DNA from: a virus
Taxonomy: Duplodnaviria; Heunggongvirae; Uroviricota; Caudoviricetes
Strand: one strand, 5' to 3'
Virus record (IMG/VR): IMGVR_UViG_2693429768_000005
Length of the DNA: 55,692 nucleotides
In this document: positions 1 to 55,692 of the stretch, in pieces
How positions within the stretch are numbered: position 1 is the stretch's first letter
How the letters are laid out: each line of letters opens with the position of its first letter
Notes under the pieces: model-generated
What the model saw: the letters and a program-made list of their open reading frames with translations, nothing else
Database searches by the model: none
Told to the model about the DNA's origin: nothing
Program-made: the position numbers and the translations under genes

Positions 1-1446
1 ATGAGTATGTCATCCATACCGTCGTCCTCCCAATCCGGGAAGCTCTATGGCTGGGTCGAAAGAATTGGTAACAAGGTTCCCCATCCTTTTTTGCTCTTTA
101 TCTATTTGATAATCGTACTCATGGTGACGACGGCAATTTTGTCAGCCTTTGGCGTCAGTGCGAAAAACCCGACCGATGGTACGCCGGTGGTGGTGAAAAA
201 CCTGCTCAGTGTGGAAGGATTACACTGGTTTTTACCCAATGTGATTAAAAACTTTAGCGGTTTTGCTCCACTTGGAGCGATCCTGGCGCTGGTTTTAGGT
301 GCCGGTCTGGCGGAGCGCGTCGGCTTACTGCCAGCGCTAATGGTTAAAATGGCATCGCATGTTAATGCCCGCTACGCCAGTTATATGGTGCTGTTTATTG
401 CTTTTTTCAGCCACATTTCTTCCGATGCGGCGTTAGTGATCATGCCACCGATGGGTGCGCTGATTTTTCTGGCGGTGGGCAGGCATCCAGTTGCAGGTTT
501 ACTGGCTGCCATTGCAGGCGTAGGTTGCGGCTTTACGGCTAATTTACTGATTGTCACAACCGACGTGTTGCTGTCGGGGATCAGCACGGAAGCGGCGGCT
601 GCGTTCAATCCGCAAATGCACGTCAGTGTAATTGATAACTGGTATTTTATGGCCAGCTCCGTAGTCGTACTGACGATTGTTGGCGGCCTGATAACCGACA
701 AAATCATCGAGCCACGATTAGGTCAATGGCAGGGAAACAGCGATGAGAAACTGCAGACATTGACCGAAAGTCAGCGTTTTGGTTTACGCATAGCAGGTGT
801 CGTATCGCTACTTTTTATTGCTGCGATCGCGCTGATGGTGATCCCGGAAAACGGGATATTGCGCGATCCGATTAATCACACCGTGATGCCATCACCCTTT
901 ATTAAAGGTATCGTGCCACTGATCATTCTTTTTTTCTTTGTTGTCTCGCTGGCTTATGGCATCGCTACCCGCACAATTCGACGTCAGGCGGATTTACCGC
1001 ATTTAATGATTGAACCGATGAAAGAGATGGCGGGATTTATCGTGATGGTTTTTCCCCTCGCCCAATTTGTCGCCATGTTTAACTGGAGCAACATGGGGAA
1101 ATTCATCGCCGTGGGGCTGACCGATATACTGGAAAGTTCAGGGCTTAGCGGCATACCGGCGTTTGTCGGTCTGGCGTTGCTTTCCTCTTTCTTATGCATG
1201 TTTATTGCCAGCGGTTCCGCAATCTGGTCGATTCTGGCCCCCATTTTCGTACCAATGTTTATGCTACTTGGCTTTCACCCGGCATTTGCGCAAATCCTCT
1301 TTCGTATTGCCGACTCATCCGTATTGCCTTTAGCGCCGGTATCTCCTTTTGTCCCACTGTTTCTTGGATTCCTGCAACGCTACAAACCAGACGCGAAACT
1401 GGGTACTTACTATTCGTTAGTCTTGCCCTATCCGCTTATCTTTTGA
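1..1446 (+). CDS. abgT: AbgT-family p-aminobenzoyl-glutamate transporter (host gene; C-terminus ends at prophage junction)
   Basis: 481-aa multi-TM protein starting MSMSSIPSSSQSGKLYGWVERIGNKVPHP, recognised as AbgT/MtrF family from memory; ORF starts at window position 1 and stops 150 bp before the first phage gene. Confidence 0.85.
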   Translation: MSMSSIPSSSQSGKLYGWVERIGNKVPHPFLLFIYLIIVLMVTTAILSAFGVSAKNPTDGTPVVVKNLLSVEGLHWFLPNVIKNFSGFAPLGAILALVLGAGLAERVGLLPALMVKMASHVNARYASYMVLFIAFFSHISSDAALVIMPPMGALIFLAVGRHPVAGLLAAIAGVGCGFTANLLIVTTDVLLSGISTEAAAAFNPQMHVSVIDNWYFMASSVVVLTIVGGLITDKIIEPRLGQWQGNSDEKLQTLTESQRFGLRIAGVVSLLFIAAIALMVIPENGILRDPINHTVMPSPFIKGIVPLIILFFFVVSLAYGIATRTIRRQADLPHLMIEPMKEMAGFIVMVFPLAQFVAMFNWSNMGKFIAVGLTDILESSGLSGIPAFVGLALLSSFLCMFIASGSAIWSILAPIFVPMFMLLGFHPAFAQILFRIADSSVLPLAPVSPFVPLFLGFLQRYKPDAKLGTYYSLVLPYPLIF

Positions 1447-1543
1447 ATGGGTGGGCTGGCGAAAAACTAATTTGTATTCAACATTTTATGTTTTGTTTTG
1501 TTTTTGATTTATCAATTTGGTCACTATTTGGTACACAAAAAGA

Positions 1544-1567
1544 AACGAGGCGTTAGCCTCGTTTCGC
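1544..1567. terminator. bidirectional rho-independent terminator hairpin
   Basis: AAACGAGGC-gtta-GCCTCGTTT inverted repeat flanked by A/T runs, between convergent abgT and tail fibre gene. Confidence 0.5.
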
Positions 1568-1594
1568 GCGGCGATGTTCTGCGCACATCACCTC

Positions 1595-4264
1595 TTATTT
1601 TTCGCTTCCAGTCAACTTACTGACAAGCGCTTCAAGTTTTGCGATACGCTCATCCATTGCGGCAATGTTGGCGCGTAGGCTGGCGTTTTCTTCTTCCAGT
1701 TCGGTTACGCGGTTATCCGTTTCGCGTGCCACCTGGACAAGTAAACCAGTCACTGCGGCGTAGTCAACATTGAGGTAACGCGTTTCCTCGCGTAACTCGT
1801 TGCCGTCAGTGGTCGGGCCTTGTAACGCTTCACCGTAATGAGTAAACGATCCCACAGCTTCCGGCAGCGCCTCCATTACCTCCTGAGCGATAACGCCAGC
1901 GTAAGGCAGGCCGTTTTCCTTGAGGGTGTAGGTGTACCCGTTCATTTTACGGATGGCTTCAGTTGCATCACCTATAACCTGAATGTTGTCTTTTAAGTCC
2001 CTGTCTGATGATTGGGTAACTGAAGTGCATGTGATAGTGCCTTCAACCGCAAGCGAAGCAGAACCATCGGAAAGGTATTTAGCCACAAACAGCGTTTTTA
2101 ATGATGTTTGTGCGCCGTTTGTATCAACAGCTTTAACCTCATAATTCAGCGGGGATGATGAACCGCCCCATGTCATCACCTGTACGTTTGCCGAGGTTGT
2201 TGCGTAAGCAATATGCCTTATGAAACGTGTGTGCGTGCTATCAAAGATATAATGACCACTAAAATGATTGTCTGCTGTCCATACGTTTGCTGTATTAAGC
2301 GTTGCAAGTTGACACCAATCCTTGATCGTTCCATTTTCAATACTTCTTGCATAGAATGATGAGTTGCGCCCGGCGAACTGGGTAGCATAGTTACCGCTAA
2401 AGGTGACATGAAAACCACCCGCAACGCCAATACCCAAAGGACCATTGTCACTGCCTGCGATTGGCTTAAACTTCTCTACAGCATCCGTATGCTGATCGTT
2501 CCAGTTTTGCCCAGCATTTATGGCGTAACCTTTAGATGATCCTATCAGGCCATTTATGGTTAGTTTGGGCATCGTCATTGATATGTCTTCACCAACGGTA
2601 ATTCCGTTAAACAGACCTACGCGAGCACCACTACAAATATAATGGAGTCCTTCAGTTGTTGCAGAATAAAAACCACAACGCCCCATTCTGAAATCAAACA
2701 TAACCTGTAGGTTTTTATATGAACCTAAGGGGTCTGATACACCCCACGGTATGATCGTTTCTGTATCTTTACCACTATTATATACAACCTGGGCGGTTGG
2801 TACTTGTACTGTTACGCCCACAGGCAAGCGCATTTTAATAGGGAATGCCCTTGCTTCAACAAAAACAAAGAGCAGGTTATCTTTGTCTTTGCTGGAACTA
2901 CAGATAGAATGTAAAGCGATTTCTTTGTCGGTATAACGATTGTAAAAACCGTAACCTGCATCCTTTCTGTCACTCCACCCGCCAGTCCTTACATACCCGG
3001 AAAAGGTGTTACAGTTCATTGGGTAATTACCAGCGCCAGACACTGTAACAATATCGATCTGATAGCCAGTCAGGTAAGCGTTGTAATAATTGGCGTTTAT
3101 AATTATAGGGTAATACTTACCATCCTCAACGCCTTCCGGGGCTTCGATTGTTATCATCTCGCCACCGCCTATGGTTGGGATATTGATGTTTCTCCTTGTC
3201 TGTTCAGCGTTTTTAGGTTTGAAAGAGTCGGCTATAAATTCGCCGTTTATGTTGAGGCTTGCGTATTTGCTCACGCCGCCAGATCTTAAATGCATTGTTA
3301 ACTGGTCTGGCGAAGAAAGGTTTGTCTCAGGGTATAGTGCACCATAAATACGCTCCGATCCTGATGTACCAACCAAAACGCTGGAAAGAATACCTCCCGC
3401 AACCCATCCGGTAGTCACGTCAGTAGCTCTTTTTAGCGATACATTAGCAAACTGAGGACTATTTGAAGACCCAACGCCCAGGTTTGTTCTTGCTGTGTCT
3501 GCATCTCCTGCACCAGTGCCGCCAGCAGAAATTGAAAGCGGTAGATATTTACTAGCCTCTGAGTCGAAACAACCCCACGTTCCTGAATCATAGACGGTAA
3601 GGAATTTATTTGCGTTTTGAGAGCATACGCGTGTTTCTCCTGTTCTTTGAATAAGCCTGTTTACTTCATCCTTGCGTGCGTGACGTGTCCAGTTCGGTCC
3701 TGATGTTGCGACCCATGTGTAAGTATAAAGTGATCGCGTAGACCAACCGACAAAGACGCCTGCATACGAAGGCGATGTATCCTGCTGACAGATAAATCCA
3801 CTCAAAAATGATTCACCAGCCGCTACGGAAGGAAAACCCTTAGTCGTTTCCTTTATGCGCAAAAAGCCAACGTAAGAAGACGGATTGCCTGATATATCGA
3901 CGCAATCTCGCGGCTCTGGACCCAAGCCAATATTGCTGCCATCTATTGCGCTTGATATTTCATCTTCCTTTTCCTGATAAAAACGAAGCGTTTCTGCTAC
4001 ATCCTGGGCAAGTCCATCAACTGAGATCGAGTCAGAAAGCAGAATACTGAATTTTGTCCCGGCAGCGATGGCAGGATTAGCCGCTGGCGTCACTGATAAT
4101 TCAGTACCGCTCTTAATTTCTGTGATGGTAAAGATCTGGATAGGGTTGCTGATGGCAATAAGCGTGCAACCCACACGAATGAGAGAAAGCGGCTCGGAAA
4201 AGTTTGTTCCCGTGCCTGCAACGGTATTGCCATTGATGGCAATTGTTCCAGTTGTGTAAATCAT
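1595..4264 (-). CDS. tail fibre/tailspike with C-terminal peptidase S74 intramolecular chaperone domain
   Basis: 889-aa ORF; C-terminal ~130 aa (DRDLKDNIQVIGD...GYTYT...YAGVIAQEV...coiled coil) matches the self-cleaving chaperone domain of phage tail fibres/endosialidases (family recalled from memory). Confidence 0.75.
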   Translation of the reverse strand: MIYTTGTIAINGNTVAGTGTNFSEPLSLIRVGCTLIAISNPIQIFTITEIKSGTELSVTPAANPAIAAGTKFSILLSDSISVDGLAQDVAETLRFYQEKEDEISSAIDGSNIGLGPEPRDCVDISGNPSSYVGFLRIKETTKGFPSVAAGESFLSGFICQQDTSPSYAGVFVGWSTRSLYTYTWVATSGPNWTRHARKDEVNRLIQRTGETRVCSQNANKFLTVYDSGTWGCFDSEASKYLPLSISAGGTGAGDADTARTNLGVGSSNSPQFANVSLKRATDVTTGWVAGGILSSVLVGTSGSERIYGALYPETNLSSPDQLTMHLRSGGVSKYASLNINGEFIADSFKPKNAEQTRRNINIPTIGGGEMITIEAPEGVEDGKYYPIIINANYYNAYLTGYQIDIVTVSGAGNYPMNCNTFSGYVRTGGWSDRKDAGYGFYNRYTDKEIALHSICSSSKDKDNLLFVFVEARAFPIKMRLPVGVTVQVPTAQVVYNSGKDTETIIPWGVSDPLGSYKNLQVMFDFRMGRCGFYSATTEGLHYICSGARVGLFNGITVGEDISMTMPKLTINGLIGSSKGYAINAGQNWNDQHTDAVEKFKPIAGSDNGPLGIGVAGGFHVTFSGNYATQFAGRNSSFYARSIENGTIKDWCQLATLNTANVWTADNHFSGHYIFDSTHTRFIRHIAYATTSANVQVMTWGGSSSPLNYEVKAVDTNGAQTSLKTLFVAKYLSDGSASLAVEGTITCTSVTQSSDRDLKDNIQVIGDATEAIRKMNGYTYTLKENGLPYAGVIAQEVMEALPEAVGSFTHYGEALQGPTTDGNELREETRYLNVDYAAVTGLLVQVARETDNRVTELEEENASLRANIAAMDERIAKLEALVSKLTGSEK

Positions 4265-4423
4265 CGCAATGACTCCATTATGTTAATTAACGGAATAATT
4301 CTACCATTTTGTGATCTTTGTTGCATTTTCTGCTTACACAAAATGTATTTGTTGATTTATGTCAATGTTGCGTAAATGCGGTTTATGGATACTACAAACA
4401 ACGAAACAACGGAGGGTAAGACA

Positions 4424-4663
4424 ATGAAAGGCTTTAAAAATATAGCTATCGCTGCAATGGTTGCTGGTCTGGTTGGTTGTGCTGATATGCCGAAACGTGA
4501 ATGCACGGCAACTTATCAAACTGGCGGTAATGAGTATGCGGTTGCAGTCTTCGGTGTCGCGGATGTTGGCGGTCATAAAATGGTTAAGGCCGGGTATCCG
4601 TTTAACTTCCAATGGGTAAGCGTTGACAACTTCAATAAAACGGATTGCCCGGAACTAAATTAA
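4424..4663 (+). CDS. small lipoprotein, candidate Cor/Llp-like superinfection-exclusion protein
   Basis: 79 aa from internal ATG after GGAGGG; signal peptide with lipobox LVGC; divergent from adjacent receptor-binding genes. Confidence 0.55.
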   Translation: MKGFKNIAIAAMVAGLVGCADMPKRECTATYQTGGNEYAVAVFGVADVGGHKMVKAGYPFNFQWVSVDNFNKTDCPELN

Positions 4664-5292
4664 TCATAGGCATCGGTTTTGATGGCGGTTATGGCGTTAC
4701 CGTGGTTTATATAGCCAGTAGGATTATATACGCCACCAGCCGTAACGCCATAGATTCTTGTTTTGCTGCCGTTATAGTATGCGGCAGCATAAATAGACGC
4801 TGAACCTTGCCCAACAACCGCGCCCAACAATTGCGGGCAAATTGCGTATGATCCTGAAAGTGTCTGATCTATATTTATACCCCCACTATTACCTGGTGAA
4901 CCGACTGTAACAATGTCCGTTAATATTCTTGATTCATTAGTTAGCACCAGTTCCCCCGAAGCGTTCCAGATAGCCATGCCCCACTTAGGGAGCGAAGGTG
5001 GGAAAATAGAAAACACATATACAGTAGCAGTATAGGTATTCTTAGTGTCCCTACCAAAAGCGCAAAGTATCTGCCCAGAGTTGGCCCTGCTAACGCTTGC
5101 TGTGACACCGCCTATACTTGTTTTTACGAATACCATTACAGGCTTGTTTGTTGGGACTGCAATGTATCTTGATGTGTTTTGCGTTGGTGGGCAAGAAATA
5201 TCTTGCCTTGTGTATAGACATATGGGCGTCGCTTCCGGTGTAACGAAAATATTCCCGTTACTTAATCTTAAATAAGCTCCGAATGTTGCCAT
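4660..5292 (-). CDS. phage distal-tail protein of unknown function (MATFG paralogue, 210 aa)
   Basis: ORF directly downstream of J; shares N-terminus MATFG with the adjacent ORF. Confidence 0.4.
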   Translation of the reverse strand: MATFGAYLRLSNGNIFVTPEATPICLYTRQDISCPPTQNTSRYIAVPTNKPVMVFVKTSIGGVTASVSRANSGQILCAFGRDTKNTYTATVYVFSIFPPSLPKWGMAIWNASGELVLTNESRILTDIVTVGSPGNSGGINIDQTLSGSYAICPQLLGAVVGQGSASIYAAAYYNGSKTRIYGVTAGGVYNPTGYINHGNAITAIKTDAYD

Positions 5293-5603
5293 TAAGCCGC
5301 CTCCGCAAATATAACAATTTCACACTGTGATGCGGGCCATATATTGGCTCCTACTGTATTACCTGCCGATGAAATTGATACGGTTCCGCCAGAAATTGTA
5401 ATCCTTCTACGCGTCGTTGATAACGTACCATGATCAAGCGTCATGCCGTATGATAATTTGCATCCGGTAGGAACGGTAAAGCTATATGTGCCTGATACTT
5501 GTCCTGAGGATAGCGAAATATAACCAACAACTACTGAAGGTTTGATTCCGTAGTTATTTGGATTTCCGTTGGCATCCCAGGTGGCTATGCCGAAAGTAGC
5601 CAT
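5292..5603 (-). CDS. phage distal-tail protein of unknown function (MATFG paralogue, 103 aa)
   Basis: ORF coupled to the 210-aa paralogue (stop/start overlap), same N-terminal motif. Confidence 0.4.
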   Translation of the reverse strand: MATFGIATWDANGNPNNYGIKPSVVVGYISLSSGQVSGTYSFTVPTGCKLSYGMTLDHGTLSTTRRRITISGGTVSISSAGNTVGANIWPASQCEIVIFAEAA

Positions 5604-5628
5604 AATTGCACCTCCTTAATAAAACTGA

Positions 5629-5650
5629 GGCCGAACAAATTCGGCCCCTT
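5629..5650 (-). terminator. rho-independent terminator downstream of J
   Basis: GGCCGAA-caaa-TTCGGCC hairpin followed on the minus strand by a T-rich tract. Confidence 0.5.
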
Positions 5651-5654
5651 AATT

Positions 5655-8600
5655 TTACCATGATCCGGTAATTCGTCCAATTTGGACGCGCAACCTACCG
5701 TTTCCATCCCTAACGGAAATGGTTGTATTTGTTAGTTTCATCGCGCCCTCACCACTTACAGAACCGTAGTTTTCAAATGTGCCTGATTTATCCAGCTTCC
5801 AGCCTGTGCTATTGGAAACATAGTTGTTTGATTGAATGTATGAACCAATTTTTGCATTAGTGATTGACGCGTCTTTAATAAACGCCTCGCGCACATACAT
5901 TGCACCGTTAGACACATAGAAAGGCGTTGTATATGTGCCGTTTGCTGCGGTCATCAATACGAAGCGGTCAACGAGGAAAATACACTGCGATTGAACGTTA
6001 GTACCGCTGCCAGTTAAACCAAGTGACATACCTGTTGCGTATTTCATGCCGTTGTTGTCGGTTGCCAGCTTGATGGAGTACGTCGCATCAACATTACCTT
6101 TGAAGTCGGTTAACGCTTTTGACGTCGTTTCTATTGCCGTTGTGTTCCCGTTAACGGTCACTGTTAGCTGATCGATTTTGCTTGATAATGCCTCGTCAGC
6201 CGTAGCCATTGCCTGCGACCATTCTGTAATGTTTGAGTTTACAGAATCGAAAGACGCTGAGATCTGGCCAAATTTTTCCGCGCTTGACGCTTCATGCGTA
6301 GAAAGCGCCGTTGATACTTCAGACACCTTAGAGTTAATCGTACTGGTAAGCGATGAGTTAAGACTACTTATCGCGTCAGTGCGTGCCTTCGTTTCGTCTG
6401 CAATGGCCTTGTCGATACGGGTCACGTTGCTTGTAACCTTGCCATCAAGGGTTGAAATTGACGCATTTACGCCACTGATAGCTTGAGCGCGGGCGCTTGA
6501 CTCGTCAGCAATAGCCTGGTCCAAGCGTTTGACGCTGGCGTTTGTGTTACTTTCGAGCGTTGTTAAATCAGCTTTGACCTCTGTTATTGCGTCGCTTCTT
6601 GCCTGCGTTTCGTCAGATATTGCCTTATCAAGTCTGCTAACGCTGGCGTCTGTTTTGCTTTCAAGATTGCTTATCGAGGCATTCACGCCGCTGATAGCCT
6701 GAGCGCGGGCGCTCGTTTCGTCGGCGATAGCTTGATCAAGGCGGTTAACGCTGGCGTCGGTTTTCTTGTCGAGATCGCTTATTGATGCGTTCACGTTGTT
6801 AATTGCTTCAGCGCGGGCACTTGTTTCGTCTGCTACTGCGCGTTCCACGCTGGAAATCTGACCTTTAAGGTTGGAATCCATCGTGTTCATTTCTGCCGTG
6901 ATGGTTTTCAGCGATTCAGCCGTGGCCTTTTTCTCTTCAGCAATAACGTTGTCAATGCGGTCAATTTGCGCGTTTGTTTCTGATTGCCCTTTCTTGTATT
7001 GTGCAGTGAGCGTAACCCGCGTGTTGGTCTGCGCGAGCGAGTTATTAATCAGCGCCAAAGATGCGTTTTGCAGGCTTGCTTTTGCTTGCGCCAGTTCGCT
7101 GTCGATTCTTTCGCTGGATACCTCTAGCGAGTCAATTCTTACCTCATGTTGTCCAATACCATCGGTGTTTTCCCCAACCTTTTTATAAAGATCTTCCGTT
7201 TCTTTTTTCAGTGTGTCCGTATCAGCTTTTATGGCCCCCGTTTCTGTGATTAGGCCGTCCGTGTCAGTCCTCAAATCTTCAGTGATGTTTGTCAGGTTAT
7301 CGGTTGCAGTTTTGAGGCTGTCAGTAGCGTTTTTAAGGTCATTTGTAGCGCTTTCGATAAGGTCTGCACGGTCGCCTAGATCTTTAATGTCGCCAATCAT
7401 CCCTTTAAACTGTTCTGAATTAATCACGTCTTTTGTGACGTAGTCGCTGATTTCATCGAAGTTTTCAGTCGGTTTGCCGGATGCTTCAACGAAGTCTGAC
7501 ACACCAAAGGCATTACGCGTGCGCACATAAACGTAATAGGTGTGGCCCGTATTCATGCCGCCGAAAGTCCATTGGTAGCCGCGCCCGGTGAACTGTGCCA
7601 GCGTGGTTACTTTTGATGGGTCCGTGATCTGGTTTTCACCTGAGAAGTAGAACTCATATGCCGTATCAGTGGTCAGGGTTGTTTTGCTGATCGGGTACAC
7701 TGTTGCCTGGAAAACACCTGGAACCCAATTAACTCCAATCGGGGCCGCTGGCGCACCAATAACCAGGTCCACAATACTTTCCGCACCCTTCATGCCAGTG
7801 TCATTACGACCGCGAATACCAAGCGTGTAGCTGCCAGCATCAAGGCCATAAAAATCATAGCGGTAATTCGTTGTTTCATAAGCTGCCACCACGCGGCCTT
7901 CTGCGTTATATGCGCGGATCTCAAAGGTCAGGCGATGCGTTGTCGTCTGTGTTTCCCATGTAGCTCGACATTGAACAGTTTCAGAACCAACATTTAACAC
8001 CTTCAGGTTTTCAATGTTCGGCACGCGGAAGTGATTAAGCGTGTCGTTGTTTACCTCAAAGATTGCGCCTTCATCAACTACAGCCTGTTTGTGAGGATCA
8101 TGCTGTGCCGCCTCGATGGTGTACACGCTGTTATTTTCGGTTTCCGCTACGCTGGTGATTCGACACAGGACAGGTTTCGCGGATTCAGTTGATACGGCGA
8201 ATACGGTCCCGTTACGAATCCATGCGGGCGCCGCCGCAAGGGTAATATTGTTTCCGTCAACTCCAGTGATCTGATGTTTTTTAAACTTGCCGTCGCTGTC
8301 CAGTAAGCTGATAGTGTCACCAGCCGCCACCAGGTCAGAATCAACCTTGTCTACAGTTATCACTTTCCCGTTATTCGCCACGATGCGACCGCCCAAACGA
8401 GCGCCAGCGCGGTTATTGTCGAGTATCTCGATAATATCCCCGGGTGTGAAGTGAATTGCGTCACGGGCCATTTTAAACGTGAATTTTGAGGGTTCGCGTT
8501 TTGCTGTTTCTATCAGCCATTTGCCAGCGCGGTACGCCTGCCCGCGTGACGTGCAACCAAAAGCCTCTAACGTGGTTTCGTTGTAACCATCGCGGGCGAT

Positions 8601-9869
8601 CAGTTCGTCATCTGCCACGTATTCTTTTGATTGTTCCCAACCGTTTTCCGGGTCAGTCCATGACACGATCACGGCGTTGTAAGATTCTGCGCGGGCGATA
8701 CTTGAGCGAGTGAACGCGCCATCAACGACGTTAGCATTCGTTATGGTAGCAATTGGATCCTGCGGCGCATCAATCATCACAGTAAGGCGCTGCCCGTCCC
8801 ATAACGCGATACCACGGAACATGCCTGCAATGTTGTCCAGCAAGTCGCGGGCGCTCATTTGCTCCGTGATGTAAGCGTTAAGCGTCATGCGTGGTTCAAG
8901 GCCACCGTAACCGTCGTTCACCAACTGGTCGCAGTATTGAGAAAGCGTATACAGTGCGCCATCATCAACGTCGATGTAACCAGCGTGGCGGGCAAGCCCG
9001 AAGCGTTCATTTTTCACCAGATACCGGAAAAGCCATGCAGGGTTATTGGTGTATGCCTTTTTAAAGCCACCAAGCCATAAGCCTGAGTATGTGCGCGTTT
9101 CCGGGTCGTAGTTATCAGGCACATCAACAATCAGACCACGCATGTGATAGGTGCGTGTCGGCGTGTCAGTATACTGATCGTGGTCAATTACCGCGCCAGC
9201 GACAGCGGTATGAGGATAAGACAAGTTATCGTCGATTATCTCGCTGTAACTGCTCCACCTGGTGTCATTGCGAAGTAGATCGCTTTTGCTGTCTGGCGTT
9301 ACGCGACGAACGCGAATATCAAACGGTTTTTCATCCGGTGCCTGGATGATATGCGCTTCCATGTACTCGCCGCTTTGCTTACCTGGGCCAATGTGAATAT
9401 CCTTAACCAGTGACCAAGATGTTGATGATGAAGGCTTAACGTCAACCATCAACGTGACTGATGTATTGTATTGATTGCCCTTATCATCTGACTGAACCAG
9501 AGAATCAACGCCAAGATTCAGCCTTACGCGGTTAACGTTTGGATCTGAAACAGTCCTGATTATCGGCGTATCGTGAGTTACTTTTGCGTTTACAATAACG
9601 GTTGATTCAATGGCGTTGAAGCCGTTGATTGGTGACTGGTCAGCCGTACCATTACGCCACGCCACGCTAACGCCTGAGACTGATGTACCGCCGTTGGCGT
9701 CAGTGATTGGGCTGTCATTAAGCATTACGCTGTTTAATGGCGCTTTCTGGTTTACAGGTCCGTAGATTGGGCCTTCGCTGAGAATATCCAAAACACGATA
9801 AAACTGTTTATGAAACAGGTTATCGTTTAATAATGTTGGTGTTTTGGCTTTGCCGCCGCCGCTACTCAT
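5655..9869 (-). CDS. J: central tail fibre / host-specificity protein (lambda gpJ-like) with C-terminal coiled-coil repeat region
   Basis: 1404 aa; N-terminal two thirds align by eye to lambda J (TP..NL...EGPIxGPV...RMTPDS...FGCTSRGQA.RAGKWLI); C-terminal third diverges. Confidence 0.9.
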   Translation of the reverse strand: MSSGGGKAKTPTLLNDNLFHKQFYRVLDILSEGPIYGPVNQKAPLNSVMLNDSPITDANGGTSVSGVSVAWRNGTADQSPINGFNAIESTVIVNAKVTHDTPIIRTVSDPNVNRVRLNLGVDSLVQSDDKGNQYNTSVTLMVDVKPSSSTSWSLVKDIHIGPGKQSGEYMEAHIIQAPDEKPFDIRVRRVTPDSKSDLLRNDTRWSSYSEIIDDNLSYPHTAVAGAVIDHDQYTDTPTRTYHMRGLIVDVPDNYDPETRTYSGLWLGGFKKAYTNNPAWLFRYLVKNERFGLARHAGYIDVDDGALYTLSQYCDQLVNDGYGGLEPRMTLNAYITEQMSARDLLDNIAGMFRGIALWDGQRLTVMIDAPQDPIATITNANVVDGAFTRSSIARAESYNAVIVSWTDPENGWEQSKEYVADDELIARDGYNETTLEAFGCTSRGQAYRAGKWLIETAKREPSKFTFKMARDAIHFTPGDIIEILDNNRAGARLGGRIVANNGKVITVDKVDSDLVAAGDTISLLDSDGKFKKHQITGVDGNNITLAAAPAWIRNGTVFAVSTESAKPVLCRITSVAETENNSVYTIEAAQHDPHKQAVVDEGAIFEVNNDTLNHFRVPNIENLKVLNVGSETVQCRATWETQTTTHRLTFEIRAYNAEGRVVAAYETTNYRYDFYGLDAGSYTLGIRGRNDTGMKGAESIVDLVIGAPAAPIGVNWVPGVFQATVYPISKTTLTTDTAYEFYFSGENQITDPSKVTTLAQFTGRGYQWTFGGMNTGHTYYVYVRTRNAFGVSDFVEASGKPTENFDEISDYVTKDVINSEQFKGMIGDIKDLGDRADLIESATNDLKNATDSLKTATDNLTNITEDLRTDTDGLITETGAIKADTDTLKKETEDLYKKVGENTDGIGQHEVRIDSLEVSSERIDSELAQAKASLQNASLALINNSLAQTNTRVTLTAQYKKGQSETNAQIDRIDNVIAEEKKATAESLKTITAEMNTMDSNLKGQISSVERAVADETSARAEAINNVNASISDLDKKTDASVNRLDQAIADETSARAQAISGVNASISNLESKTDASVSRLDKAISDETQARSDAITEVKADLTTLESNTNASVKRLDQAIADESSARAQAISGVNASISTLDGKVTSNVTRIDKAIADETKARTDAISSLNSSLTSTINSKVSEVSTALSTHEASSAEKFGQISASFDSVNSNITEWSQAMATADEALSSKIDQLTVTVNGNTTAIETTSKALTDFKGNVDATYSIKLATDNNGMKYATGMSLGLTGSGTNVQSQCIFLVDRFVLMTAANGTYTTPFYVSNGAMYVREAFIKDASITNAKIGSYIQSNNYVSNSTGWKLDKSGTFENYGSVSGEGAMKLTNTTISVRDGNGRLRVQIGRITGSW
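6360..6900 (-). repeat. in-frame tandem ~105-bp repeats inside J encoding reiterated coiled-coil units
   Basis: protein repeats of the type DASVxRLDQAIADETSARAQAISGVNASIS.L..KT at least five times; DNA repeats visible (gcgcgggcgct...gcgatagc..g.tc.a.gcg.tt.acgctggcg). Confidence 0.6.
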
Positions 9870-9882
9870 GGTTTTTCTCCTG

Positions 9883-10413
9883 TTAACTTACAACGTCAAG
9901 GGCGTCTCTGTTGTTGCTTGTGTCTATGCCTAACGACCCGACATTTGAACCTATTTTCATTTCACCCAACAGGATCGGCACTGGTCTACCCTGGCCTACC
10001 TTGTTTTCAACGCTGGTGTATGTGTTGTTAGATATGGTGTTATCTTGTGCGCTTTCTGCTGATGTTTTTATCTTCATGTTGCGTGACATAAAGATCGAGA
10101 ACGCAACGCTAACAACCGAAACACCGATCAAAATCCAGCCTACAACGCCAATCCCCGCAATACCGCCTTCCACCACTGGCGCAACAATGACGGTAGTCCC
10201 GTCCGGGTATTTACTGTTAACCGCTGCGGGCGCGGTCTTTTCGTCATAATCTTTTCCGGCAATTCGCAAGCGCAACGGGGTGCTTAAAAACGCCTTCTTG
10301 AACTCATGATTCTGTGCAACCAGCAAGCCAAGTCCCTGCGCTGGTGTATCAACGTTTAAACACACTTTGCCGTAATATCTTCGAAGATTGCCCGTAAATC
10401 TAAACTTGAGCAT
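9883..10413 (-). CDS. I: tail tip assembly protein I
   Basis: 176 aa; similarity to lambda gpI (ILLGEMKIGS, Gly/Ala-rich hydrophobic core); position after K. Confidence 0.8.
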   Translation of the reverse strand: MLKFRFTGNLRRYYGKVCLNVDTPAQGLGLLVAQNHEFKKAFLSTPLRLRIAGKDYDEKTAPAAVNSKYPDGTTVIVAPVVEGGIAGIGVVGWILIGVSVVSVAFSIFMSRNMKIKTSAESAQDNTISNNTYTSVENKVGQGRPVPILLGEMKIGSNVGSLGIDTSNNRDALDVVS

Positions 10414-11087
10414 TTGTCAGATCTCCATATTGAATTGGTCTGTCGAACATACGCGGGCCGCATTTGCTCGCGGCGGCTTAACAGTCCGGCATTGTCATGA
10501 TGCAAAACAGTGTTATCGCCCAGGTAAATCATCGCGTGGCATGGGTCAGCGCCTTTAAACGGCTGACGGATAATCACGTCACCGGGCTGAATGCTTTGCG
10601 CGTCAACCATGAAAAACCCGTTCAATGGCAGGTTCTTTATGTACAGGTTTTCCCCACGCAGCCACCACCCGTCGTGTCGTTCAAAGTCAGGCAGATCCAC
10701 GCCGCATAGGTGATAGGCGTCACGGAAAAGTGAATAACAGTCTGTTTTCCCGTGCTCAAATTTACGGCCTAACAGGTGCGCCACCGGGCGGAATTTTCTC
10801 ACCCTGCCACCGGAACACAAAAACCACGGCAGGCCGGAAATAACCTGCTGTTGTCGATCCCGCGCTGACAATACCAATGAATTGTCAGTATGGGAGTGAA
10901 AAACGGCTGTTATAACGCCTAATTCGTCAGCTTTGATATAATCGTCAGGCGAGATTTTAAAGCTGTTGTGCGGCGTTTCAGACGCGTTTAAACATGGGTA
11001 AAAATAATCGTTATCTATCACCAGCCCGCAGACTTCCTCGCGCGGATGGGCTGCGGCATAGCGAATCATTTTATCTTCAAGTGCCAT
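10356..11087 (-). CDS. K: tail assembly protein K (JAB/MPN plus NlpC/P60-like)
   Basis: lambda gpK-like (HSH...D motif, Cys-His region); start set at ATG overlapping the L stop (TGATTATG). Confidence 0.8.
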   Translation of the reverse strand: MALEDKMIRYAAAHPREEVCGLVIDNDYFYPCLNASETPHNSFKISPDDYIKADELGVITAVFHSHTDNSLVLSARDRQQQVISGLPWFLCSGGRVRKFRPVAHLLGRKFEHGKTDCYSLFRDAYHLCGVDLPDFERHDGWWLRGENLYIKNLPLNGFFMVDAQSIQPGDVIIRQPFKGADPCHAMIYLGDNTVLHHDNAGLLSRREQMRPAYVRQTNSIWRSDKCSSLDLRAIFEDITAKCV

Positions 11088-11089
11088 AA

Positions 11090-11794
11090 TCAACCCACCT
11101 TGCTCGATCCTGGGAAACATGAAATTGGTAACGGATTAGGGCGCGGGAAACGCAAACGACAACCGCTCAGGCGGTGGCTGCATTTATCCAGCTTTGGATC
11201 GCTGGTCGATTCGTCTTTATCTGTAGCTACAGGGCCGCCACTGTATCCGCAACCGTCGCCCCGGTATTGCCACTGGCAAACGTCAGCAAGGATTGTGCGC
11301 CCAGGAATAACCGCCTTGTCAGCATCAATTGGCGTTGACAGTTCATACTGCACCTGGTCGGCTGTTTCTTCGCTCATCGCCTCAACGACGTAAAAAGATA
11401 CAGCCTCGATAGATGGATCTGCATCCGGGTTGCCGTTGGGGAAATTAACGGCGTCCAGGTATTTTACTTCCACCTGGCGGCGCGTAACCTTCATTCCTCG
11501 CAGGTCGTTAAAATCGTTGTTCATCCCGGTGATTAGCCCGCCAATGTTGGCTACTACCATTTGCGGGCGCGAGTAAACGCCTTCGTTTTTCATTTCGAAG
11601 CCAGTAGCCTCGATTGGGTAGCTGTTGTAAGTCACTCCCTTCCAGATAACCGGGCCGTAATAACCATTCGCGCCGGAATGGAAGCGGATAACCTCGCCAC
11701 CCAGGGGTGTGAGGTCTAATTCAAACAGGTCAATTACCGCGCCGACTCCGGCATCGACGGAATCAATAATCATTTCTGTAGGTATGCTGCGCAT
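11090..11794 (-). CDS. L: minor tail protein L
   Basis: 234 aa; aligns to lambda gpL (LDAVNF.NGN..ADP, C-terminal Cys cluster CxW.YRGD.CGY). Confidence 0.85.
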   Translation of the reverse strand: MRSIPTEMIIDSVDAGVGAVIDLFELDLTPLGGEVIRFHSGANGYYGPVIWKGVTYNSYPIEATGFEMKNEGVYSRPQMVVANIGGLITGMNNDFNDLRGMKVTRRQVEVKYLDAVNFPNGNPDADPSIEAVSFYVVEAMSEETADQVQYELSTPIDADKAVIPGRTILADVCQWQYRGDGCGYSGGPVATDKDESTSDPKLDKCSHRLSGCRLRFPRPNPLPISCFPGSSKVG

Positions 11795-11892
11795 TTTATC
11801 ACCTTGTCATTTTGTGATCGCCATCACGCTAAATCATGCCAAAACGGTTGATCGCGTTTTTTACAATATGTATATTGTACTCAAAAGGAAGC

Positions 11893-12078
11893 ATGGTTAA
11901 CAAAATGGCGCGGAGGTGTGAAATGGATGATAAGGTGTGGAGGTTGGCGGTGTTCCTTGCGGATGGCAGGAAAATGACTGTGGCCCTGTATAAAGATGAA
12001 GGCGAGGCACTTACCGACGCGCTCTTACTCGCTGAAGACGAACGCGTTTTGGGGTACAGAATCGAACCTGTCAAATGA
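11893..12078 (+). CDS. hypothetical moron protein
   Basis: ORF on opposite strand to tail operon, SD-like AAGGAAG before ATG; part of cassette with own terminator. Confidence 0.35.
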   Translation: MVNKMARRCEMDDKVWRLAVFLADGRKMTVALYKDEGEALTDALLLAEDERVLGYRIEPVK

Positions 12079-12090
12079 GAGGTTAACGAA

Positions 12091-12438
12091 ATGCAAAAAT
12101 ATAGTCTTGATGTGTGGTTAAGTGGTTGCAAGGAGTGTTTCGGATTATTTGATAGCGAAGAGGCAGCTTTGGAAGAAGGAAGGATTCTTGAATGTAGTTT
12201 AGGCCATCCAGTGAAATATGCCGCTAATCCGGTGCAGATAATTGATGAGGTGGAAAACATGAATCCGAAAGATATTAACTTTAACGTCAATGTTGAATTT
12301 GCTGATTCTATGGATCAGTCTTGCCCTGGTGAAATACACGCAAAAGGTTTCCCGGCAGACGATCCGCAAGCAAAACGCGAATACGAAAAAGCTGCGAAAG
12401 ACTTCTGTATCGACAATTTGTCTGCGTTCGATAAATAA
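12091..12438 (+). CDS. hypothetical moron protein (115 aa, Cys-containing, acidic)
   Basis: ORF with GAGAGG SD; no recognisable domain. Confidence 0.4.
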   Translation: MQKYSLDVWLSGCKECFGLFDSEEAALEEGRILECSLGHPVKYAANPVQIIDEVENMNPKDINFNVNVEFADSMDQSCPGEIHAKGFPADDPQAKREYEKAAKDFCIDNLSAFDK

Positions 12439-12447
12439 GGCGACAAC

Positions 12448-12696
12448 ATGGGGCGGCGCAATCACGGTGATTATGTGTACACGTTGAAACAGGCCGCCCG
12501 CCTCGTTGGTTATCATGAACACGAATTTATTGATTTGCTGATTGAGCGCGGGATACTGTACCAGGTATGTTTAACGCTGTACCCTAAAGCGAAATATCTA
12601 CAGGAAAAGTTATTCATCATCATGACGGATGAAAACCAGGTTAATCATTCATTCGTCACGGATAAGGGCGTTAATTATCTGCGTGATAACTTATAG
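12448..12696 (+). CDS. hypothetical moron protein (82 aa, possible HTH)
   Basis: ORF following previous with 9-bp gap; segment LKQAARLVGYHEHEFIDLLIERGIL resembles a DNA-binding helix pair. Confidence 0.4.
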   Translation: MGRRNHGDYVYTLKQAARLVGYHEHEFIDLLIERGILYQVCLTLYPKAKYLQEKLFIIMTDENQVNHSFVTDKGVNYLRDNL

Positions 12697-12706
12697 GTGA
12701 CAGGTT

Positions 12707-12823
12707 ATGAAAATAGAAGTTTTGGCGCTAATAATAATGGGATTGATAGTATTTGGCGTTCATGCTGTAGATCTGGACTGGAAAACGATAGCGGAAAATA
12801 TAGCATTAATGGAAATGGAATAA
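12707..12823 (+). CDS. small single-helix membrane peptide (38 aa)
   Basis: ATG after AGGTGA; MKIEVLALIIMGLIVFGVHAV...; just upstream of terminator. Confidence 0.35.
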   Translation: MKIEVLALIIMGLIVFGVHAVDLDWKTIAENIALMEME

Positions 12824-12827
12824 TAAT

Positions 12828-12860
12828 AACCCCGCTTCGCGCGGGGTCGTGTTTATACGC
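12828..12860. terminator. bidirectional rho-independent terminator
   Basis: CCCCGCTTCGCGCGCGGGG hairpin with T-rich tracts on both strands; ends plus-strand moron and the minus-strand M unit. Confidence 0.55.
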
Positions 12861-13050
12861 CATCAACCAAAAATAAAACCTCCTTCCCTTCCCGGGATCT
12901 ACACCCCACGTACCCATCGCCAACGTCGTGAAGATACCATATATCGCCGTTGTCAGCTTTTACAGTAAGGTCGTTGATCTCATAGTCGTCAAACAATGTA
13001 AAAGCGTAAGTTTTGTCAACTACACAAGTCCCGTACATATCAACCCCCAT
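12853..13050 (-). CDS. hypothetical protein (65 aa) downstream of M
   Basis: ORF starting at the M stop; no domain recognised. Confidence 0.35.
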   Translation of the reverse strand: MGVDMYGTCVVDKTYAFTLFDDYEINDLTVKADNGDIWYLHDVGDGYVGCRSREGKEVLFLVDGV

Positions 13051-13403
13051 TAGCCGACAACTTGTTCAAACGTTGCGTTTAGCGTGTACACAGGCCCGTC
13101 TTTAGTCATGCTCCAGCTACGGCAAACAAAAAGCCTTTGCACGTTATCCATCGACGGCGTCCAGTAGAAAGCCTCGACAGCGCCGCGCGCCCTCAAAAAT
13201 GCTTCAGCCTGGATCGCCACGTTTCCACCATCACCACATCCCGCGCTACTGCCTTTGAAAACCAGGGTATAGCTATCAAGCAACGTGTTAATCCCTTTTG
13301 CCTGCCTTTGTTCATAGTTGTCGCCAAGTTTAATCACAGAAACGTTAGGTTCTCTCGTTACCGTGTAGCTTCTTTGTGGTTTCCATATAAAAACTTCTGG
13401 CAT
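13050..13403 (-). CDS. M: minor tail protein M
   Basis: C-terminus ...FYWTP...TFEQVVG resembles lambda gpM (...FLWTP...EFEQVVN); start set at internal ATG. Confidence 0.75.
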   Translation of the reverse strand: MPEVFIWKPQRSYTVTREPNVSVIKLGDNYEQRQAKGINTLLDSYTLVFKGSSAGCGDGGNVAIQAEAFLRARGAVEAFYWTPSMDNVQRLFVCRSWSMTKDGPVYTLNATFEQVVG

Positions 13404-13416
13404 AATACCCACCTCA

Positions 13417-13890
13417 TTACTTGCCGTGATTTTCAAAATATCCATAGCGCAATTCGGCTTCTTTCCTTGCGGCTATGGCGTCACCTACATTTGAATATCG
13501 CCCTACAGCTATTTGCTTCCCGTGGTCGTATATTCTTACAACCCACTTATTGCGCGCCTTATCCCAAGAAATGCCGTTTAATCCGCTTTTATTTGTGCTG
13601 CGCAATGATTGATTCACTGCGTTACCTCTATGTGTAACTAGTCGTAAGTTTTCGATTGCGTTATTTAGTCTGTTGTGATCGATGTGGTCTACCTCCATTC
13701 CTTCTGGTATCGAGCCGTTGTGCATTTCCCATATGATGCGATGCACTTTATGACTCCTGCCGTTAGCCCACACCCGCAAGTATCCATCCGAAGTAAGGCC
13801 ACCCGCGCGATCACCAGCGTGATGCTGGGAGTTTTTTGTCTTCCAATAAATTTCACCTTCTTGATAGTGGAAAATGTCGTTCCAGTTCAT
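13417..13890 (-). CDS. HNH homing-type endonuclease with AP2 DNA-binding domain
   Basis: 157 aa; motifs HRIIWEMHNGSIPEGMEVDHIDHNRLNN (HNH) and GISWDKARNKWVVRI...AVGRY...AIAARKEAE (AP2-like). Confidence 0.8.
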   Translation of the reverse strand: MNWNDIFHYQEGEIYWKTKNSQHHAGDRAGGLTSDGYLRVWANGRSHKVHRIIWEMHNGSIPEGMEVDHIDHNRLNNAIENLRLVTHRGNAVNQSLRSTNKSGLNGISWDKARNKWVVRIYDHGKQIAVGRYSNVGDAIAARKEAELRYGYFENHGK

Positions 13891-13917
13891 AACTTCACTC
13901 TCATAAGTTACATATTG

Positions 13918-13955
13918 TATACATCTTTACGCGTTTCTACGCGAAAAATGAGAAA
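13918..13955. repeat. 34-bp conserved element, copy 1 (tandem TACGCG repeats)
   Basis: ATACATCTTTACGCGTTTCTACGCGAAAAATGAGAAA; near-identical copy at 26524-26560. Confidence 0.5.
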
Positions 13956-14061
13956 TTCATCACAAGAATTATAACCAGTTTACAAAATGGCTTCACATAA
14001 GGCGTGACAAGATGTATATAGTAAGCAAGAAGAAAAAGCAGTACCGACAAAGGGGGACAAT

Positions 14062-14217
14062 ATGGAACGCTATGTGGTTGTGATGCTGAACAAAGCATTC
14101 GAACAGGTGGAAGTTGCGATTGTGAAGGGCTTTGATGATGCATTCAAATACGGTCAATTCATGATGAATGCGAAGGAAAACGAGTACCGTGATTTCTTCC
14201 TGAAAGTGGTCAACTAA
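14062..14217 (+). CDS. hypothetical moron protein (51 aa)
   Basis: ATG after AAAGGGGGACAAT; opposite strand to tail operon. Confidence 0.35.
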   Translation: MERYVVVMLNKAFEQVEVAIVKGFDDAFKYGQFMMNAKENEYRDFFLKVVN

Positions 14218-14235
14218 TGGATTGTGGGGTGTGTT

Positions 14236-14490
14236 ATGAAATTGGTGGCGATTGGTAAAAACTTGAAAGCACAGAAAAACGCACAGGACCGGATCATCAA
14301 AAAGGGCAAGGCTTTATTAAATGCTTTCCTGAGAAAAGAGGCCACCCCCAAAAAATTACGCGATGGCTACGGTTATAAATTTGATATTAACCCCGACTGG
14401 CGGTTATTCAGCGAAGATTTAAAGGCGTGGTTAATTATCGACCATCTGGAATATAACAGACACTGTGGGGTTAAAGGGGCGCATAAGTAA
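14236..14490 (+). CDS. hypothetical moron protein (84 aa, basic)
   Basis: ATG after GGGGTG; followed by terminator. Confidence 0.4.
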   Translation: MKLVAIGKNLKAQKNAQDRIIKKGKALLNAFLRKEATPKKLRDGYGYKFDINPDWRLFSEDLKAWLIIDHLEYNRHCGVKGAHK

Positions 14491-14598
14491 GGCGGGCATG
14501 AAGGGCGATAAATTCACCCGGCGGGGAACTGGAATGTTTGACAGGTAATTTTGGATAGGGTGTATCGCGCGGAATGGTTGTTTATAAATACGAAAATA

Positions 14599-14635
14599 GC
14601 CCCGGCATTGTACCGGGGTTTGGTTTATTTGCGGC
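14599..14635. terminator. bidirectional rho-independent terminator between moron and tape-measure gene
   Basis: CCCCGG-cattgta-CCGGGG hairpin with TTTGGTTTATTT on plus and T-rich tract on minus. Confidence 0.6.
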
Positions 14636-17600
14636 GAGGTTGCAACATTCCTCCCGGTCTGGATGATTCGCGGTGTATCAGGCCCATACAGATCTTTTCC
14701 ATATCCTGCTGTAGTTTTTTGGCGTCCTCATCACTCCATCCATTTTGTGGGTAAACACTAATCGGTGCGTTTATACTAACGTTACCGCCGCCCGCACCAC
14801 CAATGTCGCGATTTGATATTATCCTGCCGTTGTCACCCGGAATCATGTACTGCTCGCCGTTTCGAGATTGGAAGATCTCTGGCTTGCCGTGCTCGCCAAC
14901 CCTATAAAGATTGCCGCCATTAACCGCGCCGCCGTTATAGCGAGCACCCGCCAGGCCAAGCGCTTTTGCCCCAGCTAATCCGGTAGCCATCGCCGCTGAC
15001 CCCGCCGTCGCTGCGCCGCCCATTGTTGCCACGCTTGCCAGGTATGCCGGGGTGGACCATGCAGAACTTAACGCCACCGCCTCGCCCATTGCCTTTGCTG
15101 TTGCGGCGGCACTGGCAGCCTCCCCTATTAATTGCTGCTTGACCCATTCAGCGCCCATCTGAACAAGCGTACCGATCACGGATGACAGAATTGTATTGCC
15201 AATGTTAGCAAGCGCCTGTTGCCAACTCTGAGTGCCGTTAACCAGTCCGACAAGCGCGTTTGTTGCGGAACCACTCATTGCATCAACAGTATCACCTAAC
15301 AATTGGTTGCTCATTGACTGCGCTTTATATCGTTCCCATTCAAGGGAAAGCATTTCCTGTGCGTGCGCTTTTTCTTGCTCCCTCATATATTGCTCGGTAG
15401 CGCCTAAATCGGTAAGCATTTGTTTGCGAACAGCCCATTCGTTTTGCGCCTGCTGGATTGGGTCTACCTGCCCGCGCACTTGTAGCTCTTTGTTTACCAG
15501 ATTATCCCAGCTAGCCTGACGTTTGCGTTGTTCCTCGGTTCCAATTAATTCTTTCCATGCCTTATTGTATTGTTCCGCGCTTATTTTCCCGCTTTTAAGT
15601 GCGGCGTTTAGCGCCTCCTGATCCTCTTTTAATTTCCGTTGTGCTGCAGCTTCTACGTTGTATTTGTCTGCAACATTCTGGCCCCGCTTCTCAAGCTCTT
15701 TGCGCAGGCGTTCAGCCTCTTTTAGACGTTTTTTCTCCTCGCTTTCCCCATGACTGGCCTTTCTTTCAGCTTCGGCGCGTTTCTGCTCGGTGTCGTATGC
15801 TTTGGTCATTGTAGCCATGTATTTTTCATACGCTTCCCCGGTCAGGTTTGCTTTCTCAGCCTCACGCTTAAACCCATCAATCGCCTTTTCCCTGCTGGCT
15901 GTTTTGGAGTCGAGTTTTGCCAGTTCCAGGCGGCGGTTTGCCAGATCCATTAGCTCTTGCTGATCTGCGTTAAGTGCGGCTGAAGCGTGTTGCGTTGCTG
16001 CTGCTGCGCGTTCTGCTTCTGTGGTGATTCTTCCGTATGCGTCTGCCACCAACCCTAATGAAGTGGCAAGGGTCTTCATTAGCGGATCTGTATCCTGCAT
16101 AAGCAAAATATATTTGCGCTGCATTTGATTAAGGCGGTCGAGAATATCCTCACGCTGCGCCTCTTCCCTGGTCAGGCGGGCTGTGATTTCCTGATTAGCT
16201 TTCGATAGGTTGGCGTAAGCGCGTGACCCCTCCTCTGCTTTCTCCAGTGCCTGTTTATTCAGCTCTAGCGCCTGCGTGTCCTGGTCAATCTGTTTGTTGA
16301 GACTGACAACGTCTTCCTCTAACTGACCCATTGATATTTGTAGTTTATCTGCGCCAGCCAGTTTAGCCGCCTTGCTCATTCGCTCCAGTGATTCGGTACT
16401 AACATCCACTGAATCAGCAAGGTTGCGGTTTGCCTCTGCCGTTTGATCTACGTGATCTACATATGCTGTCAACCCGTAAACAGCAAGCATTAACGCGCCA
16501 GGGATACCACCAATCGCGCCCAGAGTAGCGCTAAATGCTGTTTTTAGTAGTCCCGCATTAGTCGCCGCCGCAGTGTGGGCCGCAGCAAGGCGCTGCTCTG
16601 CCGCAGTAAGGGCGTTTGATGCCGCCGTGTTCTGTGCTTTGGCTACAGCCAATTCTTTCAGCGTCTGAACTTCGAATTTTGTTCCGGCGTTTGCCGCAGC
16701 ATAAGCCTGCGCCTCTCTCAGCCTTGCCGCCGCCGCCGCTGCTGATTGCCGTGCTGATACCACCTGAGCGTTAGCTAGCGCCAATTCACTCTGAGCGGCC
16801 TGCCGTGCCGCTGCCGTTTGTGCCCTGGTTGCCTGAGCGTTAGTTAATGCCTCTGCTGTTGCAGCTACGAATTTATTTACCACTCTGCCACCCATCACAG
16901 TGGCAAGGCCAATAAATGCAGTAGCTATTTCGTTAAGGTTTTCTGACAGGGTTACAACTGCCGAATTAAAAGCACCAATCCCGCCCATAATTGACGAATT
17001 GCTGCCGAAAAATTTAGCTGCGTTGTTGCCTGCAACAGTGAAAGCCTCCTGCATAGTTGGGGTGAGTTTAGAAAACTCAGCATCAACCTCCGCTTTCATT
17101 TCCTTAAGGGCTTTAATGATAGCTTCACGGGTGATCTTCCCTTCTGCTGCCATCTTGCGCATTTCTGCCGACGATACGCCCAATGATTTAGCCAAACCCT
17201 CTGACAGCCTGGTAGCGTTTTCTGTAACGGAGTTAAATTCATCGCCATTCAAAACACCTTTGGCGAGGGATTGACCCAACTGACGGATCCCGCCTTCTGC
17301 TTCAGCGGCAGAAGCGCCAGAAATGCGGAATGTTTTGTTAATGGTTTCAACCATATCACCAAGTGCTTGCGTCGATAAACCAGCGTCGCGCGTCGAGCGC
17401 TCTAATTTACCGTAAAGATCTGCCGTAGCATCAAGATCGCTTCGTGAATTTTGCGCGATCTGAAATACACGCTGATTAACGTCTGCCAGTGATTCACCAG
17501 CACGAACGCTATTGATTAGCCTGTTATTCACCTCCTGCCAGGCGTTTGCATACTCAATGATTTTTTTTGCTGCCATTGCAGCACCCAGGGCACTGGCAAT

Positions 17601-17768
17601 CGAGGATAGCTTTGACAGTGACTTACTTGCCTGAGTGGCGGCACTATCCACGCGCTCCAAATCCTTTTCCATTTTGCCAGTTGCGCGATCTACCTCGCGC
17701 TGAACAGTCAGAAGCTGACCCGTTTTTGCATCAACCTCGTAATAAATTGTGCCTAAATTTGTTGACAT
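14625..17768 (-). CDS. H: tail tape measure protein
   Basis: 1047 aa, Ala/Gln-rich coiled-coil-like protein upstream of M-L-K-I-J; typical tape-measure composition. Confidence 0.9.
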   Translation of the reverse strand: MSTNLGTIYYEVDAKTGQLLTVQREVDRATGKMEKDLERVDSAATQASKSLSKLSSIASALGAAMAAKKIIEYANAWQEVNNRLINSVRAGESLADVNQRVFQIAQNSRSDLDATADLYGKLERSTRDAGLSTQALGDMVETINKTFRISGASAAEAEGGIRQLGQSLAKGVLNGDEFNSVTENATRLSEGLAKSLGVSSAEMRKMAAEGKITREAIIKALKEMKAEVDAEFSKLTPTMQEAFTVAGNNAAKFFGSNSSIMGGIGAFNSAVVTLSENLNEIATAFIGLATVMGGRVVNKFVAATAEALTNAQATRAQTAAARQAAQSELALANAQVVSARQSAAAAAARLREAQAYAAANAGTKFEVQTLKELAVAKAQNTAASNALTAAEQRLAAAHTAAATNAGLLKTAFSATLGAIGGIPGALMLAVYGLTAYVDHVDQTAEANRNLADSVDVSTESLERMSKAAKLAGADKLQISMGQLEEDVVSLNKQIDQDTQALELNKQALEKAEEGSRAYANLSKANQEITARLTREEAQREDILDRLNQMQRKYILLMQDTDPLMKTLATSLGLVADAYGRITTEAERAAAATQHASAALNADQQELMDLANRRLELAKLDSKTASREKAIDGFKREAEKANLTGEAYEKYMATMTKAYDTEQKRAEAERKASHGESEEKKRLKEAERLRKELEKRGQNVADKYNVEAAAQRKLKEDQEALNAALKSGKISAEQYNKAWKELIGTEEQRKRQASWDNLVNKELQVRGQVDPIQQAQNEWAVRKQMLTDLGATEQYMREQEKAHAQEMLSLEWERYKAQSMSNQLLGDTVDAMSGSATNALVGLVNGTQSWQQALANIGNTILSSVIGTLVQMGAEWVKQQLIGEAASAAATAKAMGEAVALSSAWSTPAYLASVATMGGAATAGSAAMATGLAGAKALGLAGARYNGGAVNGGNLYRVGEHGKPEIFQSRNGEQYMIPGDNGRIISNRDIGGAGGGNVSINAPISVYPQNGWSDEDAKKLQQDMEKICMGLIHRESSRPGGMLQPRRK

Positions 17769-17925
17769 GATTTAACCTCATACAAAATGTGATCTATGCC
17801 TCTATTTTATACAAAATGGATTTACCTCAGTGAACACATTTTGTATAAAGAAGCCAAAGGAAAGGGATAGAGCGAAGGGACTTAAAAGGCCGGATTGACC
17901 GGAGGAAGCAAAAGAGGATAAGAAA

Positions 17926-18015
17926 ATGAAAAACGTAAACTACCACCCCAACGAACATGAGCGCTATGCTGACTTTATCGAGCAAATGTTAAAAGCGCTG
18001 AAAAACAAAAACTAA
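17926..18015 (+). CDS. hypothetical mini-protein (29 aa)
   Basis: ATG after AAAGAGGATAAG; first ORF of plus-strand cassette. Confidence 0.3.
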   Translation: MKNVNYHPNEHERYADFIEQMLKALKNKN

Positions 18016-18027
18016 GCGGGGTGAAAT

Positions 18028-18387
18028 ATGAAAAGTCTGGCAAAAATCTTAATCGTGGCGGTACTTGCAGGAGTTGCGCTTAATGCTAATGCTGAGCACT
18101 CTCCGTCCGCAAAATACATACTTCGTGAATGTGCGCATAATGCTCAGTTGTACGATATAAAGCATGGTGACGGTAATGGTGATCTGGAAATGCCATTTAA
18201 CGTTGGCTGTATTCATTACGCAATGAAGCCAGTATTAGAAAAAACCGCTGAATGGAAAGATCTTAATAGCAAGTACAATGAATTAAAAGAGGCGGCAAAA
18301 AACAATAAAGCGTCACTAAATGCGTTTAAGGATGGCGAGTCTTATGGTGTAAACGTGGCCCACAGAGTTGATGCGTATTTCAACTAA
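18028..18387 (+). CDS. secreted (signal-peptide) protein of unknown function
   Basis: 119 aa; N-terminal MKSLAKILIVAVLAGVALNANA-EH signal peptide; own terminator downstream. Confidence 0.5.
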   Translation: MKSLAKILIVAVLAGVALNANAEHSPSAKYILRECAHNAQLYDIKHGDGNGDLEMPFNVGCIHYAMKPVLEKTAEWKDLNSKYNELKEAAKNNKASLNAFKDGESYGVNVAHRVDAYFN

Positions 18388-18394
18388 CACAGAA

Positions 18395-18425
18395 TTTTAG
18401 AGGCCCGGCTAATCCCGGGCTTTTT
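18395..18425 (+). terminator. rho-independent terminator
   Basis: GCCCGG-ctaat-CCCGGGC hairpin followed by TTTTTCTT. Confidence 0.55.
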
Positions 18426-19098
18426 CTTGCTCGCTATTTTCCATTCTTTTTAGTATCTCCATAGCCTCCCTCATTCCATCGTCATAAGCCTTTTTATCCA
18501 GTAATACATCTGGTCGTTTTTGTTTGTTTCTTGCTTCTGGTGGCGTTTTAGCACGCACAGCGGCCCTATATCCGGTCATTGTCATATTCCACGCTTCTGA
18601 TTCTGATAACCCCAGGTGAGCAACGGCAGAATAAACAAACTCCAGTATGTCGAACGTTGGTTTGTATTCACCTTCCTGTCTATCGCTTGCGACCTCTTCA
18701 GGGCCATCACCAATTAAGCCGTGGTACATGCAGTGTTGCGCCAGCGTAATAACATCATCAACCGGCATTATTCCCGGTTTTAATCTCAATTTACCCGAAG
18801 GAGTGAACCAGCATTCGCCTAACAACGGGCCTGTTTCGTCGTCTGAGCAACATTTCAGGATGTGTATAGACGTTTGCACTATCTCACCATAACACCGCGC
18901 CATAATGCGATTGCGGAGGTCTGGATCTGTAGGTAATCGTGAAGGGTATTCGCTACCGTGGATGGTTGCGAAACATTCCACAAGCTCCCTGTCATTGCCG
19001 ATTTTAGCCATCGCAGCAAAGCAAGGATTAAACTTATAGCGCTTACCGTTCACCACAGCCGCAAATTGTCCTGTACGAACATGGATCATAGTATTCAC
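18409..19098 (-). CDS. putative tail assembly chaperone (G/GT position)
   Basis: 229-aa acidic ORF between major tail protein and tape measure; assignment by position only. Confidence 0.4.
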   Translation of the reverse strand: MNTMIHVRTGQFAAVVNGKRYKFNPCFAAMAKIGNDRELVECFATIHGSEYPSRLPTDPDLRNRIMARCYGEIVQTSIHILKCCSDDETGPLLGECWFTPSGKLRLKPGIMPVDDVITLAQHCMYHGLIGDGPEEVASDRQEGEYKPTFDILEFVYSAVAHLGLSESEAWNMTMTGYRAAVRAKTPPEARNKQKRPDVLLDKKAYDDGMREAMEILKRMENSEQEKARD

Positions 19099-19133
19099 CC
19101 TAAAAGGAAGGGGCTAAATAGCCCCTTTATTGT

Positions 19134-19610
19134 TTATGCGGCAACCGGATCGGTTACAGTTACCTGGCCCGCGCTTTCGCACTCAATGGACCAGGTTGTC
19201 ACATCATCGTGCGGCGCCTCTTCTTCGAAAGATGTGCAAAGGAATGGACCCTCAGTCACATCGGTGGGAGTGACGATTTTTAGCCACACGTATGGCTGAT
19301 TTCCGGTAGCAGTGCCCGGTGACATTACATGACGCTTTAGTTCTTTCTGGTTGTGTAGAGCATCACTACGTGATACGCCGTCGCCGGAGAAAGAAACAGA
19401 TTTGTAAGTGACCAGGGATTCTTTGGTATAGTCGGCGGATTTATCAGCGGTGGCGTCTGCGGTTTCCCATTCTACGGAAAGTGTTTTACCGCGCATCATG
19501 CCTAACGCCTTGTACGCTCCAGTTTCCGGTTTGGCATTAGGGCAAGCGATAGCAAAGAATACAGCAACGTCACGGCCTGTAAATGAGCCATTTTCGCAAG
19601 TCTGAGACAT
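19134..19610 (-). CDS. putative major tail protein
   Basis: 158 aa; position corresponding to lambda V; assignment mainly by synteny. Confidence 0.5.
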   Translation of the reverse strand: MSQTCENGSFTGRDVAVFFAIACPNAKPETGAYKALGMMRGKTLSVEWETADATADKSADYTKESLVTYKSVSFSGDGVSRSDALHNQKELKRHVMSPGTATGNQPYVWLKIVTPTDVTEGPFLCTSFEEEAPHDDVTTWSIECESAGQVTVTDPVAA

Positions 19611-19623
19611 GTTTTGTTACCTC

Positions 19624-20010
19624 TTATCTAGATATGATGGTTTGAAAAGCTACGGTAAAAATAAAGCGCCCTTCTTTTGTCTGCATTGCAGGAATAGCGC
19701 CTACTGGCTTCATGTGTGTAATTTTATCAGTTTTATACTCTGTTATCATACTTTGCCGTATTGCGTCGGCGAGGTCTTCCACTTCACTAATATTTGCGTC
19801 ATTACGCGCTGAAATAATCAGGATGCGAAAATAGTCACGGGTTATCGCCTCTTCTCCCGCCGCGCCGCCGTTTTGCTGTATGACAATATATCTGCTGTTA
19901 TTCGAATTGGATCGCTCATTCCAGAAACGGGCCTGCAAAATATAACCTTCGTCGTACCCGTGGGATTTAATCCAATCCCTTATTTCGTCGTATACTTCGC
20001 TGCGTTTCAT
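19624..20010 (-). CDS. putative tail terminator (gpU position)
   Basis: 128 aa; synteny. Confidence 0.4.
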   Translation of the reverse strand: MKRSEVYDEIRDWIKSHGYDEGYILQARFWNERSNSNNSRYIVIQQNGGAAGEEAITRDYFRILIISARNDANISEVEDLADAIRQSMITEYKTDKITHMKPVGAIPAMQTKEGRFIFTVAFQTIISR

Positions 20011-20447
20011 GTTTTGTAACCTTCTACAATCGTTTTATAAATATCGTCGGCGTTATCTGGTTCTTCGAATGCCTTGCGCAAAAATTCCGGTTCCGCGTTT
20101 GGATCCCAGTAATCACCCTTACCAGTACCGCCGCCAAATTCGACGCCTTCTCTTGTTTTGCCGAAATGTTCGCGCGGCTGGCCTTTTAATGTGCCTGGCA
20201 TATTGTGTACCCATTCAGCGTAACGGGCCGTATATCCCAGCCGTAACTGCATACCCTCAGCCGTGCTACCTATGTACTGGAATTGACTGTTAATTAAAAA
20301 ACCAGTATCGATCGGTGTCATGTTCGCAGCGAATCCACCAGCAACAAGCCCCACTCGCCATAATACATCGTGCGTTTTTCTGTCTGTAATTTCCTTTATT
20401 TCCTGCTTCAATCGCTCCCTGACGCGTTTAACACCCTTAATAGGCAT
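20007..20447 (-). CDS. putative tail completion protein (HK97 gp10-like / gpZ position)
   Basis: 146 aa; synteny and family resemblance recalled from memory. Confidence 0.45.
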   Translation of the reverse strand: MPIKGVKRVRERLKQEIKEITDRKTHDVLWRVGLVAGGFAANMTPIDTGFLINSQFQYIGSTAEGMQLRLGYTARYAEWVHNMPGTLKGQPREHFGKTREGVEFGGGTGKGDYWDPNAEPEFLRKAFEEPDNADDIYKTIVEGYKT

Positions 20448-20449
20448 GA

Positions 20450-20824
20450 TTAACCCCCTGTCACGATCTTATAATCCGGCGCGTCATTAAACATGCTCAT
20501 GTCCCATTCAACGATCCCGGTTATAAAGTTGGCCCCAGCCGCCAGCGGGTCGGCAATAGCAGTAGTGTCACCAGTGGCAAGCATCCATCCTTTTTCCGGG
20601 CGCTGTACTGGCTGCATCTTGTGAAGCAGTTCGGTATATACGGTTATCGCGTTGCTAACCTCATTACCGTTTGCGTCTGTTGCGGTTCCGTCAGTGCGTT
20701 CCCATGCACAATCAATCAGGTATGGCGTTCCGTATACATCTGAGTTTGTCCAGTCGTCACGCGTTACGGGGTAAATGGTGGCTAATGCCTTGTAGCTGAA
20801 TCTCGCGATCTTACTCATAGCCAT
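20450..20824 (-). CDS. putative head-tail joining protein
   Basis: 124 aa; synteny. Confidence 0.4.
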   Translation of the reverse strand: MAMSKIARFSYKALATIYPVTRDDWTNSDVYGTPYLIDCAWERTDGTATDANGNEVSNAITVYTELLHKMQPVQRPEKGWMLATGDTTAIADPLAAGANFITGIVEWDMSMFNDAPDYKIVTGG

Positions 20825-20996
20825 AGCTCCATTTAACGATTTTCGGATGGGTTTTCGCCACGCGCGGGCACAGAATTACCCATTCACCAGCATCATTAAG
20901 ATAGGCCGCCACCTGTCGCCCGGTGTCAGTTTTCACCCACACGCGGGTAAACAGTTTCGGCAATAGCGGATCCGGTAATGTCAGGTCGTTCCACAT
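20811..20996 (-). CDS. hypothetical protein (61 aa)
   Basis: ORF coupled to neighbours. Confidence 0.3.
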   Translation of the reverse strand: MWNDLTLPDPLLPKLFTRVWVKTDTGRQVAAYLNDAGEWVILCPRVAKTHPKIVKWSYGYE

Positions 20997-20998
20997 TG

Positions 20999-21385
20999 TT
21001 ACATCCTCCCGCTTTTACCTATCCAAAGCCCAGCGTGTGCGGTGTTTTCTGGATCTGGTGGAATCAGTTCGGCTGTACAGTGATGTTTATCAAGGGAGTA
21101 AAGCAACGAGCAGGCTGCCTTCCATTTTTTATTAAAATCGACATAGCGGTATGACTGGCCTGCACCGTTCGGACCAGTTTGCGAGGAAACGTACTTGTTA
21201 GCCTGGGTAAGTCCTAACAGGCCAATAAGATAAAGTTGAATCAATGTTGCACTGGAGGCCGGATAGTTGGCATCAAGGCATTCATTAACGCTGTTTGCCT
21301 GCTCCACCAGCAAAGATAAGATAACGTCTGGCAGGTCAATACCCTGGCTTTCAAGATATTCCCGCGCCTGTTCTGTAGTGACCAT
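20999..21385 (-). CDS. putative head-tail connector / packaging accessory protein
   Basis: start set at MVTTEQAREY; synteny downstream of capsid gene. Confidence 0.4.
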   Translation of the reverse strand: MVTTEQAREYLESQGIDLPDVILSLLVEQANSVNECLDANYPASSATLIQLYLIGLLGLTQANKYVSSQTGPNGAGQSYRYVDFNKKWKAACSLLYSLDKHHCTAELIPPDPENTAHAGLWIGKSGRM

Positions 21386-21399
21386 TTTGTTTTCTCCAC

Positions 21400-21435
21400 A
21401 TACAAAAAAAATCCCCGGCATTGCGCCGGGGAGTC
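21400..21435 (-). terminator. rho-independent terminator after major capsid gene
   Basis: CCCCGGCGCAATGCCGGGG hairpin followed by T8 on minus strand. Confidence 0.6.
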
Positions 21436-21450
21436 ACAGAAACATATCAA

Positions 21451-22515
21451 TTAGGTATTGCTGCCGTAGACCACACCCGAACGACCTTTCATATCACAGG
21501 TGATCTGAAGCCCCTCAGCAGACATAATGCGGAAGTTGTAGTTATCGGTCGGCATCATGCGCGGTAACGGAACTACGCCAGTGGTCATGCCAATCAGCGG
21601 GGTGATGACGCTGCGACTACGCTGATAAGCGATAAATTCGTTGCCAGTCAGCGCATAGGTCTGGCGAATATCATCAACCGGGACAAACGGCTTGATAACA
21701 TCCAGTACACTACCAACAATTGCGCCATTAACGATGTGTGGGCGTGCCAGGTTAGCCATGATTTCTGGCGATACCCACATTACATCGTATTTAGCTACGA
21801 AGTTGGCGCGGGCCAGTTTCCCGAACTCACCAGTGGTAAAGAATTCAATAATCTTATCGAAAGTCGCGGTGGTCAGGTCGATTTTAGCGACAGTTTTCAG
21901 TTTAAGTTGCTGGGTGTTTTTGTGGTTTTTAATACCCATTGCTTTATGACCATCAACCACGATGCGATCGTTACCATTCAGGTAGAACTGGACGCGTGCC
22001 TTGTTGAATTTTTTCAGTTTAAGGCGCTGGCTGTCTAATGCAAGGTCGATGCCTACAGTATTTAAGCCCTGAGCTAAACGCCAGTTAACACCGTAACCCG
22101 CTGCGAACATCGGGATCGGGTCGCCATCGCTGCCGTATTCGGTGTGATCAAAGCCGTGTGGCGCTTGACCATCCATAGACATCACAACTTCATCATTGAT
22201 GTCACCGGATACGTTGTACATTTTCAGCGTTTTACCGATAGGCAGTACGGTTTGAACACCCATCAGGTCGTTAACGATCTCAATGCCGATTTCTTCGGTG
22301 TTCAGTTCGATGATCTGGTTATCAATTTCTTTCCAGAACTCTTTTGCAAAGCCACCAACAGCGTTACAGGCCAGCATTTCGGAAGTCATGTTTGCTTTGT
22401 TTGCTGCAATCATGGCGTCATGCTTAGCGTTGAAGATATTGCGCTGCGCCCACAGTTCGTTCCAATGGCCCTGCATACGGGCGTTGGTAGCAAGGTTTTC
22501 TTTAGTAAAGTACAT
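21451..22515 (-). CDS. major capsid protein
   Basis: 354 aa; position after decoration/scaffold genes, followed by strong terminator. Confidence 0.75.
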   Translation of the reverse strand: MYFTKENLATNARMQGHWNELWAQRNIFNAKHDAMIAANKANMTSEMLACNAVGGFAKEFWKEIDNQIIELNTEEIGIEIVNDLMGVQTVLPIGKTLKMYNVSGDINDEVVMSMDGQAPHGFDHTEYGSDGDPIPMFAAGYGVNWRLAQGLNTVGIDLALDSQRLKLKKFNKARVQFYLNGNDRIVVDGHKAMGIKNHKNTQQLKLKTVAKIDLTTATFDKIIEFFTTGEFGKLARANFVAKYDVMWVSPEIMANLARPHIVNGAIVGSVLDVIKPFVPVDDIRQTYALTGNEFIAYQRSRSVITPLIGMTTGVVPLPRMMPTDNYNFRIMSAEGLQITCDMKGRSGVVYGSNT

Positions 22516-22532
22516 GTTTTTCCCCTTTTAAA

Positions 22533-22961
22533 TTAAGCGACGCGAACGCGGATAAAGTCTTCCGCTTCCAGGGTTACGTCTTCCTGGCAGTATGCGACAA
22601 TCGGATCTGCGGGTGCTGACTCAAGCGGCTCGGTAAACAGCTTGACGCCAGTAGCCGTGAAAGCGATAGCTGCCCCCTTTTTGTATGCTGCGGCAGGGAC
22701 ACGAAGAGCAAACTCACGGCCCTGTTCCACATAATCAGCAACAACGGTTGCGTCTTTAGCAATTTCATCAGCAATGGTTTTGCCTTCATGGAATGCCGGG
22801 TTAACGATGAAAAGTTGGGCCTTGCCAACATCTGCAAGGGCTGCTTTAGCGAATTTACCTTCAGCCAGTTTAACCAGTTCACCAGGCTTCACCGCCTCAT
22901 TGGCTGCATAGGTTTCGGTAATTGACTTACCATCAATATTTACACGACGAAAACGAAACAT
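22533..22961 (-). CDS. putative head decoration protein
   Basis: 142 aa Ala-rich protein immediately upstream of capsid gene. Confidence 0.5.
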   Translation of the reverse strand: MFRFRRVNIDGKSITETYAANEAVKPGELVKLAEGKFAKAALADVGKAQLFIVNPAFHEGKTIADEIAKDATVVADYVEQGREFALRVPAAAYKKGAAIAFTATGVKLFTEPLESAPADPIVAYCQEDVTLEAEDFIRVRVA

Positions 22962-22977
22962 TGTGATCCCCTTTTAA

Positions 22978-24261
22978 TTAGAAATAAGTGTTAAAGTCTG
23001 GTACTTCGCCTTTTTTACCTTCGCTTGCTGCATTGGTTGCCATCGGCGCGGCTTTGCCCAGGGATTTAAACATTGCTTCTAACGCTTCACCATTTAATGC
23101 GTTAGCAACAATTTCGCCGTGTACTTTCGCAACTGCGGCGCGTTTTTCTGCTACTTCTTTATTTGCGTTTGCTGCGATCTCTTCTTTAATCGCTTTCTGA
23201 TTGGTCTGTAATTCTTCTACGCTTGCCTGTACTGGTTTAAGTGCTTCAGCGATTGCATTAGCCATATTTGCAGTGATGCTTTCGTTAATTTCTTTTACCA
23301 GTTCGGCGCGTTCTTCTTTGGTCAAAGGCATGGGATCGTCCTCCGATTTATTGGCCTTAATTTTTTCATTCAGGGAGAAAAGATTAGAAAGGTGTTCGGC
23401 GAACTGAGCGAACCATGATTTACTTTCCTCATTGGTTGCAAGCTCGCCATTATTGAGAATAATTTTATCAGCCTGTTTCTGGTAGTTGTATTTTTCCGCG
23501 TAATTTTTGTTGGTTGCAATTGTCACTTCTTTATCAGTGAAGTCCACAACATAGACATAATCGGCATCAGGAAGTAATTCACGCGCCGCTTCCGTCAGTT
23601 GTCTTTCAAGCGTGCGATAGCTGTTTTCTTTCATTGCCACAGCCATTAAAGGCTTCGCCTGGTCAGTGTTAACCATCAGGCCAACGCCCTGCTCTGGCGA
23701 TGCGGCTGGCGGTTCATGCAGTAAGATAGCGTCATGGTCGATCGACATGATTTTAACAACGCTATCAGCACCCTGGGCCTTCATCTCTTCAGTAGCTGGC
23801 ATACGCTGACGATATACGGCTACGGATGACCAGATAGGATCTTTGCTTTCGCCTTTTTCCAGTGCTTCGAGTCGGCTTAGCAATTCGCGCCCCTGTTCTG
23901 AATGGCTGGCGGTTTCAACATCCACCCATTTTTCCACATAAACACGGTTGCCACGTAATTCAACATTTCTGTTCCATGCACCACAAAAGCCAATATTCAG
24001 ACCTTCCGGGCTAAATGCGGAAACAAATTCACCGTCAACCGTAGGATGTCCCAGCGGTGCGAGCGTGCCTTCCAGAGATTGATAATTAGCAATGATTTCA
24101 GCTTCCGGGTAATATTCCCGATTCATAACGATATTGAAGGGCAATGTATATGACGGAACAACAATATGCTCACGCCCGTTATACGTTTCCCGGCGTATGG
24201 TGTTAGCGGTTAATTTGGTATTAACCTGAATCAATTCTTTATTCACGATTTTTACTCCCAA
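22978..24261 (-). CDS. putative prohead scaffold/protease
   Basis: 427 aa with C-terminal coiled-coil-like region; synteny between MuF-like and decoration genes. Confidence 0.5.
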   Translation of the reverse strand: MGVKIVNKELIQVNTKLTANTIRRETYNGREHIVVPSYTLPFNIVMNREYYPEAEIIANYQSLEGTLAPLGHPTVDGEFVSAFSPEGLNIGFCGAWNRNVELRGNRVYVEKWVDVETASHSEQGRELLSRLEALEKGESKDPIWSSVAVYRQRMPATEEMKAQGADSVVKIMSIDHDAILLHEPPAASPEQGVGLMVNTDQAKPLMAVAMKENSYRTLERQLTEAARELLPDADYVYVVDFTDKEVTIATNKNYAEKYNYQKQADKIILNNGELATNEESKSWFAQFAEHLSNLFSLNEKIKANKSEDDPMPLTKEERAELVKEINESITANMANAIAEALKPVQASVEELQTNQKAIKEEIAANANKEVAEKRAAVAKVHGEIVANALNGEALEAMFKSLGKAAPMATNAASEGKKGEVPDFNTYF

Positions 24262-25148
24262 TCTTCGCCATATTTAGCGTGCGCAACCTTATAGTTTTCT
24301 TGCGCCCGTTCTAATATTCGTTTGTTTAATATATTACCGTCTTCGTCAACTAATACGGTAATAGTGCTGCATTTGCAGTTAATTGAATTAGGGGATCTAC
24401 TCCACCATTCGCGCTGCTCTTCTATGGTGTATGTTTTCCCGTGTCGCTGTGCGTGTGATAGCCTGGTAGTCGGTGACAATGCCGAAATGTGCATTTGCAT
24501 AGTGCGCAAGTTAAGCTCATCCGATGCGGCTTCTGCCTCATCCATACGCGCTGTGCGTAACGCTGTGCATATTTCAGTACGGGCAATACGTTTGCACCTG
24601 TATAGCGGTAATTGCGTTTCCTGCTGCAATGTGCGCGCTATTTCTAGTGGGTTTAGGCCACGGGCCATGCCTTCGGTTAATCGGCGGGCCATATCCTTCT
24701 TGATCTGTGCGGTAAGCCCGCGCATCTCTTCAAATACACGGGTACGAACCAGGGCAAGGCGTGTGCGATATGTCTGACTGGTTAATACCGCAGACACTTC
24801 AGGGTAAGCCCTGGAATATGTGACTGACTGGTTAGCGAGGTTGGCATATTCCTGAGAAGTGCCGCGCTGATATGCCACCTTCACGTATTCCTGCCAGAAC
24901 CAGAAGTTTTCCGGGTCTGTTAACTCGAATATTTCATCAATCATGTCGCTGGCGTCTTCCAGCAAATCATGTAATTCGTCGATGTAGATCTGGAAGGTGT
25001 ATTTTTTATTAACAGCCAGGGTATATTGTATTCTGTCCAGTATGGCGATATATGGATCGGCTACTTTCTTCAGGCAGGCTTTAAAACGCTTGATAGCACC
25101 AGACCTTAACTTCCCTGTCATGGTCGGGTCTTCGGTGTTAGATGGCAT
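24252..25148 (-). CDS. head morphogenesis protein (Mu F-like)
   Basis: start set at ATG overlapping portal stop; family recalled from memory. Confidence 0.6.
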   Translation of the reverse strand: MPSNTEDPTMTGKLRSGAIKRFKACLKKVADPYIAILDRIQYTLAVNKKYTFQIYIDELHDLLEDASDMIDEIFELTDPENFWFWQEYVKVAYQRGTSQEYANLANQSVTYSRAYPEVSAVLTSQTYRTRLALVRTRVFEEMRGLTAQIKKDMARRLTEGMARGLNPLEIARTLQQETQLPLYRCKRIARTEICTALRTARMDEAEAASDELNLRTMQMHISALSPTTRLSHAQRHGKTYTIEEQREWWSRSPNSINCKCSTITVLVDEDGNILNKRILERAQENYKVAHAKYGEDWE

Positions 25149-26508
25149 TATCGCGGCTGGAGGTATTCGCCTGATTATCTTCTTCACCCTCATCATCGTC
25201 CTCCTCTTCCGTTTCTACTTCACTGGCTGGGCCATCGTATCCGGCAGCCTCGCGGATCTCGTCACCGCTAAATATTTCTTCACCAGTAGCCAGACAAGCC
25301 TGATTGATTTGTGCCATTTTGTCTGCGGCTTCCAGTAGCTCTGCTTTGGTCATGGCGTTAAGGTCGTCCCATAGCACTGATACATCTACTGGCATACTGA
25401 TAAGGCGTAGATCTGCCATCTTGCGGAACAGATCTTCAATCTCGCCACCGATTTCCTCCCTGCGGGTCATGCAGCGGCTGTTGAAGTAACGCAGGTCTTC
25501 GGTTGATGCACGCTCTCCCTGTTGGTTCCCAACCAGGATGCGGGTTGGAATATCAACACCAGCGGCGGCGGTTTGCAGGTTTACATCATAGGTTGATGAC
25601 GGGTCAGACACGGCAGTAACCAGCGGGCTTACTGTCGCACCCTGTAACGCCATCATTACGTCATTACCCTTATTCATTTCAGCCGTAGCCTCATTGAATC
25701 TTTCGCGTAACTCTGTAACGTCGCAATCGTATGTTGCAGCCAGGGAACGGAAGTCAATCTCTTTATCGAACGAAATAGCAAGCTGACGCGCTGCGTTTTT
25801 CAGGAATGATTCACCACTACCGCCTTCCACTTTTTCCAGTGATACGAATGCGTTGTAGGAAGGTTCAAGGAAAGCGATGACATCATCAGAATAGTCGCCA
25901 AAGATGAATATGCGGTCAGGGTGGATCTTTCTGGCAATGGTCTTACTGTTAATGCGTTCTTTGTATTCCCACCATGTCGGCAGGCCATAATTTTCACTGT
26001 CCGGGTCTTCTTCGAACTCCTTCGGTGTAAGAGCGCCAGCCCACACAGGGGTAAATTTGGCAATACCTACGCCTTTTGTCACTGGCTGATCCCACGGCTG
26101 GTTATCTCTGACATGAATCAACAGACCAGCATAACGACCAATGAGGCGGCGGCGATCACATTCAGCAACAGTGCGCCAAAATCTGTTGTTAAATTTCTTC
26201 TTGATTTCTCTTTCCCACGGTGTTTCCTTTTTCGCTTTCTCGTCTTCAGTTCCCTCAATCATCTTTGGCTTGGTGCGCCAGCAAGTCGTAACAATCTTTT
26301 CTACAGCACCGTGAGCGATGCCGCCGCGTCTGTACAGTTTGTATAGATCGTGGTACGTGATCTCTTCTTTGAATCCGTATTCACTCCACGCAGCATCACG
26401 TTTGGCATCTATCCCCATAGTGAATGGGTTGGCTGCGGCATAGCGGGCGTAGGCCGCCTGGCGTTGTGACAAGGCAGCATTAACCGCCAATTCTAAATTG
26501 GATGGCAT
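25138..26508 (-). CDS. portal protein
   Basis: about 456 aa, acidic C-terminus; follows terL; start set at ATG after AGGAG. Confidence 0.7.
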   Translation of the reverse strand: MPSNLELAVNAALSQRQAAYARYAAANPFTMGIDAKRDAAWSEYGFKEEITYHDLYKLYRRGGIAHGAVEKIVTTCWRTKPKMIEGTEDEKAKKETPWEREIKKKFNNRFWRTVAECDRRRLIGRYAGLLIHVRDNQPWDQPVTKGVGIAKFTPVWAGALTPKEFEEDPDSENYGLPTWWEYKERINSKTIARKIHPDRIFIFGDYSDDVIAFLEPSYNAFVSLEKVEGGSGESFLKNAARQLAISFDKEIDFRSLAATYDCDVTELRERFNEATAEMNKGNDVMMALQGATVSPLVTAVSDPSSTYDVNLQTAAAGVDIPTRILVGNQQGERASTEDLRYFNSRCMTRREEIGGEIEDLFRKMADLRLISMPVDVSVLWDDLNAMTKAELLEAADKMAQINQACLATGEEIFSGDEIREAAGYDGPASEVETEEEDDDEGEEDNQANTSSRDNAI

Positions 26509-26523
26509 AATGTTTACTCCTGA

Positions 26524-26560
26524 ATACATGTTTACGCGTTGCTACGCGAAAAATAGAAAA
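26524..26560. repeat. 34-bp conserved element, copy 2 (tandem TACGCG repeats)
   Basis: ATACATGTTTACGCGTTGCTACGCGAAAAATAGAAAA between terL and portal. Confidence 0.5.
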
Positions 26561-26586
26561 ACTTGTGGGGGATTGTGGGATGGTTT

Positions 26587-28071
26587 TTAAAATCCGCGCA
26601 GGCGCTTCGGTAACATGAGGCCTATCGCCTGTGGCTGGCTTAGTTCGGTAATACCCCATACCATTGCGTCCATACGGTCAGGGGATTTTTTAGCGGTGGC
26701 TGGCACATATTCCATCATTTGATTTTCCAGCGTGTACAGGCTGCCAGTGTGGGCCACCCTTCCCTGCGCATATAGTGCCGATATTGGCTCTGCACGGGCG
26801 AATTTACCTTTGCTTGCGTGCACCTTAACAATGCGGCCTTTGAATCCGGCATTGCGTAGCGTGGCCTCTGCCATGTCACCGCCCTGGTTGGTTTCGATAA
26901 CCATCGCGTCAGCTTCATGGATGTCATATGCTTTCATGGATGCTTGCGCCCAGTCGTTAGGCGACATGCGGCCTGAATAGTCACCATCAACAGAATACTG
27001 AGCATTCTTACCGCCACCATATGCGGAACACGCCACGATCCCCGTTTCGTCAGATTCATCAGATGACGTTGTCGCCGGGTCGATGGCTATTACCGTGCGG
27101 ATCTTGTCCTGCGTTATCTGCATCCGGTGCGCTGCGGTTATCATCGCTTCAGTCCACAATGCACCCTCTTCGTCGAATTTACGCGGGCGCTGCATGTACT
27201 GGGCCTCAAATGACCGCCTGTGTGCTTTCAGTCCAGCTTCATGGGCGTCATTGTGCTTTTTAGGCCATAGCCAGCCGTCTGGCAGGTTGTGAGGAATAGG
27301 GATAGCGAACTCGTTTTCAGGATACAAATCCCGGTAGTCAACGCTGTTGTCGATCTTCACTGGCAGGTTCAGGTGATACCATTTCTCCCCGCTTCCACCA
27401 CGTAGCAGGTAGCCGGACAAATCATCGTAGTGGATGCGCTGCATGATGACGATAACAGGCGTCGTTTGCACTGCCAGACGTGAAGCAAGCGTGTCGTTAT
27501 AGTTAGTGTTTACCTGCTTTCTCACCACGTCAGAGTAAGCGTCGGCGGGCTTTAATGGGTCGTCGATGATTAACGCGCCGTTAAATCCTGGTTCCATATA
27601 CCCCGCACGGAACCCAGTAACCTGGCCAAGCGATGAAGTTGCATACACGCCGCCACCGTATTCAGTCCACCACATCGATTTTGAGTTTGCATCGTTGCGG
27701 ATCTTCATGGGCCACATTGCCTGATACTCAGGCGTACAGATCATGTTTCTTACAGTTGAGGAGTTGAGTAGCGCCAGGTTGTTGGAATAGGAAACGTGAA
27801 GGAATCGTGTGCGGGGATTTATTGCGAGGGACCGCGCCATCATATTGATAGTAGCGATCATGGTTTTGCCGTACCCTGGGGGGATGTTGATGATGAGTCG
27901 GGTTATCTCACCATTGACAACGCGTTGTAGTGCGTCGCGGATAGCTAAATGATGGCCTGAGATTAACATCTTCGTTCCGTTCGCTTGCTTGTAAAAGTAG
28001 CGATTGAAAAACAGGCCATCGTTTTCACATTTGGACTGAATAACTCGTTCTTTGATTGTCAGCATAATCAC
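26587..28071 (-). CDS. terminase large subunit
   Basis: 494 aa; Walker A-like IPPGYGKT; ATPase-nuclease architecture. Confidence 0.9.
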   Translation of the reverse strand: MIMLTIKERVIQSKCENDGLFFNRYFYKQANGTKMLISGHHLAIRDALQRVVNGEITRLIINIPPGYGKTMIATINMMARSLAINPRTRFLHVSYSNNLALLNSSTVRNMICTPEYQAMWPMKIRNDANSKSMWWTEYGGGVYATSSLGQVTGFRAGYMEPGFNGALIIDDPLKPADAYSDVVRKQVNTNYNDTLASRLAVQTTPVIVIMQRIHYDDLSGYLLRGGSGEKWYHLNLPVKIDNSVDYRDLYPENEFAIPIPHNLPDGWLWPKKHNDAHEAGLKAHRRSFEAQYMQRPRKFDEEGALWTEAMITAAHRMQITQDKIRTVIAIDPATTSSDESDETGIVACSAYGGGKNAQYSVDGDYSGRMSPNDWAQASMKAYDIHEADAMVIETNQGGDMAEATLRNAGFKGRIVKVHASKGKFARAEPISALYAQGRVAHTGSLYTLENQMMEYVPATAKKSPDRMDAMVWGITELSQPQAIGLMLPKRLRGF

Positions 28072-28553
28072 ACCTCATCTTCTACTTCCTGAACGATGCG
28101 GGCGATTTCTTCTTTCGTTACTTCCACCTGGACGGGTGCTTCTTCCTTGTTACCTACAATCTCCTGTGTAACGCGTTCACCATATTTGCGCGGTTGCAGT
28201 TTTGCCAATAGCCATTTACGGGTTTCAATCATCAGTTGATGTCTGCGGCATTGGTCTTTATCGGTGTTCTCCGCTGCGTCGGCTATATCGATAATCTCAT
28301 CAGCCAACACCTCAAATCCGATCTCCTTCGCGCGCGCGTACATGGTGGAAAACTCGGGCACATCACGGAACCATTTGAGGATTGTTGAACGGTTCGGCAT
28401 GTCAGGCATCTTCGAGATTTTGTTAATACTCTGACCGTCCGCCACCAGCTCACAGATCTCTAATGCCTTTTCTTCGGTATAGCCATGCGGACGGCCCGTC
28501 TTTTTGGCTGCTGGCTTTTTATCGTCAGCCTTTGCCTTTTTCGTGCGGGCCAT
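28068..28553 (-). CDS. terminase small subunit
   Basis: 161 aa; basic N-terminus and HTH; overlaps terL start. Confidence 0.7.
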   Translation of the reverse strand: MARTKKAKADDKKPAAKKTGRPHGYTEEKALEICELVADGQSINKISKMPDMPNRSTILKWFRDVPEFSTMYARAKEIGFEVLADEIIDIADAAENTDKDQCRRHQLMIETRKWLLAKLQPRKYGERVTQEIVGNKEEAPVQVEVTKEEIARIVQEVEDEV

Positions 28554-28563
28554 AATTCACCTC

Positions 28564-28647
28564 TTAAAATTTATTCACTATATATAAACACTCAATTAAT
28601 GTTGCGAAGTATATTGATACACCCAACAAGCTGGATAGATCTTTCAT
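28564..28647 (-). CDS. mini-ORF I of tandem array (27 aa, MKDLSSLLGVSIYFATLIECLYIVNKF)
   Basis: ATG after GGAA; stop 10 bp before terS SD. Confidence 0.35.
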   Translation of the reverse strand: MKDLSSLLGVSIYFATLIECLYIVNKF

Positions 28648-28657
28648 TTTTTCCTTA

Positions 28658-28723
28658 TTACGATAAAGCCACCATAGTGATAACAATCGCAACAACCAGG
28701 AAAAAGAAATCAAGCCATTTCAT
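28658..28723 (-). CDS. mini-ORF H (21 aa, MKWLDFFFLVVAIVITMVALS)
   Basis: AGGAG-N7-ATG; hydrophobic helix. Confidence 0.45.
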   Translation of the reverse strand: MKWLDFFFLVVAIVITMVALS

Positions 28724-36289: not shown

Positions 36290-37011
36290 TATTCACCCCG
36301 TGTCACTCGTTTGATTTCGTTATCAGCCCGCGCCTCTTCTTTGAACAATTCAGCAATGGCGTCTTCATAGAAAGCACGGTATTTCTTCCACCATGTTGAT
36401 CGGCTTACCGGAAAAACAAGCTGATTAACAGCCTGCCGGACAAGATCTACAGGGAAACGCGAGTACCCGCGCCCGCCGCAGTGCTGGCACGTTTTGAACA
36501 CTGGCATTTCCGCCGCTTCACTGGCTGCTTTATCCGGTACTTCGCCACGACCCTTGCATTGTTTACAATGATTGCGAACTGTCCCGTGGCCATTGCATTT
36601 TTTGCAAAGGTGTTTTTCTCCGTAGTCGTCAAACGTAAATTTATATCCGCCGCACTCCATACAGGTTTTTTCCGTCGCGGCGCTTTGGCAATAATCCCGA
36701 AACGCGAAAACGGCAACAAGAATAATAAGATCATTGCGTTTGGCCTCGTCCAGTTCCATAACGTATTCATAATCTTTTGCCATAGCTCTTAAACGCTCTG
36801 TAAGCAAAACTACGGCCTTATGTTTTTCTGCTTGTGATAGTTCCATCTTCCCTAAAAAAGCGCTGTAGCCAAGCTCTACGCGCGATTGCGCCATACCTGC
36901 AGCAGTTAGTGCATCAGTAGTATTAAGCGCATCCGGGGACGTGCCCCGGCTTTCATCCGACAAACGCGGTGACTTTGGGAAGTGGAATTTAAGAATTGAT
37001 TCCAGGTTCAT
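36289..37011 (-). CDS. Q: late-gene antiterminator Q (lambda type, zinc-finger)
   Basis: N-terminus MNLESILKFHFPKSPRLSDESRGT aligns with lambda Q MRLESVAKFHSPKSPMMSDSPRAT (from memory); CxxC clusters. Confidence 0.85.
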   Translation of the reverse strand: MNLESILKFHFPKSPRLSDESRGTSPDALNTTDALTAAGMAQSRVELGYSAFLGKMELSQAEKHKAVVLLTERLRAMAKDYEYVMELDEAKRNDLIILVAVFAFRDYCQSAATEKTCMECGGYKFTFDDYGEKHLCKKCNGHGTVRNHCKQCKGRGEVPDKAASEAAEMPVFKTCQHCGGRGYSRFPVDLVRQAVNQLVFPVSRSTWWKKYRAFYEDAIAELFKEEARADNEIKRVTRGE

Positions 37012-37193
37012 CTTTTGCCCTCGTAACGCGCAATAAGTTTCTTGCGATCAGATATTGCTTGCGCCAACTTTCTTTCAAGCTCTTTAAGTGCAAGCAATTC
37101 TCGCATGTGGAAAGCCTGTATTTGTCGCACAGTCTCTAAATCATGCTCGTCGCGCTGAATATCTATTTGCAGATCTTTAATTTCGTTTTTCAT
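37008..37193 (-). CDS. hypothetical coiled-coil protein (61 aa)
   Basis: ORF between rusA and Q. Confidence 0.35.
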   Translation of the reverse strand: MKNEIKDLQIDIQRDEHDLETVRQIQAFHMRELLALKELERKLAQAISDRKKLIARYEGKR

Positions 37194-37597
37194 TTGTCAC
37201 CCCATATATTAGTTTCGTATTCACCAATATCCGGTAACAGGTCGCCGCGTTCGCGAACTTTAATAAACAATCGCCCGCCTTTTACCTTCCGGCAGCGAAC
37301 AATTTTTATTGCGTCGATTTGTCCGTCATCCTTCCAGAACTCTGCATAAGTAAGACTATCAAAAAGGCATTTGGGGATATTATCCAGATCTCTGGTTCGG
37401 TTATCCGGCGGCGCGGCATGAATGGTAATTGCCAGTCGGCAAGATAGGCTGATGTTTAAATTTAATAGCTCGATGATGTCTTTTACTTGCTCCCGGTATT
37501 CTTTCCCAACCTTGCTGATATAGTGAAAACCTCGTGAATGTCGGTAATAGCGGTTATTAGATGGCGGGTAAGGTAGGCTAAAAGAATATTCATTCAT
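37190..37597 (-). CDS. rusA: Holliday junction resolvase RusA
   Basis: 135 aa; RusA family features recalled from memory; typical nin-region position. Confidence 0.8.
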   Translation of the reverse strand: MNEYSFSLPYPPSNNRYYRHSRGFHYISKVGKEYREQVKDIIELLNLNISLSCRLAITIHAAPPDNRTRDLDNIPKCLFDSLTYAEFWKDDGQIDAIKIVRCRKVKGGRLFIKVRERGDLLPDIGEYETNIWGDK

Positions 37598-38199
37598 GCT
37601 GCCTTTCTCCTTAAGGCGTCTAATTTAGCCTGATAGACTTTTATGATCTCCTTACATTCTTCTATCGTCCATTTGTGAGTTTCGTTGTTGTTCTCCAGCG
37701 CCACCACCCTGGCGAGGCCAATTTTTCGAATCAGCGCCGGGCGATACCCTCCGATGTTGCCGTCTAGTGTCTGGTTGCAGTGCCTACATTGCTTGTGGAC
37801 GTTATCTTCATTGAAGCGAAGGTGTCCGGCGGCGGCTACAGTCCTATAATGGCCCGCATCGTATCCGCATTGCTCACCGTAATAAGTCCCGCAGGATATA
37901 CACGGCAAACTCGCGTCACGCTCGCGGATATAGGCATTAAATACCGCTTGCGCCTGCTTTAACCAATAGCTACGCGGATTTAACTGCTTCCGCTTCCGGT
38001 TGCGTTCTTCCCTCTGGCTATCACGGCGTTTCTTCCGCTCCATAGCCTTCATAGCCTTCTCACGGTCGCGGCATAGCTGGTCAAACTTCAGTTCTTCCAG
38101 ACATTCATCGCTGCACCACGTTTGATTATGGTATTTAGGCTCAAAAAAAACGCCGCAGCATTTGCAACGGCGTCTTATGGTTTTTTTAGGGTTCTGCAT
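37594..38199 (-). CDS. ninG: NinG/Rap recombination protein
   Basis: Cys/His-rich protein similar to lambda NinG; start set at ATG after GGGGTGG. Confidence 0.8.
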   Translation of the reverse strand: MQNPKKTIRRRCKCCGVFFEPKYHNQTWCSDECLEELKFDQLCRDREKAMKAMERKKRRDSQREERNRKRKQLNPRSYWLKQAQAVFNAYIRERDASLPCISCGTYYGEQCGYDAGHYRTVAAAGHLRFNEDNVHKQCRHCNQTLDGNIGGYRPALIRKIGLARVVALENNNETHKWTIEECKEIIKVYQAKLDALRRKAA

Positions 38200-38213
38200 A
38201 AAAACCACCCCGA

Positions 38214-38390
38214 TTATTTTTGATTCTCTGTTTCGTTCAGCCTTTCGGCGTGTCCGGCCCTTAGCCAATGTTCTAAGCATTCGTTGCACTCGTTATAGCC
38301 TCCTTTCTTCGTGCTGCATACATTGCACATTGCACGCATAACGCTCTCTCGTTCATAGTCGTCATGCCATTGGTAATTATCAAAAGACAT
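38214..38390 (-). CDS. small Cys4 zinc-ribbon-like protein (58 aa)
   Basis: internal ATG after AAAAGGAGAGAG; CxxC...CxxC. Confidence 0.4.
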   Translation of the reverse strand: MSFDNYQWHDDYERESVMRAMCNVCSTKKGGYNECNECLEHWLRAGHAERLNETENQK

Positions 38391-38566
38391 AATGCTCTCT
38401 CCTTTTAAGGTGATTTCTACGCATTTCAGCGCTGCCGGATTTTTAAAGAGCATTTTGTTTGCTTGAAGTATACAAAATGGATACGCCATAACAAGGTGAA
38501 AAGCGCCATTATGTGATCTATATCACGTAATGACGCCATTATGTAAACTTCAGTCCGGCAAAACGC

Positions 38567-39100
38567 TTATTCCCTACCCTCAAACGTGAAATAACAGCGC
38601 ATGATGATAGTGATCACCGTTACCGCTGCCATTTTTGAGATGAACTGCATCGCCGATATTTCCGGCATGAATGCCATAAACGATAGCGTAGGGAAAATCA
38701 ACGCATCCCCGATGGCTGAAGCTATATTTGCAGGCCAGCGTTTCGAATCAAAATCACCAGGCAAAACCCGGTAAACGCCGCCAGAAATAAGCGCACCGGA
38801 AACAACAGCAACGAATGACGCGATCGCCACCATTCCGGCGTCGTAATTTATCAGCACAGTGATTGCGCCAGCGGCGGCGCATGTTGTAGCCGACCATTTC
38901 AGGCCGCCGTCATATAACAGAAAGTCGCGGATCATCATATTTACACACACTGCGGCTACCGTAGTGACCGGAATCACCCACGGGCCGCAATGGTTAACAA
39001 TAAGGTTGATGATCACGAAAACGGCGACATAAACGCAGGCCAGTAACCTGTCAATTGCCACCTTTTCCATTTTGCTATCCCTCTTCTGACTGATACCCAA
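38567..39100 (-). CDS. multi-pass membrane protein of unknown function
   Basis: 4-5 hydrophobic helices. Confidence 0.45.
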   Translation of the reverse strand: MGISQKRDSKMEKVAIDRLLACVYVAVFVIINLIVNHCGPWVIPVTTVAAVCVNMMIRDFLLYDGGLKWSATTCAAAGAITVLINYDAGMVAIASFVAVVSGALISGGVYRVLPGDFDSKRWPANIASAIGDALIFPTLSFMAFMPEISAMQFISKMAAVTVITIIMRCYFTFEGRE

Positions 39101-39554
39101 AATTCAAATCAAGCAAATCAGTAGCGCAACGACATTGAGGGTTAATCTCTGAAGGAGATAAGCCATTACAGGATATTATAACTCCATCATTTACCATCCC
39201 ATCATTAATATTGGCGGCAGTGAACTGATTTTTCTTTTGCTCATTCTCCCGATCATTTAATATTTGCTCCGCTTTTAGTGCGCTGTAGCTGATTAAGTCA
39301 ACCAAAGTATCAGTAGGGTCAGAACCATTAGCCAAAATTGCCTCTAAACGCGCCTCCTTAAGACAAATCAACAGATCCCATACATCAAGTGGGGTTAAAT
39401 TTGCGCCCTTCTTAGCGTTGTAAATGGTGGCTATTTTTGGCGCTGATTTTTCTTCTTTTCTGTCGTAGCCGTTTTGTTTACCTCTTTGCTCTATTGTTTC
39501 TGCTGCAAGTCGTAATAAATCTGCTGCACTAGTCATTTTCTGCACCTCTTGCAT
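39075..39554 (-). CDS. hypothetical protein (159 aa) upstream of Dam
   Basis: ORF; no domain recognised. Confidence 0.4.
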   Translation of the reverse strand: MQEVQKMTSAADLLRLAAETIEQRGKQNGYDRKEEKSAPKIATIYNAKKGANLTPLDVWDLLICLKEARLEAILANGSDPTDTLVDLISYSALKAEQILNDRENEQKKNQFTAANINDGMVNDGVIISCNGLSPSEINPQCRCATDLLDLNFGYQSEEG

Positions 39555-40077
39555 ATAGCTCTTTACGTGTTATCTGCGTGAAAATACATTCATGTCTGCA
39601 CCGTGGATGCCAGATCAAAAACAAGCTCCCTTTGTTGTTTCCGCTCACTGGCTTACCAGTCGCAGCATTTATAAAAGCCAGCCGCCCGCGCGTTATTAAT
39701 CTGCATTCGTTTGCCGTCTCAACGCCGTTCATAAACCAGCTAACAGAAATGTCAGCGGGCAATAACATTACGCAACCGATGTGGTTTCGGCTGTGTTCAA
39801 GCGCCGCTTTATCAACGAATGGCCCCGGGTTCGAATATGGTGGATTCATCCAGACATACTCACCAGGCATTGCCACCGCTCCCCACGGATAATGCAGCGT
39901 GTCCATTTCTTCGGTTATATATCGCGGGATTAATGCGTTTGCCTTGTTTGCCGCCACGTCAGCGACAAATTCAAACTCACGATCCATTCCTCTAAAAACT
40001 GGTTTAGGTGTCTGCCACAGGTCTTTAATTTCCTTCGGCGTACTGCTGCCTCCAAAATCATTTTTCATTATGACCAC
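39529..40077 (-). CDS. phage DNA N6-adenine methyltransferase (Dam-like)
   Basis: 182 aa; motif VWMNPPYS (NPPY catalytic motif). Confidence 0.8.
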   Translation of the reverse strand: MVIMKNDFGGSSTPKEIKDLWQTPKPVFRGMDREFEFVADVAANKANALIPRYITEEMDTLHYPWGAVAMPGEYVWMNPPYSNPGPFVDKAALEHSRNHIGCVMLLPADISVSWFMNGVETANECRLITRGRLAFINAATGKPVSGNNKGSLFLIWHPRCRHECIFTQITRKELYARGAEND

Positions 40078-40080
40078 CCA

Positions 40081-40332
40081 CTAGAAATAGTCCTGTTCCG
40101 TTCCCCAACGGTTGTTCAAATATCCCACCAACCAGATAAAACGCTCAATACTGATTAGTGGGGCGACCTTGCGATAATGCTTTTCTAATATCAGCCGCGT
40201 AGCTTTATCGCTGTAGCCGTTTCTTTCTACCTCCGCTTTGCAGGCAGAAAGCGCTGCGCGGGCGGCAGCTTTTACGGCATTAAATTGCAGTTCTGACATA
40301 TTGAACAAAGCCATAGGATCACCATTCATCAC
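40081..40332 (-). CDS. hypothetical protein (83 aa)
   Basis: ORF. Confidence 0.35.
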   Translation of the reverse strand: MMNGDPMALFNMSELQFNAVKAAARAALSACKAEVERNGYSDKATRLILEKHYRKVAPLISIERFIWLVGYLNNRWGTEQDYF

Positions 40333-40555
40333 CCCAATCAGGCGCTACAGTCCAGCAAAAACCAATGAATGCGCTAACAGCCAATAAAGCGCGGGCTGCA
40401 AAAAGAATATTCCCAATGTCGTTAAATTCAGGCAGCGACCACGTAATAAACATATCCCCCAGCATGATAACACCGATAACAGTCAGGGCCGCCAGGAAAA
40501 CAAAAAGCGTAGCCAAAAGCCACACCCCCAACCAGTTAAAAAAGCTCTTAACCAT
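40319..40555 (-). CDS. hypothetical membrane protein (78 aa)
   Basis: two hydrophobic helices. Confidence 0.4.
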   Translation of the reverse strand: MVKSFFNWLGVWLLATLFVFLAALTVIGVIMLGDMFITWSLPEFNDIGNILFAARALLAVSAFIGFCWTVAPDWGDEW

Positions 40556-40556
40556 T

Positions 40557-40760
40557 TTAAACCTCGTCTATTACACCGCCTTGCACGCGTTCCTTAATAT
40601 CCCACACGTGAGGCAAGCATATTTCTTGATAATAGTGATCCGGCCTGCTGCCGAAATACCATTTACCATCCATATAAAAATAAACGCCAGAAAAATCTCC
40701 CGGCGCTGCTTTTGTTGCTGCTTCTGGAATTTTCCATTCTTTATAGCGTTTATACTTCAT
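40557..40760 (-). CDS. hypothetical protein (67 aa)
   Basis: ORF. Confidence 0.3.
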   Translation of the reverse strand: MKYKRYKEWKIPEAATKAAPGDFSGVYFYMDGKWYFGSRPDHYYQEICLPHVWDIKERVQGGVIDEV

Positions 40761-40941
40761 ACATTTTTACCGTCTGTTTTAGATCTTTTAATGTGCAAGG
40801 CATCAAGCGAAAATGCTGAACGCCTTTAATGATGCAGATTAGGTAAATGTCACCGATTGAGTTGTAGTAATAACATCCGCAATAACCGACACCAGCTAAT
40901 TTGGCGTTGTCCGGTAACTTATATTCTCCAACGCACTTCAT
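40750..40941 (-). CDS. hypothetical protein (63 aa)
   Basis: ORF. Confidence 0.3.
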   Translation of the reverse strand: MKCVGEYKLPDNAKLAGVGYCGCYYYNSIGDIYLICIIKGVQHFRLMPCTLKDLKQTVKMYEV

Positions 40942-41039
40942 AAATCACCTCATATGGTATTCAATAAACCACCTGATAAACAGGCATAAGGCAATAAAAC
41001 CCCAGCAACAGCACATATAAAACAATGTGTCGTCCATAA

Positions 41040-41258
41040 TTAAGCCTCAATAACACCGTAATCAAACGTGCCTAAATACCGTTCGATGCTTACAACCTCA
41101 ATACCATCAATGCACCGTTTCCACACAGACACCCGGCTTTCATTTTCCCGGAAGTGCATATTAGAAAGCACTTCATCGGCTGGATAGCCTTTCCCGGCGA
41201 CGTAGGCATCGTGACCTACTCCACCCTCAACACAATAAAGCATTAATTCGCGGGCCAT
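41040..41258 (-). CDS. hypothetical protein (72 aa)
   Basis: ORF. Confidence 0.35.
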   Translation of the reverse strand: MARELMLYCVEGGVGHDAYVAGKGYPADEVLSNMHFRENESRVSVWKRCIDGIEVVSIERYLGTFDYGVIEA

Positions 41259-41358
41259 CTTGTTTTTCCTCCGCGCCGTAAACCTTTTGATTTCAGTTCA
41301 CAAAACGGATTTACGATCACAACACAAAATGTATTTCTATGTGATCGCCATCACTATG

Positions 41359-41979
41359 TTAATGAAGTACGCGTTTTTCAGGTTCTGGCATTAGCTGTGC
41401 GTCTTTCCGCGCGTCATTAAGCACAGCTATAGCTACCTGTACACCTAAATCATTTGCGCGCATATTATTGCCAACCATTTCGCCGTAAAATAATGGCATG
41501 ATCGCCTTTACTTCTTCCTCTGTGTGACCTTCATCAATACACTTCTGTAACGCTTTAGCCTCGAATACTTTTTTCATTACGCCACGCACAGAATACAGCG
41601 CAACGCTACCCATATGATTTTCATCTAACGGGAAAATAACAGCACTTCCGAACGCCAGCGGGTCAATCTCTTCCGGTACTGGTACTCGCCCAAATTCTTC
41701 TTCCATTCGTTTTACGAAAGTGAGGCAGAAGACATAACGAGCTACGGCAGTTTTTTCTTCAGCGTTTAAAGACACATAATCGCGGATCGACGCGTCCATC
41801 ACAATATCAACAATCTGTAACGCCAGATTCAAATCAGCGTCATACGCACCAGCTTCCATATCTTTTAATACTTCGTGATAATCCTTCGTTTCCACTTCAT
41901 GAAAACTTGCATCTTCAGCATAACGAGTGATTAACATGCCATCGCTGCCGAGTGAATAAGCTGTTTTGATGTCGTTCAT
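41359..41979 (-). CDS. hypothetical acidic protein (206 aa)
   Basis: ORF; no domain recognised. Confidence 0.4.
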   Translation of the reverse strand: MNDIKTAYSLGSDGMLITRYAEDASFHEVETKDYHEVLKDMEAGAYDADLNLALQIVDIVMDASIRDYVSLNAEEKTAVARYVFCLTFVKRMEEEFGRVPVPEEIDPLAFGSAVIFPLDENHMGSVALYSVRGVMKKVFEAKALQKCIDEGHTEEEVKAIMPLFYGEMVGNNMRANDLGVQVAIAVLNDARKDAQLMPEPEKRVLH

Positions 41980-41991
41980 GATATTTATCCT

Positions 41992-42324
41992 TTATAGTGG
42001 GTGATGCCATTTCATTTCAGTTTCTGGATTGAACGGGTTTCCTTCACTTGAAAGGAATAAATCACGCTCCCGTTTTAGCTCTTCCTGGCTTATTTCTATT
42101 TCATCAATCTGACCGAACGATCCAGGCATCATCCGTTTTAAATCAGATAGCGGGCGCATAAGGCCGCAACCACGTAACAACATGTCTAACGCGAACTGTC
42201 TCCGCCCTGCCGCATCATTAAAGCGCCGAGAATAAGGAACAACCACGATCCTGCGCTCGAACTCAATAAATAGCGATAGCTTGTTAGTAGCTGAATCATA
42301 GCCTTTATGGAATTTAATTTTCAT
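41992..42324 (-). CDS. hypothetical protein (110 aa)
   Basis: ORF. Confidence 0.35.
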   Translation of the reverse strand: MKIKFHKGYDSATNKLSLFIEFERRIVVVPYSRRFNDAAGRRQFALDMLLRGCGLMRPLSDLKRMMPGSFGQIDEIEISQEELKRERDLFLSSEGNPFNPETEMKWHHPL

Positions 42325-42505
42325 TTAACACCTCGACGTATTGCTCAAGATGCCATTTACCAACCTCGTCATCTTCCTCATCAAATAATGTTACCTGACC
42401 ACCTGGCCCAAAAGAAAAGGCAGCTATAATAAATTTATACCCATACCACGTGCGGATCTTTTCGCCGCCTTTTAAATCTTTAACTTTCACTAATTTTATA
42501 GCCAT
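42314..42505 (-). CDS. hypothetical protein (63 aa)
   Basis: ORF. Confidence 0.3.
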   Translation of the reverse strand: MAIKLVKVKDLKGGEKIRTWYGYKFIIAAFSFGPGGQVTLFDEEDDEVGKWHLEQYVEVLNEN

Positions 42506-42768
42506 ACACCGAACATCCCATTCAGTCCGGCGAACAATTTCCGCCAGTGGTTTTCAGCATAAGCCCGGAACGGCTTAACGCGAACATTGCGGGCCTTCAG
42601 TTCAATATCATCAAAGTAGCGCGGTTCGATGATTGTTCCGTCCAGGTATTTAACCACTAGCGGGCGCTCTAGATCGTCATACATCTTATTCAGTACAACC
42701 AGGCCAGGGTCATCACGATATTCAGGCAACACAACAAGATCACCAGCCTTTGCATCCCATGTTTTCAT
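42496..42768 (-). CDS. hypothetical protein (about 90 aa)
   Basis: ORF; ATG overlapping stop of upstream mini-ORF. Confidence 0.35.
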   Translation of the reverse strand: MKTWDAKAGDLVVLPEYRDDPGLVVLNKMYDDLERPLVVKYLDGTIIEPRYFDDIELKARNVRVKPFRAYAENHWRKLFAGLNGMFGVWL

Positions 42769-42887
42769 CACAGCAATCCTCTGAAAATAAAGCTAACCAG
42801 CGCAGCAAATGCGCCACAAGAAACAACCACAAACAGGAAGCAAATAATGCAAAACGCGACAGTCACAATATCCTTACCGACTTTCAT
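42768..42887 (-). CDS. small single-helix membrane peptide (39 aa)
   Basis: MKVGKDIVTVAFCIICFLFVVVSCGAFAALVSFIFRGLL; GAGG SD. Confidence 0.4.
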   Translation of the reverse strand: MKVGKDIVTVAFCIICFLFVVVSCGAFAALVSFIFRGLL

Positions 42888-42895
42888 GATTGGCC

Positions 42896-43009
42896 TCACA
42901 TGTTAGTAATGAGTTTAATGATCGCTACCGTGATATAAAGAGATACGCTGAGATACAGCACGGCGATAGATAAAGCCGCAAGCAATGCGGCAATTTTTGC
43001 AAAGCTCAT
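42896..43009 (-). CDS. small single-helix membrane peptide (37 aa)
   Basis: MSFAKIAALLAALSIAVLYLSVSLYITVAIIKLITNM; ATG overlaps upstream stop. Confidence 0.4.
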   Translation of the reverse strand: MSFAKIAALLAALSIAVLYLSVSLYITVAIIKLITNM

Positions 43010-43245
43010 TTGCCACCCTCCGCAATTAACTTATCAAGCCATTTGTTATTAGCCAGCCGTTCTTTGTCACTACCAAAACTGTTTCTGCTTAGAAGCTCCT
43101 CTTTTGTTAATTGCGGCCACTTATCCGTCCACCCAGCCGACGTATCGAACTCATACAGACCGCCGTCAAAAGTAACAAAGTCATCAGCCGTGTCAGGCAC
43201 TTCTTTATCAACTTCTTTTTCTTCGATCATGATTTGATACCTCAT
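43006..43245 (-). CDS. hypothetical protein (79 aa)
   Basis: ORF. Confidence 0.35.
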   Translation of the reverse strand: MRYQIMIEEKEVDKEVPDTADDFVTFDGGLYEFDTSAGWTDKWPQLTKEELLSRNSFGSDKERLANNKWLDKLIAEGGK

Positions 43246-43524
43246 TAATCGTTAATGACCTGGCCCATACGCCCGCGATATTTGCGCATACGTGGATCGA
43301 CATATTCAGGCCAGTGCATATCCGGTTTTCTTTGCAGTGGGTAAAAACTTGCCTGCCAGTTGTCGAACCATATTTGTTTTGCGTACAGGTCACTAAATCT
43401 TTTTGCCATCCGTTCCGCTGCCGTGCCGCATAAAAAAAGCCCGCGATCGATTTGATCACGGGCTTCTTTTAATACTTGCTCTTTTGTTCGTGGTTGCGGT
43501 GGCGGTTTTAGATAATCACTCATC
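43245..43524 (-). CDS. hypothetical protein (about 93 aa)
   Basis: internal ATG avoiding overlap with ssb. Confidence 0.35.
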
Positions 43525-43539
43525 GCTAACACATTGATT

Positions 43540-43959
43540 CTAAAAAGGAATATCGTCGTCAAAGTCCATCGAAGGCGGATTATTCCCGTTATTATTCTGC
43601 TGCTGCGGCGGCGCTTTCTGCTGCTGTCCTTGCTGCTGGCCTTGTTGGTTAACATTCATGAATTCAAATTCGTTAACCGCCACTTCTACCGCAGTCCCCT
43701 TCGTGCCGTCGTTCCGGTCATATTGCCGAACATCCAGGCGACCGCTTACCACTATTTTTCCACCCTTACGGATATGTGGCGCTAATTTTTCCGCACGCTC
43801 GCCAAATATCAGGCAAGTGATCCACATTACCCGCTTATTATCACCGTAGCCATTCGTTACAGCTAACGGAAAACTACCAATCGCTTTTCCGTTTTGCGTG
43901 TAGCGAACTTCCATATCATTCCCGATATTACCGCCCAGTGTGATTGAATTTAAGCTCAT
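43540..43959 (-). CDS. ssb: single-stranded DNA-binding protein
   Basis: OB-fold N-terminus, Gln/Gly-rich linker and acidic tail DFDDDIPF. Confidence 0.9.
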   Translation of the reverse strand: MSLNSITLGGNIGNDMEVRYTQNGKAIGSFPLAVTNGYGDNKRVMWITCLIFGERAEKLAPHIRKGGKIVVSGRLDVRQYDRNDGTKGTAVEVAVNEFEFMNVNQQGQQQGQQQKAPPQQQNNNGNNPPSMDFDDDIPF

Positions 43960-44612
43960 TAACCGATCTCCCCGTTAAGCTCTTTTAAGCGAATGTCATA
44001 AACGTCTTTCGCTTTCTGTTGCTGTTCTGAATCTTTAGGCAGTAGTTTCCAGCACTTCCCGAAGATCTCGCGTAACTTGTTAGCGTCCTGCGCTTTCGCT
44101 GCCGCATCACAGAAACGCGCTAACACCTCATCAGGATTTGGCGGCGCTTTCTGCTGCTGTGGTTTCTGATTAGGTTGTTGTTTTGGTGGGGTTTTCTGCT
44201 GGCGAGGCTGCTGCCCTGTCTGCTTAGCGTATGCGTCAGTATCAGGATCTCGCGCATCGTCAATACAGAACAATCCGTTCAAAGCATATTTACGCGCGTA
44301 ACTTGATGTTGCTCCTGTTAACTGGCTTGCGTCCATTCCCTTCTTGCTTTCTTCCTCCCTGGCGTAAGCCGTTACCGCTATCTCATTCTCACCGTCGCTT
44401 AGTGTCGCAGTGGCTTTCACATAATAGCGATTGCCGATCAGGATAATTTCATCACTTACAGTCAGCGTAATACTTTGAAGCAGTGGTTTGACCGCTTCTA
44501 AAATATCCTCCGCCGACCTGTAATTGTATCCGCCGAAATTATTACGCTGATTTTTCGGCGCGTTCAGCGTTTGCTGAATCGTCCACAGTTTTTTATGTAA
44601 CTCTGTTTTCAC
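43959..44612 (-). CDS. erf: Erf-family single-strand annealing protein
   Basis: 217 aa; ERF-like N-terminal domain (recalled) with Gln/Pro-rich linker; adjacent to ssb; GTG start. Confidence 0.75.
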   Translation of the reverse strand: MKTELHKKLWTIQQTLNAPKNQRNNFGGYNYRSAEDILEAVKPLLQSITLTVSDEIILIGNRYYVKATATLSDGENEIAVTAYAREEESKKGMDASQLTGATSSYARKYALNGLFCIDDARDPDTDAYAKQTGQQPRQQKTPPKQQPNQKPQQQKAPPNPDEVLARFCDAAAKAQDANKLREIFGKCWKLLPKDSEQQQKAKDVYDIRLKELNGEIG

Positions 44613-44731
44613 TCTTTAATCTCCTTCGCTGTTAACACTATGTATAAGGCTTTATTCGCGGCGCTCCACATTTCGGCATCGTGAAGCATTTCCGCTACCG
44701 CAAGTTTGAATTGAAGCGCCTCGATAACCAT
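44609..44731 (-). CDS. hypothetical protein (40 aa)
   Basis: GGAGGT SD; stop overlaps erf start. Confidence 0.3.
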   Translation of the reverse strand: MVIEALQFKLAVAEMLHDAEMWSAANKALYIVLTAKEIKE

Positions 44732-44761
44732 AATGTAACCTCCGAATGTTTACATTTTGTA

Positions 44762-45052
44762 TTAATGGTAACGGACTTTATCCAGGGGTTTCTCCCCTAA
44801 ATGGCGTGGTTGCGTTGCGTGGTAGTAGCTGCCGCTTTCATTTTCCGTATACCATTTTACTGATCCTTTGCGACGTTCTTTAATGCTATTTGGTTTGCAC
44901 CTTTCCTCGTTTGCAAATCGAATAGCTTTATCCACATTGTCTGTTTTATTAATTGCAGGTGATGATTTTCTTTCGTTTTCTCTTTTTATCCTTCTGCGTT
45001 CCCTGGCGTTCATTTTGCTATCACATTTTCCATACATAATTGTAACGCTCAT
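44762..45052 (-). CDS. N-like transcription antiterminator (Arg-rich motif)
   Basis: MSVTIMYGK...NARERRRIKRENERK resembles P22 gp24 / lambda N Arg-rich motif (from memory); first gene of leftward operon beside cI. Confidence 0.6.
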   Translation of the reverse strand: MSVTIMYGKCDSKMNARERRRIKRENERKSSPAINKTDNVDKAIRFANEERCKPNSIKERRKGSVKWYTENESGSYYHATQPRHLGEKPLDKVRYH

Positions 45053-45394
45053 AATCTGATCTCCGTATATCCTTGATGAAACTTAATAAAAAATCATCTT
45101 CGTTAATTGCCGCACTTCCAGTGGCTGACCAGATTTTTAATGAGCGGCTTAACATCTTTCAACTAATCCCGCAATCATCGCCGTTCCCGGCGTGACCTTG
45201 CTCACTCCAAGCAAGCTGACTCGTCGCCTTGCGTGCGGTTTCGTGGGGGATGTAACGCTTTAAACACCCCATGCGCCTTGTTATCAGTGCCGCTTTCGGT
45301 CCCCCCATTGGGGAGTTACTCCACGGTTGACAAGGTGTTAAGCCTGATTTTTAAAGTGCCAGGAAGCCGCTTTTGTTACCTGCGCCCTTCCTTT

Positions 45395-45430
45395 GACTCG
45401 CAATATACGCCCCGTAAAACACCGAGTCAA
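45395..45430 (-). promoter_or_regulatory. candidate pL-like early promoter with flanking inverted repeat
   Basis: minus-strand TTGACT-N17-TATATT; 8-bp inverted repeat TTGACTCG/CGAGTCAA brackets it. Confidence 0.5.
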
Positions 45431-45521
45431 TCCATTTTGTATACTTTTTTAAAACATTTTATATGTTATTGATATTTAAACAATAAATAACGTTTTCTGT
45501 TTACGTTTTGGTGCTTTCATG

Positions 45522-45547
45522 GCAAAGAAAAGCCGCCATCCGGCGGC
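45522..45547 (-). terminator. rho-independent terminator after cI
   Basis: GCCGCC-atcc-GGCGGC hairpin followed by TTTTCTTTG on minus strand. Confidence 0.55.
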
Positions 45548-45553
45548 TAATGT

Positions 45554-46201
45554 TTATGGCAGGTTTACGATCTTCGCATCAACTACCACGCCTATGATTT
45601 TTGATTCTGGATTCATAGGGATTGGCGGATACAGCGGATTGAGCGAACGTAAAAGCCTTTGACCTCCATCAATAATCAACTGTTTAAACGTCGGTATCTG
45701 CCCTTCCTCAAGCTGGGCTATAACCAGTTTGCCGTCAATAGCTGGCGCGTGCGGGTCCACGAGTATCATCGTCCCCGCCGGGATGCTCAACCCCTGCGGC
45801 GCGTTCATTGATTCACCTTTGGCAACCAGCCAGTAACTATCATCTGAACAAATAACGCTAGTCGTAACGTGTGGTAATGCTGATCGCCTTGTGTCATCCA
45901 TATTGTTTACTGTATCCTTCCAGTCAATAACCGGGTAACTACCTAAATCACGCGGCGGTGCGGCCTGAAGTGTATTAGAAACAGAATCATCAATGACCAT
46001 ACCATCATGTGTAACAGTGAACTGCCGACGACCAAGCGCCCGCATAATCCGCGCAATATCTTCAAGATTTGGCTCGCGGCGACCGTTCAGCCAGTGTGAC
46101 AGGCCGCCTTTAGTTATCCCCATGAGATCTGCGAGTGAATCCTGACTCATGCCCTGCGCCCGCATGAGCTGCTTTGCTAAGTCATACCATTTTGTTTTCA
46201 T
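45554..46201 (-). CDS. cI: CI-like repressor (HTH plus S24 LexA-type peptidase domain)
   Basis: 215 aa; N-terminal HTH (SQDSLADLMGITKGGLSHWLNGRREP) and C-terminal autoprotease region with Ser (KGESM) and Lys (TFKQL). Confidence 0.85.
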   Translation of the reverse strand: MKTKWYDLAKQLMRAQGMSQDSLADLMGITKGGLSHWLNGRREPNLEDIARIMRALGRRQFTVTHDGMVIDDSVSNTLQAAPPRDLGSYPVIDWKDTVNNMDDTRRSALPHVTTSVICSDDSYWLVAKGESMNAPQGLSIPAGTMILVDPHAPAIDGKLVIAQLEEGQIPTFKQLIIDGGQRLLRSLNPLYPPIPMNPESKIIGVVVDAKIVNLP

Positions 46202-46506
46202 GTCGCTACCCTATAACCTCAAAAAGTTTGATGCAAGTCACAAAACGTGTATTTTAAGCCTTGATCTTAAAATTCCATTTTGTAAACTTGCAGACAAGGT
46301 AAGGCCATACTTGCAAAGACGCAAGGAAAAAGATAACGGAAGGCACAAAAAGGCACATACCTTAAGCTCTTTAAAAATCCGGTGTCGCTGCGAAGCGAAA
46401 AACAAATATCACGCAACGGCGGGATCTGTTGAGCGGTCAGTCACTGCTATCTAATGCTAATGGGATGCCCGCCCGCGCGTTCATTTTAACCATAGGAGAA
46501 AATACA

Positions 46507-46761
46507 ATGAGCATGAACATGATTAGCGAAGTATGGAAAGTAAAACTTAACAGCCCGATTCAAAAACTGGTCTTAATGGCTCTGGCTGAAAAGGCAGATA
46601 ACCGCCGTCACGTCATGGTATCACGACAAGAAATTGCAAAAATGTGTGAACTTCCTGTTCATACGGTACATGATGCCTTCGCCGCGTTAATGCATAAAGG
46701 GTTTGTTTGTCGTCTTGATGCGTTCAGTGATGTCTATGTAGTGATGTTACCGGAGGAATGA
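46507..46761 (+). CDS. putative HTH DNA-binding regulator (Cro/CII position)
   Basis: first rightward ORF after immunity intergenic region; GGAGAA SD; helix-turn-helix-like segment. Confidence 0.4.
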   Translation: MSMNMISEVWKVKLNSPIQKLVLMALAEKADNRRHVMVSRQEIAKMCELPVHTVHDAFAALMHKGFVCRLDAFSDVYVVMLPEE

Positions 46762-46764
46762 TCT

Positions 46765-47811
46765 ATGAAGTGGTTTAAGCATGATAGCGATGCGAACCGC
46801 GATGAAAAACTTCAAAACGTCTTGCTTGATTATGGCCTGGAAGGGTACGGGCTTTATTGGTATTGCCTCGAACTAATAACTTATGACGTAGATCAGCACA
46901 ATCTAACTTTTGACCTACGACATGACGCGAGAATCATTGCGCGAAACGTCGGATCGACTGAAAAACGTATAGAAGAAATGATGAAATACTTCATCGAAAT
47001 TGGTTTGTTTGAATGTTCTCAAGGCCACATAACTTGTTTAAAGTTATTGAAAAGGCTGGACCAATCAATGACTTCTAAAAGCGCATACAGGGCAGCCATA
47101 AACACAGCGAAGGAGCAATTAAAATTAGAAAAGTTAATCAATCCAACACAAAAAGGTCATGATAGGGTCATGACCGGGTCAGGAAAGGGTCATGAATTAG
47201 AATTAGAAGTAGAAGAAGAAAGAGAAGAAGAAAAGAAAAATATAAAAAGAAAAGAAGTCAATCAGGACGGTGATTTCCAGGTAAGCGAGGCGGCTTATCG
47301 TTGCTTAGCCTTCTACAACGACAAGGCTGGATGCAAATGTCGTGATGCTAAGCCATTCATCGAACTACTGACAGAAACAAAAACACGTAAAGCGTATACG
47401 GAGGATGAGATCACATTAGTGATTGAGTGGGCTTTAACGCAATGGCGTAGCCGTGGCGGAACACCTAAACCTATCAACATTTGCCGGGTAACTAAATTTG
47501 ACGGGTATCTTGCTGATGCTGAACAATGGCGCAATCTGTCAGTTACTGTAAACGCTGCCGATGTGGTAAATGAGTTTAACATCACGTTTGATGGCCTGTT
47601 GCCACCTGCTGAACTGGATCGGGATCTTGAACGTAAAATATATGCGTTCACTGACTACCTGAAAGACAAAAGCATTAACGGATTTATCGCCTACTTTGAA
47701 GCATTCAAGAGCAAGGCTTCAGACTTTTACTTCGGCGATGGCTTCACAGCGACACTTGATTTCCTGCTTAAACCAAAAACGCTACGCGATACACGCGCAG
47801 GCGCTCTTTGA
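46765..47811 (+). CDS. replication initiation / replisome organizer protein
   Basis: N-terminus MKWFKHDSDANRDEKL...GLEGYGLYWYCLELI typical of phage replisome-organizer N-domain (from memory). Confidence 0.6.
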   Translation: MKWFKHDSDANRDEKLQNVLLDYGLEGYGLYWYCLELITYDVDQHNLTFDLRHDARIIARNVGSTEKRIEEMMKYFIEIGLFECSQGHITCLKLLKRLDQSMTSKSAYRAAINTAKEQLKLEKLINPTQKGHDRVMTGSGKGHELELEVEEEREEEKKNIKRKEVNQDGDFQVSEAAYRCLAFYNDKAGCKCRDAKPFIELLTETKTRKAYTEDEITLVIEWALTQWRSRGGTPKPINICRVTKFDGYLADAEQWRNLSVTVNAADVVNEFNITFDGLLPPAELDRDLERKIYAFTDYLKDKSINGFIAYFEAFKSKASDFYFGDGFTATLDFLLKPKTLRDTRAGAL

Positions 47812-47945
47812 CCAACCACGATCCACAAAAACCCAAAATAACCCGCAAAACAAGCTCGCCAGCGAGATAAATCGCATGTGGTGCTACACTTGCTTACCTT
47901 TTTGCGATTAGCTCGTTATAGAGCGTTACAGAGAGGATTTCAAAA

Positions 47946-48047
47946 ATGGACGGTAAACACGTTTTTGCCCTGGTCTTTGCCATCGCTGCGGCAATCGCTG
48001 TTAACGTCGCTTTGTTCGGCGGTTTGTTCCTTCTAGTCAATCCATAA
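47946..48047 (+). CDS. small single-helix membrane peptide (33 aa)
   Basis: GAGAGGA SD; MDGKHVFALVFAIAAAIAVNVALFGGLFLLVNP. Confidence 0.4.
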   Translation: MDGKHVFALVFAIAAAIAVNVALFGGLFLLVNP

Positions 48048-48178
48048 CCTACCCACCATTCTGTAAATCAAAAATTAGCCACCTGAGAGCGTCTATAACG
48101 CAATAAGACACTGCAACCTGTGCAAACGGGTTACGCGGTGGAATTTTGCGTTGTAGAGCGTTTTACGGAGAAAATACA

Positions 48179-48919
48179 ATGTCTGATTTAATGGTTTTTG
48201 ATGTCGATAGCGAAGTATTAATGATTTCATCGCGTGAAATAGCAGAAGCAACAGGCAAGGATCATTCTTCTGTGGTTGTGCGTGATATTAAAAACATGCT
48301 GATCGATTTAGGGTTTACTGAGCATGATTTTTATCCTGCAAAAATGCAGGATTATGAATTTATAGGGTTTTTGTTTAAGTACAAGCACTACAACGGTCGC
48401 AACGTCATTGATGAGGTTTTGCTAAATAAAGAGCTAACAATGTGCTTGATCACTGGCTATGACGTTAAGCAACGCATGAAGGTAATTAAACGCGTTAAAG
48501 AGTTGGAGGAGGCGCAACACAAACTAGCTTTGCCGGATTTCACTGATCCGGTTGCGGCAGCCCGCGCATGGGCGGATGAGGTAGAGCAAAAATTATTAGT
48601 TAAGCAAGAAAATGAACGGCTTACACTGGTTAACAAACAGCTTGCGCCAAAAGCTGCTGTATGTGACGCGATAGTCAAAAACGATATGCACCGCACGGCT
48701 TCAGAGGTAGCTAAACCGCTGGGAATGTCAGCCGTAAAATTAAACAGAAAACTTTCGGCGGTTGGTGTTTATGATCTTCGCTGTCGCCGCCGTGTATTCA
48801 GTCAGTGGTTTATTGATGAGGGCTACGGTGAAATGAGGGTAACTCACGATGGATATGAGCAGGCTGTATTCACTGCTAAAGGACAAGTATGGATTACTGA
48901 GCTTTTAACTTGTAACTAA
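48179..48919 (+). CDS. phage antirepressor (Rha-like N-domain, KilAC-like C-domain)
   Basis: MSDLMVFD...SREIAEATGKDHSSVVRDI pattern; domain identity recalled from memory. Confidence 0.6.
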   Translation: MSDLMVFDVDSEVLMISSREIAEATGKDHSSVVVRDIKNMLIDLGFTEHDFYPAKMQDYEFIGFLFKYKHYNGRNVIDEVLLNKELTMCLITGYDVKQRMKVIKRVKELEEAQHKLALPDFTDPVAAARAWADEVEQKLLVKQENERLTLVNKQLAPKAAVCDAIVKNDMHRTASEVAKPLGMSAVKLNRKLSAVGVYDLRCRRRVFSQWFIDEGYGEMRVTHDGYEQAVFTAKGQVWITELLTCN

Positions 48920-48953
48920 GTATACAATTTGTTATTCGTGAGGAAATGACACT

Positions 48954-50084
48954 ATGTCACAAAGAAAAATCAGCGATGAGCAATTGATCGCTGAATATAA
49001 CAACGGTTTAACGTACAAGCAGATCGCTGAAAAATATGGCATGTCAAAACGCAACGTCGAGCGGCTAGGCGCAAAACTGGCGAAACGCGGTTTAATATCC
49101 ACGCGTCGCGCACCGGGTTTTGGCGTCAATGCTGAGTCATTGCTCGTCGATAAGGATGGCAATGTGATCATGCGCTGGATTAAAACAGCCCGTGACCGCG
49201 ACGAAATGGAACAGTTAATGGAAGCGGCCCGCGACGCTTTCACGGATGAAATACCACGCGCGGAGGCTGTGCCAGTGCCTGAAATTGATTTTCAAAAAAG
49301 CCTAGCCCTTTATCCGGTGTTTGATCTGCATATCGGGGCGCTTGCTCATAAAGCTGAATGCGGCGAGAGCTACGACACTGGGATCGCTGAGCGCGTGTTG
49401 AATGACTTCTTTGACTACGCTGTTGGCGCTGCTCCGATGTCTGAAAAAGCCGTACTGCTCCTCGGTGGCGATCTGCTTCATTCTGACGGTATGGTCCCGG
49501 TGACGCCAATAAGTGGGCACATTCTTGATCAAGATAGTCGCTACGCAAAACTTGTTTATGTGGCGATCCGGTCTGTCCGGCGGGCGGTAGGTAAAATGTT
49601 GTTAAATCATAAGGATGTTGAAATCCAGGTGTTATCAGGCAATCACGATCAGTCTGGTATGATTTGGCTACGTGCGGCGCTGGCGGCTTTTTACGAAGAT
49701 GAACCGCGCGTGACGGTTGATGTGTCACCTGCTATCGTCCACCACACGCAGTACGGCAAAACATTCCTTGCTTACCACCACGGGCACACTATCAAAAAGC
49801 CGGAAAATTTATTGTCTGCTTGCGTAGCTGACTGGCGTGAGGATTTCGGCAAGTCGAAATATGTTTACGTCCATGTCGGACATTTGCACCATAAATCAGT
49901 AACAGAATCATCTATAGGCATAGTTGAACACCACGGCACGTTAGCGGGCAAAGACGCTTATTCAACTAATGGAGGATGGAGATCGCAACGTTGCGCTGCG
50001 GTTATCCTTTACAGTCCTGATTATGGCGAAATTGGTCGCTTTGTATATAGGCCTGAAATGGTGGGGTGTCATGATGTGGGATGA
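48954..50084 (+). CDS. HTH-metallophosphoesterase fusion protein
   Basis: N-terminal HTH-like LTYKQIAEKYGMSKRNVER; C-terminal phosphoesterase motifs DLH, GDLLH, GNHD, HHGH, GHLHH. Confidence 0.55.
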   Translation: MSQRKISDEQLIAEYNNGLTYKQIAEKYGMSKRNVERLGAKLAKRGLISTRRAPGFGVNAESLLVDKDGNVIMRWIKTARDRDEMEQLMEAARDAFTDEIPRAEAVPVPEIDFQKSLALYPVFDLHIGALAHKAECGESYDTGIAERVLNDFFDYAVGAAPMSEKAVLLLGGDLLHSDGMVPVTPISGHILDQDSRYAKLVYVAIRSVRRAVGKMLLNHKDVEIQVLSGNHDQSGMIWLRAALAAFYEDEPRVTVDVSPAIVHHTQYGKTFLAYHHGHTIKKPENLLSACVADWREDFGKSKYVYVHVGHLHHKSVTESSIGIVEHHGTLAGKDAYSTNGGWRSQRCAAVILYSPDYGEIGRFVYRPEMVGCHDVG

Positions 50085-50577
50085 TTTATTTACATATAGC
50101 GACGGCGTTCTATATTGGTCTTGTAACCGTGCAAATAACAAAATAAAAGCAGGTAGCGTGGCTGGATGTAAACATTATCGCGGATATTGGACTGTACGCG
50201 TTAATGGTATTTGTTGCACATGGCGTCACCGCATTATCTGGGAAATGTTTAACGGCCCTATTCCTGATGGAATGGAAATAGATCACATAAATCATATACC
50301 TGGTGACGATAGAATCGAAAACTTAAGGATGGTGACAAGGAAGGAGAATAACAGAAACAAAACAATGCCATCAAGTAATACTAGCGGATGCGTTGGCGTT
50401 ACGTGGAACAAGAAAACCAATAAATGGCGTGCGCAAATAGGTATAAGGGGGTCTGATGGGAAAAAGAAAACAATATACGTTTATTACGGTGACTCATTTG
50501 ATGATGCCGTAAAAGCAAGAAAAGAAGCTGAAAGAATGTATAACTTTCATAGCAATCACGGTATTTCTTTACCCTGA
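50071..50577 (+). CDS. HNH homing-type endonuclease with AP2 domain (second copy)
   Basis: HRIIWEMFNGPIPDGMEIDHINH plus AP2-like GVTWNKKTNKWRAQI; start overlaps upstream stop. Confidence 0.8.
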   Translation: MMWDDLFTYSDGVLYWSCNRANNKIKAGSVAGCKHYRGYWTVRVNGICCTWRHRIIWEMFNGPIPDGMEIDHINHIPGDDRIENLRMVTRKENNRNKTMPSSNTSGCVGVTWNKKTNKWRAQIGIRGSDGKKKTIYVYYGDSFDDAVKARKEAERMYNFHSNHGISLP

Positions 50578-50611
50578 ATATTCCATTTTGTAAACCGGAG
50601 GCAATAACATA

Positions 50612-52027
50612 ATGGTAACTGAGCAAATGAACTCACTACGGCAGGAACGTGAAGCGTCAGTTATCGGCGGGCTGCTGTTAGGCGGCCTAACTCCTAACGC
50701 ACAAGATGTTCTCGCCACTCTTGATCCTGAAGTGTTCACGATTCCGCTGTATAAACGTGCGTTTGAAGTTATCCGGGCGCAAGCCAGAAACAGAAATCTT
50801 ATCGACGCGTTATTGGTTGGCGATGAGATTGGCAATGAAAACTTTGTACCGCTAATGCAAACGGCGCGATCGTGCCCGTCTGCTGCCAACCTGAAGGGAT
50901 ACGCACAGCTACTACGTGAAGAGCACCAGCGGCGGCAGATGTTGGAACTCATCGACGATATGCGCTACAAACTGGAAACGGGGACGCTTGAGGTCGTCAA
51001 AGAGACGATGAAAGACTTTGATTCCCGGTATTCAAAATTGAAGGTAACGAAAGACAAGATCATTCCGGTGTTGTTGCGCGATGCGGTACAGGAATACACG
51101 GAGGTGTTAAGCAAACGCATGGAATGCGGTGTCAATTCTGACAACATCAAAACAGGGATAGAACCACTCGACGAAATGTTAGGCGGCATTAACGCTACTG
51201 ATCTGGTGCTTCTCGCCGGGCGCCCTGGGTCTGGTAAATCTGCGTTGGCGCTGGCAATTGCCCGCGCTGCTGCTGAACGCCCTTACCCTGGCAGCAAGGA
51301 TCAGCGGGTTGGCGTTTTGTTCTTCACGCTTGAAATGTCACTCGATCAGATGACTGAACGCGCTATAGCTGGCGCTGGTAATTTATCAACCGACTGTCTG
51401 CGTAATCCGGTAAAACTTGATGATGAGGGGTGGGCGCATGTTGGTCAGGGTATGAGCGCACTTGCTAATCTTGACGTGTGGATCGTTGACGCATCGCAGT
51501 TAACGGTTGAGGAAATACGCGCCACAACGGAACGGATGAAACAGGAGCATCCCAACCTGGGTATGGTAATGATTGACTACATCGGGTTGATGAAGCTGGC
51601 TAAGGCTGAACGTCATGATCTCGCCGTAGGGCAATTATCATGGTCGTTGAAGATGATGGCGAAAGAATTGCGCGTACCGGTGTTGGCGCTGGCGCAATTA
51701 TCCCGCCGCGTTGAGGAACGACCGAACAAGCGTCCTAACAATTCTGATCTGCGCGATTCCGGTAATCTTGAGCAGGACGCTGACAGGATAATCATGGTAT
51801 ACCGCGATGGCTACTACGATGAGCAGTCTGTAGCCCGCGAATATATGGAAATCATTGTATCTAAAAACCGTCACGGCAAATCTGGCACTGTTTACCAGCG
51901 GTTTGATGACAACGGCAATATCTTACCATGCGACCAGGCCCGCGCGGCTGCGGCGTGTATTCAGTCTATGAATCATCGTACAAGCAGATTTAACCAACGA
52001 AACAACCAGAATAACGCATCCTTTTAA
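50612..52027 (+). CDS. replicative DNA helicase (DnaB family)
   Basis: 471 aa; Walker A GRPGSGKS, DnaB-like N- and C-domains. Confidence 0.85.
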   Translation: MVTEQMNSLRQEREASVIGGLLLGGLTPNAQDVLATLDPEVFTIPLYKRAFEVIRAQARNRNLIDALLVGDEIGNENFVPLMQTARSCPSAANLKGYAQLLREEHQRRQMLELIDDMRYKLETGTLEVVKETMKDFDSRYSKLKVTKDKIIPVLLRDAVQEYTEVLSKRMECGVNSDNIKTGIEPLDEMLGGINATDLVLLAGRPGSGKSALALAIARAAAERPYPGSKDQRVGVLFFTLEMSLDQMTERAIAGAGNLSTDCLRNPVKLDDEGWAHVGQGMSALANLDVWIVDASQLTVEEIRATTERMKQEHPNLGMVMIDYIGLMKLAKAERHDLAVGQLSWSLKMMAKELRVPVLALAQLSRRVEERPNKRPNNSDLRDSGNLEQDADRIIMVYRDGYYDEQSVAREYMEIIVSKNRHGKSGTVYQRFDDNGNILPCDQARAAAACIQSMNHRTSRFNQRNNQNNASF

Positions 52028-52103
52028 TCAATATGAGCAAACGGCTTACCAGAAAGTTTACCGCTTTCTGGTGGCTGTTATCGCGTTTAAAGCGAGGCTG
52101 AAA

Positions 52104-52631
52104 ATGAAAACTTCATACCAACAACAAATAATTGATTTTTTAAATGACGCTGTTATTTCAGGTGAGGGAACGATAGTTAAATCTATTCCTGGGCCGGAAG
52201 GTGAAATAATTTGCGCTTTGGATGCTTTAGTTTCTGATGGCGTTATTATCAAAGTAGATCTAAATAGTAAAAGATTATCATATTGCTTGAAGTCAGTAAG
52301 AGAAATGGCGATAAGGGATATAATCCCTTTGTTTTCAAATAGTAGCGGGTATTTTTCAGCGGAAGATGTTAAAAATGAATTGAATATTAATATAAACAAA
52401 GGAAAGGTCGGGAGAATATTGCGGATGTTAGGAAGTGAGAACCTATTAACTGTTAATAAGTTTGACGGTAAATATTTTTTCAGAAACGCGCGTTTTTATG
52501 GTTATTCAAATGTTATCGCATTTAATTTTAGTAACTTATTAAACGAATACCGTAAAAATAACGGCCTGCTACCGGATAAACCAATATTTGAGATCGAAAA
52601 ACTTAACGGCGAAACGGGGTTGGAATTATGA
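52104..52631 (+). CDS. hypothetical protein in AT-rich island (possible tandem winged-helix)
   Basis: by-eye composition markedly more AT-rich than flanks; no enzymatic motif. Confidence 0.4.
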   Translation: MKTSYQQQIIDFLNDAVISGEGTIVKSIPGPEGEIICALDALVSDGVIIKVDLNSKRLSYCLKSVREMAIRDIIPLFSNSSGYFSAEDVKNELNININKGKVGRILRMLGSENLLTVNKFDGKYFFRNARFYGYSNVIAFNFSNLLNEYRKNNGLLPDKPIFEIEKLNGETGLEL

Positions 52632-52834
52632 GACGGGTAATTTTTTATTCAGTTGAAACGTTTGTCGACGATACGCGCGTTTATTATCCGTGGGAAGTAT
52701 ACGACGCAAAGGTGTATACACCGCCACTGATGCGGAAATATAAACACGTAAAATTTAACCGGGTTTTCGTGCCAATGCGCGATGCATTACGGGCGCTGCG
52801 TGGGGAATTAAGAAACACAATGCGGATTGTGTAA
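52628..52834 (+). CDS. hypothetical protein (68 aa)
   Basis: ORF coupled to previous. Confidence 0.35.
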   Translation: MRRVIFYSVETFVDDTRVYYPWEVYDAKVYTPPLMRKYKHVKFNRVFVPMRDALRALRGELRNTMRIV

Positions 52835-52843
52835 GGGGGAATC

Positions 52844-53071
52844 ATGAACAAGGATTTAGAATTGACCGTGGAGGATTTAAGCACGATCGCGGAATACAAG
52901 CGCGGCGGTGATCCTGATAAACCTGTTACGGTTGATATGAAATATTTAAAAGGCGCTTTTATGACTTCTTCAAGATTGATAAGTCTTAAAGCAATTATAA
53001 AGGCGCGCTGGGAAAGTTGGCAGGAATACAAAGCGAAAAATAAGGTGAAAAGAAATAATGCGGCAAATTAG
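52844..53071 (+). CDS. hypothetical protein (75 aa)
   Basis: ORF. Confidence 0.35.
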   Translation: MNKDLELTVEDLSTIAEYKRGGDPDKPVTVDMKYLKGAFMTSSRLISLKAIIKARWESWQEYKAKNKVKRNNAAN

Positions 53072-53486
53072 ATTTGAGATAGTCAACGACGCCGTGAAAG
53101 AAAACGCTATCAGGCAGATAAGAGAGATCCAGCCTGATAGCAAAAGCCCGCTGATAATTACCATCCAGGAGAAAACCCGCTCGCTAAGCCAAAACGCGTT
53201 GCTTTGGGCGCTGTTAACCGACATTAGCGATCAGGTTAATTGGTACGGTAAGAAGCTGTCGCCGGAAGACTGGAAAGCGGTATTTACTGCCGGGCTTAAG
53301 AAATATGGCGTCGTCCCTAACCTGGATAAATCCGGCTTTGTTGTATTGGGGACATCAACCAGCCGGATGAGTAAATCAGAATTCAGTGAACTAATCGAGC
53401 TGATCTACTCGTTCGGCGCTGAACATGATGTTCAATGGTCTGGCGATACGAAATTAAACGAGGAATTCATAAAACGCTGGGGGTAA
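53058..53486 (+). CDS. ninB: NinB (Orf-family recombination mediator)
   Basis: aligns to lambda NinB: ...IQEKTRSLSQNALLWALL.DIS.QV.W.G...VPNL...GFVVLG.STSRM...EF.ELIELI..FG. Confidence 0.8.
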   Translation: MRQIRFEIVNDAVKENAIRQIREIQPDSKSPLIITIQEKTRSLSQNALLWALLTDISDQVNWYGKKLSPEDWKAVFTAGLKKYGVVPNLDKSGFVVLGTSTSRMSKSEFSELIELIYSFGAEHDVQWSGDTKLNEEFIKRWG

Positions 53487-53488
53487 TA

Positions 53489-53665
53489 ATGGCGCGTTAT
53501 TACATGGCTAAACCTACAGGAATTTTGTATAAGGTTGATGGCGAATATGTTTATTACTTCCACAACCAGGCGCGGGAGTGGCGATTGTGTCACGCGCACT
53601 TCAAGCACGAAATAGAAAATCACCCTGAATACTTTATCAAAGTTGACAATGTAACGGTGGCGTAA
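53489..53665 (+). CDS. hypothetical protein (58 aa)
   Basis: ATG 3 bp after ninB stop. Confidence 0.35.
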   Translation: MARYYMAKPTGILYKVDGEYVYYFHNQAREWRLCHAHFKHEIENHPEYFIKVDNVTVA

Positions 53666-53666
53666 T

Positions 53667-54317
53667 ATGGCAAATAAAACACCTCGTGCAATAGGCACAA
53701 TGTTCCACCGCTTCCGTGGTGATATTCAGCCTTTTGAAGTAACCACGTTTTCAAGTTATTACGATTTTGGGACGGAGTATTACGCCGGATCTAAGGTAGG
53801 CGGTGAATCTTATACGCTGATGGCTAATACGTGGCGCTTTGTGCGTTACTCTGAAAAGGATGGTGACGGTATGAATAAAGAAAGTGAAATCATTGATGAA
53901 TTAATCGAAGATGAGCGCCATGATTGCGATGCGCCGGAAGTTACGGAATGGAAACCAGGAGAAAAGCCGCCGTGCGGCGTGTGGCTTGATTGTATTGGAT
54001 TAGCAAGTGATAGAGTGATTGATGTCGTTAAGTTTTTCTACCTGGGCGATAAGTGGTCTATTGCTCACAGTAAGTTAGAAACGGGTATAGAAACACCGAT
54101 TGCATGGAAACAATACTCATACCGCATTCACATTGACCCGAAAGAAAAAGCAATGACACGAATTGCGTTTGCGCTGGCTGTTGAGGTTATTGGTGGAGAT
54201 GCGGCAAAAGAGATTAACTTTAACCGCGACAACGAATTTTCGCGCGATTGGCGCAATATGGCAAAAGCCATTATTAATGGCGATATTCCTTTTACTAATT
54301 ACAATGGTGATGAGTAA
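53667..54317 (+). CDS. hypothetical protein (216 aa)
   Basis: ORF; no domain recognised. Confidence 0.4.
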   Translation: MANKTPRAIGTMFHRFRGDIQPFEVTTFSSYYDFGTEYYAGSKVGGESYTLMANTWRFVRYSEKDGDGMNKESEIIDELIEDERHDCDAPEVTEWKPGEKPPCGVWLDCIGLASDRVIDVVKFFYLGDKWSIAHSKLETGIETPIAWKQYSYRIHIDPKEKAMTRIAFALAVEVIGGDAAKEINFNRDNEFSRDWRNMAKAIINGDIPFTNYNGDE

Positions 54318-54535
54318 TGGATAAGATCGGGACAATACTTATTAACCGTGAGCAAGTGCAAAAAATGTTAGGCGGGCTTAGCAAGTCCGCCTTTTTTAAG
54401 CTCGTTAAAAAATGGAAAGAAGCGGGAACTCCTTTCCCTGAACCTGTAAAGGGGATGCCAGCATTAAAGCGCGGGGGATCTCTTTACCGTTATCAGGACG
54501 TTATTTCATTTTGTAAATCGATGGGCTTCATGTAG
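54317..54535 (+). CDS. excisionase/AlpA-like HTH protein
   Basis: 72 aa; adjacent to integrase; HTH-like INREQVQKMLGGLSKSAFFKLVKK. Confidence 0.45.
   Translation: MDKIGTILINREQVQKMLGGLSKSAFFKLVKKWKEAGTPFPEPVKGMPALKRGGSLYRYQDVISFCKSMGFM

Positions 54536-55692: not shown

Follow-up and report, generated by a model that had tools for sequence, protein, structure and literature searches.

The locus between positions 17,769 and 18,425 raises the question why a small plus-strand unit is embedded between two minus-strand tail genes of a prophage, and what its product may do. The first-pass annotation had read it as an inserted moron with a secreted product, a candidate lysogenic-conversion factor. 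The window, i.e. the whole stretch of 55,692 nucleotides that was analysed, is an mEpimmI-type temperate E. coli prophage with 97% identity to phage mEp515; it matches an E. coli chromosome at 100% over 1 kb and encodes an S24 repressor and a lambda-type Q. Phages of the mEpimmI group are temperate, possess a CI-like repressor and were reported to be equal in frequency to lambdoid phages in human faecal E. coli (PMC11893012). Our analysis retains the moron and the export-type sequence features of the earlier interpretation, but not the one-off insertion: the cassette is a genuine moron in a dedicated cargo slot between the tape measure and DUF6246 genes.

Layout of the cassette and its putative promoter

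The cassette and its borders consist of the following features:

14625-17768, minus strand: tape measure gene, 1047 aa (PF20155 TMP_3, 1.3e-55; phrog_1107, 1.7e-226)
17785-17806, plus strand: CRP-like 22-mer AAATGTGATCTATGCCTCTATT, core 16-mer at 17788-17803, overlapping motif copy 1
17806-17849: palindrome TTTATACAAAATGG-N-CATTTTGTATAAA, with motif copies 2 and 3 inside, overlapping the putative -35 and -10
17821-17849, plus strand: putative sigma-70 promoter, -35 TTTACC at 17821-17826, 17-nt spacer, -10 TATAAA at 17844-17849
17856-17925, plus strand: purine-rich 5' leader with a small hairpin (CCGG-ATTGA-CCGG, 17890-17902) and the RBS GAGGA
17926-18015, plus strand: conserved 29-aa ORF MKNVNYHPNEHERYADFIEQMLKALKNKN, GAGGA 7 nt upstream of the ATG
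18028-18093, plus strand: predicted Sec (SPase I) signal peptide MKSLAKILIVAVLAGVALNANA with n-, h- and c-regions and an A-x-A motif
18094-18387, plus strand: mature 97-aa payload and stop codon, predicted four-helix bundle
18400-18428, plus strand: intrinsic terminator from RNA folding, hairpin GAGGCCCGG/CCGGGCUUU followed by a U-run
18409-19098, minus strand: DUF6246 gene, 229 aa (PF19759, 4e-54; phrog_791, function unknown)
19134-19610: tail tube gene, next after the DUF6246 gene

Both open reading frames described before, of 29 and 119 aa, are present on the plus strand between the two tail genes and are kept as ORFs in relatives; the 119-aa ORF (18028-18387) starts 12 nt past the stop codon of the 29-aa ORF. 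The left border is the tape measure gene, whose own RBS and start codon abut the regulatory module. The right border is formed by the DUF6246 gene (PGAP name 'DUF6246 family protein'), which lies between the tail tube and tape measure genes, i.e. in the place of lambda G/GT, and its earlier label 'tail chaperone' reflects gene position only. The GC content of the cassette is about 40% (0.39-0.42 across 17650-18549); the flanks have 0.46-0.52, and both skews, GC and AT, are of opposite sign there. The terminator claimed for the unit was found as a hairpin with U-run at 18400-18428 (stem 18400-18408/18415-18423, U5 at 18421-18425, -15.7 kcal/mol, z = -2.15); a strict terminator scan did not list this hairpin, and in mEp515 the ARNold terminator T13 is annotated at the equivalent place. 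The cassette terminator reaches into the 3' end of the DUF6246 gene, which is convergent with the unit. Opposite strand, lower GC, own terminator, a conserved promoter-like region and a payload that differs between near-identical phages together support the moron status.

The three copies of the ACAAAATG motif and the CRP-like half-site reported ahead of the cassette were likewise recovered. Two copies read ATACAAAATG (17780-17789 and 17809-17818) and the third is inverted (CATTTTGTAT, 17837-17846). With up to two mismatches, the 13-mer form of the motif occurs 13 times compared to 3.2 expected occurrences, a number reached in 0 of 100 shuffles; neither the motif copies nor the CRP-like site are peculiar to the cassette, both being part of a phage-wide set of composite sites. 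The left CRP half AAATGTGATCTA (17785-17796) agrees with the consensus at 12/12 positions, and the complete 22-mer at 16/22 positions with the consensus AAATGTGATCTAGATCACATTT, which is tied best in the window, with 2-3/5 in the right core. TGTGAT is unchanged in 37 distinct upstream sequences, with zero indels between it and the -10. The palindrome (inverted repeat I1) consists of 20-nt arms (17806-17825/17830-17849) that are 85% complementary; they are kept in all independently found loci L001-L011, and the spacer is variable. The palindrome could also have its function in late transcription of the minus strand, or as binding site of some phage regulator; we count this against the explanation preferred below.

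The cassette promoter is inferred, since a strict consensus promoter scan gave none in the cassette and the -35 is weak. Across slots, the -10 and a TT(T/C)A(C/T)(C/T) -35 are conserved, with a deduced transcription start at about 17856. A perfect TTGACA at 17762-17767 was rejected as -35 because it is unconserved and has no following -10. A distance of 40 nt separates the CRP-like 16-mer from the -10 hexamer downstream of it; the sister modules B and C, whose CRP cores score 10/10 and 9/10, show the same arrangement, and the three putative promoters share one geometry of CRP-like site, 32-33 nt and CATTTTG plus -10 hexamer. Near-perfect TGTGA-N6-TCAC(A/G) cores also occur at two other places of the window, 33730-33800 and 38467-38530 (minus strand), again at 32-33 nt from CATTTTG plus a -10 hexamer. 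A strict scan of IMG/VR with the module-B-type pattern returned just 2 contigs, so the exact module-B form is rare. In class I CRP-dependent promoters such as lac P1, the site is centred at -61.5. The cassette is similar to these in its weak -35 and in its putative TGTGA-N6-TCACA-type site, which would be centred some 60-61 bp before the deduced start (-60.5 to -61.5, with invariant spacing in the 37 sequences). Unlike class I promoters, it has a good left half alone and an extra conserved palindrome between the putative CRP site and the -10.

The leader shows about 85% DNA identity among slots with unrelated payloads, and an Rfam scan of 17500-18700 gave sub-threshold chance matches alone and no family. 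The 29-aa ORF is present in 35 of the 53 related slots in 22 distinct DNA versions and is confined to mEpimmI phages. Its variable sites are distributed as 9/5/18 over the three codon positions, and its indels are in frame. It is probably translationally coupled to the payload gene. Scans of Pfam, PHROG, NCBIfam and PADLOC assigned its product to no family.

An exchangeable cargo slot

To follow the locus in relatives, 11 loci were recovered via the flanks and 51 IMG/VR contigs via the palindrome; the module adjoins the start of the tape measure gene in all 11 flank-found loci and in 47 of the 51 palindrome-found contigs. The constant left arm of about 260 nt comprises the CRP-like site, the motifs, the palindrome, the leader and the 29-aa ORF, and the right arm begins with the terminator; DNA similarity to slots with other payloads returns at about 18401. 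As both arms are conserved, we are dealing with a fixed slot with exchangeable cargo and not with a one-off insertion. The first-pass annotation had considered that the region might be conserved spacer in related phages: the payload is coding and not such a spacer, and conservation is found in the arms on either side of it.

Across the 53 related slots, payloads from about 10 unrelated families occur in 17 combinations. With few exceptions, these payloads, 35-245 aa in size, are predicted Sec-exported proteins, lipoproteins or small membrane proteins; none matches a PADLOC model, and slot and payloads carry no annotation other than hypothetical protein. A lipobox is present in the alternative payloads of 219, 124 and 245 aa, and the one of 219 aa is a VasI/TagO-type T6SS-associated lipoprotein (PF11319, 1.2e-15). 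Elsewhere the slot holds a weakly BamE-like lipoprotein, a sub-threshold Pfam match with 18.9 bits compared to a cut-off of 23.2.

In many relatives, the conservation of the left arm runs on through the Sec signal peptide, and other slots have unrelated mature domains behind a shared ...A(F/L/V)NANA signal peptide. Between loci L003 and L007, DNA identity is 80-100% up to the end of the signal-peptide codons and about 40% beyond them, and the mature domains of the two loci are unrelated (hhalign probability 0.3%). The same value rules out that the 138-aa and the four-helix payloads are remote homologues. Homologous recombination within the constant arms would exchange the payloads, which would account for the about 10 unrelated families in one slot.

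Payload type is generally independent of the tape-measure N-terminal type, and a single N-terminal cluster bears many different payloads; the 119-aa alleles seen so far are all located beside a long tape measure of 1045-1051 aa. The 138-aa payload occurs in both mEp021 (OmpA) and mEp010 (LamB), and is thus independent of receptor type. The publication that describes the mEpimmI group does not discuss the slot or its payloads, and its supplement has no entry for gp63 of mEp021 or mEp515_83 (PMC11893012).

The four-helix payload family

The 119-aa product has all sequence features of a Sec-exported periplasmic protein, in line with the signal peptide proposed before. Read from the sequence, the n-region MKSLAK contains two Lys, the h-region ILIVAVLAGVAL has 12 uncharged residues and the c-region NANA places Ala at -3 and -1, with a predicted cleavage A22|E23. 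This signal-peptide motif is kept in all members of the family. A lipobox ([LVI][ASTVI][GAS]C) is absent, the c-region being LNANA|E and the first Cys residue 35. The AlphaFold2 model of the mature payload reached a pLDDT of 94.5 and a pTM of 0.86. Eleven positions are invariant across family members at 24-98% identity, among the conserved features being the invariant cysteines Cys13 and Cys39 of the mature domain (C35 and C61 of the full-length protein), which would fit with an oxidising compartment.

The sequence and structure search suggested earlier for the mature 97-aa domain revealed no relative, by sequence or by fold, whose function is known. Scans of Pfam, PHROG, NCBIfam and PADLOC, including PF11319 and TIGR03360 (VasI/TagO), left the 119-aa protein without a family; a match to phrog_31571 (E = 0.05) is limited to the signal peptide. 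Profile search of PDB sequences gave nothing for the payload, nor did Foldseek against BFVD at E <= 0.001. A word-indexed search of 5.8 billion proteins found just 4 close homologues, all from E. coli, and an exhaustive HMM search of 1.84 billion representatives gave 7 matches, 5 of which are true family clusters; the other two, WD40 proteins, were spurious and matched through 'SPDGKYI'-like repeats. The family was seen nowhere but in this slot, members at 24-38% identity included. The four-helix payload is a new small family.

Over deep divergence, the payload is under purifying selection (dN/dS about 0.15, range 0.12-0.24), and a search for positive selection in the family found none. One recent pair with a dN/dS of 0.67-1.5 was dismissed as noise, as its values come from no more than 11-12 nonsynonymous and 2-4 synonymous substitutions and the flank of this pair behaves alike. 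Loci L068 and L070 are 97-98% identical to the window in the tape-measure N-termini and 88-94% in DUF6246, compared to 38% (L068) and 28% (L070) in the payload. Payload dS amounts to 0.6-1.3 versus 0.07-0.35 in most flank comparisons of matching pairs, with exceptions of about 0.9-1.4 for the tube gene with L073 and for TMP_N900 with L072. Judged from these sequences, the family appears to be restricted to the slot and to consist of ancient, shuffled alleles.

Possible functions of the payload

Several known systems offer themselves for comparison. The archetypal moron in this position is gene 15 of phage HK97, a superinfection-exclusion gene with the tail chaperone gene on one side and the tape measure gene on the other; it is expressed from the prophage and mediates a tail-dependent block of genome injection (Juhala 2000 and Cumby 2012, reviewed in PMC3594210). 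The cassette resembles it in its position between a gene in the chaperone place and the tape measure gene, in being self-contained with a promoter (putative in the cassette) and a terminator, in its small envelope-targeted product and in being absent or different in close relatives. Unlike the HK97 moron, it is antisense to the tail genes, is framed by conserved arms and includes an upstream ORF of 29 aa as well as a signal peptide that is shared between slots. Furthermore, gp15 is a YebO-like inner-membrane protein, whereas the cassette encodes an unrelated soluble four-helix protein with a predicted periplasmic location; scans of Pfam, PHROG and NCBIfam showed no gp15/YebO homology, and the HMM search gave slot-resident relatives alone. 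Since the payload is unrelated to gp15/YebO and soluble instead of membrane-inserted, the HK97 analogy is positional only.

Within the mEpimmI group, Lpp021 and Lpp010 have been shown experimentally to exclude superinfecting phages (PMC11893012). These lipoproteins share with the payload the phage group, a location in the structural gene cluster, the envelope targeting and the existence of several sequence types. They differ in locus (gp81 of mEp021 and gp116 of mEp010, compared to gp63 and gp97 for the cassette slot) and in having a lipobox, whereas an SPase I site is predicted for the cassette protein, which lacks a Cys at +1. With another locus and without a lipobox, the payload is not one of the published Lpp exclusion lipoproteins. 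The prophage-expressed lysogenic-conversion or exclusion factors bor and lom (lambda-type) and cor (phi80/N15-like) (PMC3594210) are also envelope proteins encoded within or beside late genes. However, they belong to other families and locations and are single genes, not one slot in which a constant regulatory arm is combined with many payloads.

The anatomy of the slot also recalls other loci. Accessory and defence hotspots of temperate phages such as P2 and P4 have conserved flanks and diverse cargo that is exchanged by recombination, and there, too, cargo alleles are older than the flanks. Unlike these hotspots, the slot described here has very small payloads (35-245 aa) that are almost exclusively envelope-targeted and never PADLOC-matched, and one of its exchange boundaries falls inside the signal-peptide coding sequence.

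The explanation that we prefer combines slot anatomy, prophage expression, export and exclusion, and taken as a whole its chance is somewhat below even. Host RNA polymerase would transcribe the unit alone, antisense to the Q-dependent late operon and probably with the help of cAMP-CRP, so that the product would be made in the repressed prophage; we regard this step as fairly probable. Very likely, judging from the features of the protein, Sec would export the payload, with cleavage after Ala22 and formation of a disulfide in the periplasm. The periplasmic protein may then bind the genome-delivery component of an incoming phage, at the tape measure or tail-tip stage; alternatively, the target may be a host periplasmic factor required by that machinery. 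Protection of the lysogen by superinfection exclusion is accordingly not more than tentatively favoured as the function, by positional analogy to HK97 gp15. A dN/dS of about 0.15 is without the signature of an arms race and counts against the preferred explanation. As the payload tracks neither the tape-measure N-terminal type nor the receptor type, a tightly matched pair of exclusion factor and target is also less likely.

The first-pass proposal of a lysogenic-conversion factor corresponds to a payload that serves host fitness without a role in exclusion, for example as an orphan immunity protein or inhibitor against T6SS effectors, colicins or lysozymes, or as an envelope-stress or colonisation factor. 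A predicted exported, disulfide-bearing product is typical of many periplasmic immunity proteins, the slot holds the VasI/TagO-type and weakly BamE-like (sub-threshold) lipoproteins elsewhere, the hosts are gut E. coli, a setting in which such competition is common, and the CRP-like site would couple expression to the nutrient state. However, the payload has no similarity to known immunity, inhibitor or virulence families, no cognate toxin is encoded nearby, and the family is confined to the phage slot and never found by toxin genes or in chromosomal loci, which leaves this proposal rather unlikely. That the ORF is a chance ORF or a decaying remnant in spacer is effectively refuted: the database annotation never goes beyond 'hypothetical protein' and the family is tiny (7 matches in 1.84 billion representatives, two of them spurious), but dN/dS is 0.12-0.24 across deep divergence, 11 residues are invariant among members at 24-98% identity, the fold prediction is very confident (pLDDT 94.5), and RBS, signal peptide and terminator are all conserved.

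Two other explanations start from the motifs. They may serve the tail operon, as a minus-strand restart promoter, as a processing or stabilising hairpin or as the translation-initiation context of the tape measure gene, in which case the plus-strand genes would rely on another signal. The tape measure, L-like and tail-fibre genes, each located directly downstream of an opposite-strand island, have GATCACA(A/T)3TG 14-50 nt ahead of their starts; the palindrome is present in the late mRNA and could fold, and the annotators of mEp554 labelled the equivalent repeat of module B a terminator. But the hairpin has no U-run in either direction, and the minus-strand -35 is unconserved (TTCACT here, CTCGTT in mEp515), whereas conservation is seen on the plus strand, for the -35-like TTnAnn as well as for the -10. 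In addition, modules B and C have the same geometry within co-directional gene strings, so that only the order of CRP site, -10 and downstream gene fits all three modules; a role for the tail operon is thus improbable. We also consider it improbable that the payload is a lytic-cycle accessory, induced by some phage regulator through the ACAAAATG/TGTGATC sites spread over the phage, that alters the envelope, e.g. by blocking re-adsorption of progeny or by tuning lysis. The motif set occurs at at least six intergenic sites, including early-region sites and every strand-switch of the tail module, a recurrence that suggests a common phage-level regulator, and the palindrome overlaps the -10 in the manner of an operator. 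Llp of phage T5 is a precedent for an exported protein produced during infection. On the other hand, a candidate regulator was not found, the near-consensus TGTGA-N6-TCACA cores suit host CRP better than an unknown phage factor, and an antisense unit with its own terminator is the usual hallmark of prophage-expressed morons (PMC3594210).

A more far-reaching version of the slot model is speculative and, in our estimation, doubtful: the slot as a platform built for the exchange of effectors of the periplasm and envelope. The constant arm, consisting of a CRP-type nutrient-sensing promoter, a 29-aa regulatory peptide and a shared Sec signal peptide, would double as expression and export module and as anchor for homologous recombination, and expression and export of any mature domain that recombination places behind it would be immediate. 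The four-helix family would then be one of several unrecognised periplasmic anti-phage or immunity proteins, and the shared promoter design would join several moron islands and the ninG-Q region into a cAMP-responsive regulon.

Should the payloads prove to act in exclusion or immunity, this one compact slot would supply about 10 novel small envelope-acting families, each with a defined expression context and accessible to the plasmid assays already applied to the Lpp proteins. The exchange boundary at the signal peptide and the conserved upstream peptide suggest a model for how new cargo may be expressed and exported upon acquisition. With the CRP-like geometry that the putative promoters share, a control of prophage accessory genes by nutrients becomes open to direct testing.

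Anatomy and origin of the cassette

In the window, a 640-nt plus-strand coding segment lies between the tape measure gene and the DUF6246 gene. The features are as follows:

14625-17768, minus strand: tape measure gene, 1047 aa (PF20155, 1.3e-55)
17926-18015, plus strand: 29-aa ORF with RBS GAGGA
18028-18387, plus strand: 119-aa ORF, starting 12 nt past the 29-aa ORF
18400-18428: hairpin and U-run terminator, -15.7 kcal/mol
18409-19098, minus strand: DUF6246 gene (PF19759, 4e-54)
19134-19610: tail tube gene, next after the DUF6246 gene

The first-pass annotation had described two ORFs, a signal peptide, a separate terminator, upstream motif copies and a CRP-like half-site at this position, and each of these elements is present. 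In detail, the 119-aa product begins with MKSLAK-ILIVAVLAGVAL-NANA followed by EH after the predicted cleavage site, which reads as a canonical SPase I signal peptide. Direct copies of ATACAAAATG are located at 17780 and 17809 and one inverted copy at 17837-17846, copies 2 and 3 together forming a palindrome with 20-nt arms, and AAATGTGATCTA (17785-17796) perfectly matches the left half of the CRP consensus. The same hairpin carries a terminator annotation in phage mEp515. The GC content of the cassette is about 40% versus 46-52% in the flanks, and the skews are inverted.

Escherichia phage mEp515 matches the segment at 97% identity, and an E. coli chromosome matches it at 100% over 1 kb; the remainder of the window shares 78-99% identity with the same E. 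coli prophage. Phages of this kind form the mEpimmI group, which are non-lambdoid temperate siphoviruses that depend on Nus and possess a CI-like repressor, an antiterminator resembling N, and lipoproteins for exclusion (PMC11893012). Among the window genes are those for an HTH/S24 repressor and for a Q of the lambda type (PF03589). The slot cassette, its motifs and its product are not mentioned in that paper (PMC11893012). GenBank and PGAP label the 119-aa product as ‘hypothetical protein’, and the 29-aa ORF is absent from the PGAP gene calls. Elsewhere in the window, the homologue of 25138-26529 (minus strand) in a related prophage is named ‘anti-CBASS protein Acb1 family protein’ by PGAP; this looks like over-annotation, given the Phage_portal_3 match (1.2e-19) and the portal position.

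At the position of G/GT in lambda, between tail tube and tape measure, DUF6246 is the sole gene. Because its stop codon is overlapped by the cassette terminator, a frameshift extension would not fit; a role in tail assembly as a chaperone would make DUF6246 a non-canonical example.

A cargo slot with constant arms and exchangeable payloads

Slots were collected in two ways: 11 loci were fetched via the flanking genes, and an IMG/VR scan for the palindrome TATACAAAATG-N20-TTTTGTATA yielded 51 contigs, in 47 of which the match adjoins the tape measure start. The 53 delimitable slots contain 17 payload combinations, all on the plus strand and nearly all with envelope targeting:

Four-helix family of the window: 116-129 aa
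Second family: 137-139 aa, Sec signal peptide
Third family: 165 aa, Sec signal peptide
VasI/TagO-type lipoprotein: 203 or 219 aa (PF11319, 1.2e-15)
Weakly BamE-like lipoprotein: 124 aa (sub-threshold Pfam match)
Further lipoprotein: 245 aa
Membrane-protein pair: 35 aa and 100 aa
Orphans: 106, 74 and 60 aa, lacking signal peptide, lipobox and hydrophobic segment

One tape-measure N-terminal cluster was found with many different payloads, and no payload matched the PADLOC models. The region is a cargo slot rather than a one-off insertion. The T6SS-associated VasI/TagO type occurs at the related prophage loci L008 (2304-3348), L009 (983-1972), L018 and others, partnered by the 124-aa weakly BamE-like lipoprotein or the 106-aa protein; here a T6SS accessory-type protein travels as a phage moron.

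The left arm shows about 85% DNA identity across slots regardless of payload and runs in the order tape measure RBS, TGTGATC element, palindrome, TATAAA hexamer, purine-rich leader and 29-aa ORF. This ORF is found in 35 of the 53 slots, in 22 distinct DNA versions, and is confined to the mEpimmI group; a shorter arm without it also exists. Its variable sites fall 9/5/18 on the three codon positions and indels are in frame, the pattern of a real coding sequence. In many slots the constant arm reaches through the signal peptide, and MKRLxK...A(F/L/V)NANA precedes mature domains that are mutually unrelated (hhalign probability 0.3%). The DNA of loci L003 and L007 is 80-100% identical through the final codon of the signal peptide and about 40% identical beyond it, which places one recombination boundary at the cleavage site. 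The terminator marks the start of the right arm.

The 37 distinct upstream sequences show no indel from TGTGATC to the -10 hexamer. Blocks that never vary are TGTGAT, CTATT(T/C)TATACAAAATG and TTTTGTATA; the latter two were set by the IMG/VR search pattern, yet they are present in all 11 independently found loci. The best reading is a putative promoter in which 17 nt separate the -35 TTTACC (in relatives TTnAnn) from the -10 TATAAA (17844-17849). A CRP-like 16-mer lies 40 nt upstream of the -10, which would place its centre near -61, the class I position for CRP. A strict promoter scan found nothing for the cassette, and we regard a cassette promoter as plausible.

Among 5.8 billion proteins, the 119-aa product has only four close homologues (76-97% identity, all E. 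coli). Four distant clusters with 24-34% identity came from an exhaustive profile search across 1.84 billion representatives, which also gave two WD40 proteins judged spurious. Every family member whose context was read resides in the same slot. Positions C13, A17, Y20, G29, C39, A43, P46, Y61, G81, E82 and G85 (mature numbering) are invariant in the family. The mature domain is modelled as a four-helix bundle (pLDDT 94.5, pTM 0.86). The homology and structure search proposed for it thus returned slot-resident relatives and no informative structural neighbour, BFVD and PDB sequence searches being empty.

Among the 119-aa alleles dN/dS is 0.12-0.24 at a dS of 0.6-1.3, and therefore the gene is functional and under purifying selection. 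Flank dS for the same pairs is 0.07-0.35 in most comparisons, with exceptions of about 0.9-1.4 for the tail tube in pairs with locus L073 and the tape-measure N-terminus in pairs with L072. In loci L068 and L070 the tape-measure N-terminus is 97-98% identical to that of the window, against payload identities of just 38% and 28%. By this measure, the alleles long predate the flanks they now sit between, and so they are shuffled by recombination and do not evolve fast in place. The tape measure itself (14625-17768 compared with L002, L003 and L006-L011) falls into two length classes, 1045-1051 aa (the window, mEp515, L068, L070 and L072-L074) and about 780 aa (most relatives), with only about 33% identity between their N-termini past the first 41 residues. 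The long class accompanies every 118-/119-aa allele seen so far.

Possible function of the payload

Of the moron features tested, variable presence, a terminator and deviating composition were found, and the position and organisation of the cassette resemble those of the HK97 gp15 moron. Membership in the gp15/YebO, Lpp-lipoprotein, VasI/TagO and PAP2 families is denied because their defining features were tested and are absent. Novel here are the protein family, the fixed slot that takes about 10 alternative small payloads for the envelope, the constant arm with its conserved 29-aa ORF and, in many cases, the signal peptide, and the shared CRP-like promoter design; they extend the well-known moron concept rather than found another.

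We propose that the cassette is transcribed independently from its conserved putative promoter, antisense to the Q-antiterminated late operon, which would allow the lysogen to express it. The 29-aa ORF and the payload may be translationally coupled, and the 119-aa product would be exported by Sec, cleaved after A22 and joined by a C35-C61 disulfide. For the payload function we tentatively prefer superinfection exclusion, acting in the periplasm or during genome delivery. This is favoured since HK97 gene 15, an archetypal moron, occupies the same position, with the tail chaperone gene on one side and the tape measure gene on the other, and is prophage-expressed, with a tail-dependent block of genome injection (PMC3594210), since the payloads are almost all envelope proteins, and since mEpimmI phages already exclude with exported proteins (Lpp) (PMC11893012). 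Against exclusion, this protein and gp15 are unrelated, the type of payload follows neither the tape-measure N-terminal type nor the receptor type, and dN/dS gives no arms-race signature. A host-fitness or immunity factor unrelated to phages, at which the TagO/VasI-type payload in the same slot hints, seems rather unlikely. A role on the minus-strand late transcript, a reading that concerns the motifs alone, is improbable, and it is still more doubtful that the payload modifies the envelope during the lytic cycle. A non-functional ORF is effectively excluded.

The phage-wide motif set and other strand-switch islands

The same design recurs on the minus strand at two further sites in the window:

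33730-33800, minus strand: site B, TGTGACTCGTATCACA (perfect CRP core), 32 nt, CATTTTG-TTATAT
38467-38530, minus strand: site C, TGTGATCTATATCACG, 32 nt, CATTTTG-TATACT

Site B has its own palindrome ACAAAATGG/CCATTTTGT, also read as ACAAAATGGCA/TGCCATTTTGT with a -10-like TTATAT/TATATA, and repeats the entire regulatory module in a gap of 130 nt, some 2.4 kb downstream of Q. It precedes a 46-aa ORF and a 99-aa ORF (33222-33521). The site belongs to a variable segment, present in mEp554, mEp044, mEp010 and MagusPhagus and absent from mEp021, mEp515 and mEp013; its repeat is annotated as a terminator in mEp554. Site C is part of a large intergenic region, some 260 nt upstream of ninG-rusA-Q, and, being promoter-like, would link Q expression to the same CRP-like signal.

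The 8-mer ACAAAATG occurs 23 times in the window versus 4.25 expected (maximum 12 in 100 simulations), and six TGTGATC sites have it within 60 nt versus 0.05 expected (maximum 1). The motif copies and the half-site noted upstream of the moron are therefore real, but not private to it. Rather, the motifs form part of a phage-wide cis-regulatory vocabulary, for which host CRP would be the simplest reader and a phage factor the alternative. In the repressor/cro intergenic region (46232-46292), an imperfect palindrome with 27-nt arms is built from ACAAAA(C/T)G / CCATTTTGT words, and thus a phage regulator might also read the motif.

Composite sites of ACAAAATG and TGTGATC(N4)ATCAC are found in the intergenic regions 4305-4345, 11808-11907, 13911-13990 and 41315-41355, among them all divergent gaps that separate a minus-strand tail gene from an island on the other strand; TGTGATCGCCATCAC is identical at 11813 and 41340. 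Each of the four opposite-strand islands within the tail module is marked by such a composite, the moron and these three:

4376-4663, plus strand: 95-aa ORF between tail-tip and tail-fibre genes, without Pfam matches
12091-12696, plus strand: 115-aa ORF and small KilAC-type antirepressor-like ORF (named after the PGAP annotation of a related prophage)
14062-14490, plus strand: directly downstream of the tape measure gene, 51-aa ORF and 88-aa ParE-like toxin-domain protein (PF24732, 4e-11)

In mEp515, L068 and L070 the last of these islands also contains an HNH endonuclease.

Follow-up and report, generated by a model that had tools for sequence, protein, structure and literature searches.

Stabilizing stem-loops and phage translational operators are known from the ompA 5' hairpin and from the gene 32 and RegA operators of bacteriophage T4. 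At the DNA level, regulator-dependent late promoters with a dyad near the spacer include promoters of MerR-type spacing and those served by P1 Lpa, P2 Ogr, and Mu C. Free-standing homing endonuclease genes, such as the T4 seg and mob genes and those of the HNH_3-AP2 endonucleases, are found between phage genes, and their products usually cut near the insertion point in the endonuclease-free allele. The mEpimmI phages, described in 2025, are a group of Nus-dependent, non-lambdoid temperate siphophages that were as common as lambdoid phages among the original human faecal isolates, and one of them, mEp021, possesses three nut sites for the antiterminator Gp17 (PMC11893012). The genomic account of this family neither describes the element reported here nor defines operator sequences (PMC11893012), and the late gene control of mEpimmI phages is essentially uncharted.

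Here we report a short element that occurs twice in the late region of an mEpimmI phage genome, before the portal gene and before the gene of minor tail protein M, and that is under strong purifying selection across the phage family. Like the ompA, gene 32, and RegA sites, it is a putative small hairpin with AU-rich flanks lying just 5' of a ribosome-binding site, with a conserved sequence common to several genes of one regulon; unlike them, it has only two targets, and its sequence is unrelated. Together with an internal promoter, P_M, and an operator-like motif, CATTTTGT, the element offers concrete handles for mapping late regulation in these phages.

By sequence identity, the window (the whole 55,692-nucleotide stretch of DNA that was analysed) is an mEp021-like (mEpimmI) temperate siphophage: its terS-TerL-portal segment is 90-92% identical to those of Escherichia phages mEp013, mEp010, mEp021, mEp515, mEp044, and mEp554, and 86% identical to that of MagusPhagus. 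The late genes lie on the minus strand in the order TerS, TerL, portal, head genes, tape measure, M, and L/K/I/J-like tail genes (Table 1). An opposite-strand moron keeps its position in the relatives. A second opposite-strand island (about 11836-12696) is flanked by tail gene L and the 65-aa ORF that follows M, and five tandem 108-bp units, 60-70% identical to each other, occupy positions 6352-6836 within the 1404-aa J-like tail-tip gene (5655-9869).

Table 1. Features of the window that bear on the repeated element (positions in the window; strand as noted)
Feature	Position	Strand	Remarks
Element copy A	13919-13955	-	covariance-model match 13914-13958
Copy A hairpin	CGCGU 13943-13939; ACGCG 13934-13930	-	loop AGAA 13938-13935
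Copy A flanks	U5 run 13948-13944; UAAA 13929-13926	-	
Element copy B	26524-26558	-	covariance-model match 26519-26563
Copy B hairpin	26548-26544; 26539-26535	-	loop AGCA 26543-26540
Putative sigma-70 promoter P_M	-35 GTGAAG 13996-13991; -10 TATAAT 13973-13968	-	17-nt spacer
Predicted moron promoter	TTCACA 13992-13997; TATATA 14015-14020	+	17-nt spacer
Operator-like 14-mer CCATTTTGTAAACT	13977-13990	-	fills P_M spacer; on plus strand abuts -35 of moron promoter
Further operator-like sites	46275-46288 (+); 38467-38480 (-); 38536-38549 (+); 45432-45445 (+); 50583-50596 (+)		first site: recurrence of CCATTTTGTAAACT, beside CI-like repressor gene
CATTTTGT, examples	4305/4338; 11808/11900; 17782/17811/17837; 33745/33771		
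Sf6-type TerS gene	28068-28553	-	
Terminase large subunit (TerL) gene	26587-28071	-	gene upstream of copy B; stop at 26589-26587
Portal gene	25138-26508	-	
Tape measure gene	14625-17768	-	
Minor tail protein M gene (Phage_min_tail)	13050-13403	-	gene after copy A in every relative
HNH_3 + weak AP2 homing-endonuclease gene	13417-13890	-	free-standing
Moron (51-aa ORF + ParE-like toxin, PF24732)	14062-14490	+	between tape measure gene and P_M
Bidirectional terminator after tape measure gene	14598-14620		in all family members
Bidirectional terminator	12828-12848		closes short unit P_M-(HNH)-M-65-aa ORF
Lambda-type Q gene	36289-37011		PF03589
Candidate pR'-like late promoter	31470-31442 (TTGTAG-17-TAAAAT)	-	AACAAT at 31434-31429; kept in relatives
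nutL	46365-46402	+	
nutR2	38452-38415	-	
nutR1	about 45146-45100	-	

A repeat search paired positions 13916-13949 with 26521-26554 over 34 nt at 91% identity (repeat family D15), in agreement with a preliminary description of the same DNA that had noted a near-identical duplicated element at these two sites; 31 of 34 positions are shared. The 24-nt core TTTACGCGTTKCTACGCGAAAAAT has exactly two matches in the window against 0.00 expected from 100 shuffles. A covariance model built from family members and run against the window scored 71.8 bits (E=5e-13) at copy A and 61.5 bits (E=1e-10) at copy B, and with the next match at 16.8 bits (E=0.57) it revealed no further site in the window. Two candidates for additional copies were rejected: a weak model match at 35403-35458 (E=0.57) resembles the element in its flanks only and has no hairpin, and a supposed third copy at 39555-39586, inside a methyltransferase ORF, carries five substitutions and two indels and was missed by the model.

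On the minus (coding) strand copy A reads TTTCTCATTTTTCGCGTAGAAACGCGTAAAGATGTAT and copy B reads TTCT-ATTTTTCGCGTAGCAACGCGTAAACATGTAT, with the coding-strand consensus (A/T)TCT(C)ATTTTT-CGCGT-AG(A/C)A-(A/G)CGCG-TAAA(G/C)ATGTAT; written as RNA, the core is UUUUU-CGCG-UAGnnn-CGCG-UAAA. The ATG of the HNH gene (13890) follows the end of copy A by 28 nt, and the portal ATG (26508) follows the end of copy B by 15 nt. Two TACGCG hexamers one helical turn apart, also mentioned in the earlier description, are present, their starts being separated by 10 bp. CGCG being palindromic, these bases can equally be read as a 5-bp inverted repeat, CGCGT/ACGCG, round a 4-nt loop.

The relatives examined included seven GenBank phages, 44 IMG/VR contigs, and about 20 metagenome contigs, some 70 in total, all without the HNH gene, and both copies of the element were present in every one of them. 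Among the IMG/VR loci, the core was matched without gaps at 49 of 49 portal loci and at 42 of 44 M loci, the other two having a 1-nt deletion in the loop, and the arrangement in the roughly 20 metagenome contigs is identical. Across the family the distance to the ATG is 16 nt for the portal copy and 26-28 nt for the M copy. A degenerate pattern scan of IMG/VR returned two matches per mEpimmI contig and three unrelated chance matches, while a scan of 185,579 species-representative genomes (GTDB) returned 38 matches in unrelated taxa and contexts, which is about the chance number estimated from the information content of the pattern; the matches outside the family (3 in IMG/VR and 38 in GTDB) are mostly coding. 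The element is absent from the ES18-like phages SPN3UB and Midgardsormr38, whose portal and M proteins show about 60% amino-acid identity: in SPN3UB the tape measure gene is directly followed by M, and in Midgardsormr38 a small ORF and a terminator-like hairpin precede M and TerL abuts the portal gene. A major capsid protein search of genome contigs found no relative. The two matches per mEpimmI contig, the chance level of matches elsewhere, and the absence from these distant phages mark the element as family-specific, with two copies per genome.

Nucleotide diversity (pi) within the core is about 0-0.05 across the 49 portal and 44 M loci, compared with 0.26-0.31 at third codon positions of the adjoining genes and up to about 0.45 in the 14 nt between the -10 box of P_M and the M copy. 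The (near-)invariant positions follow the pattern A-TTTTT-CGCG-TAG...CGCG-TAAA..T.TAT.CA. Most of the variation falls in the 3' half of the loop, where AGAAG, AGCAA, AGAAA, AGAAT, AGAGG, AGCTA, AGCGA, and one 1-nt deletion were observed.

The two copies differ in what precedes them. Copy A is found about 18 nt downstream of P_M, a putative promoter recognized from its sequence, whose TATAAT box and -35 region are (near-)invariant in all 44 M loci, and the 14 nt separating its -10 box from the element vary freely. If transcription from P_M starts near position 13961, as predicted, copy A would span approximately +6 to +42 of the transcript and the hairpin approximately +18 to +32. P_M is part of a divergent promoter region that separates the moron from M and is conserved, and its spacer is filled by the operator-like 14-mer, which recurs beside the CI-like repressor gene (Table 1). 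The 8-mer CATTTTGT occurs 23 times in the window compared with 4.35 expected occurrences and a maximum of 9 in 100 shuffles, and its sites are mostly intergenic, many of them arranged in inverted pairs. A longer form, CCATTTTGTAWACT, which fills the P_M spacer next to copy A, also overlaps putative early promoters, some adjacent to the CI-like repressor gene and others just 5' of nutR2. The CATTTTGT motif is probably the operator half-site of a phage regulator, perhaps the repressor; if so, promoters inside the late region would be under common control. As a separate observation, the sequence UGUAACUUAU (13903-13912, minus strand) is located just before the M Shine-Dalgarno sequence, is kept in all M leaders, and contains an ATG-TAA start-stop pair; it resembles UUAACUUUA, the epsilon translational enhancer of T7 gene 10.

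Copy B lies within the 79-nt spacer between TerL and the portal gene. Upstream of it, homology to the P_M region is present at lower identity (ATTTTAAAATCTGCCTCACAAT vs ATTTTGTAAACTAGCTATAAT), and the P_M-type -10 box has decayed there from TATAAT to CACAAT, or to CACAAC in some genomes. The two copies thus look like an old duplication of about 85 nt that comprised promoter and leader, of which only the leader was strictly kept in both; since the promoter part has decayed at the portal copy, the shared function would need no promoter immediately upstream. An in-frame ATG inside copy B (26529-26527) would extend the portal ORF by seven codons to 463 aa, and the GenBank annotation of the portal start uses this upstream ATG in mEp021 (L001) and the downstream ATG in mEp013. 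An AGGAG located 8 nt before the ATG at 26508 makes the latter the likely portal start. We also considered a leader peptide, as the ATG of the element opens an ORF of seven codons in some M-type copies and shares the reading frame of the portal gene; it is replaced by ATA in many M copies, and therefore a leader peptide is not a shared feature. At the 3' end of the upstream gene, two unrelated TerL gene ends were found in the family (L009, L028, L034, L038, and L039 versus the others), with the mosaic joint at about AAAATCTGCC, immediately 5' of the conserved portal leader.

We propose, with slightly less than even confidence, that the element is a conserved sense-strand RNA stem-loop leader, shared by two late structural genes and acting on the transcript. 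It would serve as a cis-acting leader of the portal gene and the tail-tip gene M in mEpimmI phages, formed in the sense-strand mRNA by U5, a CGCG(U) stem strand, a loop with a conserved 5' UAG, the (N)CGCG stem strand, a bulged U, and AAA, and positioned just 5' of the ribosome-binding region. The M copy would be read from its own promoter P_M, and the portal copy via read-through from TerL. Acting on the whole transcript rather than on a single start codon, the stem-loop may be bound by a shared trans-acting factor, or may function as a processing or stability determinant at the 5' edge of the portal and M messages.

The pattern of conservation is mirror-symmetric, with TTT/AAA and CGCG/CGCG invariant and the variable bases confined to the 3' half of the loop, and a hairpin fits it better than equivalent direct-repeat half-sites do, because the three nucleotides before the first repeat are invariant and those before the second are variable. 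Only two substitutions were found within the CGCG stems; both replace C by U, so that pairing on the sense strand is retained as G-U, and the closing pair is U-A in some sequences and U-G in others. On the other strand, these stem and closing-pair changes would be mismatches. For the 37-nt copy A the folding energy is -11.5 kcal/mol (z = -3.4 vs shuffles), and copy B alone folds no better than shuffled sequence (z = -1.1). In pair counting, 93% of cells are paired, which is no better than in shuffles; 5 of 12 pairs are invariant, wobble-compatible C-to-U or A-to-G changes are the only ones observed in the stem, and compensatory covariation is absent because the stem hardly varies. Extension of the stem by AU pairs is interrupted at pair 12-34 in the portal copy. 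The insertion of the HNH gene in the window parts the element from the M start and leaves its position at the head of the transcript, which fits a role at the transcript level, in this single case.

A more specific version, in which the element belongs to an undescribed post-transcriptional or antitermination circuit that co-regulates the portal, as head nucleator, and M, which completes the tail-tip initiator, is improbable. Such a circuit would employ a dedicated hairpin-binding factor, possibly the N-like Gp17 in a boxA-independent mode, and would add a further tier of late regulation below that of Q. Pfam scans for candidate regulators among the 20 small ORFs that separate Q from the lysis genes and among the early genes gave only CI, the N-like protein, and ERF.

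The stem-loop leaves the invariant positions T36, A39, C42, and A43 of alignment A1, which are outside the hairpin, without explanation, and these fit the pattern of a -10 box and start site. They belong to a DNA-level reading that we regard as possible, albeit rather unlikely, according to which the element is a regulator-dependent internal late promoter or an operator. The layout would be a weak -35 box TTCTCA (columns 5-10 of alignment A1), a -10 box AAANNT (columns 31-36), and a 20-bp spacer in which the dyad TTTCGCG-N6-CGCG(T)AAA forms the binding site of a phage or host regulator, with the invariant C and A at columns 42-43 as positions -1 and +1. The conserved block would then cover approximately -39 to +1 of the hypothetical start; A32 and T36 are invariant while columns 34-35 vary, as expected of a -10 hexamer, and the invariant C42 and the A43 present in at least 90% of the sequences come 7 nt after T36. 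Both copies stand immediately before gene starts, and the two CGCGTA units, in a 10-bp register, are well placed for a protein that contacts the DNA from one face. With promoters of MerR-type spacing and with the P1 Lpa, P2 Ogr, and Mu C promoters the element shares the presence of several copies before the late operons of a genome, a poor -35 box, and a dyad or repeat next to a -10-like element; it differs from them in belonging to a phage with a lambda-type Q antiterminator, in the lack of a T at -12 of its -10-like motif, and in having only two sites.

Against such a promoter, the -35 and -10 boxes are both poor and lack a TG extension, and a lambda-type Q protein together with the pR'-like late promoter should already drive portal and M. 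A perfect TATAAT is already available 45 nt upstream of the M copy, and the leader of the portal message would be only about 13 nt long. The Pfam scan of the 20 small ORFs yielded no activator candidate, and a search of the genome for enrichment of CGCGTA half-sites or degenerate tandem sites found none, and extra half-sites or degenerate copies elsewhere are missing. As a canonical sigma-70 promoter the element was rejected, the best manual fit (TTCTCA, 20-bp spacer, AAAGAT) being weak and a consensus scan reporting neither copy. It was also compared with GTAAA-N5-GTAAA, a CpxR-like box; of the two half-sites only the second fits, and such a box would not account for the invariant CGC in front of each GTA.

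A role at the RNA level is also assumed by the improbable alternative that the element serves as an additional nut-like site, at which the N-like antiterminator Gp17 would recognize the hairpin as it does a boxB and a passing polymerase would become resistant to the late-region terminators at 21432-21412, 14618-14600, and 12848-12828. Terminators do lie downstream of both copies. The boxB hairpins of this phage have short GC stems and purine-rich loops that start with U (CGC-UGAAAU-GCG, CGC-UGCGAA-GCG, and CAC-UGGAA-GUG), and the element, CGCG-UAGAAG-CGCG, has a similar type of stem, with one natural variant having the loop UGGAAG, and the UCUCAUU before the M-type copy resembles the nutR1 boxA GCUCAUU. 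As in the nut sites of lambda type, including those of mEp021, there is a putative short GC-rich RNA hairpin with a purine-rich loop, present more than once per genome and transcribed downstream of a promoter and upstream of terminators. However, the three nut sites of the window, two of which form the 37-nt inverted repeat I1, share the boxA GCTC(T/A)TTAAAAATC and have boxB stems with U-GNRA-type loops, whereas the element lacks both this conserved boxA and the 8-nt spacer and is placed in the late structural operon directly before ribosome-binding sites. Its U-run is preceded only by UCUCAUU (M-type copy) or UUCUAUU (portal copy), directly abutting. Its loops (AGAA, AGCA, or AGAG) are not consistently GNRA: for loops such as UAGAAG, UAGCAA, and UAGAAA a GNRA reading is possible with GCAA, GAAA, and GCGA, but not with the commonest M-type GAAG. 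Moreover, N acts early and the genes behind the element are late, and Q-modified polymerase should already read through these terminators.

The element was also compared with the late promoter of the Q system. The candidate pR'-like promoter is located about 5 kb, or some 20 small ORFs, downstream of the Q gene and is followed by a strong terminator (31414-31396) just before the holin gene; the AACAAT next to it is a -10-like sequence that resembles the lambda pause inducer. As a Q-binding (qut) site the element was rejected, the conserved pR' spacer AAACAAAYAGAT having no equivalent in it, and a resemblance seen in the window, GTAGAGCGC, is not kept in the relatives. Nor is the element an intrinsic terminator: read on the minus strand, its stem is preceded by the U-run and continues into UAAAGAU, on the plus strand it is an A-run that comes after the stem, and a terminator scan of the window flagged neither copy. 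The Rfam 15 covariance models gave no match at the gathering threshold anywhere in the window, and relaxed thresholds gave only chance matches of snoRNA type (E >= 0.25).

The possibility that the element has no function and is an old duplication kept similar by gene conversion appears very remote. Loop variants have been exchanged between the loci: the M-type loop AGAAG occurs at the portal locus in L025 and L052, and the portal-type loop AGCAA occurs at the M locus in L089, which suggests occasional ectopic gene conversion between copies 12.6 kb apart. Conversion within a genome, however, cannot account for a core that is nearly invariant among dozens of diverged genomes whose synonymous sites and neighbouring intergenic bases are free to vary. 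Because the loop types were swapped between loci, the variable loop positions are not read by any factor. From its sequence and distribution, the repeat is real and looks functional; a family-specific cis-regulatory leader would be its ordinary explanation, and the stem-loop mechanism is put forward here as a proposal.

The preliminary description had offered two readings, a late regulatory site and a relic of HNH-associated mobility. The first is retained, as the element is conserved and located before two late structural genes; the second is not, since both copies are present in the HNH-less relatives. Homology of the window to these relatives ends after AACTTAT (13903) and resumes at the M ATG (13403), which identifies the HNH gene as an insertion of about 0.5 kb into the 5' leader of M. 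The inserted block (about 13404-13902) replaces the ancestral Shine-Dalgarno region of M and contains, between the breakpoints, GAGAGTGAAGTT, the HNH ORF, and TAATGAGGTGGGTATT; the element is found on one side of it only. From this structure, the HNH gene is a later insertion behind one copy, and the natural gene after copy A is M, as borne out by the search of related genomes, where copy A precedes M in all HNH-less relatives examined. By the same comparison, the insertion supplied two Shine-Dalgarno sequences, its own and one for M, and is now located behind the pre-existing leader. The HNH junction was found in 0 of 5426 complete E. coli genomes. The encoded protein belongs to a very large family of free-standing phage endonucleases, its best database relative being about 51% identical.

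A derivation of the repeat from the adjacent endonuclease, as its relic or target site, is scarcely credible: the gene was inserted 15 nt downstream of copy A, and a cleavage site could overlap the element by coincidence, but the element occupies both loci in about 70 relatives, none of which has an HNH gene at either locus, and mEp515 and mEp013 have their HNH paralogues at other positions, with an identity of only about 50%. The repeat is a warning that a sequence duplicated beside a mobile gene is not necessarily the footprint of that gene. The HNH gene itself, to which the comparison with the T4 seg and mob genes applies, the element being older than the insertion, is like them a small intergenic insertion with its own Shine-Dalgarno sequence, patchy among relatives and using the expression signals of its host gene, and it provides a case in which a homing endonuclease gene has settled behind an existing leader without destroying it.

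Follow-up and report, generated by a model that had tools for sequence, protein, structure and literature searches.

Regulation of larger membrane proteins is a common role of small single-helix proteins (review: PMC12648545). MgtS (31 aa), MgtR (30 aa), MgrB, AcrZ and CydX have fewer than 50 aa each, with one transmembrane helix and few flanking residues; like the ORF pair described here, proteins of the MgtS/MgrB type have no catalytic domain, are often missed by annotation and are limited to intramembrane contacts (PMC12648545). The type I toxins Hok/Gef, Ldr, TisB, IbsC, ShoB and DinQ are likewise small hydrophobic single-helix peptides and are sometimes prophage-associated (PMC12648545). 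They are separately regulated and their mRNA is processed. Phage lambda Kil, an inhibitor of host cell division, is likewise small and comes from an N-dependent early operon in which recombination genes are also found. Kil is not known to be a transmembrane peptide.

The two ORFs reported here, ORF1 (37 aa) and ORF2 (39 aa), are alike in build to MgtS, MgtR, MgrB, AcrZ and CydX, but they have no sequence similarity to these proteins, are encoded by a phage and lie in an antiterminated early operon. Unlike the type I toxins, which they resemble in size and hydrophobicity, they have no family match, no antisense RNA gene and no promoter of their own (by consensus scan), and are translationally linked to their operon neighbours. 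With Kil they share the type of operon; neither ORF matches the Kil family phrog_2055, whereas a separate ORF of the same operon does so weakly (Table 1). In contrast to holins, antiholins and pinholins, the pair lies outside the lysis cassette and has no Pfam or PHROG holin match: the holin, lysozyme and lysis genes, recognised by size and order against mEp021 gp46-48, occupy ~30221-31371, about 11 kb away.

The stretch of DNA analysed (the window) comprises 55,692 nucleotides of the Caudoviricetes record IMGVR_UViG_2693429768_000005 and is a prophage of the mEp021 group (mEpimmI). The 5 kb around the ORF pair are 88-90% identical to the Mexican E. coli phages mEp010, mEp515, mEp021, mEp554, mEp044 and mEp013 and to phage MagusPhagus, and the 750 bases centred on the pair match a MIN12 (E. 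coli) prophage with 100% identity. Of 5,426 complete E. coli genomes, 35 carry related sequence, chromosomal in every case. Phages of the mEpimmI group, which come from the human gut, are temperate siphoviruses that are Nus-dependent and non-lambdoid; they are reported to be as frequent as lambdoid phages among human gut isolates (PMC11893012).

Table 1. Features at and upstream of the ORF pair (positions in the window)
Feature	Position	Strand	Details
Promoter-like site	45430..45402	minus	TTGACT-17-TATATT; consensus scan; just downstream of the repressor gene and its terminator
N-like antiterminator gene	44762..45052		phrog_271
Kil-like 40-aa ORF	44609..44731		weak phrog_2055 match, E = 0.0017
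Upstream 79-aa gene	43006..43245	minus	phrog_28542; weak DUF2737 match; partner of ORF1 in coupling
Shine-Dalgarno of ORF1	43017..43021	minus	GGAGG; 7 nt 5' of the ORF1 ATG, within the 3' end of the 79-aa gene
ORF1	42896..43009	minus	37 aa; MSFAKIAALLAALSIAVLYLSVSLYITVAIIKLITNM; TGA stop 42896-42898 included
GC-rich hairpin	42975..42991	minus	GCCGCA-TTGCT-TGCGGC, then TTTATCT; in ORF1 codons 7-15
Shine-Dalgarno of ORF2	42894..42897	minus	GAGG; spans the ORF1 stop, 6 nt 5' of the ORF2 ATG
ORF2	42768..42887	minus	39 aa, from ATG at 42887; MKVGKDIVTVAFCIICFLFVVVSCGAFAALVSFIFRGLL; TGA stop 42768-42770 included
TGATG junction	42766..42770	minus	ORF2 stop overlapping the ATG of the 90-aa gene
Downstream 90-aa gene	42496..42768	minus	phrog_28396; partner of ORF2 in coupling

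ORF1 and ORF2 adjoin each other between two larger early genes of 79 and 90 aa, as had been read from the sequence, and together they fill the 242-nt gap between these genes exactly. NCBI names the 90-aa gene "toxin-antitoxin system toxin subunit"; this label found no support in PDB, Pfam, NCBIfam or PADLOC, and relatives of the gene are limited to the mEp021 phage group.

The original prediction described the two ORFs as translationally coupled. This applies strictly to the two outer junctions, where stop and start codons overlap, and only loosely to the inner one, an 8-nt spacer. At the upstream end, the ORF1 ATG (43009-43007) overlaps the TGA stop of the 79-aa gene (43008-43006) as ATGA, and CGGAGG precedes ORF1 in 101 of the 101 loci compared. 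At the downstream end, ORF2 overlaps the 90-aa gene, as TGATG or ATGA, in all 101 loci as well. The spacer between the ORFs measures 2, 3, 7, 8 or 9 nt among relatives (GGCCAATC, GGTTAATC, GGTTTAT and the like), nearly all versions opening with GG right after the TGA. Because of this variation in length, the ORF2 start is its ATG; the in-frame GTG given in a mechanical ORF list (43 aa) is not conserved and is rejected, as the spacer varies out of frame.

Promoter-like sites are absent from both strands at 42.7-43.1 kb by consensus scan. A promoter-like site does lie further upstream, beside the repressor gene. It is followed by a boxA-like CGCTCATTA and the N-like antiterminator gene. After the Kil-like ORF the order is erf, ssb, abc2, the 79-aa gene, ORF1, ORF2 and the 90-aa gene, and then further small genes, methyltransferases, nin genes, Q and late genes. 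The pair is located ~2.4 kb downstream of the early promoter, past the N-like gene and predicted terminators. In mEp021, the unit with nutR1/nutR2 runs in the same way from the N-like gp17 through erf, ssb and abc2 to nin, Q and the late genes, and Gp17 drives antitermination at nutR1, nutR2 and nutL (PMC11893012). The assignment of the pair to an early operon holds, while the "left" in the "early-left operon" of the original prediction is a lambda analogy only, since the literature describes a nutR1/nutR2 unit. Given the upstream promoter-like site and none nearby, expression of the pair is likely to be delayed-early and dependent on antitermination: transcription would start beside the repressor gene (~45430-45402), proceed through the long early operon in a Gp17-dependent manner and, judging by the gene map, take place after infection or induction while being silent in a quiescent lysogen. 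Translation would be linked to that of the flanking genes via the overlapping stop and start codons.

To follow the pair among relatives, the interval was compared in 7 phages, 15 RefSeq prophages, ~45 IMG/VR contigs and 26 metagenome contigs. The pair is placed between homologues of gp22 and gp23 in every one of them. Of these ~90 relatives, all but one metagenome contig carry both ORFs intact; in that contig a run of five A reads as four and shifts the ORF1 frame. ORF2 is intact everywhere. Orthologues in the mEp021 group are 47-100% identical, with the same position and the same coupling. ORF1 occurs in 34 distinct nucleotide versions, encoding 25 proteins, and ORF2 in 39, encoding 34 proteins. 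Lengths differ by whole codons (35, 37 or 39 aa for ORF1; 38, 39 or 40 aa for ORF2), indels being multiples of three, and variable columns gather at codon position 3 over the whole 242 nt.

Pooled Nei-Gojobori estimates gave pS 0.53, pN 0.16 and dN/dS 0.19 for ORF1, and pS 0.36, pN 0.15 and dN/dS 0.33-0.35 for ORF2; the neighbouring 90-aa gene has a comparable dN/dS of 0.19. The other two sense frames, open in no haplotype, have dN/dS of 0.8-2.1 (1.1-2.1 at ORF1). Loss of the frames in relatives had been named as the finding that would speak against the pair; the comparison shows them kept in ~90 relatives under purifying selection (dN/dS 0.19 and 0.33). One lineage, represented by strains STEC306-308, has a 237-aa KilA-N gene inserted precisely at the ORF1-ORF2 spacer, with both ORFs intact, which fits the survival expected of two separate gene modules. 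Taken together, ORF1 and ORF2 are very probably real translated genes.

The wobble-sharing antisense frame has dN/dS of 0.27 at ORF1 and 0.34 at ORF2. These values are similar to those of ORF1 and ORF2 themselves because wobble positions are shared, so the selection signal alone cannot fix the strand. Strand assignment rests instead on start and Shine-Dalgarno signals, on universal openness and on operon direction. Of the 34 versions of ORF1, 33 have the antisense frame closed, as do 4 of the 39 versions of ORF2, the other 35 leaving it open across ORF2. A 62-aa ORF in this orientation (42750-42938, plus strand) was considered and rejected: it contains stops in relatives, has no ATG with a Shine-Dalgarno sequence and would oppose a ~44-kb run of same-strand genes.

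Sequence-specific constraint in both ORFs exceeds that of bulk hydrophobicity, as indicated by invariant residues. These are K5, Y19 and S23 in ORF1 (with A7, A11, A16 and T27 also invariant or nearly so) and F12, C13, F17, F19, V22, G25, A28, A29, I34 and G37 in ORF2, which contain a GxxxA motif. The conserved positions of both include small and polar residues of the kind usual where helices pack. Periodicity of conservation along the helix was not significant (P = 0.18 for ORF1, P = 0.34 for ORF2) and so does not point to a particular face of interaction.

Searches with E <= 0.1 in Pfam, NCBIfam and PADLOC, and a search of PHROGs, gave no match to either ORF. Against 50,697 phage records, tblastn with ORF2 recovered the seven group members only; with ORF1 it returned zero matches, known orthologues included, presumably owing to low-complexity masking. 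Pattern scans of GTDB species representatives (one genome each from 185,579 species) gave no relatives. HMMER over 1.84 billion cluster representatives recovered only ORF2's own cluster and one frameshifted call, a concatenated ORF1+ORF2 protein query only three frameshifted gene calls of ORF2, and a metagenome search only the same clades. Within the reach of these methods the pair appears to be confined to the mEp021 phage group; absence of distant relatives is weak evidence, as identity below ~45% is undetectable for queries so short, and comparative inference is shallow for a family confined to one phage group. A tandem duplication was also considered and rejected, as ORF1 and ORF2 have no detectable paralogy (hhalign probability 1.9%).

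The peptides are already recorded in databases, uncharacterised, and are missing from PHROGs. PHANOTATE-based records annotate the pair in mEp010 (gp29/gp30), mEp515 (gp31/gp32), MagusPhagus (CDS0113/CDS0112), mEp554 (gp27/gp28), mEp044 (gp27/gp28) and mEp013 (gp28/gp29). The exact ORF1 sequence of the window is deposited as UniProt A0A0K3F824, a 40-aa variant of ORF2 is annotated in E. coli UMNK88 (WP_000868625.1), and exact ORF1 and ORF2 occur in public protein collections on 767 and 199 contigs, respectively. Their labels read hypothetical, uncharacterized or putative membrane protein. PGAP leaves the interval empty in most RefSeq prophages and calls ORF2 alone in two.

The record of the archetype, mEp021, likewise has no gene in the interval and shows a predicted terminator, TERM_2, at this site. 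This hairpin corresponds to ORF1 codons 7-12, Ala-Ala-Leu-Leu-Ala-Ala, and hairpins are common at these codons because alanine codons make them expected. A GC-rich hairpin forms at the TERM_2 position in most variants; many lack the U-tract, and some clades do not keep even the hairpin. TERM_2 as a true conserved element is therefore not supported by the comparison, the U-tract not being conserved. In some members it may bring about weak termination or a pause, making downstream expression dependent on antitermination. Terminators t1, t2 and t5 of mEp021 are reported to have been shown experimentally (PMC11893012); we do not equate t2 with the TERM_2 hairpin.

Each ORF had been read as a single hydrophobic helix, and both hydropathy and structure prediction bear this out. 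GRAVY is 1.81 for ORF1 and 1.97 for ORF2, with maxima of 2.39 and 2.85 over 19-residue Kyte-Doolittle windows. AlphaFold2 predicts one uninterrupted helix for each, spanning residues 3-35 of ORF1 (pLDDT 95) and 4-38 of ORF2 (pLDDT 91). In ORF1, K5 and K32 flank the hydrophobic stretch of 26-29 residues; in ORF2, K2, K5 and R36 do so. Both peptides thus have the length (up to ~50 aa) and the one bilayer-spanning predicted hydrophobic helix of small single-pass membrane proteins. The positive-inside rule mildly favours an N-in/C-out orientation for such charge placement. Both are predicted to insert in the inner membrane, probably with the N-terminus in the cytoplasm.

The original prediction presented the pair as a further instance of single-helix peptides found elsewhere in the window. 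Such ORFs do exceed the number expected by chance: equally hydrophobic ATG ORFs of 30-60 aa number 8 in the window, against 0.57 ± 0.74 in composition-matched simulations. The total comes to 12-13 and is not securely the "at least 13" that had been counted, since the array at 28658-29336, described as having nine members, contains 8 clear hydrophobic ORFs of 20-33 aa and perhaps a ninth. Two further mini-proteins had been listed. The 33-aa ORF at 47946-48047 is conserved in mEp010, being 97% identical to annotated gp14, whereas the 38-aa ORF at 12707-12823 has only its N-terminal half in common with mEp010 gp107. Several of the array ORFs open with M-x-(D/E/A)-(Y/F). Read side by side, the sequences of ORF1 and ORF2 are unlike those of the array ORFs at 28.6-29.3 kb. 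The mini-ORFs share a physical type, not one sequence family, and it is in the former sense only that the pair belongs with the others, there being no gene family either between ORF1 and ORF2 (hhalign) or, by eye, with the array.

How might the pair act? We tentatively favour a reading, which could quite plausibly be correct, in which ORF1 and ORF2, perhaps jointly, specifically modulate a membrane protein of the host (or of the phage) from within the bilayer. Each peptide is predicted to be little besides a single transmembrane helix, with one or two lysines or arginines on its flanks. This leaves no space for a soluble domain, and action would be within the bilayer only. The helices would bind a host inner-membrane protein or complex, or each other, and the target would be modulated as MgtS and MgrB modulate theirs in E. 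coli, serving early host takeover or counter-defence. Gene context offers no identifiable interaction partner, the neighbours being without known function. Inhibition of division is possible, yet a Kil-like ORF is already present in the operon.

The peptides might instead damage the membrane in a toxin-like or holin-like manner, with pores or early depolarisation of the inner membrane leading to host shutdown or setting lysis timing, and with a physical action resembling that of the type I toxins TisB, IbsC and Hok. Their size, single helix and short charged flanks fit small membrane toxins (PMC12648545), and the downstream 90-aa gene carries its NCBI toxin label, though with no detectable support. 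We nevertheless consider such an action unlikely: Pfam, NCBIfam, PHROGs and PADLOC contain no toxin or holin family match, there is no separate transcription unit and no antisense promoter-like site (consensus scan), and the lysis cassette lies elsewhere (~30.2-31.4 kb). Embedding in an operon through overlapping stops and starts is also unlike the arrangement of type I toxin genes.

It is less probable still that the pair serves superinfection exclusion or blocks DNA entry by competing phages at the inner membrane, as T4 Imm/Sp or HK97 gp15 do. These are predicted membrane peptides from a temperate phage, and the group is known to carry exclusion functions in the form of its Lpp lipoproteins (PMC11893012). 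However, the group's exclusion has been experimentally assigned to a different protein (PMC11893012), and no homology to known exclusion proteins was found, PADLOC models included (E <= 0.1). Expression in a lysogen is moreover unlikely for genes positioned past terminators, ~2.4 kb from the promoter and with no local promoter by consensus scan.

A bolder extension would make the pair a heteromeric intramembrane device and, more broadly, the 12-13 mini-ORFs a membrane micro-proteome that disarms or reprograms host inner-membrane machinery; we regard it as speculative and improbable. Membrane-bound defence effectors and DNA-entry channels can be named as examples of targets under such a scheme. 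To our knowledge, this strategy has not been described for temperate coliphages.

If the ORFs were translated spacers without any peptide function, ribosome cover would keep the coupling and prevent Rho-dependent polarity, and the stop/start overlaps kept at both ends in every locus agree with that. Such a role is very hard to reconcile with purifying selection on amino acids as strong as in the neighbouring gene, with a hydrophobic helix character kept even in the most divergent forms (47% identity) and with the invariance of specific residues. Scarcely credible is a conserved element consisting of the TERM_2 RNA structure or the plus-strand 62-aa gene, for although the hairpin is annotated as a terminator in mEp021, whose t1, t2 and t5 are reported as experimental (PMC11893012), and although antisense dN/dS is low with the frame mostly open across ORF2, the U-tract and in some clades the hairpin are not kept, codon-position-3 variation covers all 242 nt and not merely the parts outside a structure, Rfam has no match in 42.7-43.0 kb, and the antisense frame is closed in nearly every ORF1 haplotype and 4 ORF2 haplotypes, lacks a start with a ribosome-binding site and runs against a long unidirectional operon.

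We conclude that ORF1 and ORF2 are two unrelated, conserved mini-genes of mEp021-group phages, and that their orphan products are predicted members of the broad class of small membrane proteins often carried by phages. As examples of this class they are ordinary; no unusual principle is suggested by them, and their value is incremental. Being absent from the mEp021 record, from most RefSeq prophage annotations and from PHROGs, the two genes merit adding to the gene set of the group. The pair provides a compact, strongly conserved test case for single-helix phage peptides early in infection, in the genetically tractable setting of the E. coli K-12 phages mEp021 and mEp010. Should their target be a membrane protein of the host, a new small inhibitor or probe could be derived from the peptides.

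Eight tiny hydrophobic ORFs are present in the interval for which the original prediction had claimed a nine-member array, while a ninth is possible only. Several of these ORFs start with M-x-(D/E/A)-(Y/F). The interval carries no annotation in mEp021, the archetype phage of the group, and is partially annotated in its relative mEp010 as gp79-82, using longer alternative starts; its length differs between relatives, with 67–94% covered. Of the further single-helix mini-proteins that had been proposed, both ORFs were recovered: the 33-aa one shares 97% identity with gp14 of mEp010, and the likeness is partial for the 38-aa one, which has only its N-terminal 20 residues in common with mEp010 gp107.

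Features of the early operon, the mini-ORF loci and the STEC308 insertion
Feature	Position	Strand	Setting
Tandem tiny hydrophobic ORFs, 20-33 aa	window 28658-29336	minus	between 183-aa gene and small terminase gene
Single-helix mini-ORF, 38 aa	window 12707-12823	plus	last in small plus-strand cassette inside tail-gene region
Single-helix mini-ORF, 33 aa	window 47946-48047	plus	after replication-protein gene
boxA-like CGCTCATTA	window 45130-45160	minus	upstream of N-like gene
40-aa ORF	window 44609-44731	minus	between N-like gene and erf; overlaps erf GTG start
GC-rich hairpin, then TTTATCT	window 42975-42991	minus	inside ORF1; TERM_2 in mEp021 annotation
90-aa gene	window 42496-42768	minus	downstream of ORF2; NCBI name "toxin-antitoxin system toxin subunit" in many genomes
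KilA-N domain gene, 237 aa	STEC308 (NZ_CP091020.1) locus 1904-2617		exactly in ORF1-ORF2 spacer

Within the early operon, the boxA-like element fits the nutR1 site published for mEp021. For the 40-aa ORF the hit to phrog_34942 is strong, and that to phrog_2055, the family of Kil septation inhibitors, is weak (E = 0.0017). Searches of Pfam, NCBIfam, PADLOC and PDB sequences gave no match to the 90-aa gene, whose relatives were found only within the mEp021 phage group. Terminators t1, t2 and t5 are reported to have been shown experimentally (2025 group paper, PMC11893012), t2 being a candidate identity for the hairpin inside the 37-aa ORF1; when variants were compared, the U-tract at this hairpin was not conserved.

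Three public gene calls from Logan assemblies (P0001-P0003) represent frameshifted versions of the 39-aa ORF2 that diverge after FLFVVVF, at window positions ~42815-42825. In most relatives the sequence here is six consecutive T; in the window this run is interrupted (TTTCTT). The frameshifts are probably homopolymer assembly errors, slippage being a possible alternative source.

In E. coli STEC308 the KilA-N domain gene is inserted between ORF1 and ORF2, both of which are nevertheless intact. A KilA-N gene is also annotated under the match in the search table for STEC306 and STEC307, the exact spacer position having been read in STEC308. Since the gene lies precisely in the spacer and leaves both flanking ORFs whole, we infer that the inter-ORF junction serves as a site at which accessory genes are inserted.

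Follow-up and report, generated by a model that had tools for sequence, protein, structure and literature searches.

A helix-turn-helix metallophosphoesterase beside DnaB in an mEpimmI-type coliphage: an ordinary member of the PHROG 704 / T1 gp16 family with a putative role in DNA processing

The phosphoesterase gene, its phage and the HNH insertion

The window analyzed here is a stretch of 55,692 nucleotides of tailed-phage (Caudoviricetes) DNA, and it carries at 48954..50084 on the plus strand an open reading frame of 376 amino acids, starting with ATG, in exactly the place given by the initial annotation. A Shine-Dalgarno-like GAGGA can be read from the sequence at 48940..48944 (+), 9 nt 5′ of the start codon, and the open reading frame encodes a helix-turn-helix (HTH) metallophosphoesterase (MPE) of the PHROG 704 / T1 gp16 family. 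A gene for a homing endonuclease with HNH_3 and AP2 domains (50071..50577, +) is inserted in its 3′ end, and a DnaB-type replicative helicase (50612..52027, +; Pfam DnaB_C, E=8e-76), the conserved downstream partner of the gene in mEpimmI-type prophages, lies beyond.

The window phage is a temperate coliphage of the mEpimmI type, with cI, Erf, NinB, NinG, a Q-like antiterminator, a J-type tail and an integrase. The mEpimmI group was defined as ‘non-lambdoid’ in a study (PMC11893012) that mentions the phosphoesterase gene neither in the paper nor in its supplements. The layout of the regulatory region (36289-55692) is unusual for a lambda-like phage and consistent with that group: the leftward arm, on the minus strand, runs from cI (45554-46201, -) through Erf, a methyltransferase, NinG and the Q-like antiterminator to the lysis and structural genes, and the rightward replication operon leads to NinB (53058-53486), a small HTH protein and the integrase at the right end of the window. 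The replication region (46429-47811 and 52071-52631) comprises a 110-aa winged-helix initiator-like protein, a 348-aa Lin1244_N/O-like protein and DnaB; no helicase loader or primase is recognizable in it, and no PHROG matches the 186-aa open reading frame directly after DnaB. A 481-aa open reading frame (1-1446, +) occupies the left edge of the window, on the strand opposite to the adjoining tail-fibre genes; it gives no match to any PHROG at E<=1e-5 and is possibly cargo or flanking host sequence.

The initial annotation had described an HNH endonuclease overlapping the phosphoesterase stop codon. The overlap is real, and its origin is the insertion of the HNH gene. The longest reading frame of that gene begins at 49969 and the mEp515 annotation starts it at window position 50023; it matches Pfam HNH_3 (PF13392) with E=1.7e-21, in addition to AP2, and phrog_99 aligns from residue 33 of the long frame. 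None of the 30 listed E. coli prophage alleles (35 matching genomes) has the HNH gene. These HNH-less alleles end in …GRFVYYPEYSIL (..YYPEYSIL) and dnaB follows 18 nt on, as measured in strain MIN12. Alignment to the HNH-less allele identifies a remnant of the original phosphoesterase 3′ end (..LYPEYSIL*) at 50565..50593 (+), 3′ of the insertion and with the HNH stop codon inside it.

The insertion is accompanied by a divergent 3′ tract of the phosphoesterase gene (49794..50084, +), delimited by windowed identity to the HNH-less MIN12 allele, which is approximately 99.8% over the first 840 nt and 60-85% over the last ~290 nt. Because such a drop in identity beside an insertion matches the pattern expected of homing endonuclease import, nucleotide comparison points to a probable co-conversion tract brought in together with the HNH gene. 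The phosphoesterase reading frame and all invariant residues have been kept. Compared with other family members, nothing essential is different in the window copy, although its 3′ end is recombinant and seven C-terminal residues, derived from the HNH insertion, are unique to it. HNH homologues (42-60% identity) occupy the same position in T1, in a second mEpimmI allele (L024) and in a distant lineage (L090); in T1, ST15 follows ST16/gp16 (L092, 40822-42510) and is 42% identical to the window HNH protein (E 1e-33). The 3′ end of the phosphoesterase gene is therefore a recurrent homing site in phages that are not related to one another.

Domain architecture and the nearest characterized enzymes

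The HTH-like N-terminal domain reported initially is borne out by sequence and model alike. Residues 10-58 return eleven sub-threshold Pfam helix-turn-helix matches (Rrf2, sigma-70 region 4, MarR and HTH_23/28, among others), the same region of relatives reaches Pfam E values of 4e-7 to 7e-6, and the segment comprising aa 1-57 is basic, with a pI of 10.3. Structure prediction, which had been suggested as a check, was performed with AlphaFold2 on a 32-sequence alignment and produced a model (mean pLDDT 78.7, core mostly >90) with an N-terminal three-helix HTH (aa 8-44; 48975..49085, +; helices 8-16, 21-28 and 32-44), a beta-hairpin followed by a long helix, and an alternating strand/helix core from residue 114 with the predicted beta-sandwich fold of metallophosphoesterases. 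The hairpin and helix form a conserved linker (aa 58-97; 49125..49244, +), defined by model secondary structure and by invariant columns of the 32-sequence alignment (G69, W75 and K77). Conservation is unevenly distributed across the family, being lowest in the HTH, whereas the MPE core and active site do not vary.

The metallophosphoesterase core (aa 114-370; 49293..50063, +) contains the complete set of calcineurin-like motifs (DxH, GD, GNH[D/E], H and GHxH) claimed for it. Scored over 32 family sequences, all five are invariant, and they are collinear with those of T4 gp47, the phage homologue of SbcD/Mre11. Motif I (D124-L-H126; 49323..49331, +) pairs with GDWH of gp47. Motif II (G172-D173-L-L-H176-S-D178; 49467..49487, +), with invariant G, D, H and D, has the Mre11-like GDLFH form and aligns with GDLFHSS of P. 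furiosus Mre11 and GDIFD of gp47, the Mre11 alignment not being significant by itself. Motif III (G229-N-H-D232, extended by the invariant W238-L239; 49638..49670, +) pairs with EGNHD of Mre11 and GNHD of gp47; motif IV is H276-G-H278 (49779..49787, +), and motif V (G309-H310-L-H312; 49878..49889, +) pairs with GHFH of gp47. Fold superposition suggests that these residues may form a binuclear metal site. The most conserved stretch of the family is an insertion specific to it between motifs II and III (aa 177-210, SDGxxPVTPxSGHxLDQDxRYxK; 49482..49583, +), with T184, P185, L191, D192, D194, R196, K199 and R209 invariant; about 22 of its residues face a gap in the gp47 alignment, and model confidence is low at 179-200. 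The window protein does not match Pfam Metallophos (PF00149/PF12850) even at E<=10, and PF00149 is matched weakly by 8 of the 32 relatives (best E 4e-4), a result we attribute to the insensitivity of these models to a divergent clade rather than to a missing feature.

To place the core among known enzymes, we compared a family profile built from the window protein and 140 representatives (141 sequences) by hhalign. The profile aligns with T4 gp47 at 53% probability (E 1.3e-4) over 184 columns, with the five motifs in register. Searches of PDB sequences with the single sequence and with the profile gave no significant match; the sole non-HTH matches in hmmsearch were Mre11 chains (E~0.55, not significant), in which motifs II, III and V are collinear. 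The protein shares with SbcD/Mre11 an MPE nuclease domain with a motif II histidine of the GDLFH type, the invariant H176. The similarity is remote, however, and in contrast to T4 gp47, E. coli SbcD and archaeal Mre11 the window protein lacks a C-terminal capping domain (its C-terminus lies ~6 residues past the last core strand of the model, and gp47 residues 219-339 are unmatched) and a Rad50/SbcC/gp46 partner, while adding the N-terminal HTH and the conserved ~22-aa II-III insertion. A scan of every window open reading frame of 180 aa or longer found no Rad50/SbcC/gp46-type ATPase; 18 of these frames are classed as structural, packaging, recombination or regulatory, and two (1-1446 and 53667-54317) have no match. 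No such ATPase lies beside the phosphoesterase in the other lineages examined. The catalytic domain is most likely nearest to the nuclease branch (SbcD/Mre11/PolD-DP1) of the calcineurin-like superfamily. Annotation as DP1-type, after the subunit of archaeal PolD that acts as a 3′-5′ proofreading exonuclease, reflects fold-level resemblance only, the phage protein having neither a DP2 partner nor an OB domain.

Family distribution and gene neighborhoods

The window protein matches phrog_704 (‘DNA repair exonuclease’) at E=7e-143 with aa 4-370 aligned to profile positions 2-389 of 390, and gp16 (ST16) of phage T1 is annotated in the same family. With tblastn, the phosphoesterase was detected in 2,038 phage records, in 1,940 of them over >=80% of its length, at identities of 64-66% in T1-like Drexlerviridae, ~61% in Klebsiella Webervirus, 40-45% in Jersey-like Salmonella phages, 36% in Rhodobacter Casjensviridae and 32% in Vibrio phages. 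An exhaustive search of 1.84 billion representative proteins returned 4,594 clusters at E<=1e-3 and 1,005 at E<=1e-30; almost all are 370-420 aa long and have an N-terminal extension; the alignments mostly begin at about aa 50-70 of the window protein, and the extension is missing from some relatives, such as the 311-aa P0248. Members share the full-length HTH-linker-MPE architecture, all motifs and a size of ~370-390 aa. The two-part organization on which the initial annotation based its term ‘fusion protein’ is thus real, but it is no one-off: the same arrangement recurs in ~2,000 phage records, and since HTH and MPE occur together in thousands of phages we regard it as the standard architecture of the family and not as a fusion peculiar to this genome.

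The window phosphoesterase is accordingly an ordinary PHROG 704 / T1 gp16 family member, and by itself it adds little that is new, since a routine copy is already held in phage databases and in GenBank, where gp12 of Escherichia phage mEp515 (annotated as hypothetical) is 98.9% identical to it by tblastn. The name ‘DNA repair exonuclease’ is an annotation by remote similarity only. We found no functional or essentiality data for the family in the literature on Drexlerviridae/phosphoesterase, Jerseyvirus, PHROG 704, T1 host-DNA degradation, CRISPRi-ART and transposon screens.

The initial annotation had placed the gene within a replication module, and in mEpimmI prophages this holds. The segment is carried by 35 of 5,426 complete E. 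coli genomes, and the phosphoesterase adjoins DnaB in 30 of the 30 E. coli records listed for these 35 matching genomes, as it does in all 21 class-A loci of a 92-locus neighbor set. The upstream slot (48146-48919 in the window) is variable across E. coli prophages, where it holds KilAC antirepressor, BRO, Rha-family or zinc-ribbon proteins; the phosphoesterase-DnaB pair is constant despite the varying upstream gene, and the phosphoesterase appears to be a core gene beside DnaB in these prophages. Elsewhere the setting differs. In T1-like phages Dam methylase and small open reading frames precede the phosphoesterase and the lysis cassette follows it; in Jerseyvirus the gene sits in an opposite-strand island within the tail genes; in Rhodobacter phages it is the last gene of the late operon, and in Vibrio phages it comes after an OB-fold protein. 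A conserved replication-module context is ruled out by the annotated neighborhoods of six lineages and by neighbor clustering of the 92 loci, and the replication-module setting is therefore lineage-specific.

Two metagenomic phages of alphaproteobacterial type (L008, 5172-12129; L010, 1034-8942) have the phosphoesterase tightly packed on the same strand in a tail block, with the gene for a tail assembly chaperone on one side and, on the other, that for a 541-aa protein which matches PHROG 511 (‘internal virion protein’). Their gene order raises the possibility of late expression, or of a protein that may be virion-associated or injected.

Clustering of the 92 loci revealed only two partners common to different lineages: a PNKP-type HAD phosphatase (PF25109, phrog_415) at position +1 and a dNMP kinase (phrog_139) at +2, in 21-22 loci from three identity classes. 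Stop and start codons overlap in the Jersey class, in which the genes appear to be translationally coupled. The HAD and dNMP kinase set is found on the same strand in L006 (1978-4212), L070 (7001-9170), L084 (7007-9324) and 18-19 more loci, from Webervirus, some Jersey-class phages and more distant phages, with the HAD gene often mis-annotated as ‘polynucleotide kinase’. A related inconsistency is seen in the T5-like phages L094 and L096, where the gene at the Dmp position, after A1, is ‘polynucleotide kinase’ or ‘deoxynucleoside-5′-monophosphatase’ depending on the record. T5 Dmp and the Webervirus HAD phosphatase that follows the phosphoesterase both have the HAD motif I DLDGT, and the T5-like records suggest that one kind of HAD phosphatase has been annotated inconsistently. 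The trio is absent from the window phage and from T1, in which pnk is 35 kb off.

Proposed function and alternative interpretations

Since the core is nearest to nucleases, an HTH is fused to it and no Rad50 partner is present, we propose a DNA-tethered nuclease. That the protein is a two-metal phosphodiesterase or nuclease acting on DNA is a proposition on which we find the evidence evenly poised, and its specific biological role is less certain than the DNA-nuclease activity. In the proposed mechanism, the HTH and the hairpin-helix linker would hold the enzyme on DNA, in place of the Rad50/SbcC clamp of Mre11/SbcD, and the putative binuclear site (D124, H126, D173, N230, H276/H278, H310 and H312, helped by the Mre11-type H176 and by H231) would hydrolyze DNA phosphodiester bonds at ends or irregular structures. 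The window gene, situated just before DnaB, would be expressed as part of the early rightward replication transcript, and its product would most likely trim DNA ends or intermediates, aiding phage replication and recombination. Among virulent relatives, this activity would probably feed nucleotide turnover too, given that the HAD phosphatase and dNMP kinase adjoin the gene in those phages. The T4 gp46/47 enzyme serves recombination and host-DNA breakdown alike.

The first alternative, which we consider unlikely, is a host-takeover DNase that degrades the bulk chromosome or competitor DNA, silencing host genes (defenses included) and supplying dNMPs, as a fused equivalent of the A2 and A1 proteins of T5. 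For the degradation of host DNA, A1 is reported to be both necessary and sufficient, and A2 to be its essential DNA-binding partner (bioRxiv 10.64898/2026.04.02.716235). Both systems combine a phage MPE with a DNA-binding function next to an HAD phosphatase gene, the T5 order A2-A1-Dmp paralleling HTH-MPE followed by the HAD phosphatase, and in 22 loci a dNMP kinase comes after the phosphoesterase gene. The II-to-III spacing is also similar (56 aa in A1, 57 in the window protein), and NHDx5WL and HGH are common to both. Further support comes from mycobacteriophage A10ZJ24 Gp48, a cluster A MPE with demonstrated phosphodiesterase and DNase activities that is expressed early and disrupts the host genome (PMC12287305); Gp48 establishes that phage MPEs can be nucleases, being a proven DNase that lacks an HTH. 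Like the window protein it is a phage-encoded five-motif MPE, but it is much shorter and has motif I at residue 10, and Mycobacterium phages are not among the leading host genera of the tblastn matches at E<1e-5.

The resemblance to T5 is not backed by evidence of specific homology. A1, at 556 aa, has a long N-terminal half that is unrelated, and A2 is a separate gene; hhalign against A1 orthologues gave probabilities of 8-27% (13-27% with the deep family profile), either confined to motif III or out of register; phrog_1745, the A1 family, is not matched by the window protein, and the 50 best viral fold matches do not include A1. Profile comparisons with nine A1 orthologues and with the 141-sequence family profile, and the viral fold search, lend no support to specific homology with A1/A2. 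Bulk destruction moreover fits poorly with the early operon of a temperate phage, switched on before the lysis-lysogeny decision, and with retention of the gene in resident prophages of at least 30 E. coli genomes. Also improbable, to about the same degree, is a broader conjecture in which the family would be a Rad50-independent, self-targeting Mre11-like nuclease whose fused, fast-diverging HTH gives selectivity for DNA sequence or state, so that host or rival-phage DNA is attacked and the phage’s own is spared; it would be a one-polypeptide equivalent of T5 A2 and A1, with the II-III insertion as a new substrate gate and the mEpimmI copy coupled to the DnaB replisome.

An action against nucleotide-based host defense signals, raised by the initial annotation, received no positive support. 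As an anti-defense phosphodiesterase, the protein would destroy the cyclic (oligo)nucleotide signals of CBASS, Pycsar, Thoeris or type III CRISPR, a role we judge distinctly unlikely. A basic HTH fused to it would be of no obvious use to a small-molecule hydrolase, the best profile match is a nuclease, and the gene appears to be a core gene beside DnaB. PADLOC, used to look for a defense or anti-defense class, yielded nothing meaningful, its matches being weak (E>=0.02) and limited to the HTH region. The characterized anti-signaling enzymes Acb1 (2H) and Apyc1 (metallo-beta-lactamase) have other folds than the predicted MPE.

An end-healing phosphoesterase, removing 2′,3′-cyclic or 3′-phosphates as the MPE domain of bacterial Pnkp does and working with the PNKP-type HAD phosphatase and the kinase in the repair of DNA or RNA that has been nicked or cleaved, would account for the +1 neighbor of 21 loci (PF25109 HAD_PNKP, E 2e-18; phrog_415) and for the apparent coupling in the Jersey class. 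We nonetheless consider it very unlikely: the +2 gene matches a dNMP kinase and not a polynucleotide kinase, no ligase is seen nearby, the window phage and T1 lack the trio, and the Mre11-type motif II and the fold ranking favor a diesterase or nuclease. A replication accessory factor that loads or organizes the phage DnaB, with the MPE as a scaffold like the inactive B-subunits of eukaryotic polymerases, is slightly more doubtful again, because the catalytic residues are strictly invariant, unlike those of the inactivated B-subunits, and because the gene is not beside a DnaB-type helicase in most of the other lineages sampled (T1-like, Webervirus, Jersey-like, Rhodobacter and Vibrio).

We hold it to be highly improbable that the protein is a transcription regulator whose function resides in the HTH, with the MPE as a sensor or modulator. 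The HTH does resemble those of sigma-70 region 4, MarR and Rrf2, in T1-like phages the lysis cassette comes directly after the gene, and T5 A1 reportedly binds RNA polymerase (bioRxiv 10.64898/2026.04.02.716235); conservation, however, is concentrated in the core and active site instead of the HTH, and relatives such as P0248 dispense with the N-terminal extension. A Ser/Thr/Tyr protein phosphatase like lambda NinI is scarcely credible, for although both are calcineurin-like proteins encoded by temperate coliphages, NinI is a 221-aa PPP-family enzyme of the protein phosphatase rather than the nuclease branch, with another motif II and no HTH, and hhalign of the family profile against it gave 0.8%, which amounts to no detectable profile similarity and agrees with the distinction from NinI drawn initially.

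The DNA-tethered nuclease that we favor is of interest at the level of the family, a common, catalytically intact, partner-less and Mre11-like predicted enzyme with its own DNA-binding domain. Sequence data place it, with catalytic residues intact, in ~2,000 phages (T1, Webervirus, Jerseyvirus, Chi-like and many marine phages) and ~4,600 metagenomic clusters. Work on the family would shed light on how DNA ends or host DNA are processed by small phages that have no Rad50 partner, and learning the nature of the nuclease and the target of its HTH would improve the annotation of many phages that are therapeutic candidates.

Follow-up and report, generated by a model that had tools for sequence, protein, structure and literature searches.

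The Ren protein protects phage lambda against Rex exclusion. The N-terminal domain of the lambda O protein is a winged helix, and hybrids of lambdoid O genes arise by recombination between a type-specific N-terminal DNA-binding module and a conserved C-terminal partner-binding part. Phage genes for helicase loaders usually precede the helicase gene rather than follow it. Ren has been described as likely involved in replication and as interacting with the Rex proteins (bioRxiv 10.1101/2021.04.19.439022). Small phage-derived loaders of DnaB (SPP1 G39P, VdhL, and DciA) consist of a folded domain with disordered regions, and helicase loaders have often been replaced by non-homologous ones (PMC11087808). 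In the mEpimmI group of coliphages, abgT serves as the integration site for type II integrases, and gp08 of mEp021 (AXN54127), with its homologues in mEp010, mEp013, mEp044, mEp515, mEp554, and MagusPhagus, is a hypothetical protein (PMC11893012).

The gp08 homologue described here, orf175, is encoded in a 55,692-nt stretch of viral DNA (IMG/VR record IMGVR_UViG_2693429768_000005), referred to at its full length as the window. Alignments identify the window as an mEp021-like (mEpimmI group) temperate E. coli phage, here present as a prophage. Positions 50612-54535 share 93.5% identity with MagusPhagus and 87-91% with mEp013, mEp010, mEp044, mEp554, mEp515, and mEp021, and bases 1-1576 match, at 97.5% identity, the prophage end and the flank on the abgT side in E. 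coli 2017C-4173W12. About 1443 bases at the start are abgT itself, and this end of the window fits the integration site reported for the type II integrases of the group (PMC11893012).

The early operon leaves the repressor region with genes for a small winged helix-turn-helix (wHTH) protein, a Lin1244/DnaD-like replisome organiser, and a variable antirepressor slot, continues with a 376-aa HTH-phosphoesterase, an HNH endonuclease, DnaB, orf175, orf68, and orf75, and ends with NinB, two ORFs without assignment, and a xis-like gene, the integrase gene being convergent. The opposite strand carries the N-like, Erf, SSB, NinG, RusA, and Q-like genes along with the lysis and structural genes. The genes around orf175 are as follows.

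50612-52027, plus strand: gene for a DnaB-type replicative helicase of 471 aa (Pfam DnaB_C, E = 8e-76; DnaB N-terminal domain, E = 5e-12; phrog_19).
52094-52097, plus strand: Shine-Dalgarno sequence GAGG, 6 nt 5′ of the ATG at 52104 (read from the sequence).
52104-52631, plus strand: orf175, predicted tandem winged-helix protein of 175 aa, allele A of the mEp021 gp08 family (AlphaFold2 layout and homology to gp08).
52628-52834, plus strand: orf68, small basic conserved protein, coupled to orf175 (ATGA overlap; 68 aa in 43 of 47 loci; pN/pS 0.25).
52844-53071, plus strand: orf75, small conserved protein, its end overlapping the ninB start (phrog_21123, E = 1e-9; pN/pS 0.19).
53058-53486, plus strand: ninB, Orf-family recombination mediator (Pfam NinB, E = 1e-46; phrog_72, E = 1e-43).

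The operon is tight, the orf175 stop overlapping the orf68 start (ATGA) and orf75 overlapping ninB, and dnaB lies directly 5′ of the winged-helix gene in every related locus inspected. The placement of the stretch just 5′ of ninB, given in the initial annotation, agrees with these assignments, ninB following directly downstream and the DnaB-type helicase gene lying directly upstream. In mEp021, a methyltransferase is inserted just 5′ of ninB.

The orf175 start is supported by its homologues, which begin at an equivalent ATG, and by PGAP, which gives the same 175-aa ORF in strain MIN12. The AlphaFold2 model of allele A (pLDDT 77.5) comprises a first winged helix (wH1, residues 3-62), linker helices (63-78), a second winged helix (wH2, 86-128), a further helix (137-151), and a disordered tail (152-175); the model of allele B follows the same plan of two winged helices, a helix, and a disordered C-terminal tail. 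The two segments that the initial annotation had likened to winged helices are thus recovered by structure prediction as well as by fold searches, and its remark that the 175-aa protein bears no enzymatic motif holds. Searches of Pfam, NCBIfam, PADLOC, and PDB sequence profiles returned only sub-threshold winged-helix matches for this family. Sequence and predicted secondary structure give an acidic recognition helix in wH1 and a basic one in wH2 in both A and A2 alleles, and the winged-helix module of the A allele is nearly neutral in charge (17 K+R, 15 D+E).

Sequence similarity, a fixed genomic position, and the invariant C-terminal peptide LNEYRKNNGLLPDKPVFEIEKLN... all assign orf175 to the mEp021 gp08-like family. 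The two proteins are reciprocal matches in protein searches, and gp08 is the top structural match in BFVD. In BLASTP of allele A against gp08 only residues 73-175 align (E = 2e-23), and wH1 has no detectable similarity between A and B.

To place this protein among its relatives, we examined seven deposited phages, the 35 carriers among 5426 complete E. coli genomes, 41 IMG/VR contigs, and 22 metagenome contigs. All contain an ORF of 175-189 aa at this position, with the same small genes and then ninB downstream of it. The ORFs fall into three allele classes: A, represented by the window; A2, with 69% amino acid identity to it and a GC of 36%; and B, with ~35% identity and a GC of ~44%. At the DNA level, the window's cassette matches other A alleles closely and A2 at ~72%, while B is not alignable (B GC 0.43-0.46). 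The 35 E. coli genomes comprise 7 A, 3 A2, and 25 B, the deposited phages are all B (7/7, with 0/7 A), and the 41 IMG/VR and 22 metagenome contigs hold the same three classes only. The window's cassette is 100% identical to that in four E. coli prophages.

Beyond these genomes the family is sparse. Among 1.84 billion representative proteins five matches were obtained, of which two are fragments and one is a 1813-aa repeat protein (P0027) whose low-complexity similarity to the tail was judged spurious, and no gp08-family match was found in one genome per species across 185,579 species. Neither a low-GC donor nor any further allele class was found in IMG/VR, the JGI/ENA metagenome contigs, the species genomes, or the 1.84 billion representative proteins. 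The gp08 family is a compact orphan family essentially confined to one gut coliphage group. The low-GC A allele is new, the family itself is already catalogued, and the exchange is of the ordinary mosaic type.

The initial annotation described an AT-rich stretch of about 1 kb. The anomaly is real, but its extent is smaller. The ORF at 52104-52631 has a GC of 0.331, compared with 0.464 over the whole window, the 500 bp poorest in GC in all 55.7 kb lie within it (z = -3.7), and 0.05% of 528-bp intervals have a GC as low as that of orf175, so that the by-eye estimate stands as a significant deviation on calculation. All three codon positions are low in GC, with GC1/2/3 of 0.37/0.32/0.27 in the low-GC unit (mean GC3 of the window's long ORFs, 0.47). 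Past this unit, GC is 0.39 in the last 90 nt of orf175, 0.44 in orf68, which is ordinary, and 0.39 in orf75. The AT-rich unit is therefore ~52100-52540, that is, the 5′ 83% of the 175-codon ORF, and not 52104-53071. Promoter-like sites in the AT-rich DNA are fewer than the shuffled expectation. The ORF can be divided into two parts.

52104-52540, plus strand: low-GC allelic cassette coding for the wH1-wH2 module (GC 0.32; no DNA alignment with B alleles, while both flanks align).
52541-52631, plus strand: segment coding for the invariant C-terminal peptide LNEYRKNNGLLPDKP(I/V)FEIEKLNGETGLEL, the right-hand conserved flank and recombination junction (invariant in A, A2, and B).

Relatives are near-identical in DNA up to the orf175 start codon and again from ~52540. 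Because the cassette cannot be aligned between A and B while both of its flanks can, its junctions are sharp, at ~52100 and ~52540. Compared with the MIN12 prophage, the window is near 100% identical from ~14.4 kb and fully identical from at least 51900 to 52564; compared with MagusPhagus, it has a single mismatch across 52643-53200 and 92-100% identity onward to ~55.6 kb. The window's switch between parent genomes was placed at 52565-52642, inside the tail-coding segment. The sharp allele borders together with this parent switch argue for an exchanged allelic cassette and not an inserted moron. On this sequence evidence, the variation in orf175 is that of an allelic cassette swapped by homologous recombination in conserved flanks, and the flanks are the upstream hairpin spacer on the left and the tail-coding segment on the right. 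Between classes the tail-coding segment has a pS of ~0.39-0.43, much below the divergence of the cassette, and in these alignments it behaves as shared backbone and crossover site. Collinear relatives show no presence/absence polymorphism: the gene is always present and the variation is allelic.

The age of the cassette can be gauged from substitution patterns. Within each class, purifying selection acts on the winged-helix module (pN/pS 0.02-0.16), and synonymous sites between A and A2 are near saturation (pS 0.68), which indicates that the low-GC lineage is old. This lineage is, as far as the substitution patterns indicate, old, functional, and diversified, and not a recent import still drifting toward host composition. 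The recent horizontal acquisition suggested at the outset is thus not borne out, given the A/A2 divergence and the purifying selection on each. The low GC may record a long stay of the allele lineage in an unsampled AT-richer gene pool.

Both small ORFs exist as initially described, their pN/pS ratios marking them as coding, and they are real, conserved genes of ordinary composition. The orf68 product has no match in Pfam, PHROG, NCBIfam, or PADLOC, and the gene is called by phage annotators, not by PGAP in E. coli genomes. The orf75 family has two C-terminal length variants, of 65 or 75 aa.

Two structured elements were found in and beside the cassette.

52040-52079, plus strand: RNA hairpin in the dnaB-orf175 spacer, with a 17-bp stem, one bulge, and a 5-nt loop (predicted fold).
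52439-52463, no strand assigned: near-perfect palindrome GAACCTATTAAC-T-GTTAATAAGTTT inside the cassette, coding for ENLLTVNKF at the start of the wH2 beta-wing.

The fold of 52028-52110 has a predicted energy of -29.9 kcal/mol (z = -4.7), and 0 of 200 shuffles were as stable. The hairpin is kept in 30 of 30 distinct spacer sequences, where stem changes are mostly wobble-compatible (A-U to G-U), and most relatives have a U-rich run 3′ of it. It looks like a terminator or processing site; a simple terminator scan did not flag it. In A2 the palindrome at this place is perfect (12+12) and differs by a matched C..G to T..A substitution at synonymous positions. No other repeat in any cassette exceeds the shuffled level, and the B alleles lack a counterpart. 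The motif AACYTATTAA occurs a third time at 52533, but this copy is not conserved in A2 and was dropped.

All classes have an invariant C-terminal stretch of 30 residues, LNEYRKNNGLLPDKPVFEIEKLNGETGLEL, and the tail is predicted to be disordered in both the A and B models. Its codons are under strong purifying selection, with a pN/pS of 0.08 at a pS of 0.27. As the peptide is invariant though synonymous sites vary, the constraint acts on the peptide and not on the DNA.

The best explanation of the locus, to which we give a probability of about 0.5, combines an exchanged low-GC allele of a conserved gene with a product that would be a tail-docking, modular, nucleic-acid-binding adaptor of the replication/recombination module. 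The adaptor role of the gp08-family protein is our best guess. Acting as a modular adaptor within this module, the protein would bind nucleic acid through its winged helices, wH2 having the basic recognition helix; the recognition helix of wH1 is acidic in A and A2, so the ligand of wH1 may be a protein. The tail, invariant and disordered, would dock on a partner conserved across the group, for which the leading candidates are the phage DnaB helicase, encoded next to orf175, and Orf68, whose translation is coupled to that of orf175.

The adaptor is favoured by the constant position next to dnaB, the pairing of a variable folded module with an invariant peptide, the coupling to orf68, the precedent of the small loaders, and the lack of a loader candidate among the ORFs scanned. 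No other helicase-loader candidate was found among the 11 right-operon ORFs scanned, ten of them against Pfam and PHROGs and the gene at 46429-46761 against NCBIfam only; the KilAC-like ORF (48146-48919) and the leftward operon lay outside the scan. Several observations speak against this explanation: no specific homology ties the protein to the helicase or to DNA binding, allele class varies with no other phage segment (see below), no low-GC donor turned up in the databases searched, a near-neutral winged-helix module, as in the A allele, is weak for a DNA binder, and orf175 is downstream of the helicase gene, whereas known loaders are usually upstream. The initial annotation had also asked whether the homologues are conserved core replication proteins; as to conservation and position they are, but as to a role in replication this does not follow.

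If the module recognises a phage-specific partner or site, allele class might be expected to vary with it. In the 4 kb on either side, nothing but the cassette distinguishes the allele classes, and a genome-wide comparison of the window with MIN12 (A), 2017C (A2), and MagusPhagus and mEp021 (both B) revealed no co-variation of allele class with DnaB, the initiator genes, or any other phage segment. A target of this phage-specific kind is therefore not visible. The segment 31350-31850, the strongest candidate for a cognate site, was rejected on a survey of the 35 E. coli prophages, as it occurs in 7 of 10 A/A2 and 3 of 25 B prophages and is absent from three A genomes.

These observations also bear on other readings of the locus. 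The strongly deviant composition at all codon positions would suit a recently acquired foreign three-gene island, or moron, as the initial annotation had in effect proposed. Synteny and homology with GC-normal alleles speak against this, the genes lying at the same position in every relative, as do the confinement of the deviant composition to the winged-helix-coding part of one gene, the old, diversified lineage split into A and A2, and the lack of a donor in the databases searched, and we consider such an island extremely unlikely. An initiator of the lambda O or iteron-plasmid Rep type, with an origin (repeats and an AT-rich unwinding element) inside its own gene, would account for the AT-richness of a gene that adjoins the helicase gene; tandem winged helices are the fold of the RepA, RepE, and pi initiators, and lambda O likewise joins a type-specific N-terminal module to a conserved C-terminal part that binds a partner. 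Repeats are no more numerous than in shuffled sequence, with no iterons in A, A2, or B cassettes, and this reading is very improbable, an origin inside orf175 on the lambda O model being largely refuted by the absence of iterons or repeat excess. A late-gene activator was also considered and set aside, since a Q-like gene is already present elsewhere in the window.

Two further readings assign the winged helices a regulatory or protective role. In one, orf175 would regulate transcription by itself, as a MarR- or Lrp/AsnC-type protein, with each allele recognising a separate operator in the phage or the host and tuning early, late, or lysogeny expression. We regard this as rather doubtful. None of the Pfam models MarR, HTH_24, and AsnC is matched at its gathering score, and the tandem winged-helix monomer plan has neither a RAM/ligand domain nor MarR-type dimerisation helices. 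A cognate operator should co-vary with allele class, which no phage segment does, and B alleles have no equivalent of the 52439-52463 palindrome. Phages of this group already encode a repressor as well as N-like and Q-like regulatory proteins (PMC11893012), and a regulator would leave the invariant disordered tail unexplained. In the other, which takes up the anti-defence role raised in the initial annotation, orf175 would be a Ren-like anti-exclusion or anti-defence factor whose deep allelic diversity reflects different host or prophage targets. The position parallels lambda (O-P-ren-ninB and dnaB-orf175-...-ninB), B alleles weakly match phrog_142, the ‘Ren-like exclusion protein’ (E = 2e-4 to 4e-3; none for A), Ren looks from its sequence pattern like a single winged helix, the label MarR family is attached to some truncated Ren homologues, and the lack of a co-varying phage-internal target fits an external one. 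The methyltransferase before ninB in mEp021 also shows that this neighbourhood accepts accessory genes. Yet hhalign of the family against Ren gives a probability of 4.9% (E = 0.008), covering the generic winged-helix core only, and PADLOC models gave no match to orf175, orf68, orf75, or the B allele. The gene occurs throughout the group and not patchily, and selection within classes is purifying (as above) with no sign of diversifying selection. A Ren-like factor is improbable, though it counts with the regulator among the serious rivals.

Several consequences follow for how such loci are read. AT-richness beside ninB here marks an old allelic cassette in a backbone gene and not an anti-defence moron. 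Should the tail bind the phage helicase, the protein would represent a helicase accessory factor of a new kind, and the loader reading, if true, would extend the growing set of helicase loaders by one more non-homologous protein; should it not, this would be an ordinary winged-helix protein. That the gp08 family is a new DnaB accessory adaptor or loader with a swapped specificity cassette, or a two-domain Ren analogue that counters exclusion, is in our estimation unlikely. The modular plan of the family is clear, and mEp021 and E. coli K-12 lend themselves to its genetic analysis.

Current database labels liken such proteins to MarR and Lrp/AsnC factors, with which orf175 shares the winged helix-turn-helix fold. 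MarR proteins, unlike orf175, have a single wHTH between N- and C-terminal dimerisation helices in place of two winged helices and a disordered tail. No Pfam MarR match (PF01047/PF12802) was found for A, A2, or B, the only hit being phrog_1687 at E = 0.02 for the window's protein. For Lrp/AsnC, HTH_24 was sub-threshold in B alleles only, with no RAM (AsnC_trans_reg) domain, and the PDB profile match to an Lrp-type HTH had E = 0.44.

Like orf175, lambda Ren is a small protein of winged-helix fold whose gene lies between the replication genes and ninB, within an early operon under N-type antitermination. It differs in having 96 aa, apparently a single winged helix, and no invariant tail, and its homology to the family was not significant by hhalign. 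Lambda O shares the modular allelic exchange of a variable N-terminal module beside a conserved C-terminal part; unlike it, orf175 is without iterons or origin, a separate initiator is present, and there is no sequence homology. G39P, Vibrio VdhL1/2, and DciA are, like orf175, phage-encoded or phage-derived proteins with a small folded domain, disordered regions, and species-variable regions (PMC11087808). These loaders differ in fold, G39P and VdhL being helical and DciA KH-like as against a tandem winged helix, and in gene order, orf175 lying downstream of the helicase gene; orf175 showed no fold similarity to the known non-AAA+ loaders G39P, VdhL, DciA, or lambda P. The closest counterpart is gp08 itself, which has the same slot after dnaB, the same downstream genes, the same plan of two winged helices, helix, and tail, and identical C-terminal 30 aa, but differs from orf175 in its winged-helix module (~35% identical) and GC (44% vs. 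32%), orf175 being 10 aa shorter.

Comparison with related genomes indicates that the window is a recent mosaic, judged from the distribution of sequence identity along it. The stretch from ~14400 to 52564 matches the MIN12 prophage (NZ_CP069657) at ~100% identity over ~38 kb, while positions 52643-53200 differ from phage MagusPhagus by 1 mismatch, and the sequence beyond 53200, through ninB to the integrase (~55600), is still 92-100% identical to MagusPhagus. The crossover between the two falls within the tail-coding segment of orf175, the tandem winged-helix protein gene (between 52564 and 52643). At the other end, positions 1-1576 match strain 2017C-4173W12 (97.5%) and comprise an abgT fragment (~1-1443) and the adjoining prophage end, so the window begins outside the prophage. 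By sequence, this match is consistent with the abgT integration site reported for type II integrases of the mEpimmI group.

The initial annotation had noted that the AT-rich gene lies just upstream of ninB, where anti-defence or host-takeover genes are often inserted. Phage mEp021 encodes an additional N4/N6 DNA methyltransferase (gp05, 5473-6210 of its locus) between the orf65/75 homologue and ninB, at a position corresponding to ~53058 in the window, and a genuine accessory-gene insertion slot therefore exists directly upstream of ninB. The AT-rich gene, orf175, sits outside this slot.

Features of the window around dnaB and orf175.
48146-48919, slot of variable content ahead of the phosphoesterase gene, holding a KilAC antirepressor-like gene in the window and in MIN12
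48954-50084, gene for a 376-aa protein whose N-terminal HTH precedes a metallophosphoesterase-like body (phrog_704, 'DNA repair exonuclease')
49969-50577, HNH-AP2 homing-endonuclease gene between the 376-aa protein gene and dnaB
52040-52079, highly stable hairpin in the dnaB-orf175 spacer (17-bp stem, -29.9 kcal/mol, z = -4.7)
52439-52463, palindrome GAACCTATTAAC-T-GTTAATAAGTTT within the low-GC A cassette of orf175, coding ENLLTVNKF

In other relatives the variable slot at 48146-48919 contains Rha-family genes, zinc-ribbon genes, or nothing alignable. The 376-aa HTH-phosphoesterase is conserved, its gene lying after the initiator genes and before dnaB in every relative. The HNH-AP2 gene, which overlaps the end of the phosphoesterase gene, appears to be a mobile insertion: among the four genomes compared, only mEp021 has a copy (98%), and MIN12, 2017C-4173W12, and MagusPhagus lack it.

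Downstream of orf175, orf68 (52628-52834) is probably a small gene systematically missed in annotation. Of 47 loci, 43 have it at a length of 68 aa, and its pN/pS is 0.25, yet PGAP calls no gene there in the inspected E. coli prophages, NZ_CP069657 being one such RefSeq record. A few B alleles of orf175 (MagusPhagus, L001 4501-5049; L046; P0024) have a 1-nt deletion close to the 3′ end that leaves a shortened tail ending in ...KLNGERG and abolishes the ATGA overlap between orf175 and orf68, indicating that the last six tail residues and this overlap are dispensable.

In the A2 allele the palindrome is perfect (12+12) and shows a paired C..G to T..A change, both positions being synonymous; no counterpart occurs in B alleles. 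It could be an operator, a hairpin, or a side effect of AT-biased ENLLTVNKF codons.

The spacer hairpin, which is unannotated in the mEp021 record, is kept in all 30 distinct spacer sequences (~47 loci), across which stem substitutions are for the most part wobble-compatible, and a UUUU run follows it on the 3′ side in the majority of relatives. It may be an RNase III site, or a terminator with readthrough via the system of the N-like protein Gp17, for which lambda tR2 offers a comparison.
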